Source: Octopus sinensis (Eukaryota). From it: a DNA stretch of 64,000 nt. A model generated the notes under the pieces. That model saw only the letters and a program-made list of their open reading frames with translations, did not search any database and was not told the origin of the DNA. Position numbers and translations under genes: made by a program. Below are positions 1 to 64,000 of this stretch, one piece after another. How positions within the stretch are numbered: the first letter of the stretch is position 1; every line of letters starts with the position of its first letter. The DNA is taken from contig NC_042999.1 in the NCBI RefSeq assembly GCF_006345805.1, positions 115,010,001 through 115,074,000 of the forward strand. Reading direction: 5' to 3'.

Positions 1-92
1 CTTCTACTATAGCCTCGAGCTGACCAAAGCCTTGTGAGTGGATTTGGTGTGTATGTGTGCGTATGTGTGTGCATGTGTGTGTATGTAAGTGT

Positions 93-164
<72 letters not shown>

Positions 165-397
165 TCTCTCTCTCTCTTTGTGTCTGTCTGAATTTGTGTC
201 CCCCCCCGCCCACCATCACCGCTTGACAACCGGTGTTGGTGTGTTTATGACCCTGTAACTTAGCAGTTCGGCAAAATAAAAAAACCGATAGGATAAGTAC
301 TAGGTTTAAGAAATAAGTCCTGTGGTCGATTTGCTCGACTAAAAAAACCTTCAAAGTGGTACTCCAGCATGGCCACAGTCAAATGACTGAAGCAAGC
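1..397 (+). mobile_element. SINE family A (tRNA-derived), cut by window edge, expanded internal (GT)n
   Basis: Shares ctactatagcctcg..gccttgtgagtggatttggt and the tail ccagcatggccacagtcaaatgactgaa with the full copy at 52880-53259. Confidence 0.9.
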
Positions 398-512
398 TTC
401 TTTCAGATTTCGTCTAGCAAATCCACTCGCAAAAGGCTTTGTTAGTCGACCCGGAGCTATTGTAGAAGACATTTGCCCAAGATACTACGCAGTAGAATTG
501 AACACGGGATGC
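398..512 (-). mobile_element. SINE family A 5' fragment
   Basis: Reverse complement of the family A head (aaatccactc..gtagaagacatttgcccaag). Confidence 0.8.
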
Positions 513-549
513 AAACTTTTATATCACACATTCTAATATTTTAATTAAG

Positions 550-680
550 AAATAAAGCCACCAGTTTTAAGGGGACACCTTTGGTCAACACCATTTGACT
601 GGTACTTTATTTTATCGACCCCCTGAAAGGATGAACGACATCATTAGCCTCGGCGAGAATTTGAACCCGTAACGTTAAAG
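550..680 (-). mobile_element. SINE family B fragment
   Basis: ctggtactttattttatcgacccc..gaatttgaac is the reverse complement of the family B core. Confidence 0.75.
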
Positions 681-1105
681 AGCCTAAAGAACCACAACCA
701 CTGTCATCAAATACTACCACCTTCACCACGCCCACCACTAATAACCCTCTATCAACACTACCCTGTCAACAATCTGTCATAAAGTCTATAAAAAGCCGGC
801 TGGCGTTAAAAAAAAAATCGACCATAGTGACTTAATTCTTGAGCCAGTCATCACTTTCCGATGGGAGTGGGAGAAAAGGTAGAAGAAAGAAGGGAGTAGG
901 AGGCGGAGTATGAGTATGAGTAGGAGGAAAGGAGGAGGAGGAAATGTATGATGGGTGGTAATGATGAAGAGAGGGGGAATGAGAGAGAGAGAGAGAGTGG
1001 GGAGGGAGAGGGAGGCGGGAATGATAGCTTGCGTTTAATTAACATTGCTATTCGGTCGACTGACTATTGCTTGTCCCCAATCACGTTGTATCATCACAGC
1101 GGTAG

Positions 1106-1148
<43 letters not shown>

Positions 1149-1159
1149 GGGGTGGAGAT

Positions 1160-2093
1160 TATTGATGATGAGTGGTGGTGGTGGTGGTCGTCGTCGTCGT
1201 CGTCGTCGTCGTGGTTGGTCTGTGGCGTGGTTATGATGATAATGATGGTGAAGGTGGAGTACTTATGGTGATACGATAATGATGATGATGATGACAACGA
1301 GGATGGGGGTATGATGTGGTTTTGGTGATGATAATGACGGCGAGGGAGATGCAGGGTGGGTTATGATGATGCAAACGGTTAAGAGATGAGGTGGTTCTAA
1401 AGATGATGATGATACTCATGGTAGCGGGGTGCTGGTGCTGCCGGTGCTGGTTGTGGTGGTAGTGGCGGTGCTGCTGCTGCTGCTGCTGATGATGATGATA
1501 GAATTGGTGGAGTGGTGGTTGTGGTGGTAGAGGTGGTGATGGTGCTGTTGTTCATGATGGTGAGGTGGCGGTGGCAGTGGTGGTGGTGGTGCTGGTGGTG
1601 GTGGTGGTGATGGTGCTGCTGTTCATGATGGTGAGGTGGCGGTGGCAGTGGCAGTGGTGGTGGTGATGGTGGTGGTTGTGGTTGTGGTGGTGGTGGTGGT
1701 GGTAGTTATGGTAGTGCTGGTGATAGTCGTGGTGGTGCTGGTGGTGCTGGCCGTCGTTGTCGTAATGGTGGTGGCGGTGATGGCTTTATTGCACATTGGT
1801 GCGTGTGTGTGAGATTGTGGTTGCGCTGCTCACTGTAGTAGCGGCACTCGTACTTTGTAATGGTGGTGACGGTGATAGCCGTAGAGGTGCTAGTTGATAT
1901 TATTGCTTGTGATAATTCTGAGAGCGGTGAGACAACGGCAATACCGATAGTGACGGTGATGCTGGAATTACAGTTTGGGGGAGGTGCTGGTGGGTGTGGT
2001 GACATAGGCGGTAGTGGTGGTAGCTTGGGTGGTTCTAATATCACTGACGGTGATATTTCTAGTGATGTTGCCACTACTACAACTACTACTACG

Positions 2094-2134
<41 letters not shown>

Positions 2135-2135
2135 G

Positions 2136-2180
<45 letters not shown>

Positions 2181-2345
2181 GTTACTACTACTACTACTAA
2201 AACTACTACTACAACTACTACTACTACTGCTGCTGTTTCTGCAACTATTACTACTACTACAGCTACTGTTACTACTACTACTATCACTACTATCTGCTAC
2301 TATCACTACTACTAGAATTTCCGTCATTACTAATACTACTGCTGC

Positions 2346-2401
<56 letters not shown>

Positions 2402-2410
2402 ACAGCAGCA
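1160..2410. repeat. Compound trinucleotide low-complexity tract (GGT/GAT/GCT, then ACT, then AGT)
   Basis: Read directly; accounts for the poly-V/T/L/S ORFs. Confidence 0.95.
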
Positions 2411-2419
2411 GCAAGTAAA

Positions 2420-2630
2420 TTAGAAGGATCTCGGTCAGTTTGGACGATGAGTATTCAGTTACTCGACCAATAAATTCAAGCGTGACTGAGTAATCCATAG
2501 ACACGAGTAACCCTTAAGTATCGATAACAATTCAAAAGGAAAATACCTGCAAGAGGAAGAGGCATCCCAGAGTCGAGAACAGTGGAGAAAAGTTGTCGAT
2601 ACTGCATAGGGGTTGAATGACTTACCACCG
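2420..2630 (+). mobile_element. LINE ORF2 3' end remnant (RTE/CR1-like)
   Basis: Translates across a frameshift as ..TLKYR*QFKRK.. and EEASQSREQWRKVVDTA*, resembling the usual RP.LRY.D / A..R..WR..V C-terminus. Confidence 0.55.
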
Positions 2631-2748
2631 TTTTTACTACAAGCATTTGCCAACCCAGCCACAATCACCTTCATCACATCTACCATCATCACTACCATTA
2701 TCACTACTAGTATCAATGTTTAGTCACCGCTAGTACCATCGGAAGAAA

Positions 2749-2965
2749 GGCGGCGAGCTGGCAGAAACGTTAGCACGCCGGGCGAAATGCGTAGCCGTAT
2801 TCCGTCTGCCGTTACGTTCTGAGTTCAAATTCCGCCGAGGTCGACTTTACCTTTCATCCTTTCGAGGTCGATAAATTAAGTACCAGTTACGCACTGGGGT
2901 CGATGTAATCGACTTAATCCCTTTGTCCTTCCTTGTTTGTCCCCTTGTGGGTAGTAAAGAAATAA
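2749..2965 (+). mobile_element. SINE family B, full length
   Basis: tRNA-like head ggcgagctggcagaaacgttagc with B-box gagttcaaattcc, then gtcgactttacctttcatcc..taagtaccagtt. Confidence 0.92.
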
Positions 2966-5526
2966 GTACCATTGGAAGACCTGTTAGTAGTAGAGCCCAC
3001 TGACACAAAATATAGATCTACCAACTCAACTTTATCAAAGCCAACATTGATCTAATGTTAGTATTGACTAATGATCACTGAGGAAATTCAATACGTTGTT
3101 TCTATTTTGATGTATAAATTTTAAGATTTTCATAACATTGTTTCATCGTGTTAAAGATTTAGATTATGTCTTTGATATCGTTCCATAGTAGAGATTGTTT
3201 TAAAGTGTAAATCTCGAACACATATTCAGACAAACAGAATATAGATTCTTTCGGCGAGCACGGAAAAAACTTTAGACTTATTTCGATTTTATTAGATTTT
3301 TTTCAGTTAAGTATAGACTTCACCGCACTTTCTGCAATAGGATTTGTTTTCTGGGGGGTTTTTGTTTGTTTGCTTGTTTTGTTGTTTTTTTTTTATATAT
3401 ATAGAAACCAGACTAAACACTCTGTTTACTTTTTTGCTTTTTTTCAGCTCAGACGGATAAATAAATGAGCTGACGTTTGCTTTGGAATTATTACTAGTTT
3501 TGTTATTGTTGTTGTTGCTGTTGTTGTTTTTGTTGTTGTTGTTGTTTAACCATAGGTCAGTCATGATCATCTTTTTCAAACATAGCTTACCTATGACTAC
3601 ATAATCCAATATACATACAATCCTTTTTTAAGACAGTAGAGTGTGATTTGAAGGAGATTTGGCTGTTATTGAGCCTCGGCGATACATAGCCACCGGTTTC
3701 AATAATAAAAGTATAAAGCTGAAAGATGTATGCATGTATGTATGTATAGTTGGATGGATGGATGGATGGATGAATGGATTTATGTGAAGGTTTCATGTAA
3801 AAGCGTGGGAAAAAAGAACAGTTATGGTGAATTAATGAGAAACTGATATTCGAAGAATAGTCTTTCACTTGGACCTGTTGTTATAGATAGTTAGCCTGAG
3901 CTATGTAATAAACTTCCATAAAGGCATTGAAATGTTGGGGATTTTCAAGAAAGAACGAAGTAAACTGATTTTCATTCACCAAATCCAATCGATAAGTGAT
4001 GCAGTCGAGATTTGTAAAACATTTCAAAGATTCTCCTTTTGAGTTCCCTGGTTTGAACCATTGCACTCAATTAGATGTTTCTACAGTATACATACATATA
4101 TAAAGTGTAATTAAACACATTTGTGCTGTATAGAAACATATCCGTAAATTATATGACTAAGTATATCCATGCATAAATGTACGCACTAATTCCCAATATA
4201 ATCCCTGCAACAGTATTATCTCAAAATTGCTGACACTTTATTAGTGACTAAATAAACCTTTAAAAAATGTATACATACATACGTACATACATACATACAT
4301 ACATACATACATACATACACACATTACAACTCTAGGATTATAGGTGAGACATGTCAGTCAAAACTTCTACTAAATGCAAACATAACAGGCTGACATCGTT
4401 ATTTGGGACAGAAAAACAAAGTCATGTACAGTCATAGAGGTTTGCTGCCCTGCTGATATGAACATCTTTTTTCCAAGATCAGCAGGAAAGAGAATATCTG
4501 TGAAGGAATGTTTTGAAACCTACAGCTCCTTTCTTCGATTAGAAATTCACTTTTATACTAATTACGATTAGTGCACTTGGTTATGTTAGTAGATATTTAA
4601 GCCATAATCTGGAGAGTTTTCAAGCAAAGAAAGAAACCGACTAACATGAACTTTACAGATATACTCTGTAAAGGGAACAGTAGAGGTATGCAAGACTTTC
4701 TTAAAGTTCAATTTGTAACAATTGTTGTTATTTTCATTCAAATTCCAGTAATGGAGCCTTTGTTTCTTTCTTAGAACTTACACAGCAATACCACTCACAA
4801 TTTTCTGTTCTCTACTAGACAGGAAATTCTCGATCAGTTTGCAAGTTGTCCCCTTCAATTCTATAGCTGTTTAGTTCCTTGGGGTACTAGACATTAGAGA
4901 ATTCAAGTTTTTAGATAACAATGCCACTAGCTCTAACTCTCTATTACCCGTTAGACAGAAAATTCTCGACTCACTTGCAGGCTCTCCATAGCTATCTAAT
5001 TTACGACAAAATTTTGCAGTAAACGATTTTATTTAATGATTTGGAGTTAAGACCAGAAACATGTCGTCTAGTTACTTTCTTCAGTACTCTGTCATGAAAA
5101 TATTTATGAAGGGTATTACAAGAGAGAAATGAAAAGAGACTGATAAATAAACAGATATACTGAGAAGTAGATTAAGACTAACAGACTAAGAGGCAAACGG
5201 ATATAAAATTTAGGAAGACAATATTCGGAAAGTAAAGAGGTTTTTATTATTTAAAAAAAAAGGGCAAATACTGAGAAGTAGTTTTTTCTCTTTTATTTTA
5301 GTAATATCGTTTCACTTCTGATTGGGCAGAGAAATGAATAAAGACATTCCAGTCGTAGCCATCCGGCTTTTTTCAAAGAGAGTTAACTGTAAGCTACATT
5401 ACTCAATTTATACTCCTTTATTTTTAATCGGTAGGGTATGATTTGAAAGGATTTGGTTGCTAATTTTAGCACACCGAACAACCATCCATAGGCCCTCGAC
5501 ACAGCTCGTTTGTATGCTGTTGTTAC

Positions 5527-5827
5527 CGGTGGTGGTGGTGATGGTGGTGGTGAGTGGTGATGGTGGTGGTGATGGGGGTGAGGTGGGGTGTTGATGGTGT
5601 TAATGGTAATAGTAATGGTAGTGGTGGTAATGGTCGTAGTGGTGATTGTGGTAATGGTAGTGGTGGTGCTGGTTGTCATATTAGTTGTCGTCGTGATGGT
5701 GGTTTTGGTAGTAGTGGTGGTCGTCGTCGTGGTCGTGGTGGCGGCGGTAGCGGCGGTAGCGGCGGTAGCGGCGGTAGCGGCGGTAGCGGCGGCGGCGGCT
5801 GTAGCGGCGGCGGCGGCGGCGGCGGCG

Positions 5828-5863
<36 letters not shown>

Positions 5864-6185
5864 AGCGGCGGCGGCGGCGGCGGCGGTAGCGGCGGCGGGG
5901 CGGTAGCGGCGGCGGCGGCTGCGGTAGCGGCGGCGGCGGCGGTGGTAGTGGCGGCGGCGGCGGCGGCGGTAGCGGCGGCGGCGGCGGGCGGTAGCGGCGG
6001 CGGCGGCGGCGGCGGCAGTGGCGGCGGCGGCGGCGGCAGTGGCGGCGGCGGTGGTAGTGGCGGCGGCGGTAGGCGGCGGCGGCGGCGGTAGTGGCGGCGG
6101 CGGTAGTGGCGGCGGCGGTAGTGGCGGCGGCGGTAGTGGCGGCGGCGGTAGTGGCGGCGGCGGTAGTGGCGGCGGTGGTGGTGGT
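5527..6185. repeat. GC-rich (GGT)n grading into (GGC)n/(GGCGGTAGC)n/(GGCGGCGGTAGT)n
   Basis: Read directly. Confidence 0.95.
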
Positions 6186-6479
6186 GTTAATGTAGTAGCA
6201 AAGAAAAAATTCAATGAATGAAAAGAAAAATTTTTAAATATAAATAAATACTTAAGCAAAGCGAGAGAAAAAGTCTCATAAAACAAATGATATTCAAAGA
6301 ATGAATTGAAGACTAGTATTAACAAATCCGGAGTTAAGATGTGAAACCTGCCGCTCAGTGATTCCCAATTGGGGATGTTTAAACACCTGCATATAGTAAC
6401 TTTAAGGAAGCCGGCATTTGTTATTGAGGTGGGACTTTTGAAAAAGGTCACGGCAGAGTTTGTGTAGCAAACAGAGCGA

Positions 6480-7440
6480 GGGAGTTGGTGGGAGGTGAAT
6501 GAGAAAAGTGAGTACGTGAAAGTGAGGAATGAAAAGTGAGAGAATGCGATAAAGAAAGGGGAGATAAGTGAATTGGGGGTTTGAGGTTGTTGGTTAAGTA
6601 GAGAATACACAGAAAAATAGTTGGAGAGGTGGGTAGTTGTGTGCTGGAGGAAAGAGAAAAAGCAGTAGATAGACATTGGAGGAAGGACAAGGGGAACGGG
6701 GTGAGGTGAAATGAGTAAATGGTGGTATGGTGTGAGGGTGTGAAAAAGAGAAAAGGATTGAGAAAAGTGAATGGGGAGAAAAAGGGGAAGTGAGGGAGGA
6801 AGTGGGAATGAAAGTGAGAAAGGAAGAGAGGGTGAGAGAGAAGGGGAGAGGGAGAAAATAGAAAGTAAGAGAGAGAAAGCTAGAAAATAAGAAAGGGAGA
6901 AATAAAGCGTAAGAGAGAGTGAGAGAATGAGAATTGGCAGACAGAAATAAAAAAAAAACTGGAATAGAGAGAAGTGAAAAACTAGTTCAGAAATAAAAGA
7001 GTAATAGATACAAGCGAAAGCGAGAGACAGAGACAGAGACAGAGACAGAGACAGACAGACAGACAGACAAACTTAGACTAACAGAGAGACATACAGAGAG
7101 AGAGACACACACAGAAACAGACAGAGAGACAATAAGAGAGAGACAGAGACAGACATATAGTGTGAGAGACAGACAAAACAGACAGAGACATACAGAGAGA
7201 GAGACAGATAGACAGACAGACAGACAGACAGAAAGACATAGAGAGAAAGAGAGAGACAGTGTTGGGAGTGACAGAAGTGAAATAGGGAGATGAGAAATTA
7301 AAGAGTAAATTAGAACCTAATATAAAAAGGGAAGAGAAAGAATAGGAGAATAAGAGGGAAAAACAAGGGGAACGGTAGAGGAGAAAAAGAAAACTGTAAA
7401 AATCATAATAGAAAGGAAGATAAATTGTTAAAAGATGATA
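6480..7440. repeat. Purine-rich (GA/GACA) low-complexity tract
   Basis: Strong A/G bias on the + strand. Confidence 0.85.
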
Positions 7441-7807
7441 AGTATCTATCTATCGATCGATCGATCTAGTTATGTATCTATCAGTTTGTGTATATACTTA
7501 GCTATCGTCCTACATGTCTTCTGCTTATTTAGCTAGCTAGGTGTTAATTTATTTAGATGACTTCCTATCCATCCATCTAACGATTTATCTAGCCAGCTCT
7601 TAATTTATCTACCTATCTATATGTGTTTAACTCCTATGTACCTAAAAGACGGACGATAAGCAACTTCTTTAAAGCGTAGGATAAAATCTGTTGAGATTTT
7701 TAATCCAGCTTTCTACGCTCTGCGTTCAAATCCCGTCGAAGCAACTTTCATTTTCATTATTTTGGATTCGATTAAGGAAAGTACCAGCCGAATGCTTCAA
7801 GAGCGTT

Positions 7808-7918
<111 letters not shown>

Positions 7919-8259
7919 CTCCCTCGCAAGCTCTCATATCCCAGTTATATCGCTGAATCCTGGTTAGAAGATTCGAGAGGGTGTTTGTTCGCGCTAACAT
8001 GGAGCGTTAGAAGAGCTAACGAAAGACTAATTTTTACTACCTTCTCATCCCTGATTTTTACTGACAGCCGTAGTATTTTGTGTATCAATATATCTATTCA
8101 CGCACACACATGTATATAATGGGAAATAGGGCTGTATATTCCGGGTGTGCAAGGTCAGCGTTACACACCAACCAAAGATGGCAAAATTTTCAAATACCAC
8201 TGCATTTTTGAAGTTGTATTTTGATATAATCTGGTCGTAATTTGTTCTTAAACCTTCAA

Positions 8260-8468
8260 GGCGGCGCGCTGGCAGAATCGTCAGCACACCAGACGAAATG
8301 CTTAGCGACATTTTTTCCATTCTGAGTTCAAATTCCACCGAGGCAGACTATACCTTTCATTCTTTAAGGGTTCGGTAAAATAAGTACCAGTTGAGCACCG
8401 GGGAACGATCTAATCGACTTATCCCCCTTTCCCGAAATTGCTGCCCAGTGTCAAAATTTGAAGCCAAT
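8260..8468 (+). mobile_element. SINE family B, full length
   Basis: Colinear with 2749-2965. Confidence 0.9.
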
Positions 8469-8984
8469 GCGTTCTCATACACATTCAGAAACAAATATTA
8501 AATCAGTGTGGAATCGTATCACATGTATAGAAATAACTTAAACTTTCTATGTATATAAATTTTTGCCAGAGTATTAGGATCAGTACCATTTTACATACAA
8601 TGACAAACAACACACACGCATTAACATTTGCGCGCGCACACACACTCACACATATACATGCATGTAATTCAAAATAATTGTGAATGTTGTGTAACGGAAA
8701 GGACAAAATACAGTTTTGAATAAACCCATTTCATCATCCAACGTTCTGCCCAGAATCATTGATTTCGAAGCTTGGTTGAAAGTTCATCTGAAACGCACCA
8801 GAGTTAACACAAGATAAGGCGAAGACAAGTCTTCAACTACAAATGCGCGGGAGGCTGAAACAAGTCCTACGGCTGAAGACCAGTAAGACGAAGTCAGAAG
8901 ACTTCTACACAAGACAAGAACAAATTTGAAGTATAAACATGAGTATCTTTCAACTTTAGATAGAGTAACACACACACACACACA

Positions 8985-9041
<57 letters not shown>

Positions 9042-9341
9042 GGTGTACAAGTGAAAGAAGACTCGAAGTAACGACAGACGCCAGAATATCAAAAATATAG
9101 GCAATTCATAATGGGAAGAGGCTGGAATCAATTGTTCTACACAAAACAGTACCGTATGGCTTTACTAATTCATTTATCTTGCATAGAAGTATTATATAGA
9201 ATATACTCTGACTTTTTAAATGCATAAAAACATCTGTTTGTTAACCGAACGGGGAAGAGGCATGATGAAATGAGTGAAAGAGAAAGAGAAGAAAAGCAAA
9301 GCTACCACTGCCAGCATTTAGATGGAGATTTTCAACAAGAC

Positions 9342-9373
<32 letters not shown>

Positions 9374-9570
9374 ATTTTCTCTTTCTTTTTTTCTCTGTCT
9401 CTCTCTTAACCGGAAAAGGAAATCATATGCTACCAGCAGTGTGTTTGCAAGTAAGACCTGTTTCGGAATTTTTATTGTCACGAAAGTTTGCCAAAGCGAA
9501 GAAGAGTGAAAACAAAGTAAAATCCGAAGTATAACTGAAGTTCTGTAATTTGTATGTGTTTATGTATGTC

Positions 9571-10475
9571 ATTATTCAGTTTTATTTCAAGATTCCTTAC
9601 CACTAGAGAAAGAGCCGGTATCTAACCAATATCCAAGGTTCCTTCACTGGAATTTCAACATCAACAACAGGGTATTTTTGTTTGTATGTATGCATATGTG
9701 CAAATTTGTATGTTTTGTTTTATGTATGTATTCTCATGCATAAAGTTGCATATACAGACATCTTCTAGAAAGTTTTACAGATTTTTTCAGTTCCGGTAAC
9801 GGATTGGATCTGTAGTCTTCTAATTAGCTTTCTCTTTACTGGTTTTGAGAAGCCTAATTTCTCGAGATTGGTATTTAGGCAGTGTGTTACATACCCCAGG
9901 GCCCCAATAATTACAGGTATAAACCTGAATTTGTAATCTGGATAGAGTAACTGCAGTTCAGCATAGATATTCTATTTTTCACTGATCTTCAGCTTTATGC
10001 TAATATCCGCTGGGCAACTAATTTCCACAACTGTGCACAGTTTCTCTTCTCTATCCCAAATCATTATATCAGGTCCCTTATGCTTACATTTCATTGAGGT
10101 CTTCATTGGGGCATTCCACCAGTATTCCTTTTTATTATGAGTGGCTATGGTTTCTACAATACTGTGGATTCTTATTTCTTCGTCCTCGAGGTTATCCTTT
10201 CGAAGAATTTCATTATAGAGTGTCCTATCTGCAACATCACATCTCATCAGTAGATAATACCGTGATGACATTTTCGGACAACTGCTTATGATGTGGGTGA
10301 TATCTTCGGTATTAACTCCACAAAGCCTGCATCGGTTGCCACATTTTACTGCTTTCCCTGCATCTCTAACCCTTTTGTGCATCAGGTACTTGGTTGATAT
10401 TTCCTGTTCCTGGATTGCAAATGCATACCCTTCAAAGTGGGAGGTAATAATCCGGCTATTAGCCCATGATAAACT
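9571..10475 (-). mobile_element. R4/Dong-like RLE non-LTR retrotransposon, 3' fragment (CCHC finger, PD-(D/E)xK nuclease, 3'UTR)
   Basis: CRLCGVNTEDITHIISSC, GPDIMIWDREEKLCTVVEISCP and IPVIIGALG motifs; ends ..aaataaaactgaataat; contains stops. Confidence 0.88.
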
Positions 10476-10684
10476 GCTATGATGGTCTATGTATGTATGT
10501 ATGTATGTATGTATGTATGTATGTATGTATGTACGTACGTATGTATGTATGTTCGTACGTATGCACGTATGTATGTACGTATGTATGTAGTTCCAGTACT
10601 TATAGTTTTTAAAGGTACTTATTCTATCGGTCTCTTTATATACACGTACATATACATAAACTCATATATATACATATATGTGTG

Positions 10685-10753
<69 letters not shown>

Positions 10754-10755
10754 TA

Positions 10756-10885
10756 CATGGTTCCAGCTTCAGTCCCACTGTTTGGCACCTTGGAAAGTGT
10801 CCTCTACTATAGACTCGGGCCGACGAAAGCATTGTGAGTGGATTTGTTAGACGGAAACTGAAAAAGCCTGTCGTGTATATATATA
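10756..10885 (+). mobile_element. SINE family A 5' half
   Basis: ttcagtcccactg..ggcaccttggaaagtgtc..gacggaaactgaaa. Confidence 0.85.
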
Positions 10886-11379
10886 TATTCGTTTTAGTAG
10901 TAGAAGAAGAAGAAGAAGAAGAAGAAAGAAGAAGAAGAAGAAGAAGAAGAAGAAGAAGAAAAACTACAACAACAACAACGACAACAGCAACATCAACAAC
11001 AACAATTACAGTAACAACAACAACACGGCAAAAACAGCATAAGTGTGAAGGACGAACAACGAGTTTTAAAAATACAAAAACATGCTGAAATTGCAAGGTA
11101 TTAGATTGTTTCGAGATTGTGTGAAATGAAGAATAGAGGAGATGGCGGTAGTGTGAAATTCCTAGGAAGAAAAATAGTGCGTGTATTTTTTTAGAGTCAG
11201 AACAGATGAAGAAATATCTGCCTAGTGTACTTTGGTGGAAGATAGGATCTTTATTTGACAAATGACCATCGCAAACTGCCCTAAGCACACACACACACAT
11301 TTATATGGATTAGGAATTATGAAGCTGTGTTAGAATGGATTAGTGTATGTATAGTATGATGTGGAATGAGTAAAGGAAA

Positions 11380-11686
11380 TTTTACTCTTCTCAAATCATT
11401 CCAAGAAAATTTAGCTTCTTTCTGATTTTCATTTTCCCCTCTGTCTCTTTCTTTCTCTCCCTTTCTTTCGCTTCTCATCTCTCTCTTTCCCTCTTTCTCT
11501 CCGTCTCGTCTCTTCCTCTTACTCTGCCTGTCTCTTTCTTTCTCTTCTTCTCTCTCCTCTCCTTTTGTCATACCTTTCTTACTGCATTCTCTTCTCTCTT
11601 TTGTATGATATGTCTATGTAGAGCAAATGTGGACAGACAAGGGTCCCAGACGGACAGACAGAATTTCGCTTTTATTATTATAGATT
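11380..11686 (-). mobile_element. Helitron-like non-autonomous element, 5' portion
   Basis: Minus strand starts ATCTATAATAATAAAAGCGAAATTCTGTCTGTC, like the Helitron-type starts at 19442 and 50835; left boundary uncertain. Confidence 0.45.
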
Positions 11687-11940
11687 AGGAGCGGCAGAAG
11701 CAGTATCAATACCATAAGGTAATATTTATCTCCCACTTAAAAGTAAATGTTCTGTTAGAAAACAGAATACCGCGTTATTATTTAGCTTGTGAGAGCCTCA
11801 CATATGGACTTGTAGTGTATATAAGTACTCGTGTTTATATCGCTAGCGGGAGATAATCGTCCACCATCGAACGATTGTGTGTGTGTGTATGTGTGTGTGT
11901 GTGTGTGCGTGTGTGTGTGTGTGTATATATATATATAAGT

Positions 11941-12579
11941 AATTTTTTGCTAGTTTTATTTTGTCTTTTTGTCTTCTCTCCATGTGCTGTATGAACCTTT
12001 AATGTGATTTTAGAGTCCGATTTTGGCTGCTATTTTCAGCATGGCGGTATCTCGTAGATACCCTAAATTATAATTTTAATAATAATTATTACCTTTCAAG
12101 GTTTTTATTTCCATACTGGCCACTTGATAAGATCGTTATTTAATTTAAAGTAACGATCTTATCCTTATTTATATAAATAATAAATTTGTTTTATTATTGT
12201 ATTTACTGCAGTGATGTTTTAACCATATCGCACAAGGAGTTACGAAGCGGGCAATTTAAACTGGTCGTGTTGCATACGTGCATATATATGTATGTATACG
12301 TTCGTATATGTAAGTATTCGTATATGTAAGTATTCATGTATATATATGTGTATTTATGTTGCTCACTGCGTATATTCCACTGATGAGGCAAAACATTTCC
12401 AAATGCAAAGCCAGAAATCCGGGATCTGGAATTATCCAGTAATTTTTTAGTTTTATCTTGTCTTCTTGTCTTCTCTCCTTGTGCTCCATGAACATTTAAT
12501 GTGGTTTTAGAGTCAGATTTTGGTTTCTGTTTTCAGCATGACGGTATCTCGTAGATACTCTAAGTTATAATTTTAATAA

Positions 12580-12586
<7 letters not shown>
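11941..12586. repeat. Diverged ~150-bp direct repeats (11941-12090 and 12440-12586)
   Basis: Both read ..tgtcttctctcc.tgtgct..atgaac.tttaatgtg.ttttagagtc.gattttgg..cagcatg.cggtatctcgtagatac.. Confidence 0.9.
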
Positions 12587-12631
<45 letters not shown>

Positions 12632-12673
12632 ATATATATATATGAATATGTATACATATATAAATATTCATAC

Positions 12674-12711
<38 letters not shown>

Positions 12712-13504
12712 TCCTATACACATACATTTATGTATTTACACACTCACACATACACGCACGCACATACACATACACACACACACAATATATATATATATAT
12801 ATATATATATACACGGCGAATAGGCAGAGTCGTTAGATCATCAATTAGTTTATTTTGCAGTAATTGTTCTAGTTCTCTACACTGTAAGTTTAAAACCCTA
12901 TTGAGATCAATTTTGCCTTTCATCACTTTATAAATAAAATACCTATCCTATACTCACTAACTCTTTTTTTGCTGTCGGTATGTCTATTCTCGGGGATGAA
13001 AAACGGTTGTGATCAATCTTGAAGAGGGGTCACAAAACGCCGAATGTCACGACGGATTCCCTACAATTTCATTGCAAGTTGAGAGCCCGCTGTACTTAGT
13101 GTTGGTCTTCGTAGCCGTGGTATATGATACAGATGTAGTGCAATCTTCGTGGAACAAGTATTGAAAACTATTCATTGTCTAGACTCCTTTGGATTGCTTT
13201 GGATTGGATAAACGTAGCTATCATAGATTGCAGTTGTATGTAAAATGTGTTTCACAGTGTGGCCATTTTGGGAATGCTATTTCGCTAAGTAGTTGTAAAT
13301 TCCCATGTGCTAATAGTGACCACCTGCGTCGCCCGAAACAAACCTTTGTATACGATAAGCTAACAATGTTTTATTGAATAGCTAGTATTTATATAAGACA
13401 GAAATGAGACGCAAAAGATCAGCTATCGCTAATTAGAGGGAACGTGGTAGTAGTAAAATTCTAAATTTTGAAACAAGAAGTTATACCAGAATATTCGCAC
13501 GTAA

Positions 13505-13571
13505 AAATGCTGTATTGACGTGCAGAGTATGATAGAAATGCTGTATTGACGTGCAGAGTATGATAGAAATG
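13505..13571. repeat. Perfect 31-bp tandem duplication containing TGACGTG
   Basis: aaatgctgtattgacgtgcagagtatgatag x2. Confidence 0.95.
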
Positions 13572-14818
13572 AAATTGCAAGCTGTAAACCTGGTTTGATG
13601 GCTACCAACACTGGAATAAATTGCATATCGAATAGTGATAATTGTTCGTGTTCACACAGTAATTGTAAGTGCAAGCTGAAAATATGTAAAGAAGACCTAA
13701 ACACGTGGCAAGTTAACACTGCTCCAGTGTATAGTAAGTGTAGGCGTAAGATAGAACTGAATCTGCGGACTATAACCTCCGCTGGTGTTCGTTAACCTCG
13801 CAATTGATTGATAAACAGATCGTTTCCTTTGGAAAATTTTCTAGTTTATTTTGTGAACATGCATTTAGATGACACGAATAGTGAAAATGTTAAATAGACG
13901 AATTATCATGAAGATTAACCGAAATCTGCTGCCAGTGATTTTGTAATATTTAGTGTGATGTTACAGGCTGTGATTTCTATAAAGATACAATACAGGAACA
14001 AGGATTTTCCGACAGAAGCGAATTGATTTAGAAAATTCAATTGTCAGATTTTCTGTTGATAAACACCCATATGTAGAGCCTAAGAAAATCTCCCTGAAAG
14101 TATAATGTAAATAAAGTTTATAAAAACATTAGTTTCGCTTTGTGCGTTTACAAGCCTGTAAAGCTATTCGTAGGAAAGCCTATGAAGAAGCTCTCTTCCG
14201 GGGGTAACATAAAACAGACTGTAGCATGTGGCCACTGTTTACCTAAAATCTGGACCACTGAACGGTGAACGGGATGCGAATTTTTTTTCCCATGAGAGTT
14301 CCAGACCCCAGTTATAAGCTCATTTGCATACAGCCAATCAGAGCTCAACTATCAAACTAGAGTCCACCTTGTCACGAAAATACTCTGGTTGAGTTCAGTG
14401 GAAAATGTGCGTTATAGCAAAATATAACTGTTCTAAACGGGTTAATAGGGGTGACAAATGTGAAACTTAGTGTATAAAGTGAATGGAGAGCTGCTCACCG
14501 ATGATACCATAAGTGTTGCCAATTTGCGTAATTTACTAGAAAATGTAAATGAGTGTAGTTTTCTCTTTTTTTTTTTTTTTTGACTGATTTTGTTCATTCC
14601 TAATTTAAAATGTTGGTGTTGATCTGGAAACATCGTAATCAATATGGAATTGTGTCTAACTGCATGTACCCATTGATATATGCAAAGAGGGCGCAATATA
14701 TGCAAAAATGGCTTGAAAGTCATAACATGCCGGCAGGAAAATAACATCACTAGGTGAGACAAGCTGACACCGAATTAGCCTCGCTTAGAGAATGCGTGGG
14801 CTAAGACTACGCGCCTTC

Positions 14819-14923
14819 ATTGGTCAGTTAAAGTTGAGACAGTGTCACGTGACAACTTGCTGGGGCTGCCTGCTGGAGCCTAGCAACAGGTATATAAAGG
14901 GAAATTTGACAAGACAGTCAGTC
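14819..14923 (+). promoter_or_regulatory. Pol II core-promoter-like cluster (CCAAT, palindromic E-box, X-box half, TATA, Inr)
   Basis: ATTGG 14819, TGTCACGTGACA 14843-14854, CCTAGCAAC 14879, TATATAAAG 14891, TCAGTC 14918 with its A 29 nt after the first TATA base. Confidence 0.55.
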
Positions 14924-15117
14924 ACCCGCTGACACTCGTTGATGCTACATCGAAAAGGCCAGAGAACAGAAGAAAGAAGAAGAAAGAAGACATGCACTCA
15001 ACACCAGAGCTGAAGACACCTCCGAAAGTGGGTGGGGGCGCCACGTCAAAACGGTAGAGGAGTAGAGGCCGAAACCGGACGTGGTTCCTCCTGATGATGT
15101 CTTGAGCTAACTAGATC

Positions 15118-15365
15118 CTATAAAGGAGCTGTTGTGGTAGCAGACCGCGAAACACGGTTGAAATTCCTCCTTGGGAGGTATCGTGTGGCTGACTGCAGGA
15201 TCTTGTGGGTGACTACAAAAAGAATATTTGTATCTTTATTTTCACACCTACCCTGAGCGTTTCTCTGTAAGGTAAAGATCGGGATTTCCTTTGCTTTTGT
15301 TATGGCATGCTGAATTAACTTGGGATATTTTTGTTTCTGAAGGAAACATACATTATACATTTATG
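15118..15365 (-). mobile_element. Penelope-like element fragment (RT C-terminal/linker)
   Basis: FLQKQKYPKLIQHAITKAKEIP..NILFVVTHK resembles the PLE F..RGYP..LI..AI.KA..IP..IPFV.T.NP pattern. Confidence 0.7.
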
Positions 15366-16191
15366 CGTGTTTAGGAAACGTGTCTAAATATACTGTTGTA
15401 AAAAAAAAAACCTCTCCATTGCTATGTTTTATGATTCACCCTGCCATGATGCTCAGTTGTATCAGTCTTATTTTCTGTATCTACCGTAGCGATATAATAG
15501 TGAAATATTTTTTTTTCCTTTCTAGTCTCCCAGTTCACATGAAACACTGAAAGGAAACTTGAACAATGAATTGTAAAATTATAAAAGCGGTGTAGGATTT
15601 GTAAATTCTCATCCATACTTTAAATAAACCATTATGAATTCAAGACTGCACTAAAAGTTCATACCCAAGGTGTTGACTAGTGCGATCGAACCCATAAACA
15701 ACGTAGCTACGAAACGAACTTCGTAGCAACCCAGCCATCCCCCCAGTTAATATATAGATATTTTTGCAGCCCTACCATCACTTACTTATGCCAACGTACC
15801 ACCAAAATATTAAATGCCTTTGTCACGTTTTACAAAAATTGATTGCTTGATTGATTACTCGCTATCGCAGTAAGTTCAGCTATTTTTTAAGAATGATAAC
15901 TAAACAAAAATTTTTTTGATAGAAATTTTACAGTCCTCGCAAGTTTTGTTGATATTAATTATGCAGTCCATCTTTTATTTAATATATAATATGTTGTGCG
16001 AGTTGTAGGTTATACAGAAATATCAAAAACAAAAGCGAACGAAATAATATACAAATATGTTTCTATACGTAGGTACATAAAACGATTTCTTTCAGATAGT
16101 CATGGCGATATTGTTCGTAAAGTAGTGCAAAATACATTCAAATAGGAATAAGCTGACATATATTAGGGAACAGACAGATTGATAGATAGAC

Positions 16192-16243
<52 letters not shown>

Positions 16244-16299
16244 TTGTTTTGGCTTGCATCCTACAGATTTAACCGACAGTCTCGGAAGATGTGCGTGCG

Positions 16300-16500
16300 C
16301 GCGCGTGTGTATTTGGTTTGATAATAGGGGTTCCTAGTTCTATCAAGTCACATATGGGATCACCAGGATATTGTCAAGCAGGAAGACTAGGGCAAGCCAT
16401 AGGAGGTGATGTGGCGAATGGTTCTACCCCAGTTTCCTGTAGGTACCCAAATTGCCACCTCTGTAGATACCCGGAGCAGAAACGTATTGGATTTTGAGTG
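16300..16500 (-). mobile_element. Degraded LINE ORF2 3' fragment (RTE-X-like)
   Basis: Frameshifted RWQFG.. / HLLWL.. / LT.YP-like motifs. Confidence 0.35.
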
Positions 16501-16679
16501 AGCAATTTGGACATTTAGGACTTGCTTTCACACCCTTCACAATTGTGTGATACCAGTACCGCTACAAGGACACATAAGGTTCATTTCTTTTCTGCAGAGA
16601 AGGTCAGTTTACGAAGACCATACAAAGCTATCTTTTAGGGTAGTGAGAGCCCATCCGAACTTAATTATCCATTAAAGGG

Positions 16680-17050
16680 TGGTGGATATTCAAGTGTATC
16701 GACCCACCACCACTACGACACCCAAGTACTTGACTACTTTGATCTGTCGAAGTACTTTGACCTGTCGAACCCGGAAAGTTAAAAGGCAAAGTTAATGGGA
16801 TTTGAACTCAAACACGGAACATATATGACCATAACTAAACACCACAAAGAATTCTGTTCATCACCCTGCCGATTCTATCAATCCAACTTCTTGAATACAT
16901 TCAACTATAATATTTGCAATTTGAATATAAGGTCATATATTTGGAGATAAGATATGGTCGATTATATTTCTCCCTAGTGGTTAACGGGTACTTTATTTCA
17001 TCAACTCCGGTAGGTTAAAAGGCAAAGTGAGTCTCGGCGGAATAATTCAA
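16680..17050 (-). mobile_element. Two degraded SINE family B fragments
   Basis: gttaaaaggcaaagt..atttgaactc and gggtactttatttcatc..aaaaggcaaagt. Confidence 0.6.
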
Positions 17051-17304
17051 AGTCGAAATACATACTGACAAATATAGAACGCCTAATGTAGAATTTTTCC
17101 TTTTCGATACCATTTGTTGGCTTTTTTTTTTTTTAGTTAATATCGGACCAGATAGTTCTTCTGATTATTATGCTAAAGGAATGCGAAGATCACAAGTGTA
17201 GCCTTACTTCTTTAATATACTATTATATATATTTATCTGTATATATATGAATGAGTGGACAAACGAAAGGGCACTCAACACATTTATTGGGAGTTACATT
17301 TCTT

Positions 17305-17521
17305 TTATTCTTTTACTTGTTTCAGTCATTTGACGGCGGCCAAGCTGGAGCACCGCCTTTAGTCGAACAAATCAACCCAAGGACTTATTCTTTGTAAGCC
17401 TAGTACTTATTCTATCGGTCTCTTTCGCCGAACCGCTAAGTTACAGGGATGTAAACACACCAACATCGGTTGTCAAGCGATATGGTGGGGGACAAACACA
17501 GAATCACACACACACACACAC

Positions 17522-17553
<32 letters not shown>

Positions 17554-17559
17554 CATATA

Positions 17560-17628
<69 letters not shown>

Positions 17629-17880
17629 TATAAAAGAAATGAAGAAAATGCTGACAAAATAATTTAAGTAATTTAAGTAATTTAATTAGGTGAAGTTCTT
17701 TTTACCGGTTGCGCATTTGTTATGCTTATCAAAATTTTTTTAAGAGAGAAAGAGTTCCTTTCTGATAGATTTTTTCCTCTTGAGGAAAAAATCTACTTAA
17801 ATTATTTTGTCAGCATTTTCTTCATTTCCTTTTTTATATATCACAACTCGTGTTCCACATCTCCTTTTTTAAATATATAT

Positions 17881-17950
<70 letters not shown>

Positions 17951-18111
17951 CAACGGGCCTCTTTCAGTTTCCGTCTACCAAATCCACTCACAAGGCTTTG
18001 GTCGGCCAGAGGCTATAGTAGAAGACACTTGCCCAAGGTGCCAAGCAGTGGCACTGAACCCGGAACCATGTGGCTCGGAAGCAAGCTTCTTACCACACAG
18101 CCACTCCCGCG
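17305..18111 (-). mobile_element. SINE family A, full length, interrupted in its central microsatellite
   Basis: 3' half at 17305-17510, 5' half at 17950-18111. Confidence 0.92.
17629..17838. mobile_element. MITE-like element with ~42-bp TIRs inserted in the SINE (TA)n tract
   Basis: tataaaagaaatgaagaaaatgctgacaaaataatttaagta and its near-perfect reverse complement at 17794-17838. Confidence 0.8.
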
Positions 18112-18689
18112 ATTGACGCCTTGCATTCGCGGTGTCCCTTTTAAATTCCAGCATTTTAAAAAATAAAGTACTATTCTTTCCCCACACACCTTAATTTTGA
18201 ATTGAATTTACGGTTAAGAGATTCGCTTCGAAATCATGTAGTTCTAGATTCGATCTTATAACACATAACCTGGAGCAAATATCTTCTCATATGACATTAC
18301 ATCGACCCACTATGAGTGAAATTGGGTAAACGGTAACTGTCAAGTTACCATCGGATGAATTGTACCTATTCTTATGCGGTAAACTTACCCTGTCGCTCGG
18401 TTTTAATACCCCTTTTGGCCCTTGGGATACCGTAAGCAGAATCCATTCTTTAGCAAGCATTCATTCCTGGTACCAATCACGGATTAGCTATTAGTCATGG
18501 TTTCTTCACCCTTCCCCACTAATCTTAATTGCTCTGCAAAATATCATGGGCGCATCACTGATTAAGCGATCTTTCCATCATTGATTAAACTATTAATAAA
18601 TCTATAAGGTGATATAGCTCTTATGATAAAAGGCAGATTTTCTCTGCCTGTTACCATGTTCGTTTTTAATACAATTCTACAATATAGAA

Positions 18690-19150
18690 TTTCTTCAATC
18701 GGAATTTACCTATGATTTTTCGAAGTAGATTCGATTGGGTCATGGCATATAAAGTTTTTTTTCAATTTGACCCCCAATTAAGCAAAAATTCGAGAAAAGT
18801 AAATATTTTACGATTTGCCTCTCTAATTTCAACTGCTACACTCCTGCTATTACCATACTTTCTCCTACTTTCTCTTTGCAAGTGTACCTTAAACCACTAC
18901 TCAAAAAAATACAGAGCAAACAGAAACAAATAAATACATAACGATTTACTCCTCACACAATTTCTTCAATTGGAATTTACCTATGATTTTTCGAAGTACA
19001 TTTCACTCGGTCATGGCATATAAATTTCTTTCAATTTGACCCCCAATTAAGCTAAAATTCGAGAAAACTCAATATTTTACGATTTCCCTCTCTCACTTCA
19101 AAGGCTTTACTCCGCCTATTACCACACTTTCTCTCACTTTCTCTTTACAC
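18690..19150. repeat. Diverged ~270-bp tandem duplication
   Basis: ggaatttacctatgatttttcgaagta..ggtcatggcatataaa..tttgacccccaattaagc occurs at ~18700 and ~18970. Confidence 0.9.
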
Positions 19151-19389
19151 ACATAAACACGCAAACATATACATATATGACAGTGTCAATTGTTGAAAGA
19201 AAATTGTAAGCTAAGAAGGTGTGTGTGTGTGTGTGTGGTGTGTGTGTGTGCGCGTGTGTGTGTGTGTGTGTGTGTCTGTGTGTCTGTGTGTGTGAGTGTG
19301 TGTGTGTGTGTGTGTGTAGGAAATGAAGGATAAAAATATGGCAAGAAGTGGACAGATGTACATATATACATACATCCATACATACATAC

Positions 19390-19421
<32 letters not shown>

Positions 19422-19441
19422 GTATTAATGTGTGTGTGTTA

Positions 19442-19830
19442 TCTCTCTCTATATAAAGCTGAAGTTGTCTGTGTGCGGCAGGTTTGGTAGCCTTCAACTA
19501 ACACTATCTCCTCTGAGACCCTGCGACGCATGTTGACCAAAATTGAGAGTATGATAGAAGGGTTGCTCTTCCTTCCGCAGAAGATAAAATTCAAATCGGA
19601 CCATGTTAACACCAAAAATTATTTACATCAAAAAGGTGCTTTTTTCTATGAAAATCCCTATTTTTTACGATTTTTTCACTGCTGTGTCGCCACTTTTCGG
19701 TGTATTTCAACCAGAAAAATGTTCACTTGAAGAGAATAACAAGCTACATAAATGCAAAATTTTTACTTTTCAAAAATTCCAATTCCAGCGGGTCGAAACA
19801 AACCCGAGCAACGACGGGCGATACTGCTAG
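19442..19830 (+). mobile_element. Non-autonomous Helitron, apparently complete
   Basis: A|TC start (tctctctctatataaagctgaag), 3' hairpin cccgagcaacgacggg, CTAG|T end. Confidence 0.75.
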
Positions 19831-21571
19831 TTTACAATAATTGAACCGGTTTGAAGATTCCCTGATTTTAAAAGTTGTGTGAGAATGAGGGATATAGAGC
19901 TATGCTGTAACTGTCTGACCTATGAACGGTGCTTGAAAATTCGTTCCCCTTTATATTAAAAAAAATATATGTCAAATTGTTATCAGTTAAGATAAAGATT
20001 AATTGGCTGAAAATAGTCACAAGGTCAGGAATACAATTTGGAAAATTCTCTGCCTGACCTCATAACCATCTTCAACCATATTGCATGGATATTGATAGCG
20101 CCAAAAGTCACACATACACATGTGTGGTGGGTAGGGTTGTATTGTGCGTATGAGTGTAATGTAAAACGATTATAATAGTACTTCTCCGGTTTCGCGCCTG
20201 GATACTCATCATAGAAATAGGTATTAGATGGAAGATCATAGAGGCCATATAAAAGTTGGTAGAAGGAAGAGGAGATATAGTTGGTAAGTCTGTTATGCGT
20301 GTTTTTGCTATTAAAGTGAATATTATTTAAAGAAATAATAAACTCTATTGGCTTTTTGGTTCTAGTGGAGGACGTATTGAATGAATCATGTATTTGACGT
20401 ACATTTAGGAAAATATTTACTTTATAGTGGATAATTTTAAATTTCTGTACTCAGTCTCATATATTCATCTAACTAGGCACAGTAGTACCTCATCCATTCA
20501 TTCAGGTCGAAGAGTGTGGAACCACTTCTTCGCCATTATTGTTTGCAGGTCTATTCCGAACCTGAGTTGTGGTTCCTGTCAGGGTCCCGGTTAGTGTTAA
20601 ATAACATGTAACCAACCAAGCCAGGAAACGTTAAAATCATGGGATGTAGCATGGTGGATGTAAACTACTTTTAGCTGATGAATTTATTGAGTCAATGGCG
20701 AATATCATCACTAGATGCTGGGCGGATGGACAAACAACAAACTGTCAATGGCCAGGTTCAACCAATTCAGTTAACATATTACCATCATCTATACTCGTGG
20801 CGTGCGCAGATGAGACATTTCAGCAAGCGAAGAGTAACTAAAACTCTGATTAAACTTTCATACCTCGTCACTTGATCAGCAGAACCCCAAGAACCACATT
20901 TCAGCAAGTTACAAGATCAGTATGTGACGTACTATATTCCTATTTATATTTTCTTTAGAATTTGTTAATTTAGTTTGTATTATAGATATAAACCCTGTAT
21001 TTTTCAATGTTTTTAATGTTTAATTTTAATATATACTGTTAAAGCAGAGGGGTGAATTTTAATCTTTTGTCAGTTTTAAAGAATATGCTATTTATTACAA
21101 GAATATTTTAAAGAGGAGTGATTTTTTTAATAGCATATTCTTAATTGCATATTCTTCATTAGTTAGTCTTAAGAAAAGATTTTTATTAAGAATACGTAAT
21201 TAAAAAAATATAATTAAAGTTTATTCTTTTGGGATGCATACGTGATGGTTTCCATTCACACAACTGTACATGTCTTCTTTCCCAGTTATTACACACCCAA
21301 CTTTATGTATTCATATGTATACAATAGTTCATATGAAATCGCTTCTTTCTCAATATTTTATGCATTGAAACTAAAGAAACTTTTGAGTAACGTTATGTGC
21401 AGACAAATCACCTGATTAAAAAAAAGAAGGTCTGAAACCGATACACATTGCATACGTTCGTAATCCAATTCATTTTTGAAGAATCAAATATTTAAAATAT
21501 ATGAAAATATATTTAAATACAGATAGATACACACATACATATATAATATATGTCTGTCTATGTATATGTAC

Positions 21572-21624
<53 letters not shown>

Positions 21625-21953
21625 CATACATACATATACATACATACGTACGTATGTATATGGATGATCTACATAGAAATAAATTATATAAATGAGACTA
21701 AAAGTATATAAAGGCGAAAAACGTATTGTCTTTTACTTAATGCTTGAAATAATTTTATTTATTCTTAATCGTCTTCACAATTCCTATTTCACAGTTACAC
21801 TATTATGTACAATGGGATAAATTTATTAGTTTTAATATATTTTCTCACTCTTTCATTGGTCGAAAGTTAAAATGATTCCTTTAACAATGGGAGTATTTTG
21901 AGACTTATACACACATGCATATATATATAAGTGTGTGTGTGTATTGTAATGTG

Positions 21954-22028
<75 letters not shown>

Positions 22029-23413
22029 TAATATATATGGTCATATATTTATGTATGTATGCATAGTAATTTGTTCTTCGCATACCTGCTTAATAGATAA
22101 TAGAATTAACAAAGTTACACTTGAAAAAATGTATTTTGATGAAATAAATATAAATTAATAGACGATAAAATATCTAAAATATTAAATGATATTAAATGTG
22201 TCTTCGTTTGTGTGTGTGTGTGCGCACACACACACACACACACACAGTCATATATATGGCCGTATAACGGGTGTTGATGTCGCTGTTAATCTCAGTTTGC
22301 CGGCCAGAGCGAGATGCATTTTGAACTAAACAATTTCCCGATCGAAATTTTGGAAGTTATTTCTGGCAAACACGTTATGTAACAGCATATTCTCTGTACA
22401 CAGCGCTTCTGCCACGTTCTTGCCTTTATAAAATAAAAAGCATCATGTGTCGATAATGCTCGTTTGTAATCCCAAGCACACAAAATACAACCTGTCTCGT
22501 CACAAGTTCGCGTCGAACTCAGTTGAAGTGTCAAGTAGCTAAAGAGTACGCATGTGCAAGAGACAATCTGGAGTTAGTTACTTATTAGAGTGCCTGCAGT
22601 TTAGGGACAACAAAAACCTAACGGATGTTTTTGCCCAACCTATTATATTGAGAGGCATCTATGATTTCGAATCCAACTAGTCAATCATCGAGGATTACGT
22701 CCTCGCACACTAATGGATTTACATGCCTGCTATGTTTATCTGAGAATTACAACATACTGATGTAACGTTTAATTTGTTAAACTAGAATTAGTCCCGTCTC
22801 TTCCTGCATTAGACAACGTGTATATATGATGAACACTTTATCAACAGGTTCGATGTTGTAAGAATCGTCTATTGTCAATGTCAGCCATATTATCAACGCC
22901 GGCCATACGCTAAGTTACCTACAAGTAGTTTTTGTATTTTTTCTTTTTTAATATTCTTGAAATTCACTGCTTTTCATTGCCACAAACGATTTTTTTTCGT
23001 TGAGTTCATTCCCCTTCGAACATATATACAAATATACACACATCCACAACATACACACTCACAGAGTATACACACATCCACACACACAGAGTATAAACAC
23101 ACACACGCTCAAACACGCATACATACACGTAGAAAGGCCTCTGTACGATGGGACGTACACACTCACTCCCACACATACACAGACACACACGTGTGCAACA
23201 TATAAACTGCCTCTAATACACCGCCTCTAACATTAAAGCTTTTTCAACTGGCAAGAGAAAATCAAATATTTGTGCCGTTGCTACGAATATGGCTATCTCT
23301 TCTTCGTTCACCTACTTACTGCTTTACCTTTGCTTTGTGCCATATCGGTCCTCTTTTCACTGCTTATTCACTCGTTCTGTACACATACCGCACCAACCTT
23401 ATCTATAAAAACA

Positions 23414-23458
<45 letters not shown>

Positions 23459-23524
23459 AGTCGTGTGTACATACATATGTGTGTATGTATATGCATACAC
23501 GTATATACGTATATGTATAAACAC

Positions 23525-23576
<52 letters not shown>

Positions 23577-23698
23577 TGCATATACTACATGTAAAACAAA
23601 ATACAAGCACATAGAAGATTAATCAGAAATACATACATATGCTGAATGTACACATGCATAAACAAATCTATTCGCACATGTATACCTACACATGTATT

Positions 23699-23789
<91 letters not shown>

Positions 23790-23807
23790 CATATATATAT
23801 ATATATG

Positions 23808-23853
<46 letters not shown>

Positions 23854-24025
23854 CATACATACATGCATACATATATATAGATAGATAGATACATACATAC
23901 ATACATACATACATATACATATTTACACATATATATAATATATATACACATATACATATATACATATATGCATATATATATACATAATTACATATATATA
24001 TATATATATATATACGCATATATAC

Positions 24026-24076
<51 letters not shown>

Positions 24077-24299
24077 AAGAAACGGAGTTAAGCGCAGGTT
24101 TTATTAAAATCTTTATACCTCCGACATATGTTTCGAAGAAACATTAGTATTATTCCAGAGGGAATAAAATTATGTAAAACAAAGCGATCTTCTCATCGGG
24201 GAAAAAAAGAGAAATAAAATACATCAACAAGCTATTTTTACCCTGGTAACTATTTATTTTTTCCATGTTATTTGTACACATTGAAAAAATACACATACA

Positions 24300-24344
<45 letters not shown>

Positions 24345-24348
24345 TATA

Positions 24349-24393
<45 letters not shown>

Positions 24394-24395
24394 CA

Positions 24396-24427
<32 letters not shown>

Positions 24428-24443
24428 CATATATATATGTACA

Positions 24444-24805
24444 TACTCTTTTACTTGTTTCAGTCATTTGACTGTGGCCATGCTAGAGCACCGCCTTTAG
24501 TCGAGCAAATCGACCCCAGGACTCATTCTTTGTAAGCCTAGTACTTATTATATCGGTCTCTTTTGCCGAACCGCTAAGTTACGGGAAAGTAAACACACCA
24601 GCATCGGTCGTCAAGCGATGTTGGGGTGACAAACAAAGACACACAAACACACACACATATATACATATATACGACGGGCTTCTTTCAGTTTCCGTCTACC
24701 AAATCCACTCACAAGGCTTTGGTCAGCCCGAGTCTATAGCAGAAGACACTTGCCCAAGGTGCCACGCAGTGGGACTGAACCCGGAACCATGTGGTTCGTA
24801 AGCAA
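24444..24805 (-). mobile_element. SINE family A, near full length
   Basis: Colinear reverse complement of 52880-53259. Confidence 0.95.
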
Positions 24806-24838
<33 letters not shown>

Positions 24839-24999
24839 TACTTTTAATAATGGGGAAGTTACAAAGTAATTGTTGGCCTTGTGCTAAAATTTGAAGCCAA
24901 TATTATAAATATATATATTCGATATGTAAACGTTTAATAGAGAGTCCTCGATATTATGGACAACTTGTGAACTCTTCGTAAACAATACAGTTATTCACT

Positions 25000-26950
25000 T
25001 ATGTGAGCCAGGGTAAGTCTAAATGCACCGAAAAATAATACAGTTTATATTACCAGACATTAAATAGAATACTTAATAAAATCTTCCAACGCAGAGTTTC
25101 TCTTTCATACTGTTTTCACTGAATAGGGATATTAAATTCAAAAAATAACAATGACCTCCTGATGAAACTAAATGCTGATCCATGGAAAATAATAACTCTA
25201 GAAAATTATTTATTCACCCTGACAAAATAAAGATGTCTTTATAAAATTAACCACATACCATCTAAGTGTGTCTACTTTCATCATGTATGCTTATAAGAAA
25301 TCAAATTTGTACACTCCAAACGAGATCAAAATTCAGAACCAGATTATTGACTTAGATTCAAATGTAGATAACAGAACAGAGCCGCTTGCTTTTATACAGT
25401 CATATTTTAAATCTAAGGATCACAAAGAAAACTCCGAGTAAAAAACTAAAATAGGATGATAAATACACTAATAAATGATTGAGGTGTTATCAGTAAACAT
25501 ATAGTAGATAAATTTTACAACTAAAATGATAAAAGCATCGCCAATACTCCGATAAAATAACTCATTTGCTGTTCTAGAATGTTTTAGAATGATACATCTG
25601 TCTTCCTCCAATAAAACACTGAATTTCTACATCTCTACGTATCATTAATCCCTAAATCATTATGCACAAATTCTCTAATTTTGCTAAAAAAAAATTAGAA
25701 ATACTACGGTCGATGACATTAGAAAAGCTATACTGAGAAATAATCAATCTGTTCAGATTTTTAAATGGTTAGGCCATTTTAAAATCTCCAACGCAACTTC
25801 TGATATCTGTGTGGGCGTCAAAGATTCCGCTGAAATTAGTAATCTCAAAATTCGATGCCAACTAACCAACTTTAAAACAAGTTCTCTAAACTGAAGAAGG
25901 ATTTTATAGAGATGGTAACCTCTTTTCAGGTAATGTTAATCCGCAAGATCCGCAAGAGATGGATAAATTCAAAAAATACACAGTCTGTTCTTCAAAAGTT
26001 ATTAACTTCAAATAAAAAACATTAACCTTACCTCTAGTGCTCTATACTGCAATTCAAATGAAACATTAAACTATATACACTGGCTATCTGACAATCCAAA
26101 TATCATTATTAATGGCTTAGTCCAGATCATCTCTCTTGGGCTTTCCAAATTAACCGCCAATAAAGTTTTTTTTTTTTTTTACCTTAGTTAAATAATATTA
26201 CACTCATTCAAAAATATAAATGCAAAAACAATCATGTACAAGGAAGGCAACTCTAGAAAAACAACCGCAGTAACAAAAAAAGAAATGTCATTTGGTATAA
26301 CCCTCTTTTTCAGTTTACCTGTAAAATCCTAATACTTCACAATTTCTTTACTTTATCCAGAAACACCGAATATTACAAAATCTTCAAGAAAAACATCACT
26401 AAAACTTTTTGTACCTTGTCTCATCTAAACTACAGTTTCGTACCTCATCTAAACTATCTAAATTAAACCAAATTACAACTAACCGATGACCCGTAATTCC
26501 AACTGTACAATTTAATTTCTTTTTAAATATTAGTTGTTTATATAAAATGTAATATAAATCCACAGTATACAAACTAACAATCCTACTAAAGCATACATTT
26601 GCTTCATTTCGAACCCATTTACATCACGATTTAACCATTTAACCAGTATACAGTTACAGGTGCAAAGATATCTCAATAGTGGAAATAGAAAAACCTACGC
26701 TTTATGAACTACTGACGGCTGTGTTTTCGTTTTATACAGCATTCATCTGCAATTGACATTCAGAAAAAAATTTCTTATCGACAACGTTAAATGCAAAAAA
26801 TGGCTTAAAATATACATTAAGATATACTATTCTACTAACGATTAAACATTGACCTGTATATTGAATGACCACCCACCTTCTACACCAAAATAGTATAATA
26901 TCTCCAAATGATCCCCTTGTGTTCATCCCCTCAAAAGTTTGTCAGACATA
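25000..26950 (+). mobile_element. Decayed, near-full-length Penelope-like element (RT + GIY-YIG)
   Basis: Across stops and frameshifts: KSKDHKENS, SDICVGVKDSAEISNL (cf. FDVTMGSYDGAEVCEL), GFYRDG (YRDD), LNYIHWLSDNPNII (YIH..SNHP), KRNVIWYNPLF (RKIIWFNPPF). Confidence 0.8.
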
Positions 26951-27014
26951 TTTTAATAATTTAGATTCACATTGCACCATTAACATTCATTTCCTAATAT
27001 ATTTTATGTCATTT

Positions 27015-27165
27015 ACGTTCTGATTTCAAATTCCGCCGAGGTCGACTTTGCCTTTTATCATTTCAGGGTCGACAAATTAAGTACCAGTTACGTACTGGGA
27101 TCAATCTAATCGACTGGCCCCTTCCCCAAAAATTTCGGGCCTTGTGCCTAGAGAAGAAAAGAATA
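27015..27165 (+). mobile_element. SINE family B, 5'-truncated
   Basis: ttcaaattccgccgaggtcgactttgcc..taagtaccagttac. Confidence 0.9.
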
Positions 27166-27592
27166 TATTTTATGTTGTGATTTGCTTTTATATATTATAC
27201 AGTTATAGTTTATTCATAATGTCTTAAATTCTCTCCAAGTATATTTTTACGCTCTATAAATTTTATCCTTATGTCTATTCTTATTATTCCATATTTCTTT
27301 GTGCGTCCGTCTGAAAATGAATCTGTCCGAATGCGAGCATACTTGGATATGTTAACACTGATACCCTCCCATTAAACGAAGACTAACACCTCCTAATCAT
27401 CTCGCCCTTAATTCTCTACCTCCCATATATATAAGAAAAAAGTCAGGCAATAAATTTACTAATTTACTTTGGAAAACATGTTGCTTCAGAAACTTAACAA
27501 TTAACTAACATACAACACCACCTCGCATGGGTTCCATGCAAATACCTACTAACTACATCTTAAAAGCGACCTCACTAATACAATTAATATTA

Positions 27593-27805
27593 GTTTCAAT
27601 TTTGGACACAAGGCCATAAATTTCAGGGGAGGAGGTAAATCGATTACATCGACCCCAGTGCTTAATTAGTACTTATTTTATCGAATCCGAACGGACGAAA
27701 GACAAGGTCGACCTCGACGGAATTTGAACTCAGAACGTAGCAACAGACGAAATGCCGCTAAACATTTTGCCCGGCGTGATAACGATTCTGCCAGCTCGCC
27801 GCCTT
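27593..27805 (-). mobile_element. SINE family B, full length
   Basis: Ends ..gattctgccagctcgccgcctt. Confidence 0.92.
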
Positions 27806-28013
27806 TAATACACTTAGTATTATTGTTTATCTCAAATAAATTTTAATTGATCAATATACTCTGAGTATATGAAATATAAACGGTCCCTATAATTCTTTAA
27901 AATCTGTTCAATGAGTTGCTTTCCTAGCTTTTATTGTCTTCCTATTCTTTTCTATCTTTCGTGTGTGTAACTAATGAGAGAGGGGAATCTTTTCATTTTC
28001 GTCGCCTGGACGT

Positions 28014-28218
28014 CAGATTTTTCTAGTTAACTAAATAATTTGAAACTTCGTGTACTGGTAGAGTGTCTCAAAACAAAACACTAATTCCAATTTGTTTATT
28101 TGAGAAAAATCTATTTTATGACTTTAATCGTAGATTAAATCTGCGAATTTTAACCAATCATATTGTTTGTTTTCATATGTAATACTTTACTGCATTCTCT
28201 TAGTGTGACGTAGAAAGC
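28014..28218 (+). mobile_element. Solo arm of the long-TIR element family at 40970-42041
   Basis: cagatttttctagttaactaaataatttgaaacttcg..ttaaatctgcgaattttaaccaatcatattg shared with 40990-41205. Confidence 0.8.
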
Positions 28219-29360
28219 TTAATAAAATCTGTGCACAGTTTGGAAATTATTAACTAAGACGAGCAAATTATATTTCCGTCGTCTTAAATTTCGTTTTCGC
28301 TTCGAAAAATAATTTCTGTAACGTCGAGAGGTTCACATAATTCTGTCATTTACATTATTATCATTACAGCCTTAAAGTAAATCTTTGTCAATTTTCCGTT
28401 TTACCAGTGCCTCATTAAGAAGAGAACACGTGCGGAGGTCTGACTGTATTTTATTTAATTTCTGTTTAAAATTTTATACAAAACTAATAATTTTACAAAC
28501 AATTTTTAAAATGGCTAGTCTAGGTGAATTGTTTAGGTTTTCGCTTATTATTTACAATAACATACGTGAAATGTAAACAACTCGAAATAATGTAAACACT
28601 GAATCGGCCATACATACATACACACACACACATACATACACACACATACATACACATACATACACACACACATACATATATACATACACACATGCATTTT
28701 CGTATGTGTGTGTTTACGTGTAGTTCTGGGACTTTTTTGTTTTGTTATATTATCGATCGCGAACTTCCCGATTCTACATTTTCCGTCAAAGTGACCCTGC
28801 ACAGGTTTATTACTTAGTCCTAAACCAACCCTTTTCAAAGAGAACAATGACGAAAGGCTTTCCCAACTCAACCGTGACCATCACTTTTTCGAGTATCTAA
28901 CACTACATTATCGCACAGTCCCCTTTTTACAAAGGTTAGCAGTGAATATTTAGCTTCTATTTCTAGCAGGATAGGCAGTCGCTGTGTCTCGTCTTTCTTC
29001 CATTCCTTTTTTAAGGTGGTTTGGGAGTGGTTGGAGCTAAATAGCTGCTATTTCAAGCCGAACAAACAACCGCTTTGTCGCGTCTTTCACCCCCGTTTTA
29101 AAGATAGCTAGAAGTGGTGTAGATTTGACTGCTATTTCTAGCAACTGTGTCTGTCTCATATTTCTTTCCTTCTCAGCAGTAAGCAGTAATTGATTCTACA
29201 ACATAGAGGTTACTGGAGTGATTTCTATTGGAACTTTATGTTGTTATTTAACTCAAGGTCAACCTGATCGAAGAAAACCCACGATGATAAGACAATCTCA
29301 CTGTAATCTGTTCATTTTTTTTTTCCTGCAGGCATAAATTTCTGTATAACCGATAGTAGT

Positions 29361-32300
29361 GTGACATTTGAGAGAATTAACTGGCTGCTATTTCTATTTG
29401 CATTTGCATCACAAATTGTAACATCCTGCTTGCATACATGTATCATGCTTCAAAATGTATTACACACCTGTTGTACAATTGCAGTCCTGCTATGGACTCT
29501 TCTTCTATTCTTTGCATTTGCATCACAAATTGTAACATCCTGCTTGCATACATGTATCATGCTTCAAAATGTATTACACACCTGTTGTACAATTGCAATC
29601 CTGCTATGGACTCTTCTTCTATTCTTTGCATTTGCATCACAAATTCTAACATCCTGCTTGCATATATGTATCATGCTTCAAAATGTATTACACACCTGTT
29701 GTAGAATTGCAGTGCGGCCATGGACTCTTCTTCTATTCTTTGCATTTGCATCACAAATTGTAACATCCTGCTTGCATACATGTATCATGCTTCAAAATGT
29801 ATTACACACCTGTTGTACAATTGCAATCCTGCTATGGACTCTTCTTCTATTCTTTGCATTTGCATCACAAATTGTAACATCCTGCTTGCATATATGTATC
29901 ATGCTTCAAAATGTATTACACACCTGTTGTACAATTGCAGTGCGGCCATGGACTCTTCTTCTATTCTTTGCATTTGCATCACAAATTGTAACATCCTGCT
30001 TGCATACATGTATCATGCTTCAAAATGTATTACACACCTGTTGTACAATTGCAGTCCTGCTATGGACTCTTCTTCTATTCTTTGCATTTGCATCACAAAT
30101 TCTAATATCCTGCTTGCATACATGTATCATGCTTCAAAATGTATTACACACCTGTTGTACAATTGCAGTGCGGCCATGGACTCTTCTTCTATTCTTTGCA
30201 TTTGCATCACAAATTCTAACATCCTGCTTGCATACATGTATCATGCTTCAAAATGTACTACACACCTGTTGTACAATTGCAGTCCTGCTATGGACTCTTC
30301 TTCTATTCTTTGCATTTGCATCACAAATTCTAACATCCTGCTTGCATACATGTATCATGCTTCAAAATGTATTACACACCTGTTGTACAATTGCAGTCCT
30401 GCTATGGACTCTTCTTCTATTCTTTGCATTTGCATCACAAATTGTAACATCCTGCTTGCATATATGTATCATGCTTCAAAATGTATTACACACCTGTTGT
30501 ACAATTGCAGTCCTGCTATGGACTCTTCTTCTATTCTTTGCATTTGCATCACAAATTGTAACATCCTGCTTGCATACATGTATCATGCTTCAAAATGTAT
30601 TACACACCTGTTGTACAATTGCAGTCCTGCTATGGACTCTTCTTCTATTCTTTGCATTTGCATCACAAATTGTAACATCCTGCTTGCATACATGTATCAT
30701 GCTTCAAAATGTATTACACACCTGTTGTACAATTGCAGTCCTGCCATGGACTCTTCTTCTATTCTTTGCATTTGCATCACAAATTCTAACATCCTGCTTG
30801 CATACATGTATCATGCTTCAAAATGTATTACACACCTGTTGTACAATTGCAGTCCTGCCATGGACTCTTCTTCTATTCTTTGCATTTGCATCACAAATTC
30901 TAACATCCTGCTTGCATACATGTATCATGCTTCAAAATGTATTACACACCTGTTGTACAATTGCAGTCCTGCCATGGACTCTTCTTCTATTCTTTGCATT
31001 TGCATCACAAATTCTAACATCCTGCTTGCATATATGTATCATGCTTCAAAATGTATTACACACCTGTTGTACAATTGCAGTCCTGCTATGGACTCTTCTT
31101 CTATTCTTTGCATTTGCATCACAAATTGTAACATCCTGCTTGCATACATGTATCATGCTTCAAAATGTATTACACACCTGTTGTACAATTGCAGTCCTGC
31201 TATGGACTCTTCTTCTATTCTTTGCATTTGCATCACAAATTCTAACATCCTGCTTGCATATATGTATCATGCTTCAAAATGTATTACACACCTGTTGTAC
31301 AATTGCAGTCCTGCTATGGACTCTTCTTCTATTCTTTGCATTTGCATCACAAATTCTAACATCTTGCTTGCATACATGTATCATGCTTCAAAATGTATTA
31401 CACACCTGTTGTACAATTGCAGTCCTGCTATGGACTCTTCTTCTATTCTTTGCATTTGCATCACAAATTGTAACATCCTGCTTGCATATATGTATCATGC
31501 TTCAAAATGTATTACACACCTGTTGTACAATTGCAGTGCGGCCATGGACTCTTCTTCTATTCTTTGCATTTGCATCACAAATTCTAACATCCTGCTTGCA
31601 TACATGTATCATGCTTCAAAATGTATTACACACCTGTTGTACAATTGCAGTCATGCTATGGACTCTTCTTCTATTCTTTGCATTTGCATCACAAATTGTA
31701 ACATCCTGCTTGCATACATGTATCATGCTTCAAAATGTATTACACACCAGTTGTACAATTGCAATCCTGCTATGGACTCTTCTTCTATTCTTTGCATTTG
31801 CATCACAAATTGTAACATCCTGCTTGCATACATGTATCATGCTTCAAAATGTATTACACACCTGTTGTACAATTGCAGTCCTGCTATGGACTCTTCTTCT
31901 ATTCTTTGCATTTGCATCACAAATTCTAACATCCTGCTTGCATACATGTATCATGCTTCAAAATGTATTACACACCTGTTGTACAATTGCAGTCCTGCTA
32001 TGGACTCTTCTTCTATTCTTTGCATTTGCATCACAAATTCTAACATCCTGCTTGCATACATGTATCATGCTTCAAAATGTATTACACACCTGTTGTACAA
32101 TTGCAGTCCTGCTATGGACTCTTCTTCTATTCTTTGCATTTGCATCACAAATTGTAACATCCTGCTTGCATACATGTATCATGCTTCAAAATGTATTACA
32201 CACCTGTTGTACAATTGCAGTCCTGCTATGGACTCTTCTTCTATTCTTTGCATTTGCATCACAAATTCTAATATCCTGCTTGCATACATGTATCATGCTT

Positions 32301-33614
32301 CAAAATGTATTACACACCTGTTGTACAATTGCAGTCCTGCTATGGACTCTTCTTCTATTCTTTGCATTTGCATCACAAATTCTAACATCCTGCTTGCATA
32401 CATGTATCATGCTTCAAAATGTATTACACACCTGTTGTACAATTGCAGTCCTGCTATGGACTCTTCTTCTATTCTTTGCATTTGCATCACAAATTCTAAC
32501 ATCCTGCTTGCATACATGTATCATGCTTCAAAATGTATTACACACCTGTTGTACAATTGCAGTCCTGCTATGGACTCTTCTTCTATTCTTTGCATTTGCA
32601 TTACAAATTCTAACATCCTGCTTGCATACATGTATCATGCTTCAAAATGTATTACACACCTGTTGTACAATTGCAGTCCTGCTATGGACTCTTCTTCTAT
32701 TCTTTGCATTTGCATCACAAATTCTAACATCCTGCTTGCATACATGTATCATGCTTCAAAATGTATTACACACCTGTTGTACAATTGCAGTCCTGCTATG
32801 GACTCTTCTTCTATTCTTTGCATTTGCATCACAAATTGTAACATCCTGCTTGCATATATGTATCATGCTTCAAAATGTATTACACACCTGTTGTACAATT
32901 GCAATCCTGCTATGGACTCTTCTTCTATTCTTTGCATTTGCATCACAAATTGTAACATCCTGCTTGCATACATGTATCATGCTTCAAAATGTATTACACA
33001 CCTGTTGTACAATTGCAATCCTGCTATGGACTCTTCTTCTATTCTTTGCATTTGCATCACAAATTGTAACATCCTGCTTGCATACATGTATCATGCTTCA
33101 AAATGTATTACACACCTGTTGTACAATTGCAGTCCTGCTATGGACTCTTCTTCTATTCTTTGCATTTGCATCACAAATTCTAACATCCTGCTTGCATATA
33201 TGTATCATGCTTCAAAATGTATTACACACCTGTTGCACAGTTGCTGTCCTGCCATGGACTCTTCTTCTATTCTTTGCATTTGCATCACAAATTCTAACAT
33301 CCTGCTTGCATATATGTATCATGCTTCAAAATGTATTACACACCTGTTGCACAATTGCTGTCCTGCCATGGACTCTTCTTCTATTCTTTGCATTTGCATC
33401 ACAAATTCTAACATCCTGCTTGCATATATGTATCATGCTTCAAAATGTATTACACACCTGTTGTACAATTGCAGTGCGGCCATGGACTCTTCTTCTATTC
33501 TTTGCATTTGCATCACAAATTGTAACATCCTGCATTAAAATTGATTTACTCTTTATTTGGTTTTGTTTCTGCTTTTGTTTACATTGTGTGCATGCCTTGT
33601 TATGGTTTATGTGA
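29361..33614 (+). CDS. Hypothetical 1417-aa repeat ORF, possibly non-coding read-through of the array
   Basis: Open frame spanning the whole array; acceptor-like ttttttttttcctgcAG at 29330-29331 leads into this frame; no recognisable domain and no clear synonymous bias among variants. Confidence 0.15.
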   Translation: MTFERINWLLFLFAFASQIVTSCLHTCIMLQNVLHTCCTIAVLLWTLLLFFAFASQIVTSCLHTCIMLQNVLHTCCTIAILLWTLLLFFAFASQILTSCLHICIMLQNVLHTCCRIAVRPWTLLLFFAFASQIVTSCLHTCIMLQNVLHTCCTIAILLWTLLLFFAFASQIVTSCLHICIMLQNVLHTCCTIAVRPWTLLLFFAFASQIVTSCLHTCIMLQNVLHTCCTIAVLLWTLLLFFAFASQILISCLHTCIMLQNVLHTCCTIAVRPWTLLLFFAFASQILTSCLHTCIMLQNVLHTCCTIAVLLWTLLLFFAFASQILTSCLHTCIMLQNVLHTCCTIAVLLWTLLLFFAFASQIVTSCLHICIMLQNVLHTCCTIAVLLWTLLLFFAFASQIVTSCLHTCIMLQNVLHTCCTIAVLLWTLLLFFAFASQIVTSCLHTCIMLQNVLHTCCTIAVLPWTLLLFFAFASQILTSCLHTCIMLQNVLHTCCTIAVLPWTLLLFFAFASQILTSCLHTCIMLQNVLHTCCTIAVLPWTLLLFFAFASQILTSCLHICIMLQNVLHTCCTIAVLLWTLLLFFAFASQIVTSCLHTCIMLQNVLHTCCTIAVLLWTLLLFFAFASQILTSCLHICIMLQNVLHTCCTIAVLLWTLLLFFAFASQILTSCLHTCIMLQNVLHTCCTIAVLLWTLLLFFAFASQIVTSCLHICIMLQNVLHTCCTIAVRPWTLLLFFAFASQILTSCLHTCIMLQNVLHTCCTIAVMLWTLLLFFAFASQIVTSCLHTCIMLQNVLHTSCTIAILLWTLLLFFAFASQIVTSCLHTCIMLQNVLHTCCTIAVLLWTLLLFFAFASQILTSCLHTCIMLQNVLHTCCTIAVLLWTLLLFFAFASQILTSCLHTCIMLQNVLHTCCTIAVLLWTLLLFFAFASQIVTSCLHTCIMLQNVLHTCCTIAVLLWTLLLFFAFASQILISCLHTCIMLQNVLHTCCTIAVLLWTLLLFFAFASQILTSCLHTCIMLQNVLHTCCTIAVLLWTLLLFFAFASQILTSCLHTCIMLQNVLHTCCTIAVLLWTLLLFFAFALQILTSCLHTCIMLQNVLHTCCTIAVLLWTLLLFFAFASQILTSCLHTCIMLQNVLHTCCTIAVLLWTLLLFFAFASQIVTSCLHICIMLQNVLHTCCTIAILLWTLLLFFAFASQIVTSCLHTCIMLQNVLHTCCTIAILLWTLLLFFAFASQIVTSCLHTCIMLQNVLHTCCTIAVLLWTLLLFFAFASQILTSCLHICIMLQNVLHTCCTVAVLPWTLLLFFAFASQILTSCLHICIMLQNVLHTCCTIAVLPWTLLLFFAFASQILTSCLHICIMLQNVLHTCCTIAVRPWTLLLFFAFASQIVTSCIKIDLLFIWFCFCFCLHCVHALLWFM
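29392..33533. repeat. 114-bp tandem minisatellite, ~36.3 units, no indels
   Basis: Unit ctcttcttctattctttgcatttgcatcacaaatt(g/c)taacatcctgcttgcata(c/t)atgtatcatgcttcaaaatgtattacacacctgttgtacaattgcagtcctgctatgga; 38-aa periodicity in the ORF track. Confidence 0.99.
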
Positions 33615-34919
33615 GGGTTAGAGCTATGGTCTAGAATTGGCAACAGATAGCATACTAAATTGTAAATGGCCACGTTTACTGTATGCTAAACTGGCACTAG
33701 AGATTTAATGAAACCGTTTACCTATCAGAATTTAAGTCATGAAAGGGTTAGTTAGCATTGTCAACACACTTCACATTTCTCTCTGTTTCTGTGGGCAATG
33801 GAATAAAACACTAGATAAGGAGTGGGTCAATATAGTTGACATTATTTCCTCCTATAAAATTTTTGGCTATGTACCTTTCTAAGAAATTCTTATTTGTATT
33901 AATATAAAGTGCGAGCAAGAGAACATCTGCAGGCTTTCCTAAACTGTTAATGTGAATGTAGATGATGTCTTTTTTCAACTTGTGTAAATTAATGTCTGAT
34001 GAGAATGTGATTCCATGTAGAAGCTGCCATTCTGGAGATAAATGATTGGCTAAAATATTTAGTAAAAGGGTTCTAGCTGTGAGACATGTTAAAGATGATG
34101 ATGTGGGCTCAGTTTGATATAGTTTACAGCTTACTAATTCACAGGAATAGTAGTGGGTGTTAGGGGTTTTTTCCCCATGTTTTATTTGAACAATTTGGCT
34201 GGATAAAGGGGGCTGTATCCTTGCCTTTTGCATTCCTTCTGAGACAAGAGCTGTGCCTTCAAAACTGGTAAGATTGACGTAGTTGATCTTGAATAAAATT
34301 TGTGGATGGCTGCAGAGGAAAAAACATGGACAAGGGAATTTCAGAAGGCTGATAATCTGGTAAGAAAGAATTTAATGCTTAGTTTGCAGGTGAATTACAT
34401 GCTACATGATCTTCGAGCCTTTTGTCGCCAGATGCTGTAACATGGTTTGTATCCAATATAATAGTACCACCACTATTGCGATAATGGCCTAATATGTGGT
34501 ACCAGTGTGATAAAATAAGATAATGCAGCAGCAATAACAACATAACTATCTCTCAAGAACCAAAAAATATTCCAAATGAACAAACCAACCCACACTCGAA
34601 CTTCTCTATGAAATAACACAAACTATATACACTCTCTCAGTTCAGTCCATTCCTCACAAGAGGGTACCTTGGCTCTCATCACAACACTGAGAGTGTAAGG
34701 GGTTACTAACTTTGTTCTGCCGACAAATTTCCATTTATTTATTCTTAAGCTTCTCTTACTGCTAGAAACCACCTCTGCCTGGTACTGGCATTTATGTGAA
34801 CAATGTAGACAATTGACAAGTATCAAATGCCACAATACATAAATTCATTATTTATTAAAATTATCTTCAATTGTAGAAGTATCATAATTACTAAATGGTA
34901 ATCGATTAGCATATTCAGG

Positions 34920-36058
34920 GCCATTTAGTCACCTACCAATCTGGTAGACACACTAGTCAAATTGACTACATCCTCACTAGGAAACAGGAAAGACGACTAC
35001 TTGTAAATGCCCAAACCTTCCCAGGTGAAGAATGTACCCCACAATATAGATTAGTAGTTAGCGACTTCAGGATCAGGGCTAAATGGATGCCCAGAAGACG
35101 ACCAGAATGGAGGAGAAGGGTCTGGAAGCTTAAGGATCCTGCAAAAAGAGATTGAGAGACATATTACTCAAAGCTGGGGAAGACAACTGGAGTTTTCTAC
35201 AGGACAACCTTTTGAGGGCTAGTGACGAGATCTGTGGATGGTGCAAAGTCTCCTCTCAACCCAAGGTAACGTAATGGTGGAACAATGTTGTTGACAGGGC
35301 TAGTAAGGAAAAGAAACAGGCTTTGAAGGACTGGAAGACTGGTGATAGCAGGGAATGGTATCAGACTGCCAAAAGGGAAGCTAGGAGATAGGTTTATTTG
35401 GCCAGAGGGGAAGCAGATAAGGAAAATTTTGCCAATGTTCTGCGCCGTGATGACCAAAGACTTGAAGTATTTTCCTGTTGCCAGACAGTGTGTGAGAGAG
35501 AATCACGATGTCCTAGGAGAGAAATGTGTCCTCATGGGTGACGGTTCACTTGCTGCAAAGAGACAGGTTTGGAGACGCCATTATGAAAGTTTGCTAAATA
35601 AAGTGAATGAATGTGAGAAAGAGAGTCAGCCGAATGCCGGCCCAACAGAGGGACCAGCTATCTATCTAAAATTGACGTGCCTTGTAGGTAAAGCAATTAA
35701 GGGTATGAAGACAGGGAAAGCCCCCGGACAATCAGGAATCACCACAGAGATGCTCAAACTATCTAGTGGTGTCGGCTATAGCCTACTCAACTAGGTGATA
35801 CATGAAGGAGTCATACCCAATGACTGGTGTAGCAGCACCATAGTCAACTGCTAACAAAGGTAAAGGTGACGCATTAGATACAAATAATTACAGAGGTATC
35901 AAGTTGTTGGATCAGGTAATGAAGGTCACGGAGAGGGGTATAGCCCAAGTAATTAGGGAGAGAGGCAGTTTAGATGAGATGCAGTTTCAGTTCGTGCCAG
36001 GGGAAAGCACCACTGATGCTATATTTCTGATAAGACAGATGCAGGAGAAATAGCTAGT
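34920..36058 (+). mobile_element. RTE-clade LINE ORF2 fragment (end of APE domain to RT N-terminus), decayed
   Basis: SQIDYILTRK..PGEECTPQ, WKLKDPA, KAIKGMKTGKAPGQSGITTEMLK, NNYRGIKLLDQVMKVTER, STTDAIFLIRQMQEK. Confidence 0.93.
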
Positions 36059-36140
36059 CCAAGCCAAGCCAAGCCAAGCCAAGCCAAGCCAAGCCAAGCC
36101 AAGCCGAGCCAAGCCAAGCCAAGCCGAGCCAAGCCAAGCC
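36059..36140. repeat. (AAGCC)n pentanucleotide array, ~16 units
   Basis: Read directly. Confidence 0.97.
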
Positions 36141-36340
36141 TTCTTGTTCATAGTGGTAAGACGAAAGCCATAGCGCTCGCTGTGGTCTCGTAGCCGTGGA
36201 CAGTGAGCCCAATGGCGCCCAGAGCGAGCTCAACACACTCCTTATACCCTAAGTAAGGCATGTGTAAAATTTGAATGAAATCGGTTGTGTAGTTCTCAAG
36301 TTTTAGGGAAACACACATTCTCACGGCACGAAAAAAGCAC

Positions 36341-36508
36341 CCACTACACTCACAGAGTGGTTGGCGTTAGGAAGGTCATCCACCTGTATAAACACTGCCA
36401 GATCAGACTGGAGCTTGGTGCAGTCTCCTGGCTTCCCAGACCCCGGTCACACTGTCGAACCCGTGCTAGCACGGAAAACGGACGTTAAACGATGATGCTA
36501 ATGATGAT
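36341..36508 (+). mobile_element. RTE-type 3' tail
   Basis: gagtggttggcgttaggaagg..gcacggaaaacggacgttaaacgatgatg ending in a (GAT)n tail. Confidence 0.7.
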
Positions 36509-37814
36509 TCTCCGTATTTGTTTCTCTCTCCTTTCTCTCTCACTTTCCCACTCTCTTACTTTTCTTTTCTCTCGGACTCTCCCTCGCTTTCTCTTACTCT
36601 CTATCTTTATCTATCTCTCTCCCATTTATAAACAACAGAAGATCTGGCGTAAAATTTTCAACTTGATGTAAAAGAAAATTCGTAAACACTAAGTTTTGAA
36701 GTGATTCTTTCTCACGACAGTAGACTCACCATGGCAAGCATTCAAAAGTTCTTTATCATGGACGGCAACACATTGACAATTAAAAGGCTGGCGCAAATTT
36801 TTTAGCTTGATGTAACAGAGAATTCCTAAACACCCGCTCCTTGAAATTTTAATCCCCTTCCAGCCCCATTTAGACGCCTTTTCACATTTTGGTTAATATA
36901 ACCCGATTTCATTCGGGTCTACTGGGGCTACATTTTATAAGATGAGGAATTTTAGTCCTAGAGGTGACGCCTTTCATTTGAGGGAAAAATAGTTGTCATG
37001 CAAACTTGCCAGCACTTTTAACATAGGTGTGCATATTTTCAGCTGAATCGACCGACTACGTAATGCACACATTATATATATATATATATATTATATAATA
37101 TATATATATATATTATATATATATATATATATTAATATATATATCTGTGTGTGTGTGTGTGCACGCATTATATATACAAATGAGATATATATCTGTATAA
37201 ATTAAATCAGAGATAAAACCACTAATAGGCAAATCAAACAGTGAAAAACCAAAACAACAAAACATTAAAAAAAATATAATATAGAAAATATAGAAAACAT
37301 AAAATTGAAAATTTTAATTATTTAAATTGAAAATAAAATTATTAAATTATATTTATAATTTGTTTAAAAAATATATATAACCATGAAAAAGTATGAAAAA
37401 TTTAATATACATAAATACAGATATATACACTTTGTATATATACATTATATATACATATTTATATATAGAACACACACACATACATTATATATACATATTT
37501 ATATATAGAACACACACACACACATACATTATATATACATATTTATATATAGAACACACACACACACATATAAATGAACGCAAGAATATCTGATTCATAA
37601 TATTTGTTCTCATGCTCGTGTGTTGTTTGTTGGTGACAGACAGATACTTAAAAGAACGCCGCCGAAGTGATGGGAAGCTAGGAAACAGAGTCAGTGAAAA
37701 AGAGAGGAAATAGCGAGAGTGACAGATACTTTAAATAATGGTAGTGGAACTCTCAAAGTTATAAATGAAGGGGAGTAAGAGAGGGAAAGGAGGAAATAGC
37801 GTGAGTGAGGAAGA

Positions 37815-37978
37815 TGGCCCCTAGCAACCACACCTTTTAAGATAGGGATTTCTAAGGTAACCCACGAGCATCGTCACCTCATTCTACATGTCCCTGTAAA
37901 TTTTGAGCGAATCGGACGGGACGTAGTGGCATTGAAAGCGATCCAAGCGGTAAAGCATTTCAGTTTTATATATAGAAT
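37815..37978 (-). mobile_element. Helitron-like 5' fragment, same family as 50835-51245
   Basis: Shares aaa.ctgaaatgc, attcgctc.aaaatttacagggacatgta and ttagaaa.c.tatct.aaaag.tgtggtt.ctagg. Confidence 0.7.
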
Positions 37979-37994
37979 AGAAGAAGAAGATAGA

Positions 37995-38048
<54 letters not shown>

Positions 38049-38060
38049 TATATATATATA

Positions 38061-38183
38061 TTATAATTTCAACAATTGAGGGTAAAATTAATTAATTATT
38101 AATCAATTTCACCAAGTATTCAGTATGTAAAGGGACCATTATAGGCGAATTCAAAATTTTACCCTCAATTGTTGAAATTATAA
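38061..38183. repeat. Perfect 29-bp inverted repeat with 65-bp spacer
   Basis: ttataatttcaacaattgagggtaaaatt / aattttaccctcaattgttgaaattataa. Confidence 0.95.
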
Positions 38184-38619
38184 TTCATCTCTCTCTGCTA
38201 ATTCTGCGTTAATACATGGTGTTTGTCAATTTTAACCCACGCTGGTGGAAAGGGGAGAGCAGAAATTCTTCGCTTGCATATTCGAATTTGATAGCACTTT
38301 TAGTTCGAGCAGAATTCTAGAGGTGATTAGAAGCCGAAAGGGTATGCTCCCGACTTTCAGTGTTCCCAAATCCGATTCAAGAATTCTGAGCTGAAGAAAG
38401 AAATGTCGAATTGACTAATCTAGAAACGTACGTTCTCGAATAACCTTGCACTTGATTTTTTAATGTTTTTTCCCCATACTTTTGTGAGTTAGTTTAGGCA
38501 AACAATATCTGAGAGAGATCTTCTTTAAGTATTAGAAATAGCTGAAGAAATTTCTTTAGCTGCTATTTCTAATGAGTTCAGTATGTGGCAAAGTAATTTA
38601 TTTTACTAAGCCCTTATAT

Positions 38620-38690
<71 letters not shown>

Positions 38691-39049
38691 GTGAAGTTGT
38701 CTGGATATATGTAGGTATGTGTGTGTGTGTGATACGATGTATGTGTAGGACTTCTTTTGGCCCCACCTGAGTTTTGAAACTGAAGGGGTAAATTTCCCCC
38801 TAAACTATAGAGCCTTATTGTTCTGTTGAGGAACAATGTTGTTTTATTCAACCGATGGCTTGCCAACATTTGATTGATGTATTTTCCTCTTGACCCATAC
38901 CCTTCTAGGTTGTAAAGGGTTTAAATAGATAATATAAGGGATCTTTCCCTTTGAACAGCAGATCGAGAAATAAATTTTTTGTAACTAAACACTTTAACCT
39001 TCGGACACTAACCCTAACCCTAACCCTAATGTGTCATATAAAACATATT

Positions 39050-39398
39050 TTACTTTTAATGTTACTCTTGACCGCGGCCATGCTGGAGCATCGCCTTTAA
39101 TCGAGCAACTAGACCCCGGGACTTATTCTTTTTGTAAGCCCAGTACTTATTCTATCGGTCCTTTTGCCGAACCGCTAAGTAACGGGGACATAAATACACC
39201 AGTATCGGTTGTCAAGCAATGCTAGGGGGACAAACACAGACACACAAACACACACACATACATTATATATATATATATATATGACGGGCTTCTTTCAGTT
39301 TCCGTCTACCAAATCCACTCACAAGGCTTTGGTTGGCCCGAGGTTATAGTAGAAGACACTTGCCCAAGGTGCCAGACAGTGGGACTGAACCCGGAATC
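39050..39398 (-). mobile_element. SINE family A, near full length
   Basis: Colinear with the other family A copies. Confidence 0.93.
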
Positions 39399-39877
39399 AG
39401 CCACTCCAATATTTTTTTAACATCTGGCCTGTAAAAACCTAATAAACCTCTAAATATTTTATAAGTCATCATACTATTTTTATCTTTAAAAAACAATGAC
39501 CGAAGGAGTGAGAAGATTAGATTATTCATGAAGCGTCTTCATAAAAACGAAAACACAGAACTCCTTTGGCATCTTAAATAAATACGATATTAATTCCAAT
39601 AAAAGTAAAAAGACCCGTTTTCCTTGACCAACTTTACTGACGTCAGCATTTGAATGGATAGGTATAGGGGTGTTTACAACTCTGTTTCATTGCGATTAAC
39701 TCATTCTATTGGGCCCTGAAAGATAAGACAAAAACCAGCCGAGTAGGATTTGAAATGATTATTGTAAAATAATGCAAATGTCGGCTTACCTATACATGTG
39801 TGCCCCTACCCAACCGACTTTGTTGCCTCACAACTTCCAGAAAAATGTAAATTTTTTAATGAAATTTTCAAAAAATA

Positions 39878-40384
39878 CCGTTAATCCTCGAGTATAGTCT
39901 GCCCTGAGTATAATACGCAGGGGATTTTTAGGGGGCTGTACCTCTGGAAAACCTAAACCTTGTGTATATACGCACCCCTTCTCTAACTTCAGTCAAGGAG
40001 GTCTGTATAACGTCCTTGGTTTCTAAAAATGTATACAGTAACGTCCTTATTATTATTGTATAATAACATAATGCAAACGTGTAGCTTTTTTGTGCATTTT
40101 GTTTGCAGAAAATAAAGAAATAACAGTAATAACGTTTAATAAATGTTGCTTATTGCAAGTTATGGATGATTCTTTTATGACTTCATTGCTTTCAGGCTTA
40201 GCTTAAGGTATTTTCGAGCCCGACATCACAAAATATCTCTGAATAAACATTGCCTGACAGCAAATAGAGACTTGGACATTGCTTAGAAAATAATTTCCAT
40301 TTTTAACCGCATATATAGTACGCACTAGGGATTTGACCTTTAAATTTTGGGAAAATAATGCGGATTATACTTGAGGATTTACGG
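39878..40384. mobile_element. Tc1/mariner (pogo/Tigger-like) MITE, TA-flanked
   Basis: TA|CCGTTAATCCTCGAGTATAGTCTGC ... GCGGATTATACTTGAGGATTTACGG|TA; second copy at 62930. Confidence 0.9.
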
Positions 40385-40849
40385 TATGTTTTAGATGGTG
40401 TATATTCCGTTATGTAGGAATTTAATTTTAAAAAATTCTGTGGTTAGGAAGAGAGGTTTCGGGAAATTCACATGAGTTGACTTTGTTTCCTCATAACTTG
40501 GGTATTTTTTAATGAAATTTGCTACAAATACTTTTCAGAATGTATACATTCAGATTATATTGGAATTCGATGTGAAAAGGAAAATAGTGGCACACATCAC
40601 AATTTCTTTCGAAATCTCAAGTTTCATTTTGTACATATATATGATATCCATTAGTACATATGTGCATAAAAACCCACCATTTTTGTATTTTCTTTGGTCA
40701 TATAAAACCCCAGCATTTTCGATAGCCGCCTCATGAAAAAGTGAAAGTCTTTCTTCGGCAATTTCTTGATTTCAGCAACTATTTTCGGAAAAAAAAAATT
40801 TGCCCCCTACCCCTCCACCTCCAGTTTCTTCATCTCGCTTGTTTCCGTA

Positions 40850-40968
40850 ACTCTAATCCTAAATCCCAAACCTAACCCTAAAACCCAAAACCAAACCCTA
40901 ACTCTAAAACCCTAACCATAAAACCTAGCTCTAAAACCCTAACCCTAAGACCCTAACCTTAAAACCAA
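40850..40968. repeat. Degenerate interstitial (CCCTAA)-like tract
   Basis: accctaa/aaaccctaac variants; also (CCCTAA)3 at 39008-39028. Confidence 0.75.
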
Positions 40969-40969
40969 A

Positions 40970-41606
40970 CCCGGATTTTCTTTTGAAAGCCAGATTTTTC
41001 AGATTTTCTAGTTAACTAAATAATTTGAAACTTCGTATACTGGTAGAATGTGTGTGAAAAGAAAAACAATAATTTCAACTAGTTTTTTGACAAAAATATA
41101 TTTTATAAGTTTAAACGTAGTTTAAATCTGCGAATTTTAACCAATCATATTGTCTGTTTTCATTTGAAATTATTAGCTGCATAGTGTTAATGTGACGTAG
41201 ATAGCTATTTTGTGAGTGGGTAAGCAGTAAGCAAACAGCTGTGGTAGATGTGGTTATCATGGCAGTGGTGGTAGTGGTGACAGGTGTTTTTGTAGAGGTG
41301 GTGGTGGTGGCGGCAGTGGATGATGATGATAATGATGATGATAGTAGTAGTAGCATTGATAATGTTAGGATGTCTCATGGATGGTAGTGTTGGTGTGTGT
41401 GTGTGTATGTATGGATCAAAACAGTCTGATTCAAATTCTGTGGTACATATATATTCATACATACATATACATGTAGATGTATATAACATATATATATTGT
41501 ATGTAAACATCGTTTATATATATATATATAATGTATGCATCTATAATACACACACATTATAAATATATACACATATATGCATATGCATTAGAATATGTGT
41601 GTATAG

Positions 41607-41677
<71 letters not shown>

Positions 41678-42041
41678 TATGTTTGTATACATGTGTGTGT
41701 AGCTATTTAGGATTACCACAAATTTTATATATACTCCACGAAGTTTATGATAAGCGGAGATGTTTACATTTTAGTTAGCTGTTTACGTTAACTACGTCAC
41801 AAAATAGCTGTTTACGTCACAGTAACAATATTTTGAGAAGCAGTAAATAATATGAGGCCGAAAGAAAGAATATCATTGGTTAAAATTCGAATTTTTAAAC
41901 AACGTCAAACTTAGAAATTACAATTCCGTTTTCATTTTGGTTAACAATTATGTTTTCTTTTGACACATTCTACCAGTATACGAAGTTTCAAATTGTTTAG
42001 TTGACTAGGAAAATTTGGCTTTCAAAAAGAAAAGATCCGAG
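40970..42041. mobile_element. Foldback/long-TIR non-autonomous DNA element (~235-bp arms around microsatellites)
   Basis: Left cccggattttcttttgaaagcc..ctagttaactaaataatttgaaacttcgtatactggtagaatgtgt; right arm is its diverged reverse complement ending ggctttcaaaaagaaaagatccg. Confidence 0.8.
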
Positions 42042-42086
42042 AGGGGGAGAGAGTGAAGCGTAGATGATTCTAAGAAGTGAGAGGCT

Positions 42087-42735
42087 GAATAAAGAGGGAG
42101 TTGACGTAAACTCACAAGAGAAAGAGCGTGAAATTGATAGTGACATTTATATAAGAGTGAGGTAGAGGAGAAATAATTACCATGAACAGTTTTCATGTCC
42201 TATTAATGTTTTATAATAAAATATAATAGATATCATATTCGTAGCATTTGATTTTTCAGGAAAAAAATTTCATTAACTCCGTTTAAATACTTTGAGATCT
42301 TGAATAAAGCGGGAGTTGACGTAAACTCACAAGAGAAAGAGCGTGAAATTGATAGTGACATTTATATAAGAGTGAGGTAGAGGAGAAATAATTACCATGA
42401 ACAGTTTTCATGTCCTATTAATGTTTTATAATAAAATATAATAGATATCATATTCGTAGCATTTGATTTTTCAGGAAAAAAATTTCATTAACTCCGTTTA
42501 AATACTTTGAGATCTTGAATAAAGCGGGAGTTGACGTAAACTCACAAGAGAAAGAGCGTGAAATTGATAGTGACATTTATATAAGAGTGAGGTAGAGGAG
42601 AAATAATTACCATGAACAGTTTTCATGTCCTATTAATGTTTTATAATAAAATATAATAGATATCATATTCGTAGCATTTGATTTTTCAGGAAAAAAATTT
42701 CATTAACTCCGTTTAAATACTTTGAGATCTTGAAT
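42087..42735. repeat. 215-bp tandem repeat, 3 near-identical units
   Basis: gaat unit boundaries at 42087, 42302, 42517 and 42732. Confidence 0.97.
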
Positions 42736-43326
42736 ATAGCTTGAAGTCTTACTTGTTCTAAAAAATGCATAATTATAATAATTTATTTATTTATATCATC
42801 ATAATTGCAAAAATTACCTCATGATGTTTACAGATATGCATGACACAACTGCGTCTTTAGTCACATCCTGACTCCCGCTTAACCTTTATATATGTATCTA
42901 AATTTACACACGTTTACGAGCGCATGCATTGAAACATTCACACATATATAAATACACATATACAGGAAACCTTAGAATTTTTCTATTCTTGAAGCGAAAG
43001 AATACACTCAACTAAAGACATTGATTTATATACCAATATTTCAAACAAGAACAGTTCAAGCAAATGCAAATAGAGGGAAATGTGATAAATAAATATGCAG
43101 TGACGTCACAAGTTTTGCTACGTCTTGATATTATTCCCCCTCCAACCCCCCCCTCTTCCTACATAAGTTTCCATGTCTGTTTCACCCACTTTCTCTTATA
43201 TGTTTAATTCATCTCCTGCTTTATTCAGCCTTTCATTTCTTAGAATCCTCTGTTTCTCTCTCTCTTTCTCTTTCTCTTTCTCTCTCTCTCTCTTTCTCTC
43301 TCTGCCCTCTCTCTCTCTCTCCCTCC

Positions 43327-43367
<41 letters not shown>

Positions 43368-43373
<6 letters not shown>

Positions 43374-43944
43374 CACAATTTAGGTTAGTTGAAATATGTT
43401 TGTCACATATTTCAACTGCTAAAGGATAATACACTGCAGTTACCATGGAGAAAAGATCGCTCTTATGGTAAAAAGGTGTGAAAATTCCCAGTTCGTTCAG
43501 TGTCGCCATCTCTGGGGAATCTCAGACATCGATGTTTCGAGTTTATTGACTCTTGCCGATGAGAGGCAACCATGAACGAACTAAATAAAATTTGTAGCGT
43601 TATAAATTCAGTCAATACATTGATTGATTTGCGATGGTACATCGCCCGATCGTGATAAATAGCGAAATCATAGCGCAAAGCAGTGTTTATGTATAATCAC
43701 AATTTAAGCTAGTTGAAATATATTTGTCACATATTTTAACTGCTAAAGCCAAATACATTGCAGTTACCGTGGAGAAAATGTCTTTCTGATCGACAAGAGG
43801 CAATAAACTCGAAACATCGATGTCTGAGATTCCTGAGACATGGCGACACTGAACGAACCATAACTACAGTAACTGCCGTGTATTTGCCTTTAGCAGTTGA
43901 AATATGCGATAAACATATTTCAACTAACCTAAATTGTGATTATA
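43368..43944. repeat. Nested direct/inverted repeat A-B'-C-A-B-A'
   Basis: A = tataatcacaattt..gcagttacc at 43368 and ~43692, inverted at ~43865-43944; B = ctcgaaacatcgatgtctgagattcc.. in opposite orientations at ~43490 and ~43790. Confidence 0.9.
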
Positions 43945-43982
43945 CGTAAAAATTGCTTTGCGCCATTACTTTGTTATATGTA

Positions 43983-44041
<59 letters not shown>

Positions 44042-44083
44042 GTGCGTGTGTATATACATATATATACGCACACATAGATAAAC

Positions 44084-44175
<92 letters not shown>

Positions 44176-44288
44176 CTGCCGCTATTTCTCTCACTTTGCA
44201 GAGTTACTCAAAAGTTGGGCAGGAATATACATATGTATGTATGTGAGTATACATATGTGTGTATACATATATGTATACATATGTGTGT

Positions 44289-44325
<37 letters not shown>

Positions 44326-44621
44326 CATACATACACACATATATGTACGCATACACAAACACAAACATACGCACACGCGCGCGCTCACACACATGTATAC
44401 GTACATGAGTGTGTATGTTGTATGTATGTATGTATGTATGTATGTATGTATGTATGTATGTATTATATTGATATCTGGAAACTAGCACACATAATGTAGC
44501 GAACAAAAAATAGCGTTTAATCATTTCGATTTCTACTCGTAATGAAAAGAAAAATCATTAGCCTTCCTGGCAACTTGGAATGGAAGGCAATGTGGATATA
44601 CAGACACACGCACATATATCC

Positions 44622-44669
<48 letters not shown>

Positions 44670-44782
44670 GCGTGTGTGTGTAATGTGCATGTATATGGTG
44701 CGGGCGTGTATATTTATATATAGGTGTGTATTTGTGTATGTATGTATATATGTATGTGTATGTGTATGTGTACATACATACA

Positions 44783-44821
<39 letters not shown>

Positions 44822-45138
44822 TACATACATACATATATATATTATATATATATATATATATAATATATTATAATATATATATAATATATATAATATATAT
44901 ATATATATTATATATTATATATATATTTATATATATTTATACGTGCGTGTATGTGTAAGCATGTATGTATAGTATATATATATATATACACAGATACAAA
45001 CACACGCACATGTGTATTTGTGTAAAAAGATATACATGTGTGTGTGTGTATATATATGTTATGTATGTATGTATGTATGTATGTATGTATGTATGTATGT
45101 TGTATGTATATGTGTGTGTCAATATATATATTATATAT

Positions 45139-45182
<44 letters not shown>

Positions 45183-45585
45183 GATTGATATAGATACAAA
45201 CGTATATACTTCAGACATACACTACACGCGCGCGCGCTCACCAATTCATCTTGAATTGCGTTATATATTACCTTTCTTCGCTGTTAATTTCTAAATCCAA
45301 GATTACCGGGTGCTTCGATGAGTACCCAGGTGTGTAACCTACAATACGAGAAGAGTGAGGTTTAAAGTGGGTTTATATTAGCAAATAGTGAAACGGCAAC
45401 ATGTAAAGGACCACGTTTGTACAGGGCTCTTTAGAGAAACAAAAATGAGGAAATGTAGCATATCAAATGAAATGAAATAGTAAATCAGGCTATGTTTATA
45501 TTATATTATTTTGTGTTATTTTACAGCATTTTTTGTTTTTATTTTTATATCATTTTATTTTATTTTATTTGTTTTTTATTCCTTT

Positions 45586-45873
45586 ATTTACTGCTTGTTC
45601 TTGTCATTAGACTGTGGCCATGCTAGGGCACTGCTTTGAAGGGTTAAGTCGAACGAATCGACCCCAGAATTTTTTGGTGGTGGTGGTGGTGGTGGATGGG
45701 GCAGTTAAATCTGGTACTTGTTCTGTTGCTCTCTTTTGCAGAGCCTCTGAGTAACGAGAACGTAAACAAACCGATACCGGCTGTCAAGAAGTGGTTGGAA
45801 GGCAAACATATCACAAACACAAGAGACACACCCATCCACAGACATATACGTATAATACATACACACGCGCGCG

Positions 45874-45915
<42 letters not shown>

Positions 45916-46166
45916 GGTATGTTGATGCAAACAGGAAAAACAGAACTCAAAATATGACTATGTGTATTTTTATTAATATTTAACAGATGCAACAGAGTGA
46001 CTCAAGGTCTGAGAGTTTCGTGCGTTGGTACTCTATTATTCCAGCTAAATATGTATGTGTGTGTGTGTGTACCTTTTTCTCTTTTTACTTCTTTCAGTCA
46101 TTAGACTGCAGCCATACTGGAGTATTGCATTGAAGAATTTTTAGTCGAATAAGTCGACCCCAGTAC

Positions 46167-46197
<31 letters not shown>

Positions 46198-46479
46198 ACT
46201 GAACTGCTCAGTTATCGGGGCCGTAAACACTTCACCACCGGTTGTGAAACGGTGGTGCAAGAACAGACACGAAGACACACGCACACACACACAATTTTCG
46301 TAGCTTAGTTTTTCCTTGGGGCTGGCCAGATCGGAGCGATCTCAAGATTAATCAGCCGAAATTGCGAGGATGATCCGGTTCTTGACTGAAGATTGAGGGC
46401 TTCGAATGTCCCGTCCGTGTTTTTTGTATCGTCTTCTAAATGTTTTGCGTTCTTGTCCCAGTTTGTTTGTTTTTTATAT

Positions 46480-46512
<33 letters not shown>

Positions 46513-46683
46513 ATATATATACTATATATATATATATATATATACGACAGGCTTCATTCAGTTCCCGTCTGCCCAGTCTGCTTACTAGGCTACAGTAGAA
46601 GACACTTCTTCAAGGTGTCACACATTGGGACTTAACTCTGAGCTATATGATTGGGAAGCAAGCTTCTCGCCACACAGCCACGC

Positions 46684-46745
<62 letters not shown>

Positions 46746-46885
46746 ATATCGACTGTATACTTTCAGTTTCCATCTACCAACTCCACTCAAAAGCCTTTGG
46801 CCAGCCCAAGGCTAAATAAAAGACACTTGCCTATGGTGCCACGCAGTAGGACTGAATCCAAGATGACATGATTGGGAAGCAAACC
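45586..46885 (-). mobile_element. Cluster of SINE family A fragments (45586-45835, 46075-46265, 46545-46685, 46750-46885)
   Basis: gtcattagactg.ggccatgct.g and gtagaagacactt..caaggtg motifs. Confidence 0.8.
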
Positions 46886-47097
46886 TGTGCCTACGTTCAT
46901 TTTCATTTATATTATTCTTTTATTTTTGTCAGGAAACTATGACATGAAAATAAAACATATAGATATATTGTCTTAAGATGGTAGTTGTTGTTATTGTTGT
47001 TGATGTGTGGGTGGTAGTTGTGGTAGCTTTTGTGGCGGTGGTAGTGAATATTGTTGATGTGGTGACGGTGACGAGAGGGAGCAAATAAAGAAATAAA

Positions 47098-47099
<2 letters not shown>

Positions 47100-47132
<33 letters not shown>

Positions 47133-47255
47133 AGAAGAAGAAGAAGAAGAAGAAGAAGAAGAAGAAGAAGAAGAAGAAGAAGAGAAGAAGAAGAAGAAGA
47201 AGAAGAAGAAGAAGAAGAAGAAGAAGAAGAAGAAGAAGAAGAAGAAGAAGAAGAA
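47100..47255. repeat. (GAA)n, about 50 units
   Basis: Read directly. Confidence 0.97.
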
Positions 47256-48005
47256 ATTAAAAATAACTTATTTACCTAAATTTTAACATCGTCTCCTTCG
47301 AAATAGTCACCTTTCGAGCAATATACAATCCCAGCGTTCCTGCATTTTCATTTTGGAAAGAGATAGAAGTCCGCATGTGCTAAATCTGGCAAATAGGGCG
47401 GGTGCAGAAGCGATACCATGTTGTTCTGGGCGAGAAACTCACGAGTGAAAAATCCAATTCTTCACTCTCCACAGATCAGGTCACTTTCGCCGAATGACCT
47501 CCCTCAAACGCTTCAAAACGTTGCAGTTAAATTCTCGGTTGACGGTCTAACCCGGCCGAGTGAGGGTGGGATTCTAGATGCACATTACTACATTTCCGGG
47601 AGTGACGCTCGTGGCAGATCTTCCGGATCGCTCATAGTCTTCCTGGGATGTTCTTCCACTTTTGAAGCACCCGTGCCACTAGAAACATTGCGTACGATCC
47701 ATTGTCACATCGCCGTAAGCTTGATGAAGCACGTTCAGTGTCTCTCTTGTAGACTTCCCAAGTTTAACACAAAATTTCACGTCGGTTCTTTGTTCCAATT
47801 TCCTGTCCATGGCAAAATCGCAGACTACGACATCCACGTGATCACAAAAACACACATTTCCCAAACTAGCGAAGTAAAGACAGGGATGTTACTTGGCACA
47901 CTGCCTCGTGAAAATCACTGCAAGCTCTCACTGTGCACATAAACGCGTGCTGCCATCTGTTGGTGCACTACATAACTAGTTCAGGAAATTTTTGATACCA
48001 ATTCG
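47255..48005 (-). mobile_element. Internally deleted mariner transposon
   Basis: MDRKLEQRTDVKFCVKLGKSTRETLNVLHQAYGD (N-terminal HTH), HPPYLPDLAHADFYLFPK (YSPDLAP motif), KGDYFEGD end; TIR-like end followed by TA at 48006-48007; the other TIR is missing at the GAA tract. Confidence 0.92.
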
Positions 48006-48189
48006 TATACAGGTGTTTGGTTCAGTCTTTTGTATTTGTGATTTTTTTGCTCTCAGCTTTTCAATCAGTTGCATGGTTTGGGGCCATCTTATATCTATCC
48101 TTGCACATCCTATGTGCAGGAATAAATGCCTGAGACAGAATTCAGCACTTAAAATTTCAGCCGTTAACCATAAAAAATAGCAGAACACG

Positions 48190-48400
48190 TTTAGTGGTTA
48201 GGGTGTTGCACTCACAATCGCAAGATCGTGGTTTCGATTCCTAGACTGGCCGTGAGTTATGTTCATTTCACGTTGCTCCTGTCCACTCGGCTGTAAATGG
48301 GTAACCTTGTGACGGATTGGCGTACAAGGGTGAGATGTTGATTCAGGAAAATCACACGAAAGGAGGTCTCGTGAGCCATATTTTGTATCCAGAAATCGAA
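48190..48400 (+). mobile_element. Third tRNA-derived SINE family
   Basis: A/B boxes tagtggttagg / ggtttcgattcc; central cactcggctgtaaatgggta. Confidence 0.7.
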
Positions 48401-50039
48401 GAGATGAATAGCACAACCGTACTGTGAATCCCTATCGATTAGGATAACACTTTTCAGTGGCTATATTCTTATAAATACAAAATAAAAGTGAAATTTTTCA
48501 ATCATTATCATGTGAAATATAAAAATAATACGCCAAAACTTTTTTATTATAGCATTAATATTTCATTTGTTGTTGTTTTGTGTTTGTTTGTTTTTTTGCT
48601 TGTTTTTTTTTTTGGAGTTTTTGTTTTTGGCATTTTAATACCCAAAATTAACTGTATTACAAAAGACCATCAGAAAACAATGTTTGTAAATGTGAAATAA
48701 TGATATATGATGGAAACAGGCTTCAAATGGAAATACCAATTGATGCTAAAAGCTGCTGAAAGATTACAGTACTGTTAAATTGGGAAATCATATACAATGT
48801 GAATTATTATGATTGAAAAAAGTGATACTAATATTGTTTGTTTGTTTTTTTATTTGCGTAGTTGTCTATAGAAATCAGAGTTAATGATCGGACTGGTCAT
48901 AAAATACAACTATATTGAAAACAACTTTAATTACCTTGTTTGAAAATGTTGCCAGCGACAAATTGAAACAAACAGAACATAAACACTGATATTTTACAAA
49001 CGTTTATTGAATAACACGCAAAAACACCTTCAGTTTATAAGATCATTGACCTCAGACTGAATATTGAGGAAGATTTGTGATTCCTTTTGCACAACAAGAC
49101 AGGTTATCGTTTATGATATTGAAAGATTTTTTCTTCATGTTTTAATCTATAGATGTCTACAGATGTAATTATAGGCCCCGGTCCACAAGACCAAGAAAGG
49201 AGTATAATAATGAGTGTACCATTTTTAAATAAAATTACAAAGATGTTGATACGATTTAGATATTTTCATGATGGAAATGATACAGCAGTTTTTTTTTATT
49301 TGAGTTATGACTATGAGACAAAAACCATTGGTAAAATAGACAGATTTAAGCATTTCAGTAAACCATGTGAATTGCTAAGACTGTTTGTCGTGAGGACTAA
49401 AACTGTCCAAAGTTTCAGAAAAAGGTATTTTGACAAAATAACTCATAGCTCATGACGCCTGTAACTCCAACAATCCCTCGCTCAGCACTCCTACCACCCA
49501 ATTAACACTTCACTCTACAGTTCTCATTCATTGCAAGGATTTCTTCATCTCCATCCTGTCTTCACGTTGTAACATATTCACTTCTGTTTCATTTCCAATA
49601 TCCAATGCATTGTATACTACAGTCAAAGCACCTTTATCCGAATCAAGACTTTTACACTCCTCACAAAAGCCAAACTTACCCCTTACCAAGGTTTACGAAG
49701 ACTTTTTACTTTTTACAAAGCCTATTTATCAAATGTTTCTAATCTTTATTATAAGAGAGGTAAGTCAGTTTGTCATTGAATTTAACGATTAAACCATATC
49801 AGGTATTAATCCAAGTAGAAAGTATTTGTTAGTGTGTCAATGACATCAAATGTAAACTTGCACTCCAATATCAGATTACTTAGTGCGTCATGCACAACTT
49901 TATTTTACGTATGTCTTGCTGGGTGTCAACACTGGTGGTGAATCTCACGATGAGCAAGTGTTTGCAATTGTATATAAGGTTAAAGCGGCCGAGGATTTGA
50001 CGATCATTTGCAGAGATTATTTTTATGGTGACACTACGT

Positions 50040-50170
50040 ATATACGTATGTGTGTGTTTGTGTGTCTGTGTTTGTCCTCCCAGCATCGCTTGACAACCGA
50101 TGCTCGACTAAAAGGCGATGCTCCAGCATGGCTGCAGTCAAATTACTGAAACAAGTAAAAGAGTAAAAGA
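50040..50170 (+). mobile_element. SINE family A 3' fragment with internal deletion
   Basis: cagcatcgcttgacaaccgatgctcgactaaaaggcgatgctccagcatgg. Confidence 0.85.
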
Positions 50171-50607
50171 GAGAGTTACATGCACCAGATGAGTAAGGGT
50201 CTGTCACAGATCTTCCATTCGATATTGAGGGAATAGTTTTCTTGGTTCCTGAGAAACGAACAGGATAGTGGAGTTCTCCGTCCTTATATCTGAAGGAGTG
50301 CATATATTGCCTAAAATACCCATTAAACCATTAGCAAGAGGATCCTTAAGAATTCCCATCTTAGTCGCCCGGAGCGCTTAATTGCCAGATATGCCTCTCT
50401 GAGAAACCGTATATTCCACAACAACTTCCATTTTCTATCAACAGAAAACTAATATATTGTAGTGTTGCCATCAAAAACCTCCTTGAGAAAGAACTTCAAA
50501 AATTGCCCAGTTATATAGAGGAAAGGCCTCTGTCACACTTGAAGGCATTTATGCAGTTGCAAGCACTTTTTAATTGTGAGATTATCCTTCCGCTCATCTC
50601 CAGTACT

Positions 50608-50660
<53 letters not shown>

Positions 50661-50767
50661 CTGTCACTCACACCACACACACACACTCACAAACACACAC
50701 ATACACACATACGTTTGTATGCATGTGTGCATGTATTATGAATATATATATATATATATATATATAG

Positions 50768-50820
<53 letters not shown>

Positions 50821-50834
50821 TATATATACATATA

Positions 50835-51245
50835 TCTATATATCAATATCTATAAAGCTGAAATGCGAAAAGTTTGTTTGTCTCATTTGGGATTGGAACT
50901 AGATGGGGTCGAATTCGCTCCAAAATTTACAGGGACATGTAAAAAGAGGCAAGGAAGTGAGTGGACTAGGTTAGAAACTCATATCTCAAAAGCTGTGGTT
51001 ACTAGGACAACAAAACCCATACTTTGACAAGTGTTTGTCGTTTCTCTCCTTCACATATCATCCTTCCTTCCCTCCAATTTTCTCTCTATAACGACGTTTG
51101 AAAGGAAGAATAAGTGAGTGGGAAAGTGAGAGAGAAAGGAGAGAGAAACAAAGAGGGAGAATGTGGCGATAAGAAACAGAATGGAAGCAACAGAAAGTAA
51201 CAACCACACCCTCACCCGCGCGTAGAGCAGGTCACCTTAAGCTAG
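50835..51245 (+). mobile_element. Non-autonomous Helitron, apparently complete
   Basis: A|TC start, tataaagctgaaatgc, GC-rich subterminal cccgcgcgtagagcagg, CTAG|T end. Confidence 0.7.
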
Positions 51246-51426
51246 TATATATATATAAATTTATATATATGTATGGAGAGAGGGTGAAAAAGAGAAGGAC
51301 AGAGAGAGCTTGATAAATAGACATACAAATATGTATGCATACCACACACATACACACACACACCCACGCACACATACGCACACACACACACACACACACC
51401 ACATACACACACACACACACACACAT

Positions 51427-51497
<71 letters not shown>

Positions 51498-51594
51498 ATA
51501 ACATATATATATATATATATATATAATATATATATATATTATATATATATATATAATATATATATATTATATATATATATTATATATTATAGCC

Positions 51595-51755
51595 ATGACA
51601 GGCTTCTTCTTCAGTTCCGTCTACTAAATCCATTAACAAGGCTTTTGTCGGCCTGAAGGTATAGTAGAAGACATGTGACCAAGTTACCACGCAGCGAGAC
51701 TGAACCCGGAATCATGTGCTTGGGAAGCAAGTTTCTTACTATACAGCCACGCCTG
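51595..51755 (-). mobile_element. SINE family A 5' half
   Basis: ttccgtctactaaatcc..gactgaacccggaatcatgtg. Confidence 0.85.
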
Positions 51756-52213
51756 CACCTATATGTGTGTGTCTACATACATACATACATACATACATAC
51801 ATACATACATACATACATACATACATACATACATTCAATGTTATTCAACGTACTGATCTAACGATTTTGTTGGTGTTTTTTCCCAAGTATTTACTGCCGA
51901 CTCTTTTTAACAGTCTACCTATTGTAATGTGATTCTTAGCTGTTTGGTGTTTACACCACTCTCTGTTGCTATGGAGCTAAGATCAAAGGAAATTGCAATT
52001 TCGTTCGGCTAGTGGTGCTGTGTGAGAAATATAGATAAAAATATGAAGACTGCGTCACTGACGGTAGTTTACGGGTGGCCTATGGACCTATCAATGTCAT
52101 ATACATATTGATATACATATATATCACACCATTATAACATATATATATATATATACACACAACACATATATATATATAATAATATATACGTATATATATA
52201 TATTATATTATAT

Positions 52214-52249
<36 letters not shown>

Positions 52250-52557
52250 ATACACAGACATATTTACACACACATATATATATATATACAATATATATAT
52301 ATGTGTTGTATGTATGTATGTATGTATGTATGCGTCTAAGTAATATGGAGTATGTAGATATGTATTACTATATGGCTAGTACAAAAGGCTAACATAATTT
52401 AATAGTTTATATAGACGTGTTGATCGTGGGTCATAAGGTGGTGACGGAGTTATATTGTTGGTATTGGCGGTAATGGCGTATGTGAAGTTGTTTAGCCCCA
52501 AGTAAACGTTGATTTGCAGATTTGTGATAAAAAATGGTCAATTGTAACAACACCATA

Positions 52558-52597
<40 letters not shown>

Positions 52598-52600
<3 letters not shown>

Positions 52601-52826
52601 TAGTTTTATTTTAATCATGTGCTTTCACTGCAATACCGAGCGCATCTCTGTGCTTTGGATATGTGCAGTGGTTTATTGTAGTGCTCTTATTTTCACTGTA
52701 TTGAAAGTGTTTTATGTAGGATGTGTGCGGTGCCTAGTAGTACTATTTTCTGTATGTTACATATACATGTAAACCCTGGTGTTTTTTGTTATGTATTTGG
52801 TCTGAATTATATATATATATATAGCA

Positions 52827-52881
<55 letters not shown>

Positions 52882-53800
52882 CGCAGGAGTGGCAGTGTGG
52901 TAAGTAGCTTGCTAACCAGCCACATGGTTCCGGGTTCAGTCCCACTGCGTGGCACCTTGGGCAAATGTCTTCTGCTATAGCCCTGGGCCGACCAATGCCT
53001 TGTGAGTGGATTTGGTAGACGGAAACTGAAAGAAGCCCGTCGTATATATGTATATATATATATGTGTGTGCGTGTATCTTTGTGTGCCTGTGTTTGTCCC
53101 CCTAGCATTGCTTGACAACCGATGCTGGTGTGTTTACGTCCCCGTTACTTAGCGGTTCGGCTTACGAAAGAATAAGTCCCGGGATCGAGTTGCTCGATTA
53201 AAGGCGGTGCTCCAGCATGGCCGCAGTCAAATGACTGAAACAAGTAAAAGAGTAAAAGATATATATAATATATAATATATATATATATTATATATATATA
53301 TATATATAATGCACCTAGGAATTGTTTCTGTTTTTAGGCTCCACATTCGAGATCTCTATTTCCAGATCTTTGTATTTTGAAAGTTTCACCGTTTCTTTAG
53401 AGAAACATTGTCATCTGTTGGTATTGATACATCGATTAGAGAGCATTTTTTTTCTTGGTGATCTCTGACAACTATGTCCTGCCTATTGGCCTTAATTTCT
53501 CTATCTGTGTGTATTGGCATATCCCAGAGTATGGTTGTTTTCTCATTTTCTGTGATCATCTTTTTTTTCTGGTGTCATTTCATAGTGTTGGTATAGCTTC
53601 CAGTGTATATAGGTCCTAACTCTGTCGTGTCTGTGAATATATTCCTTCTTAGCTGGGACTGGGCAACCAGAGACAATATGATTTATTGTTTCTTCTCCAT
53701 CACCACATATTCTGCAGTTACTTGTATTTCTTTTCATTGCGTGTTTTTTGTTGGTTTCTGGTGGGAAGGCGTTGATCTTGTGCTGCAATTAAAAATCCTT
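52598..53800 (-). mobile_element. R4/Dong-like RLE LINE 3' fragment between two (TAA)n tracts, split by a SINE
   Basis: GFLIAAQDQ, CRICGDGEETINHIVSGCP..EYIHRHD, LIDVSIPTDDNVSLKE..KYKDLEIEI, then NIQKIVLLGTAHILHKTLSIQ* and aaataaaactactg(aat)n. Confidence 0.9.
52880..53259 (+). mobile_element. SINE family A, full-length reference copy
   Basis: ggcgcaggagtggcagtgtggtaag (A box), gggttcagtccc (B box), tail caagtaaaagagtaaaag. Confidence 0.95.
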
Positions 53801-53823
53801 TATTATTATTATTATTATTATTA

Positions 53824-53859
<36 letters not shown>

Positions 53860-54018
53860 GTCTTTACTTTCTGAGTTCAAATTCCGCCGAGGTCGACTTT
53901 GTCTTTTATTCTATTGAGATCGGTAAAGTATGTTCCAGTTGAGCACTGGCGTCGATGTAATCGACTTACCCTCTCCCAAAAATTACTGACCTTGTGCCAA
54001 AATTTGAAACTAGTAAAC

Positions 54019-54066
<48 letters not shown>

Positions 54067-54134
54067 CAGTAGTAGTAGCAGCAGCAGCAGCAGCAGCAGC
54101 AGCGGCAGCAGCAGCAACAGCAGTAATTGTTGTT

Positions 54135-54198
<64 letters not shown>

Positions 54199-54420
54199 AA
54201 GTAGTACTAAGGTGGCGAGCTAATAGAATCGTTAACACGCCGGGAAAATGCTTAGCGGCATTTTATCCATCTTCACGTTCTGAATTCAAATTCCACCGAG
54301 GTCGACTTTGCCTTTCGTCCTTTCGGGGTCAATAAACTAAGTGCCAGTGAAACACTGGAATCGATGTAATCGACTATCCCTTTCCCCAATATTTGAGGCC
54401 TTGTACGTATAATTAAAGAA
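53860..54420 (+). mobile_element. Two SINE family B copies (53860-54015 and 54209-54420) around an (AGT)n/(AGC)n tract
   Basis: gagttcaaattccgccgaggtcgacttt and aaggtggcgagctaatagaatcgttaac. Confidence 0.9.
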
Positions 54421-54846
54421 AGGATTATTATTATCATTATTACTAGTTTTTTTTTTATTCTTTCAATTTTGTTTCCATTTCTTGCCGAATATCTTCCCGA
54501 CATCTAGGGCAAAGAAACTCACAGTATACATTGGTAGGCCATTAAAATAAACACACTAGATTGTTCATTTACAAAGTAATGTAATTGAAAAAAGCAACAA
54601 AAAAAAGAAAAGGAAAAGGAAAGGGAAAAAGAAAAAGGAAAATGGCAAAAGAGAAAAGAAAATAGAAAAAAAGTTAAAAATTCACAGAGAAAATGCTCTT
54701 CTCAATGCATGTGACATGTCAATTAAAACAATCTTTTGTACTTCTTGCATGGATGGTAAACCAGGGATCATTTAAAAATAATTTTCAGTTCCTTTCTTCA
54801 TCATTTCATGTTCTCCAACAATCACTGGTATTGTAACCACCTTAAG

Positions 54847-54914
<68 letters not shown>

Positions 54915-54915
54915 G

Positions 54916-55340
54916 AGTGAGAGAGCGATGCATGTCATCAAAGTGACACTGGAGTACAAATATACGAAACCCAATATACCCATCATGATTACCCGTCTAA
55001 GGGTACATCAAGCACATGCATCACAAGCATATGTATGCGATATGGTGATCTCATATCAAGATAAACAGCGCATGACCTTGCCGGTGGGGGCTCAGAATTT
55101 TCTTCAGATCGAGTAGCCCATCCCGCTCAAGAGGTCCCTGAATAAAATTTGTTTGAAGATCATGAACAAAACACCTATGTTTCTAGAAGTGAATTATTCA
55201 AACCCCAAAGAATTTATGCTCCCCCACTACTCTGCTCGTGATCAGAGATGCACATATCGTCAGCCACCAAGGGACCTACTCAGCTGGTTAAAGTCAAGTA
55301 AATGACAATCAAATATGTGGTATTGAACAGAATATTTGCA
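54916..55340 (-). mobile_element. ~430-bp probable interspersed repeat bounded by (ATT)n on both sides
   Basis: Balanced-composition segment between (ATT)n at 54847-54915 and attattatta at ~55350; resembles a repeat I recall from octopus sequence, not verified. Confidence 0.45.
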
Positions 55341-55384
55341 GTAGCCCATCTTTTATACCAAATCATCATTATTATTATTACTCA

Positions 55385-55595
55385 TTCTCATTTACTCATT
55401 TACTTGTTTCAGTCATTTGACTGCGGCCATGCTGGAGCACCACCTTTAGTCGAGCAAATCGACCCCGGGACTTATTCTTTGTAATCCCAGTACTTATTCT
55501 ATCGGTTTCTTTTGCCGAACCGCTAGGTGACGGGAACGTAAACACACCAGCATCGGTTGTCAAGCAATGCTAGGGGGACAAACACAGACACACAA

Positions 55596-55628
<33 letters not shown>

Positions 55629-55745
55629 CATATATACGACAGGCTTCTTTCAGTTTCCGTCTACCAAATCCACTCACAAGGCATTGGTCGGTCCGGGGCT
55701 ATAGCAGAAGACACTTGCCCAAGGTGCCACGCAGTGGGACTGAAT
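55385..55745 (-). mobile_element. SINE family A, near full length
   Basis: Colinear with the other family A copies. Confidence 0.94.
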
Positions 55746-57749
55746 ACCTTTTGTTTGCTCGATCAAAATTGAGCGAGAACACCTTATACTTGTAAAAAGT
55801 GACAGATAGCAAGATCGGTAGAATACTAAGTGGGTGTTATTTAGTTGTGTGTCAGCACATTCTAAGTTCAAATCCCGCCAACGTCGACTTCGTCTTTGAT
55901 CCTTCTAGGAATCGATAAGATAAGTAGCAGTCAAATACTGAGACACATCTGATCAACCATAGTCCCGACCCTACCTCATTAGCAAATCTATATTGGTTTC
56001 AAATTTTGGCAAAAGGTCAGCAATTTCGGGGAAGGGAGGGCAATCGATTACATCAATCCCAGGGCTACTCTGACTCGGAGGAGTAGCACCAGTCAAAATC
56101 TCGGGCTATTGGTTAATTAGTATATTAGGACGCCCCTTCCTATGCAGGTTAAGACTGGACACGGCGGACTCTACGGAACAAACCTTCATAGTTAAACGGA
56201 GGGAAGGCAGCCGCAGCAATGCATTATGGAGTGCAGAGAGCAAGATGGAGCAAGTAAGATCCATTGTATCTGTTTCCATCCCCAGTTGTTTTGGCTTGGT
56301 CTTACCGCTGGATTGAAGATGGTCAGGGACGTGAGGGTGAGGCTAACGGTGCACAACTCTTCTTTACTTTAAATAAAGTCATTGCACAAGTCATCAATCA
56401 CCCCTCTGTCGGACGAACGTGGTATACTTGTATATTATAATTACTATAATGAGGATGAGTATCTATCTCACTATTCAACAACTACTATCACATCAACAGC
56501 AAAAATCAAAACATCCACAGCTACAACAGTAATATCAAATGCATATAAGTAAAATTAAAAACAACAATAATAGTATGATCAATCACAATATCAACTATAA
56601 CAAATATATGAAAAACAAGACAACAATATATACTATTCTAATAAAGAACAACAGCTGGTGTCAAAACAAAACCGACAACGTCAGATGCAACAACAAAACA
56701 CCTACAGCAATCACAAATTTAACAACAAAAGAGTTTTTTTTTTAATAATTTTAGTTTACAACAGCTGTAATCAGTAGCCACAACGACTAAAACCACAATG
56801 TCTACAGCAACAACAACTAAAGCACTAGCAGCACAAAAAATATATAAGCTTACTACAAGGCCTGAAAGTAAAGGCAAGAACATAACTTCTGCTGACGACG
56901 TCTAATAACTTAGAAACGTTTAGAGTCGTATCCCTTGCTTGCTCGGCCGAAGAATAATGATAGCTAACTTTTAATATTTCCTTTTCATATTCATCTGTAT
57001 TTACCGCTGTTGAGATTATTATAATTGTGCTCATCGGAGATTGAAAGTATAAAAAGAATTGCGGCTATCCTCTGTTACTGGAAGTGAAGAAGTGTCATAT
57101 CCGGCTTGTGGATGCTATAAAAAAAAACAAAGTCGCAGAGACAATTAATCAAAGAAGTTGTCAAGAGTATTGTCCCTTGTCTCCCAAAATCTTAGTTATG
57201 ATGCAGCAAAGAAATAATCAAACCTACATTTTTATAGCTGACGAACCAAGACGAACCAAGTGTTACCTAAAAAGGTAAGAAATAATAGTCTGGTTTCCAT
57301 AAATCCCGTCTTACAATTTTTAAACCTAGAACGACAGAAAAAAGTGAAAAAAAATAAAGTGGTAATAGTTAGTGTCTTTTGGTCATAGGTCTGCCCAGTC
57401 AGGACTGATCTAAGGCTAATTAAAGTGACAACAGATATGACAACAACTGGTTGAGCAACTGCAGACATTACATAAACCACAACAAAACAGCAACAACATG
57501 AACAGAGCAACAATATGGTATATGTATCAAGTCGCGAGGACAATTCATCAAGGAACTTGTCAAGAGGTATGTCCCTTGTACCACCATCCCCCCATTCCTC
57601 GTCTTACCCACCCACCCAAAAATTGTGTGAGTTGTGATGCAGCAAAATTATAGTGGGTTAATATGTGTAAGAGGTTTAAAGGAGTTGATAAGTGAGAAGG
57701 GAAATTTAAGAGGCGTATTGGATGGGTGCCTAAACCCTTACCCCCATGT

Positions 57750-58295
57750 GTAGATGCTATGCGTATGTTTTAGTCAAAACTTTCCTGGGCTCACAGGATA
57801 TGATGGTGGAAGGACCGATGGTGACGTTCTCGATTAAACATGTCTAGCACTTTCTGCCACTGCTAAAATAAACATTACTCTTCTCCATGGTTTTCCATAT
57901 AATGTTGCAATCGATGGCGCTTTCCTTCAATGACCCTATATTCCTTACCAGGGCAGTGACATTGTGCCTCTCATGAATATTAACGGAGGATTTATGATTG
58001 TTAAATGGTCCTGAAAGGCTCTTCTATTGCGCCCACATACTTCCGCACGTTTAACTCTCTGCTGGGATCTTTTGACGTCATTTCTGTTTCATTTACATCT
58101 TTATCCGTATTACAGTGGTAGTTAAGGGGACATGTGATGTTGCCTCCGCATGAACATCCTGCTTCTGTCTCATGTGTGGGCCTACATGTTAATATAGTTT
58201 TTGTACGGCGTGCACAGCTACAAGATACTCTTAAAGTGCAACTATTAACAATTTTACGGAACCTATTTGTACGAGAAAATTGTCGATCCACTAAA
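57750..58295 (-). mobile_element. Penelope-like GIY-YIG endonuclease fragment
   Basis: GCSCGGNITCPLNYHC..RKYVGAIEEPFR, frameshift, FNNHKSS..IDCNIIWK..RKC*TCLIEN. Confidence 0.85.
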
Positions 58296-58453
58296 CCAAG
58301 GCTTTAGAAAGTTACACTAGCTCAAGATTCCACGCAATGGTATCGAACCTGGGACCACATGGTAGAGAAGGGAAATCTTGAATGATTTTGCTACAACGTC
58401 GTATATATGTATGTGTGTGTATGTATGATAAATTATATGATACACTATATATA

Positions 58454-58506
<53 letters not shown>

Positions 58507-58550
58507 ACATATATATACATATATATATACATATATATATATACATATAT

Positions 58551-58585
<35 letters not shown>

Positions 58586-58590
58586 TCATG

Positions 58591-58642
<52 letters not shown>

Positions 58643-58694
58643 ACCAAACAAAATTATAGATACACAAACACTGATTCACAGATGTGTGTGTGTG

Positions 58695-58764
<70 letters not shown>

Positions 58765-59367
58765 GGGGTGAAGAGCTATAATGGAATGAAATTTAAGATA
58801 AAATAATATAAAGCAGAATAAACTAGAATGAAATAGACCAAACCAAATAAATTGTGACTGAATTGAAGGACAATAGCAACAGATCTTAGGAACAAATAAT
58901 TACTCCACGCAAACTAAGATGATTCCAACCTTCAATGACACTTACTTAGCAACATAGAAAAACACTTCTTTCATTTGGCTTTTAATAAATTAAAAAGCAA
59001 TATAGACATGTTTTCAATGAAACTTATCTCTGACTTTATGTGTGTGTCTCACTCTTCCCTTCCCTTTTTCTGTTGCCCCCACTCTCTCCCTCTCCCTCTC
59101 ACCTTTTTCTTTTCCTCCATATATATATATATGTGTGTGTGTGTATAAATGCATATATATGTATGTATATGCATACATGCATAAGCACACACGTTTATAT
59201 ATATGCATATATACACACATTCATACATATATATACATATAGATATATATATATATGACTACATATGTATATACATTCATATATATATATATACATATAT
59301 ATATGTATATATATATATATATATACATATATAATATATATTATATATAATATATATATATATTATA

Positions 59368-59401
<34 letters not shown>

Positions 59402-59505
59402 CATATATATATACATATATACATATATATATACATATATATATATATACATATATATATATACATATATATATTATATATATATATATATATATACAAA
59501 CACAA

Positions 59506-59562
<57 letters not shown>

Positions 59563-60154
59563 TGTATGATACATATGTACATAAAAGGTTTGTGTGTGTG
59601 TGTTCGTGTAAAGCTGTATGTCTATGTTCATATGTCCATGCATTGCTCCTTGTGTGTGTTTGTGAATGCATACATCATTCAGTATATCCATGGTTTCAAG
59701 TAGTTTATCCAAGCGGATATCTGCGATCTTCAGTCGACACGGTATAGAGATGGTGCTATCTTTACTTCGTGTCCAGTGATATCCGCTCGGATAGCCTACT
59801 TGAAATATAGTACATATTACATATGCATATACATACATATATACATACATACATGCATACATACATACATGCATATATACATGCTTGCATGCATGCATAC
59901 ATACATACATACATACATACATACATACATACATACATACATACATACATACATACATACATACATACATACATACATGTGTGTGTGCATGTATATTCAT
60001 GAATATGTGTGTGTATATATGTATGATTGCATCTGTATATCTATGTATGCTTGTATGCACGTATGTATTTATCTATTTATAAAACAATATTGGCCTCAAC
60101 AAACGGTTTCAGATCAAAATTCTAGATAGCAAATTCAAAATCAGACAACCGTTG

Positions 60155-60244
<90 letters not shown>

Positions 60245-60308
60245 ATATATATATATATATATAATATATATATATTATATATATATATATATATATAATA
60301 TATATATA

Positions 60309-60370
<62 letters not shown>

Positions 60371-61674
60371 GGAGAGAGAGAGAGAGATAATATATATATA
60401 TATATACATATACATACGCACACGCACACACGAATGATTGGACAAACAAAAGAAAGTGGCACTCGACACACATTTGGTTGGAGTTACATATACTTTTATT
60501 AACCCTTTGACTCATCCCCTTTTGACTTAAGGTTTCGTGTACATATGTGTGCGTGTAAGTCGATGGATTCTCCACCGGTCGCAGCGACGAACATTCAGTT
60601 ATTCGACTAACTGAATTCGTACTCGTAGAATTAACGTACTTATCGTTGAATATTGCACAGACAAGTGAACCCTCAACATAACTTTCAGGCCGTCGATTTG
60701 ACGCAATAAGGGATGGGTCTACCTTTGAATTACAGGGACAAATCAAATAGAGGCAGAGAGAACAAGAAAGTGGGGAGAAATCAAACCTTGTATAGATTGC
60801 TACGAAGTTTGATAGCACTGCCACAACATGGCGAAGATGTGTCCGTTGTCCGCATGAAACTGATGAACAGCCGGCATATGCCTTGACAGATTCTACTACT
60901 CTGTGAGATCATGCCGAAGAAAGTTCCCTAGTAATTTTCAGCTAAAATGCTATGGTGAAGATATTGCCAGATGACGAAACTTGTAGGGGAGTAATTATCA
61001 CCACTAATTTCAATCCCAACGGCTGCAGAAGAGTTGATCATTGATAGAGATACTGGCTAAGAAAGTGCAACTCCAAATACACTGGATCAGTGGAAATCCG
61101 TTGCAGTTTCGTCTCTTGATTCTGCGTTTCATATACCGAACCTACCGCAGAAGATGATCCCGAGATTGTAGTGTGTGGGCCACTCCTTGGAAAGTTTCTG
61201 TACCATTGGTATTTCCTTTCGTTGATCTTTTCTAAAAGTTTTGCGATGGTGGGATAAAGATAACGGATGTACATTTGGACCTACACTTCGGTGACAGATA
61301 TTGCCAGAATTTTTAACGCATCGGACAAAATTTCGTGCAGTATTTCTTCTGAATTTTTGTGTTCTGCTTTCATATATTGCTAGAATCAACTTTACCTTTC
61401 GTCCATTCGAATCGATAAATAAAATCCTGGTCCAGAACAGAAAAATTGGAGGGATGATCAAAGCGTTTGGCAAAATGTCTGCGCTATTTGTTCTGGCTCT
61501 TTAGTTTATGAATTCTGTTGTTTTATACGATTATACGAACACACACGCGCGCGCATATGTACGTACGTACATACATACATACATACATACATACATACAT
61601 ACATACATACATACATACATACATACATACATACATACATACGTACATACATACGTACGTACGTACACACATGC

Positions 61675-62519
61675 AAAACTGTATGATGATTCTTCACAAC
61701 CATCCCTTGGGGGAAGGTTAATTACTTTAAAACACGAATTCAGGGCTCTGAGCGAAAATCTTCGCAGCTGCAAACGAATTTTTTAACTAGTTTGTATAAG
61801 TCACAAGTTTGCTTCTAACTCACAGACAGTATATAGAGAGGTGAGAAAGGAAAAGATTAACGTTAAGGAAGCCTCCTCTCAAGAAGATCTTGAATCATTC
61901 TGATTGGAAATCTGGGACGAAAAGAGGAATCTCAACTTCAATGCATTGTGGCTAAATACAGTAAAGAGAGAATACTGGACCAACATCAGCAGTTAAACAT
62001 ATGCAATTGACCCGCAAATGTTCACCTTAGCTATAGGCAGACTGCATAATGGAAAGGTACTTGGAAGGGACCTAATAGTTGGATACTGGTATAAGAGGCT
62101 GACATTTTACAGGAAACCACTAATAAGTATATTCAAAAGTACTATGGAAAATCAGATTGACATACCAAATTGGCTTGTACCAGTGAATTTTGTGGCCAAA
62201 ATTGAAACCACCGAGTTACCTGAAAACTGCAGGCCCATTGCTTGTCTAAACATTATGTACAAACTGTACACAAGCTGCCTCAACCAATTCCTCGAGGATC
62301 ATTGTAAGTCCAACAACATAGTGACTGATGTGCAGACAGGTTGAAAGAAGTGGCCGTGGGGACGTGACGAACAACTTCTGATAAACAAAGCTGTACTGTC
62401 TGAGATAAAAAAAAATTTTTTAAACCATCGTAGGAAGGCATTTGATTCTATTCCCCACTAGGTTCTTGTTTCCTTGAACTAAGAAGGAAATTTCAATTTG
62501 TCGAGATTTTTTGTAGGCA

Positions 62520-62520
<1 letters not shown>
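61675..62520 (+). mobile_element. R4/Dong-like LINE internal fragment (pre-RT and RT domains 0-3)
   Basis: FASNSQTVYR, SF*LEIW..NALWL, PENCRPIACLNIMYKLYTS, EQLLINKAVL, RKAFDSIPH. Confidence 0.9.
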
Positions 62521-62557
<37 letters not shown>

Positions 62558-62565
62558 TCTCTCTC

Positions 62566-62602
<37 letters not shown>

Positions 62603-62929
62603 CTCACACACACACCTCAACTTCTGTTGGTCTAGTACTTATTTTATCGAACCCGGGAGGCGAACTTCGACTGAAGACTTAATGAGGTATTGCAAAATGC
62701 ATTAAGGCATTTTGTCTGTAACTCTACCTATCCAATTACGCGCCATCCTATTATATATTAATCTAATAATATAATCCATTCTAGAGGGTAATGTTTCTGT
62801 TAATGGTGTTAAACGAGACTAAGTTACTTCTGTTCCACTCTAGGATATTTCCCTGATGAAGAATACGCAAGTATGGAAAATGACATTGAAGTTATATACA
62901 GATGAAACCCGCGATTTTCGTAGTAAGTA

Positions 62930-63440
62930 CTGTAAATCTTCGAGTATAGTCTGCCCTTGAGTATAATACGCAGGGGATTTTTAGGGGGTTGTACCTCTGA
63001 AAAACCTAAACCTTGTGTATAATACGCACTCTAACTTGAGTCGTGCGTAATTAAGCCAGCAGCACCTAGTCGAACAAACACTTCCGCGCATATGTAATAC
63101 AATAATGGTGATGTTCTCAACTGTTATATGGGAATGTAAAAATGTTTGCAAATTGTTTTTGTTACATGTTATTCTGTGTTCTGAATACTTTTATTTTAAT
63201 AAATGTTGCATACTGCAAGTTATGGATGATTCTTTTATGACTTCATTGCTTTCAGGCTTAAGGTATTTTCGCGCCCAACATCACAAAATGCGTCTGAATA
63301 AACATTGCCGGACAGCAAATAGAGACTCGGACATTGCTTAGAAAATATTTTTCATTTTTAACTTTGTATATAGTACGCACTAGGGATTTTGACCTTTAAA
63401 TTTTTGGGGGGAAATGCGGATTATACTCGAGGATTTACGG
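62930..63440. mobile_element. Second copy of the TA-flanked pogo/Tigger-like MITE
   Basis: TA|CTGTAAATCTTCGAGTATAGTCTGC ... GCGGATTATACTCGAGGATTTACGG|TA. Confidence 0.9.
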
Positions 63441-64000
63441 TATATGAAATAGCCGACAATAAACTGAGAAAGAAAATTATTTTTCACTGATAAAGTAACT
63501 TTTGATGAATAAAAGCAATGATTTCTTTCGTTTTTCTTTTATTTTTTTCTTGGTAGAGGTACACGGTTTTTGCACAAAAATCCGAATTGCTTTTTTGTTT
63601 TTGTTTTTTTAATTCCAGAAACTGAAAGAACAATGCATAAGATAGTAATACTGAATCCGATGGATGCAAAGAATTTAACCGCAGAATCACTCTGTTGAAT
63701 ATCTCTAGAAAGTAATTACTCTGAGCCAGAACGGCAATATTAATGAAATTTTTCCATGGGCATTACACGAACTTTCGTATTCAGCTGTTTATTAAATACA
63801 TAAGCAATTAAGAAAAACTAATATTCTTTCACTTTCATTTCATTAACGGATTTTATCGACGACCGCAAAACGGTACCATAAAATGGCTGCTGGTATTTTG
63901 ACACCTTTTGCTTAGAGATTTTTTCTCAATGGCAAACTGCAGTAAATACGGCCATTTTACAAGTTAAATATGTCCCTAACATATTTCAGCTGATCTACGT

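What the first reader, a model, noticed from the sequence alone, without database searches (positions are those of the whole stretch)
29332..33614. 4.1-kb indel-free 114-bp array open in two overlapping frames, with an in-frame splice acceptor
Seen: about 36 units of 38 codons. Frame A (LLFFAFASQIVTSCLHTCIMLQNVLHTCCTIAVLLWTL) is open for 1417 aa. Frame B (MDSSSILCICITNSNILLAYMYHASKCITHLLYNCSPA) is open for 1272 aa after a single variant TAG at 29702. A strong acceptor (t10-cctgcAG, 29330-29331) enters frame A in phase 1. No unit has an indel, although nearby SSRs have many. Against coding: my manual tally of about 17 variant sites gives roughly equal silent counts in frames A and B, and a unit length divisible by 3 makes long ORFs easy to get. 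Inference: either a young Cys-rich hydrophobic repeat protein or de novo exon, or a neutral minisatellite.
Basis: partly seen in the sequence, partly recalled or inferred. Interest (0 to 1): 0.7.

Follow-up and report, generated by a model that had tools for sequence, protein, structure and literature searches.

The report
Ordinary young 114-bp minisatellite
The 4.1-kb stretch is a real, very regular tandem repeat in transposon- and microsatellite-rich octopus DNA, and its two long "open reading frames" are best explained as a by-product of repeating a stop-free unit whose length divides by three, not as a gene.

Summary
There are 36.3 head-to-tail copies of a 114-bp unit at 29397-33533, 97% alike and without indels. 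Two same-strand frames are open (1417 aa and 1272 aa), one TAG interrupts frame B at 29702, and a T10-CCTGCAG acceptor-like motif ends at 29331.

None of this needs a coding explanation:
- The consensus unit has no stop in two frames, which happens in 4-17% of comparable 114-mers.
- Only 16 columns vary. Substitutions split 5 silent / 11 replacement / 0 stop in frame A and 6 / 9 / 1 in frame B, matching neutral expectation.
- Simulating 16 neutral substitutions reproduces "A open, B at most one stop" in 49% of runs.
- The common frame-A variants are radical (Leu to Pro, Leu to Arg, Thr to Ile).
- Neither frame has a credible homologue among billions of proteins, which include Octopus bimaculoides annotations, and neither has a Pfam domain.
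- Variants are shuffled among units in the mosaic pattern typical of minisatellites.
- The surroundings are SSRs, SINE-like repeats and a broken LINE, and I recognised no exon.

Verdict: a neutral, recently expanded or homogenised minisatellite. Transcription through the acceptor-like site cannot be excluded without RNA data. Interest is low.

The parts
29397..33533 (.). Minisatellite array: 36 full units of 114 bp plus a 33-nt partial unit. It contains 20 distinct unit types and has sharp boundaries with unique flanks.
   Evidence: TRF, register table, probe count. No degenerate units in the flanks and no higher-order period. The unit is absent elsewhere in the window.
29361..33614 (+). Frame A ORF (1417 aa, GTG-to-stop as listed mechanically). 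Interpreted as a by-product of the repeat, not a gene. The consensus unit FAFASQILTSCLHTCIMLQNVLHTCCTIAVLLWTLLLF has no Asp, Glu, Lys or Arg.
   Evidence: ORF list. Variants are 5 silent / 11 replacement / 0 stop. No homologues, no Pfam match.
29720..33538 (+). Frame B ORF (1272 aa, starts at an ATG present in every unit). Interpreted as a by-product of the repeat.
   Evidence: ORF list. Variants are 6 silent / 9 replacement / 1 stop. No homologues. Only sub-threshold Pfam scores with no individual matching stretch, inflated by the repeats.
29702..29704 (+). Singleton TAG in frame B (column 79 C>G, unit 3).
   Evidence: About 0.65 stops are expected among 16 neutral substitutions in frame B.
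29315..29331 (+). Acceptor-like motif T10-CCTGC-AG, 66 nt upstream of the array. Function untested.
   Evidence: Sequence. 17 of 20 upstream bases are pyrimidines. 10 sites on the + strand and 8 on the - strand are equal or better in the window. There are 6 (+) and 7 (-) T-run+YAG motifs.
29304..29306 (+). TAA that closes frame A upstream and limits the open lead-in to 29307-29396.

Best explanation
This is a non-coding minisatellite (VNTR-type tandem repeat) in intergenic or intronic, repeat-rich DNA of an octopod genome.

How it most likely arose and behaves:
- A 114-bp segment was amplified head-to-tail. The array has since been kept homogeneous by unequal exchange and gene conversion between units. 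This mechanism is inferred.
- The unit happens to lack stop codons in two of its six frames, and 114 is divisible by 3. Every copy therefore continues the same two frames, and the ORFs are automatically as long as the array.
- The array is young or recently homogenised. There are about 16 substitution events, 7 of them private to one unit, and mean pairwise difference is 2.4%. Too few mutations have occurred to break frame A. One has already broken frame B.
- The hydrophobic, Cys-rich 'protein' reflects the T-rich, G-poor composition and the recurring TTGCAT/TGTA motifs of the DNA.
For: Shown:
- The array is real, with 0 indels and 16 variable columns.
- The consensus is stop-free in +0 and +2 only. 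Two or more open frames is a 4-26% event for comparable 114-mers.
- Of all 342 possible single substitutions, 24% are silent and 3.8% make a stop in frame A (22% and 4.1% in frame B). Observed counts are 5/11/0 and 6/9/1.
- In a simulation of 16 substitutions with the observed transition:transversion split, P(A open) = 0.54, P(A open and B with at most 1 stop) = 0.49, P(at least 5 silent in A) = 0.46 and P(at least 6 silent in B) = 0.17.
- High-frequency variants are radical in frame A: L>P in 10 units, L>R in 5, T>I in 10.
- No protein relative was found for frame A or B in 5.8 billion clusters. That collection does hold O. bimaculoides annotations.
- An exhaustive phmmer search of frame A gave one hit at 26% identity. 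The hit is itself a protein with a repeat of roughly 38 residues (period judged by eye), so I read it as a periodicity artefact.
- There is no Pfam domain.
- Variants are arranged as a mosaic. 11 of 36 column pairs show all four allele combinations, and there are 20 unit types with no higher-order period.
- The context is SSRs, SINE-like repeats and a broken LINE at 34926-36063, with no recognisable exon. There are no Rfam or tRNA matches.
- The strand has no unusual fold (z = -0.41).
Against: - A good acceptor-like motif sits 66 nt upstream of the array, inside the short open lead-in of frame A. That is a 1-8% coincidence, judged after the fact.
- Zero indels is mildly unlikely if the indel:substitution ratio is high (P about 0.05-0.3).
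- With only 16 variable sites the silent/replacement test has little power to detect weak constraint. Frame B shows a non-significant excess of silent changes.
- No transcript, population or orthologue data could be consulted.
Confidence: 0.85

Rival explanations
1. The array is transcribed as part of an exon entered through the acceptor at 29331, but as non-coding RNA or as a 3' UTR. In two of the three phases an exon starting at 29332 stops after 2 codons (GCA TAA) or 8 codons (...CGA TAG). The minisatellite is then a passenger in the transcript.
For: The acceptor-like motif has 17/20 pyrimidines and no intervening AG. Early stops occur in two phases (sequence, frame check). AATAAA lies at 33802, about 190 nt after the frame-A stop. 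No GTRAG donor occurs inside the array, so nothing would splice it out.
Against: Equivalent motifs occur 10-13 times per 64 kb on both strands in DNA with no recognised exons. No upstream exon could be recognised at 24.8-29.3 kb. AATAAA is frequent in AT-rich DNA.
Confidence: 0.1
2. The array is a young or de novo protein-coding exon. Frame A (through the acceptor) or frame B (from the ATG at 29720) would be translated into a Cys-rich repeat protein of about 1,300-1,400 aa.
For: The unit length is divisible by 3. ORFs of 1417 and 1272 aa exist. There are no indels. An acceptor-like site precedes frame A and an ATG is present in each unit for frame B. Cys makes up 10.5% of both frames.
Against: The substitution pattern is neutral in both frames and common changes in frame A are radical. 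Frame B is already interrupted. Two frames are open at once and equally Cys-rich, which points to a property of the DNA. No credible homologue or domain was found. The frame-A unit has no charged residue over 1,400 aa, which is unlike characterised repeat proteins (own knowledge). The ORFs are fully expected by chance.
Confidence: 0.03
3. The array belongs to a transposable element. It could be a monomer array in the 5' region of the LINE that lies downstream (as in mouse L1 promoters), or an internal minisatellite of another element.
For: An RTE-like LINE fragment lies on the same strand 1.4 kb downstream, at 34926-36063. Many minisatellites arise inside transposons (own knowledge; also the subject of PMC3389668, seen by title and abstract only).
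Against: The LINE copy appears 5'-truncated, because homology to the O. bimaculoides copy starts only at 34926. The 1.4 kb between it and the array is unique sequence. The one O. bimaculoides copy examined has no such array within 10 kb. The other LINE and SINE fragments in the window lack the unit. No terminal inverted repeats flank the array.
Confidence: 0.03
4. The array acts as a cis-regulatory or protein-binding element. One example would be a cluster of 37 POU-type octamer sites (ATTTGCAT, one per unit) that acts as an enhancer or a factor sink.
For: 37 of the 39 + strand ATTTGCAT copies in the window lie in the array, one per unit.
Against: The motif was picked after the fact from hundreds of known 8-mers. 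From base composition alone I estimate well under 1% for this particular 8-mer in a 114-mer (my own rough estimate, not computed with a tool), but the chance of finding some known motif is high. No nearby gene was identified, and there are no conservation or binding data.
Confidence: 0.02

Closest known systems
Non-coding minisatellites / VNTRs (for example the human hypervariable loci MS32 and CEB1; own knowledge)
   Same: Head-to-tail units of tens to about a hundred bp, array length of a few kb, single locus with unique flanks, and unit variants interspersed as a mosaic that implies exchange or conversion between units.
   Different: The unit (114 bp) is at the upper end of the usual range. 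The sequence is AT-rich rather than the GC-rich type of the classical human loci. Copy-number polymorphism could not be examined.
Coding VNTRs / tandem-repeat protein genes (mucin VNTR exons, PRDM9 zinc-finger arrays with 84-bp units; own knowledge)
   Same: Unit length divisible by 3, an open frame spanning the whole array, and very high identity between units.
   Different: Two frames are open here, substitutions are neutral, frame A changes are radical, there is no domain or homologue, and no gene structure was identified.
Monomer arrays in LINE 5' UTRs (mouse L1 A/Tf monomers of about 200 bp; own knowledge)
   Same: A tandem array of a unit about 100-200 bp long, upstream of and on the same strand as a LINE fragment.
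   Different: The array is not contiguous with the LINE (1.4 kb of unique spacer and a 5'-truncated copy). It has 36 copies rather than a handful. It is absent from the related O. bimaculoides copy.

Membership tests
Non-coding minisatellite (VNTR) | Tandem head-to-tail units of roughly 10-100+ bp forming an array of 0.5-30 kb | tested here: met
   114 bp x 36.3 copies = 4137 bp, TRF score 7819.
Non-coding minisatellite (VNTR) | Single locus embedded in unique DNA, unlike satellite blocks | tested here: inconclusive
   The unit is absent from the other 60 kb of the window, and the flanks are unique within it. The rest of the genome could not be searched. There were no matches in the prokaryotic, viral or metagenome collections.
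Non-coding minisatellite (VNTR) | Interspersed unit variants indicating exchange or conversion between units | tested here: met
   20 unit types. 11 of 36 column pairs show all four allele combinations. There is no higher-order period.
Non-coding minisatellite (VNTR) | No coding constraint on unit variants | tested here: met
   5/11/0 and 6/9/1 (silent/replacement/stop) match neutral expectation, with simulated P = 0.46 and 0.17. Power is low with 16 sites.
Non-coding minisatellite (VNTR) | Copy-number polymorphism among individuals | not testable with these tools
   No second haplotype or population data were available.
Coding tandem-repeat exon | Unit length divisible by 3 and a frame open through the whole array | tested here: met
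   114 = 38 x 3. Frame A is open for 1417 aa. This is expected by chance in a sizeable fraction of such arrays.
Coding tandem-repeat exon | Purifying selection: excess of silent or conservative changes in the coding frame | tested here: not met
   Frame A proportions are neutral, with L>P, L>R and T>I at high frequency. Frame B carries a stop.
Coding tandem-repeat exon | Recognisable homologues or a protein domain | tested here: not met
   nothing apart from one periodicity artefact.
Coding tandem-repeat exon | Transcript with splice junctions or translation evidence | not testable with these tools
   No RNA-seq or Ribo-seq was accessible. Only an acceptor-like motif is present.
LINE 5'-UTR monomer array | Array contiguous with the 5' end of a full-length LINE on the same strand | tested here: not met
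   LINE homology starts at 34926, in the C-terminal part of the endonuclease. The 1.4 kb of spacer is unique.
LINE 5'-UTR monomer array | The same monomer found upstream of other copies of the element | tested here: not met
   L001, an O. bimaculoides copy 84-86% identical in DNA, has no 114-bp array within 10 kb. Only one copy was examined.

The most novel reading that the evidence does not exclude
A lineage-restricted gene born from the minisatellite. The T10-CCTGCAG acceptor would splice an upstream exon into frame A, and the array would be translated into a roughly 1,400-residue, uncharged, Cys-rich hydrophobic repeat protein. It would be so young that selection has not yet left a signature in the 16 variable sites.
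Probability: 0.03. Interest if true: 0.7.

Novelty: new member of a known kind. Interest (0 to 1): 0.1.

Why it matters
It matters little for biology and somewhat more as a calibration case. A tandem repeat whose unit length divides by 3 and lacks stops will always show array-long ORFs, sometimes in two frames at once. In an SSR- and minisatellite-rich cephalopod genome many such pseudo-ORFs should be expected by chance. They should not be annotated as proteins without transcript evidence or a selection signature. If the unlikely coding reading were true, it would be a clean example of de novo gene birth from a minisatellite.

Tried and rejected
- **Protein homology of both frames.** Two word-indexed searches and one exhaustive phmmer run gave nothing usable. 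The single hit, P0121, is another protein with a repeat of roughly 38 residues at 26% identity, and I rejected it as a periodicity artefact.
- **Pfam on both frames.** Only sub-threshold scores with no individual matching stretch, inflated by the repeats (ParE-like and UBA_ARI1). Rejected.
- **Unit 24-mer in the metagenome, prokaryotic-genome and viral collections.** No matches. No eukaryotic genome DNA collection was available, so neither the orthologous locus nor other arrays could be retrieved.
- **LINE-monomer idea.** I fetched one O. bimaculoides copy of the neighbouring LINE and found no array there.
- **Degenerate old units or inverted terminal repeats in the flanks.** None found.
- **Higher-order repeat structure.** None. 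Units two apart are slightly more alike than expected (P = 0.03).
- **Structured RNA or DNA.** No Rfam families, no tRNAs, and a fold z-score of -0.41.
- **Exons around the array.** Stop-to-stop ORFs checked by eye and with Pfam showed only transposon fragments.
- **Literature on octopus minisatellites or satellite DNA.** Two searches found nothing specific.

Full report
**Observation**

Tandem Repeats Finder reports a single array at 29397-33533 with period 114, 36.3 copies, 97% matches and 0% indels. Cutting it into strict 114-nt registers shows 36 full units plus a 33-nt partial unit. There is no register shift, only 16 columns vary, and there are 20 distinct unit types.

- The mechanical ORF list gives 29361-33614 (+, 1417 aa, frame A) and 29720-33538 (+, 1272 aa, frame B).
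- Frame B is closed at 29702-29704 by a singleton C>G in unit 3.
- T10 (29315-29324), CCTGC and then AG (29330-29331) precede the array.
- Frame A is open upstream only to the TAA at 29304-29306.

**Are the open frames more than chance?**

The array is. The open frames are not.

- The consensus unit has no stop in frames +0 and +2, and 1-5 stops in the other four frames.
- At least two stop-free frames occur in 7% of shuffles of the unit (3.8% on one strand). They occur in 26% of 114-mers drawn from this window (17% on one strand).
- From base composition alone, one frame of 38 codons stays open with P = 0.15.
- One third of unit lengths are divisible by 3. A few per cent of minisatellites should therefore show exactly this picture (inference).

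**Test for coding constraint**

- Of the 342 possible single substitutions of the consensus, 24% are silent and 3.8% make a stop in frame A. The figures are 22% and 4.1% in frame B.
- The 16 observed variable columns split 5 silent / 11 replacement / 0 stop in frame A and 6 / 9 / 1 in frame B.
- I simulated 16 substitutions with the observed 8:8 transition:transversion split:
  - Frame A stays open in 54% of runs.
  - "A open and B with at most one stop" occurs in 49% of runs.
  - At least 5 silent changes in A occur in 46% of runs.
  - At least 6 silent changes in B occur in 17% of runs.
- The most frequent frame-A changes are radical: L>P in 10 units, L>R in 5 and T>I in 10.
- The consensus frame-A unit has no Asp, Glu, Lys or Arg at all.
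- Cys is 10.5% in both frames against 3% expected from composition. This traces to the recurrent TTGCAT and TGTA motifs of the DNA.
- Zero indels has P of about 0.05-0.3, depending on the assumed indel:substitution ratio. The 215-bp x3 tandem repeat at 42086-42740, which cannot be in frame, is also indel-free.
- The indel-rich neighbours are microsatellites, which mutate by slippage (own knowledge).

**Relatives**

- Six units of frame A and of frame B were searched against 5.8 billion protein clusters without any hit at E <= 0.001.
- That collection does contain Octopus bimaculoides annotations, because it returned one for the neighbouring LINE.
- An exhaustive phmmer run of frame A against 1.84 billion representatives gave one hit (E = 2e-6, 26% identity). 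Its sequence is itself a repeat of roughly 38 residues (period judged by eye), which I read as a periodicity artefact.
- Pfam gives nothing above threshold.
- A 24-nt unit probe is absent from the metagenome, prokaryotic-genome and viral collections.
- No eukaryotic genome collection was available, so allelic and orthologous arrays could not be examined.

**Array dynamics**

- Variants are interspersed rather than blocked. 11 of 36 pairs of polymorphic columns show all four combinations.
- There is no higher-order period.
- Units two apart are only slightly more alike than expected (P = 0.03).
- Seven of the 16 variants are private to one unit.
- This mosaic is expected from repeated unequal exchange and conversion in a young or continually homogenised minisatellite. 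The mechanism is inferred from established knowledge of minisatellites.
- The boundaries are sharp, and the flanks hold no degenerate units.

**Surroundings**

- The window is packed with microsatellites: the TRF table has 142 rows, nearly all of them short-period repeats.
- It also holds SINE-like dispersed repeats and retrotransposon fragments.
- Several repeat families are shared at 70-87% DNA identity with an O. bimaculoides chromosome segment (L001, CM046602.1). This supports an octopod origin.
- A frameshifted RTE-like LINE that appears 5'-truncated lies at 34926-36063 (+). Its O. bimaculoides relative has no 114-bp array within 10 kb. It is also separated from the array by 1.4 kb of unique DNA, so the array is not a LINE monomer array.
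- I recognised no exon within several kb on either side.
- There are no Rfam families or tRNAs, and the strand has no unusual fold.

**The acceptor-like site**

- With 17 of 20 pyrimidines and no intervening AG it is a good match. However, 10 sites on the + strand and 8 on the - strand of this window are as good or better.
- There are 6 (+) and 7 (-) T-run+YAG motifs.
- The chance of one falling in the 90-nt lead-in is roughly 1-8%, judged after the fact.
- "In frame" adds little. Phase is free, and in the other two phases an exon starting at 29332 stops after 2 or 8 codons.
- I therefore keep a 10% rival in which the array is a passenger in a non-coding or UTR exon, and 3% for real translation.

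**Comparison and verdict**

The locus meets the testable criteria of a non-coding minisatellite. It fails the selection and homology criteria of a coding tandem-repeat exon, and it fails the criteria of a LINE monomer array. It is a new instance of a well-known kind of sequence, with no feature that a specialist would find surprising. Its main value is as a reminder that array-long ORFs in repeats with unit lengths divisible by 3 are expected artefacts. Interest is 0.1.

Noticed in passing
window 29397-33533: Every unit contains the canonical POU/Oct octamer ATTTGCAT (37 of the 39 + strand copies in the window) and a 10-bp palindrome ATACATGTAT. This was noticed after the fact, and its significance is unknown.
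   Followed up: partly
window 29397-33533: The array is almost CpG-free. The consensus has none, and observed/expected is 0.04 against 0.74 for the window. The only CpGs come from the derived GTGCGGCC variant carried by 5 units.
   Followed up: no
window 34926-36140: A frameshifted RTE-like LINE fragment that appears 5'-truncated (endonuclease C-terminus plus reverse transcriptase N-terminus). It is 84-86% identical in DNA to an O. bimaculoides copy annotated 'craniofacial development protein 2-like'. It runs into a (CCAAG)16 repeat at 36059-36140.
   Followed up: partly
window 17296-18098, 24383-24805, 39113-39391, 46075-46884, 51615-51744, 52895-53308, 55399-55744: Multiple copies of a SINE-like dispersed repeat, often flanked by (AT)n or (TA)n. 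The same family is present in O. bimaculoides at L001 19265-19695.
   Followed up: partly
window 27007-27166 (-) and 27587-27808 (+); also 2752-2922, 8263-8439, 53860-54009, 54208-54428: A second dispersed repeat family. Two copies form a 153-nt inverted pair 420 nt apart, 1.6 kb upstream of the array.
   Followed up: no
window 28013-28219, 40999-41206, 41806-42017 (-): A third dispersed repeat of about 210 bp, 72-85% identical between copies.
   Followed up: no
window 42086-42740: Another young tandem repeat: 215 bp x 3.0 copies, 99% identical and indel-free. It serves as a non-coding comparator for the 'no indels' argument.
   Followed up: partly
window 40849-40966: A degenerate telomere-like (CCCTAA)n tract, that is, an interstitial telomeric sequence.
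   Followed up: no
window 1512-2401 and 5528-6175: Very long trinucleotide repeats: (GTG) about 91 copies, (ACT) about 80, (TAG) about 19, (GGT) about 72 and (GGC) about 145. They generate spurious low-complexity ORFs of 150-330 aa on both strands.
   Followed up: no
window 9972-10382 (-), 53546-53788 (-), 61997-62341 (+): Further retrotransposon debris. Two ORFs give weak matches to the zinc-binding tail of reverse transcriptases (zf-RVT). A third looks like a reverse transcriptase by eye but has no Pfam match.
   Followed up: partly
window 28947-28963, 29038-29054, 29117-29143, 29378-29394: A short motif, (T/G)GCTGCTATTTC(TAGCA), recurs four times in the 450 nt left of the array. The last copy abuts the first unit and resembles the unit's own CCTGCTAT...TTCTATTC end. 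It may be a relic of the progenitor sequence, or chance.
   Followed up: no
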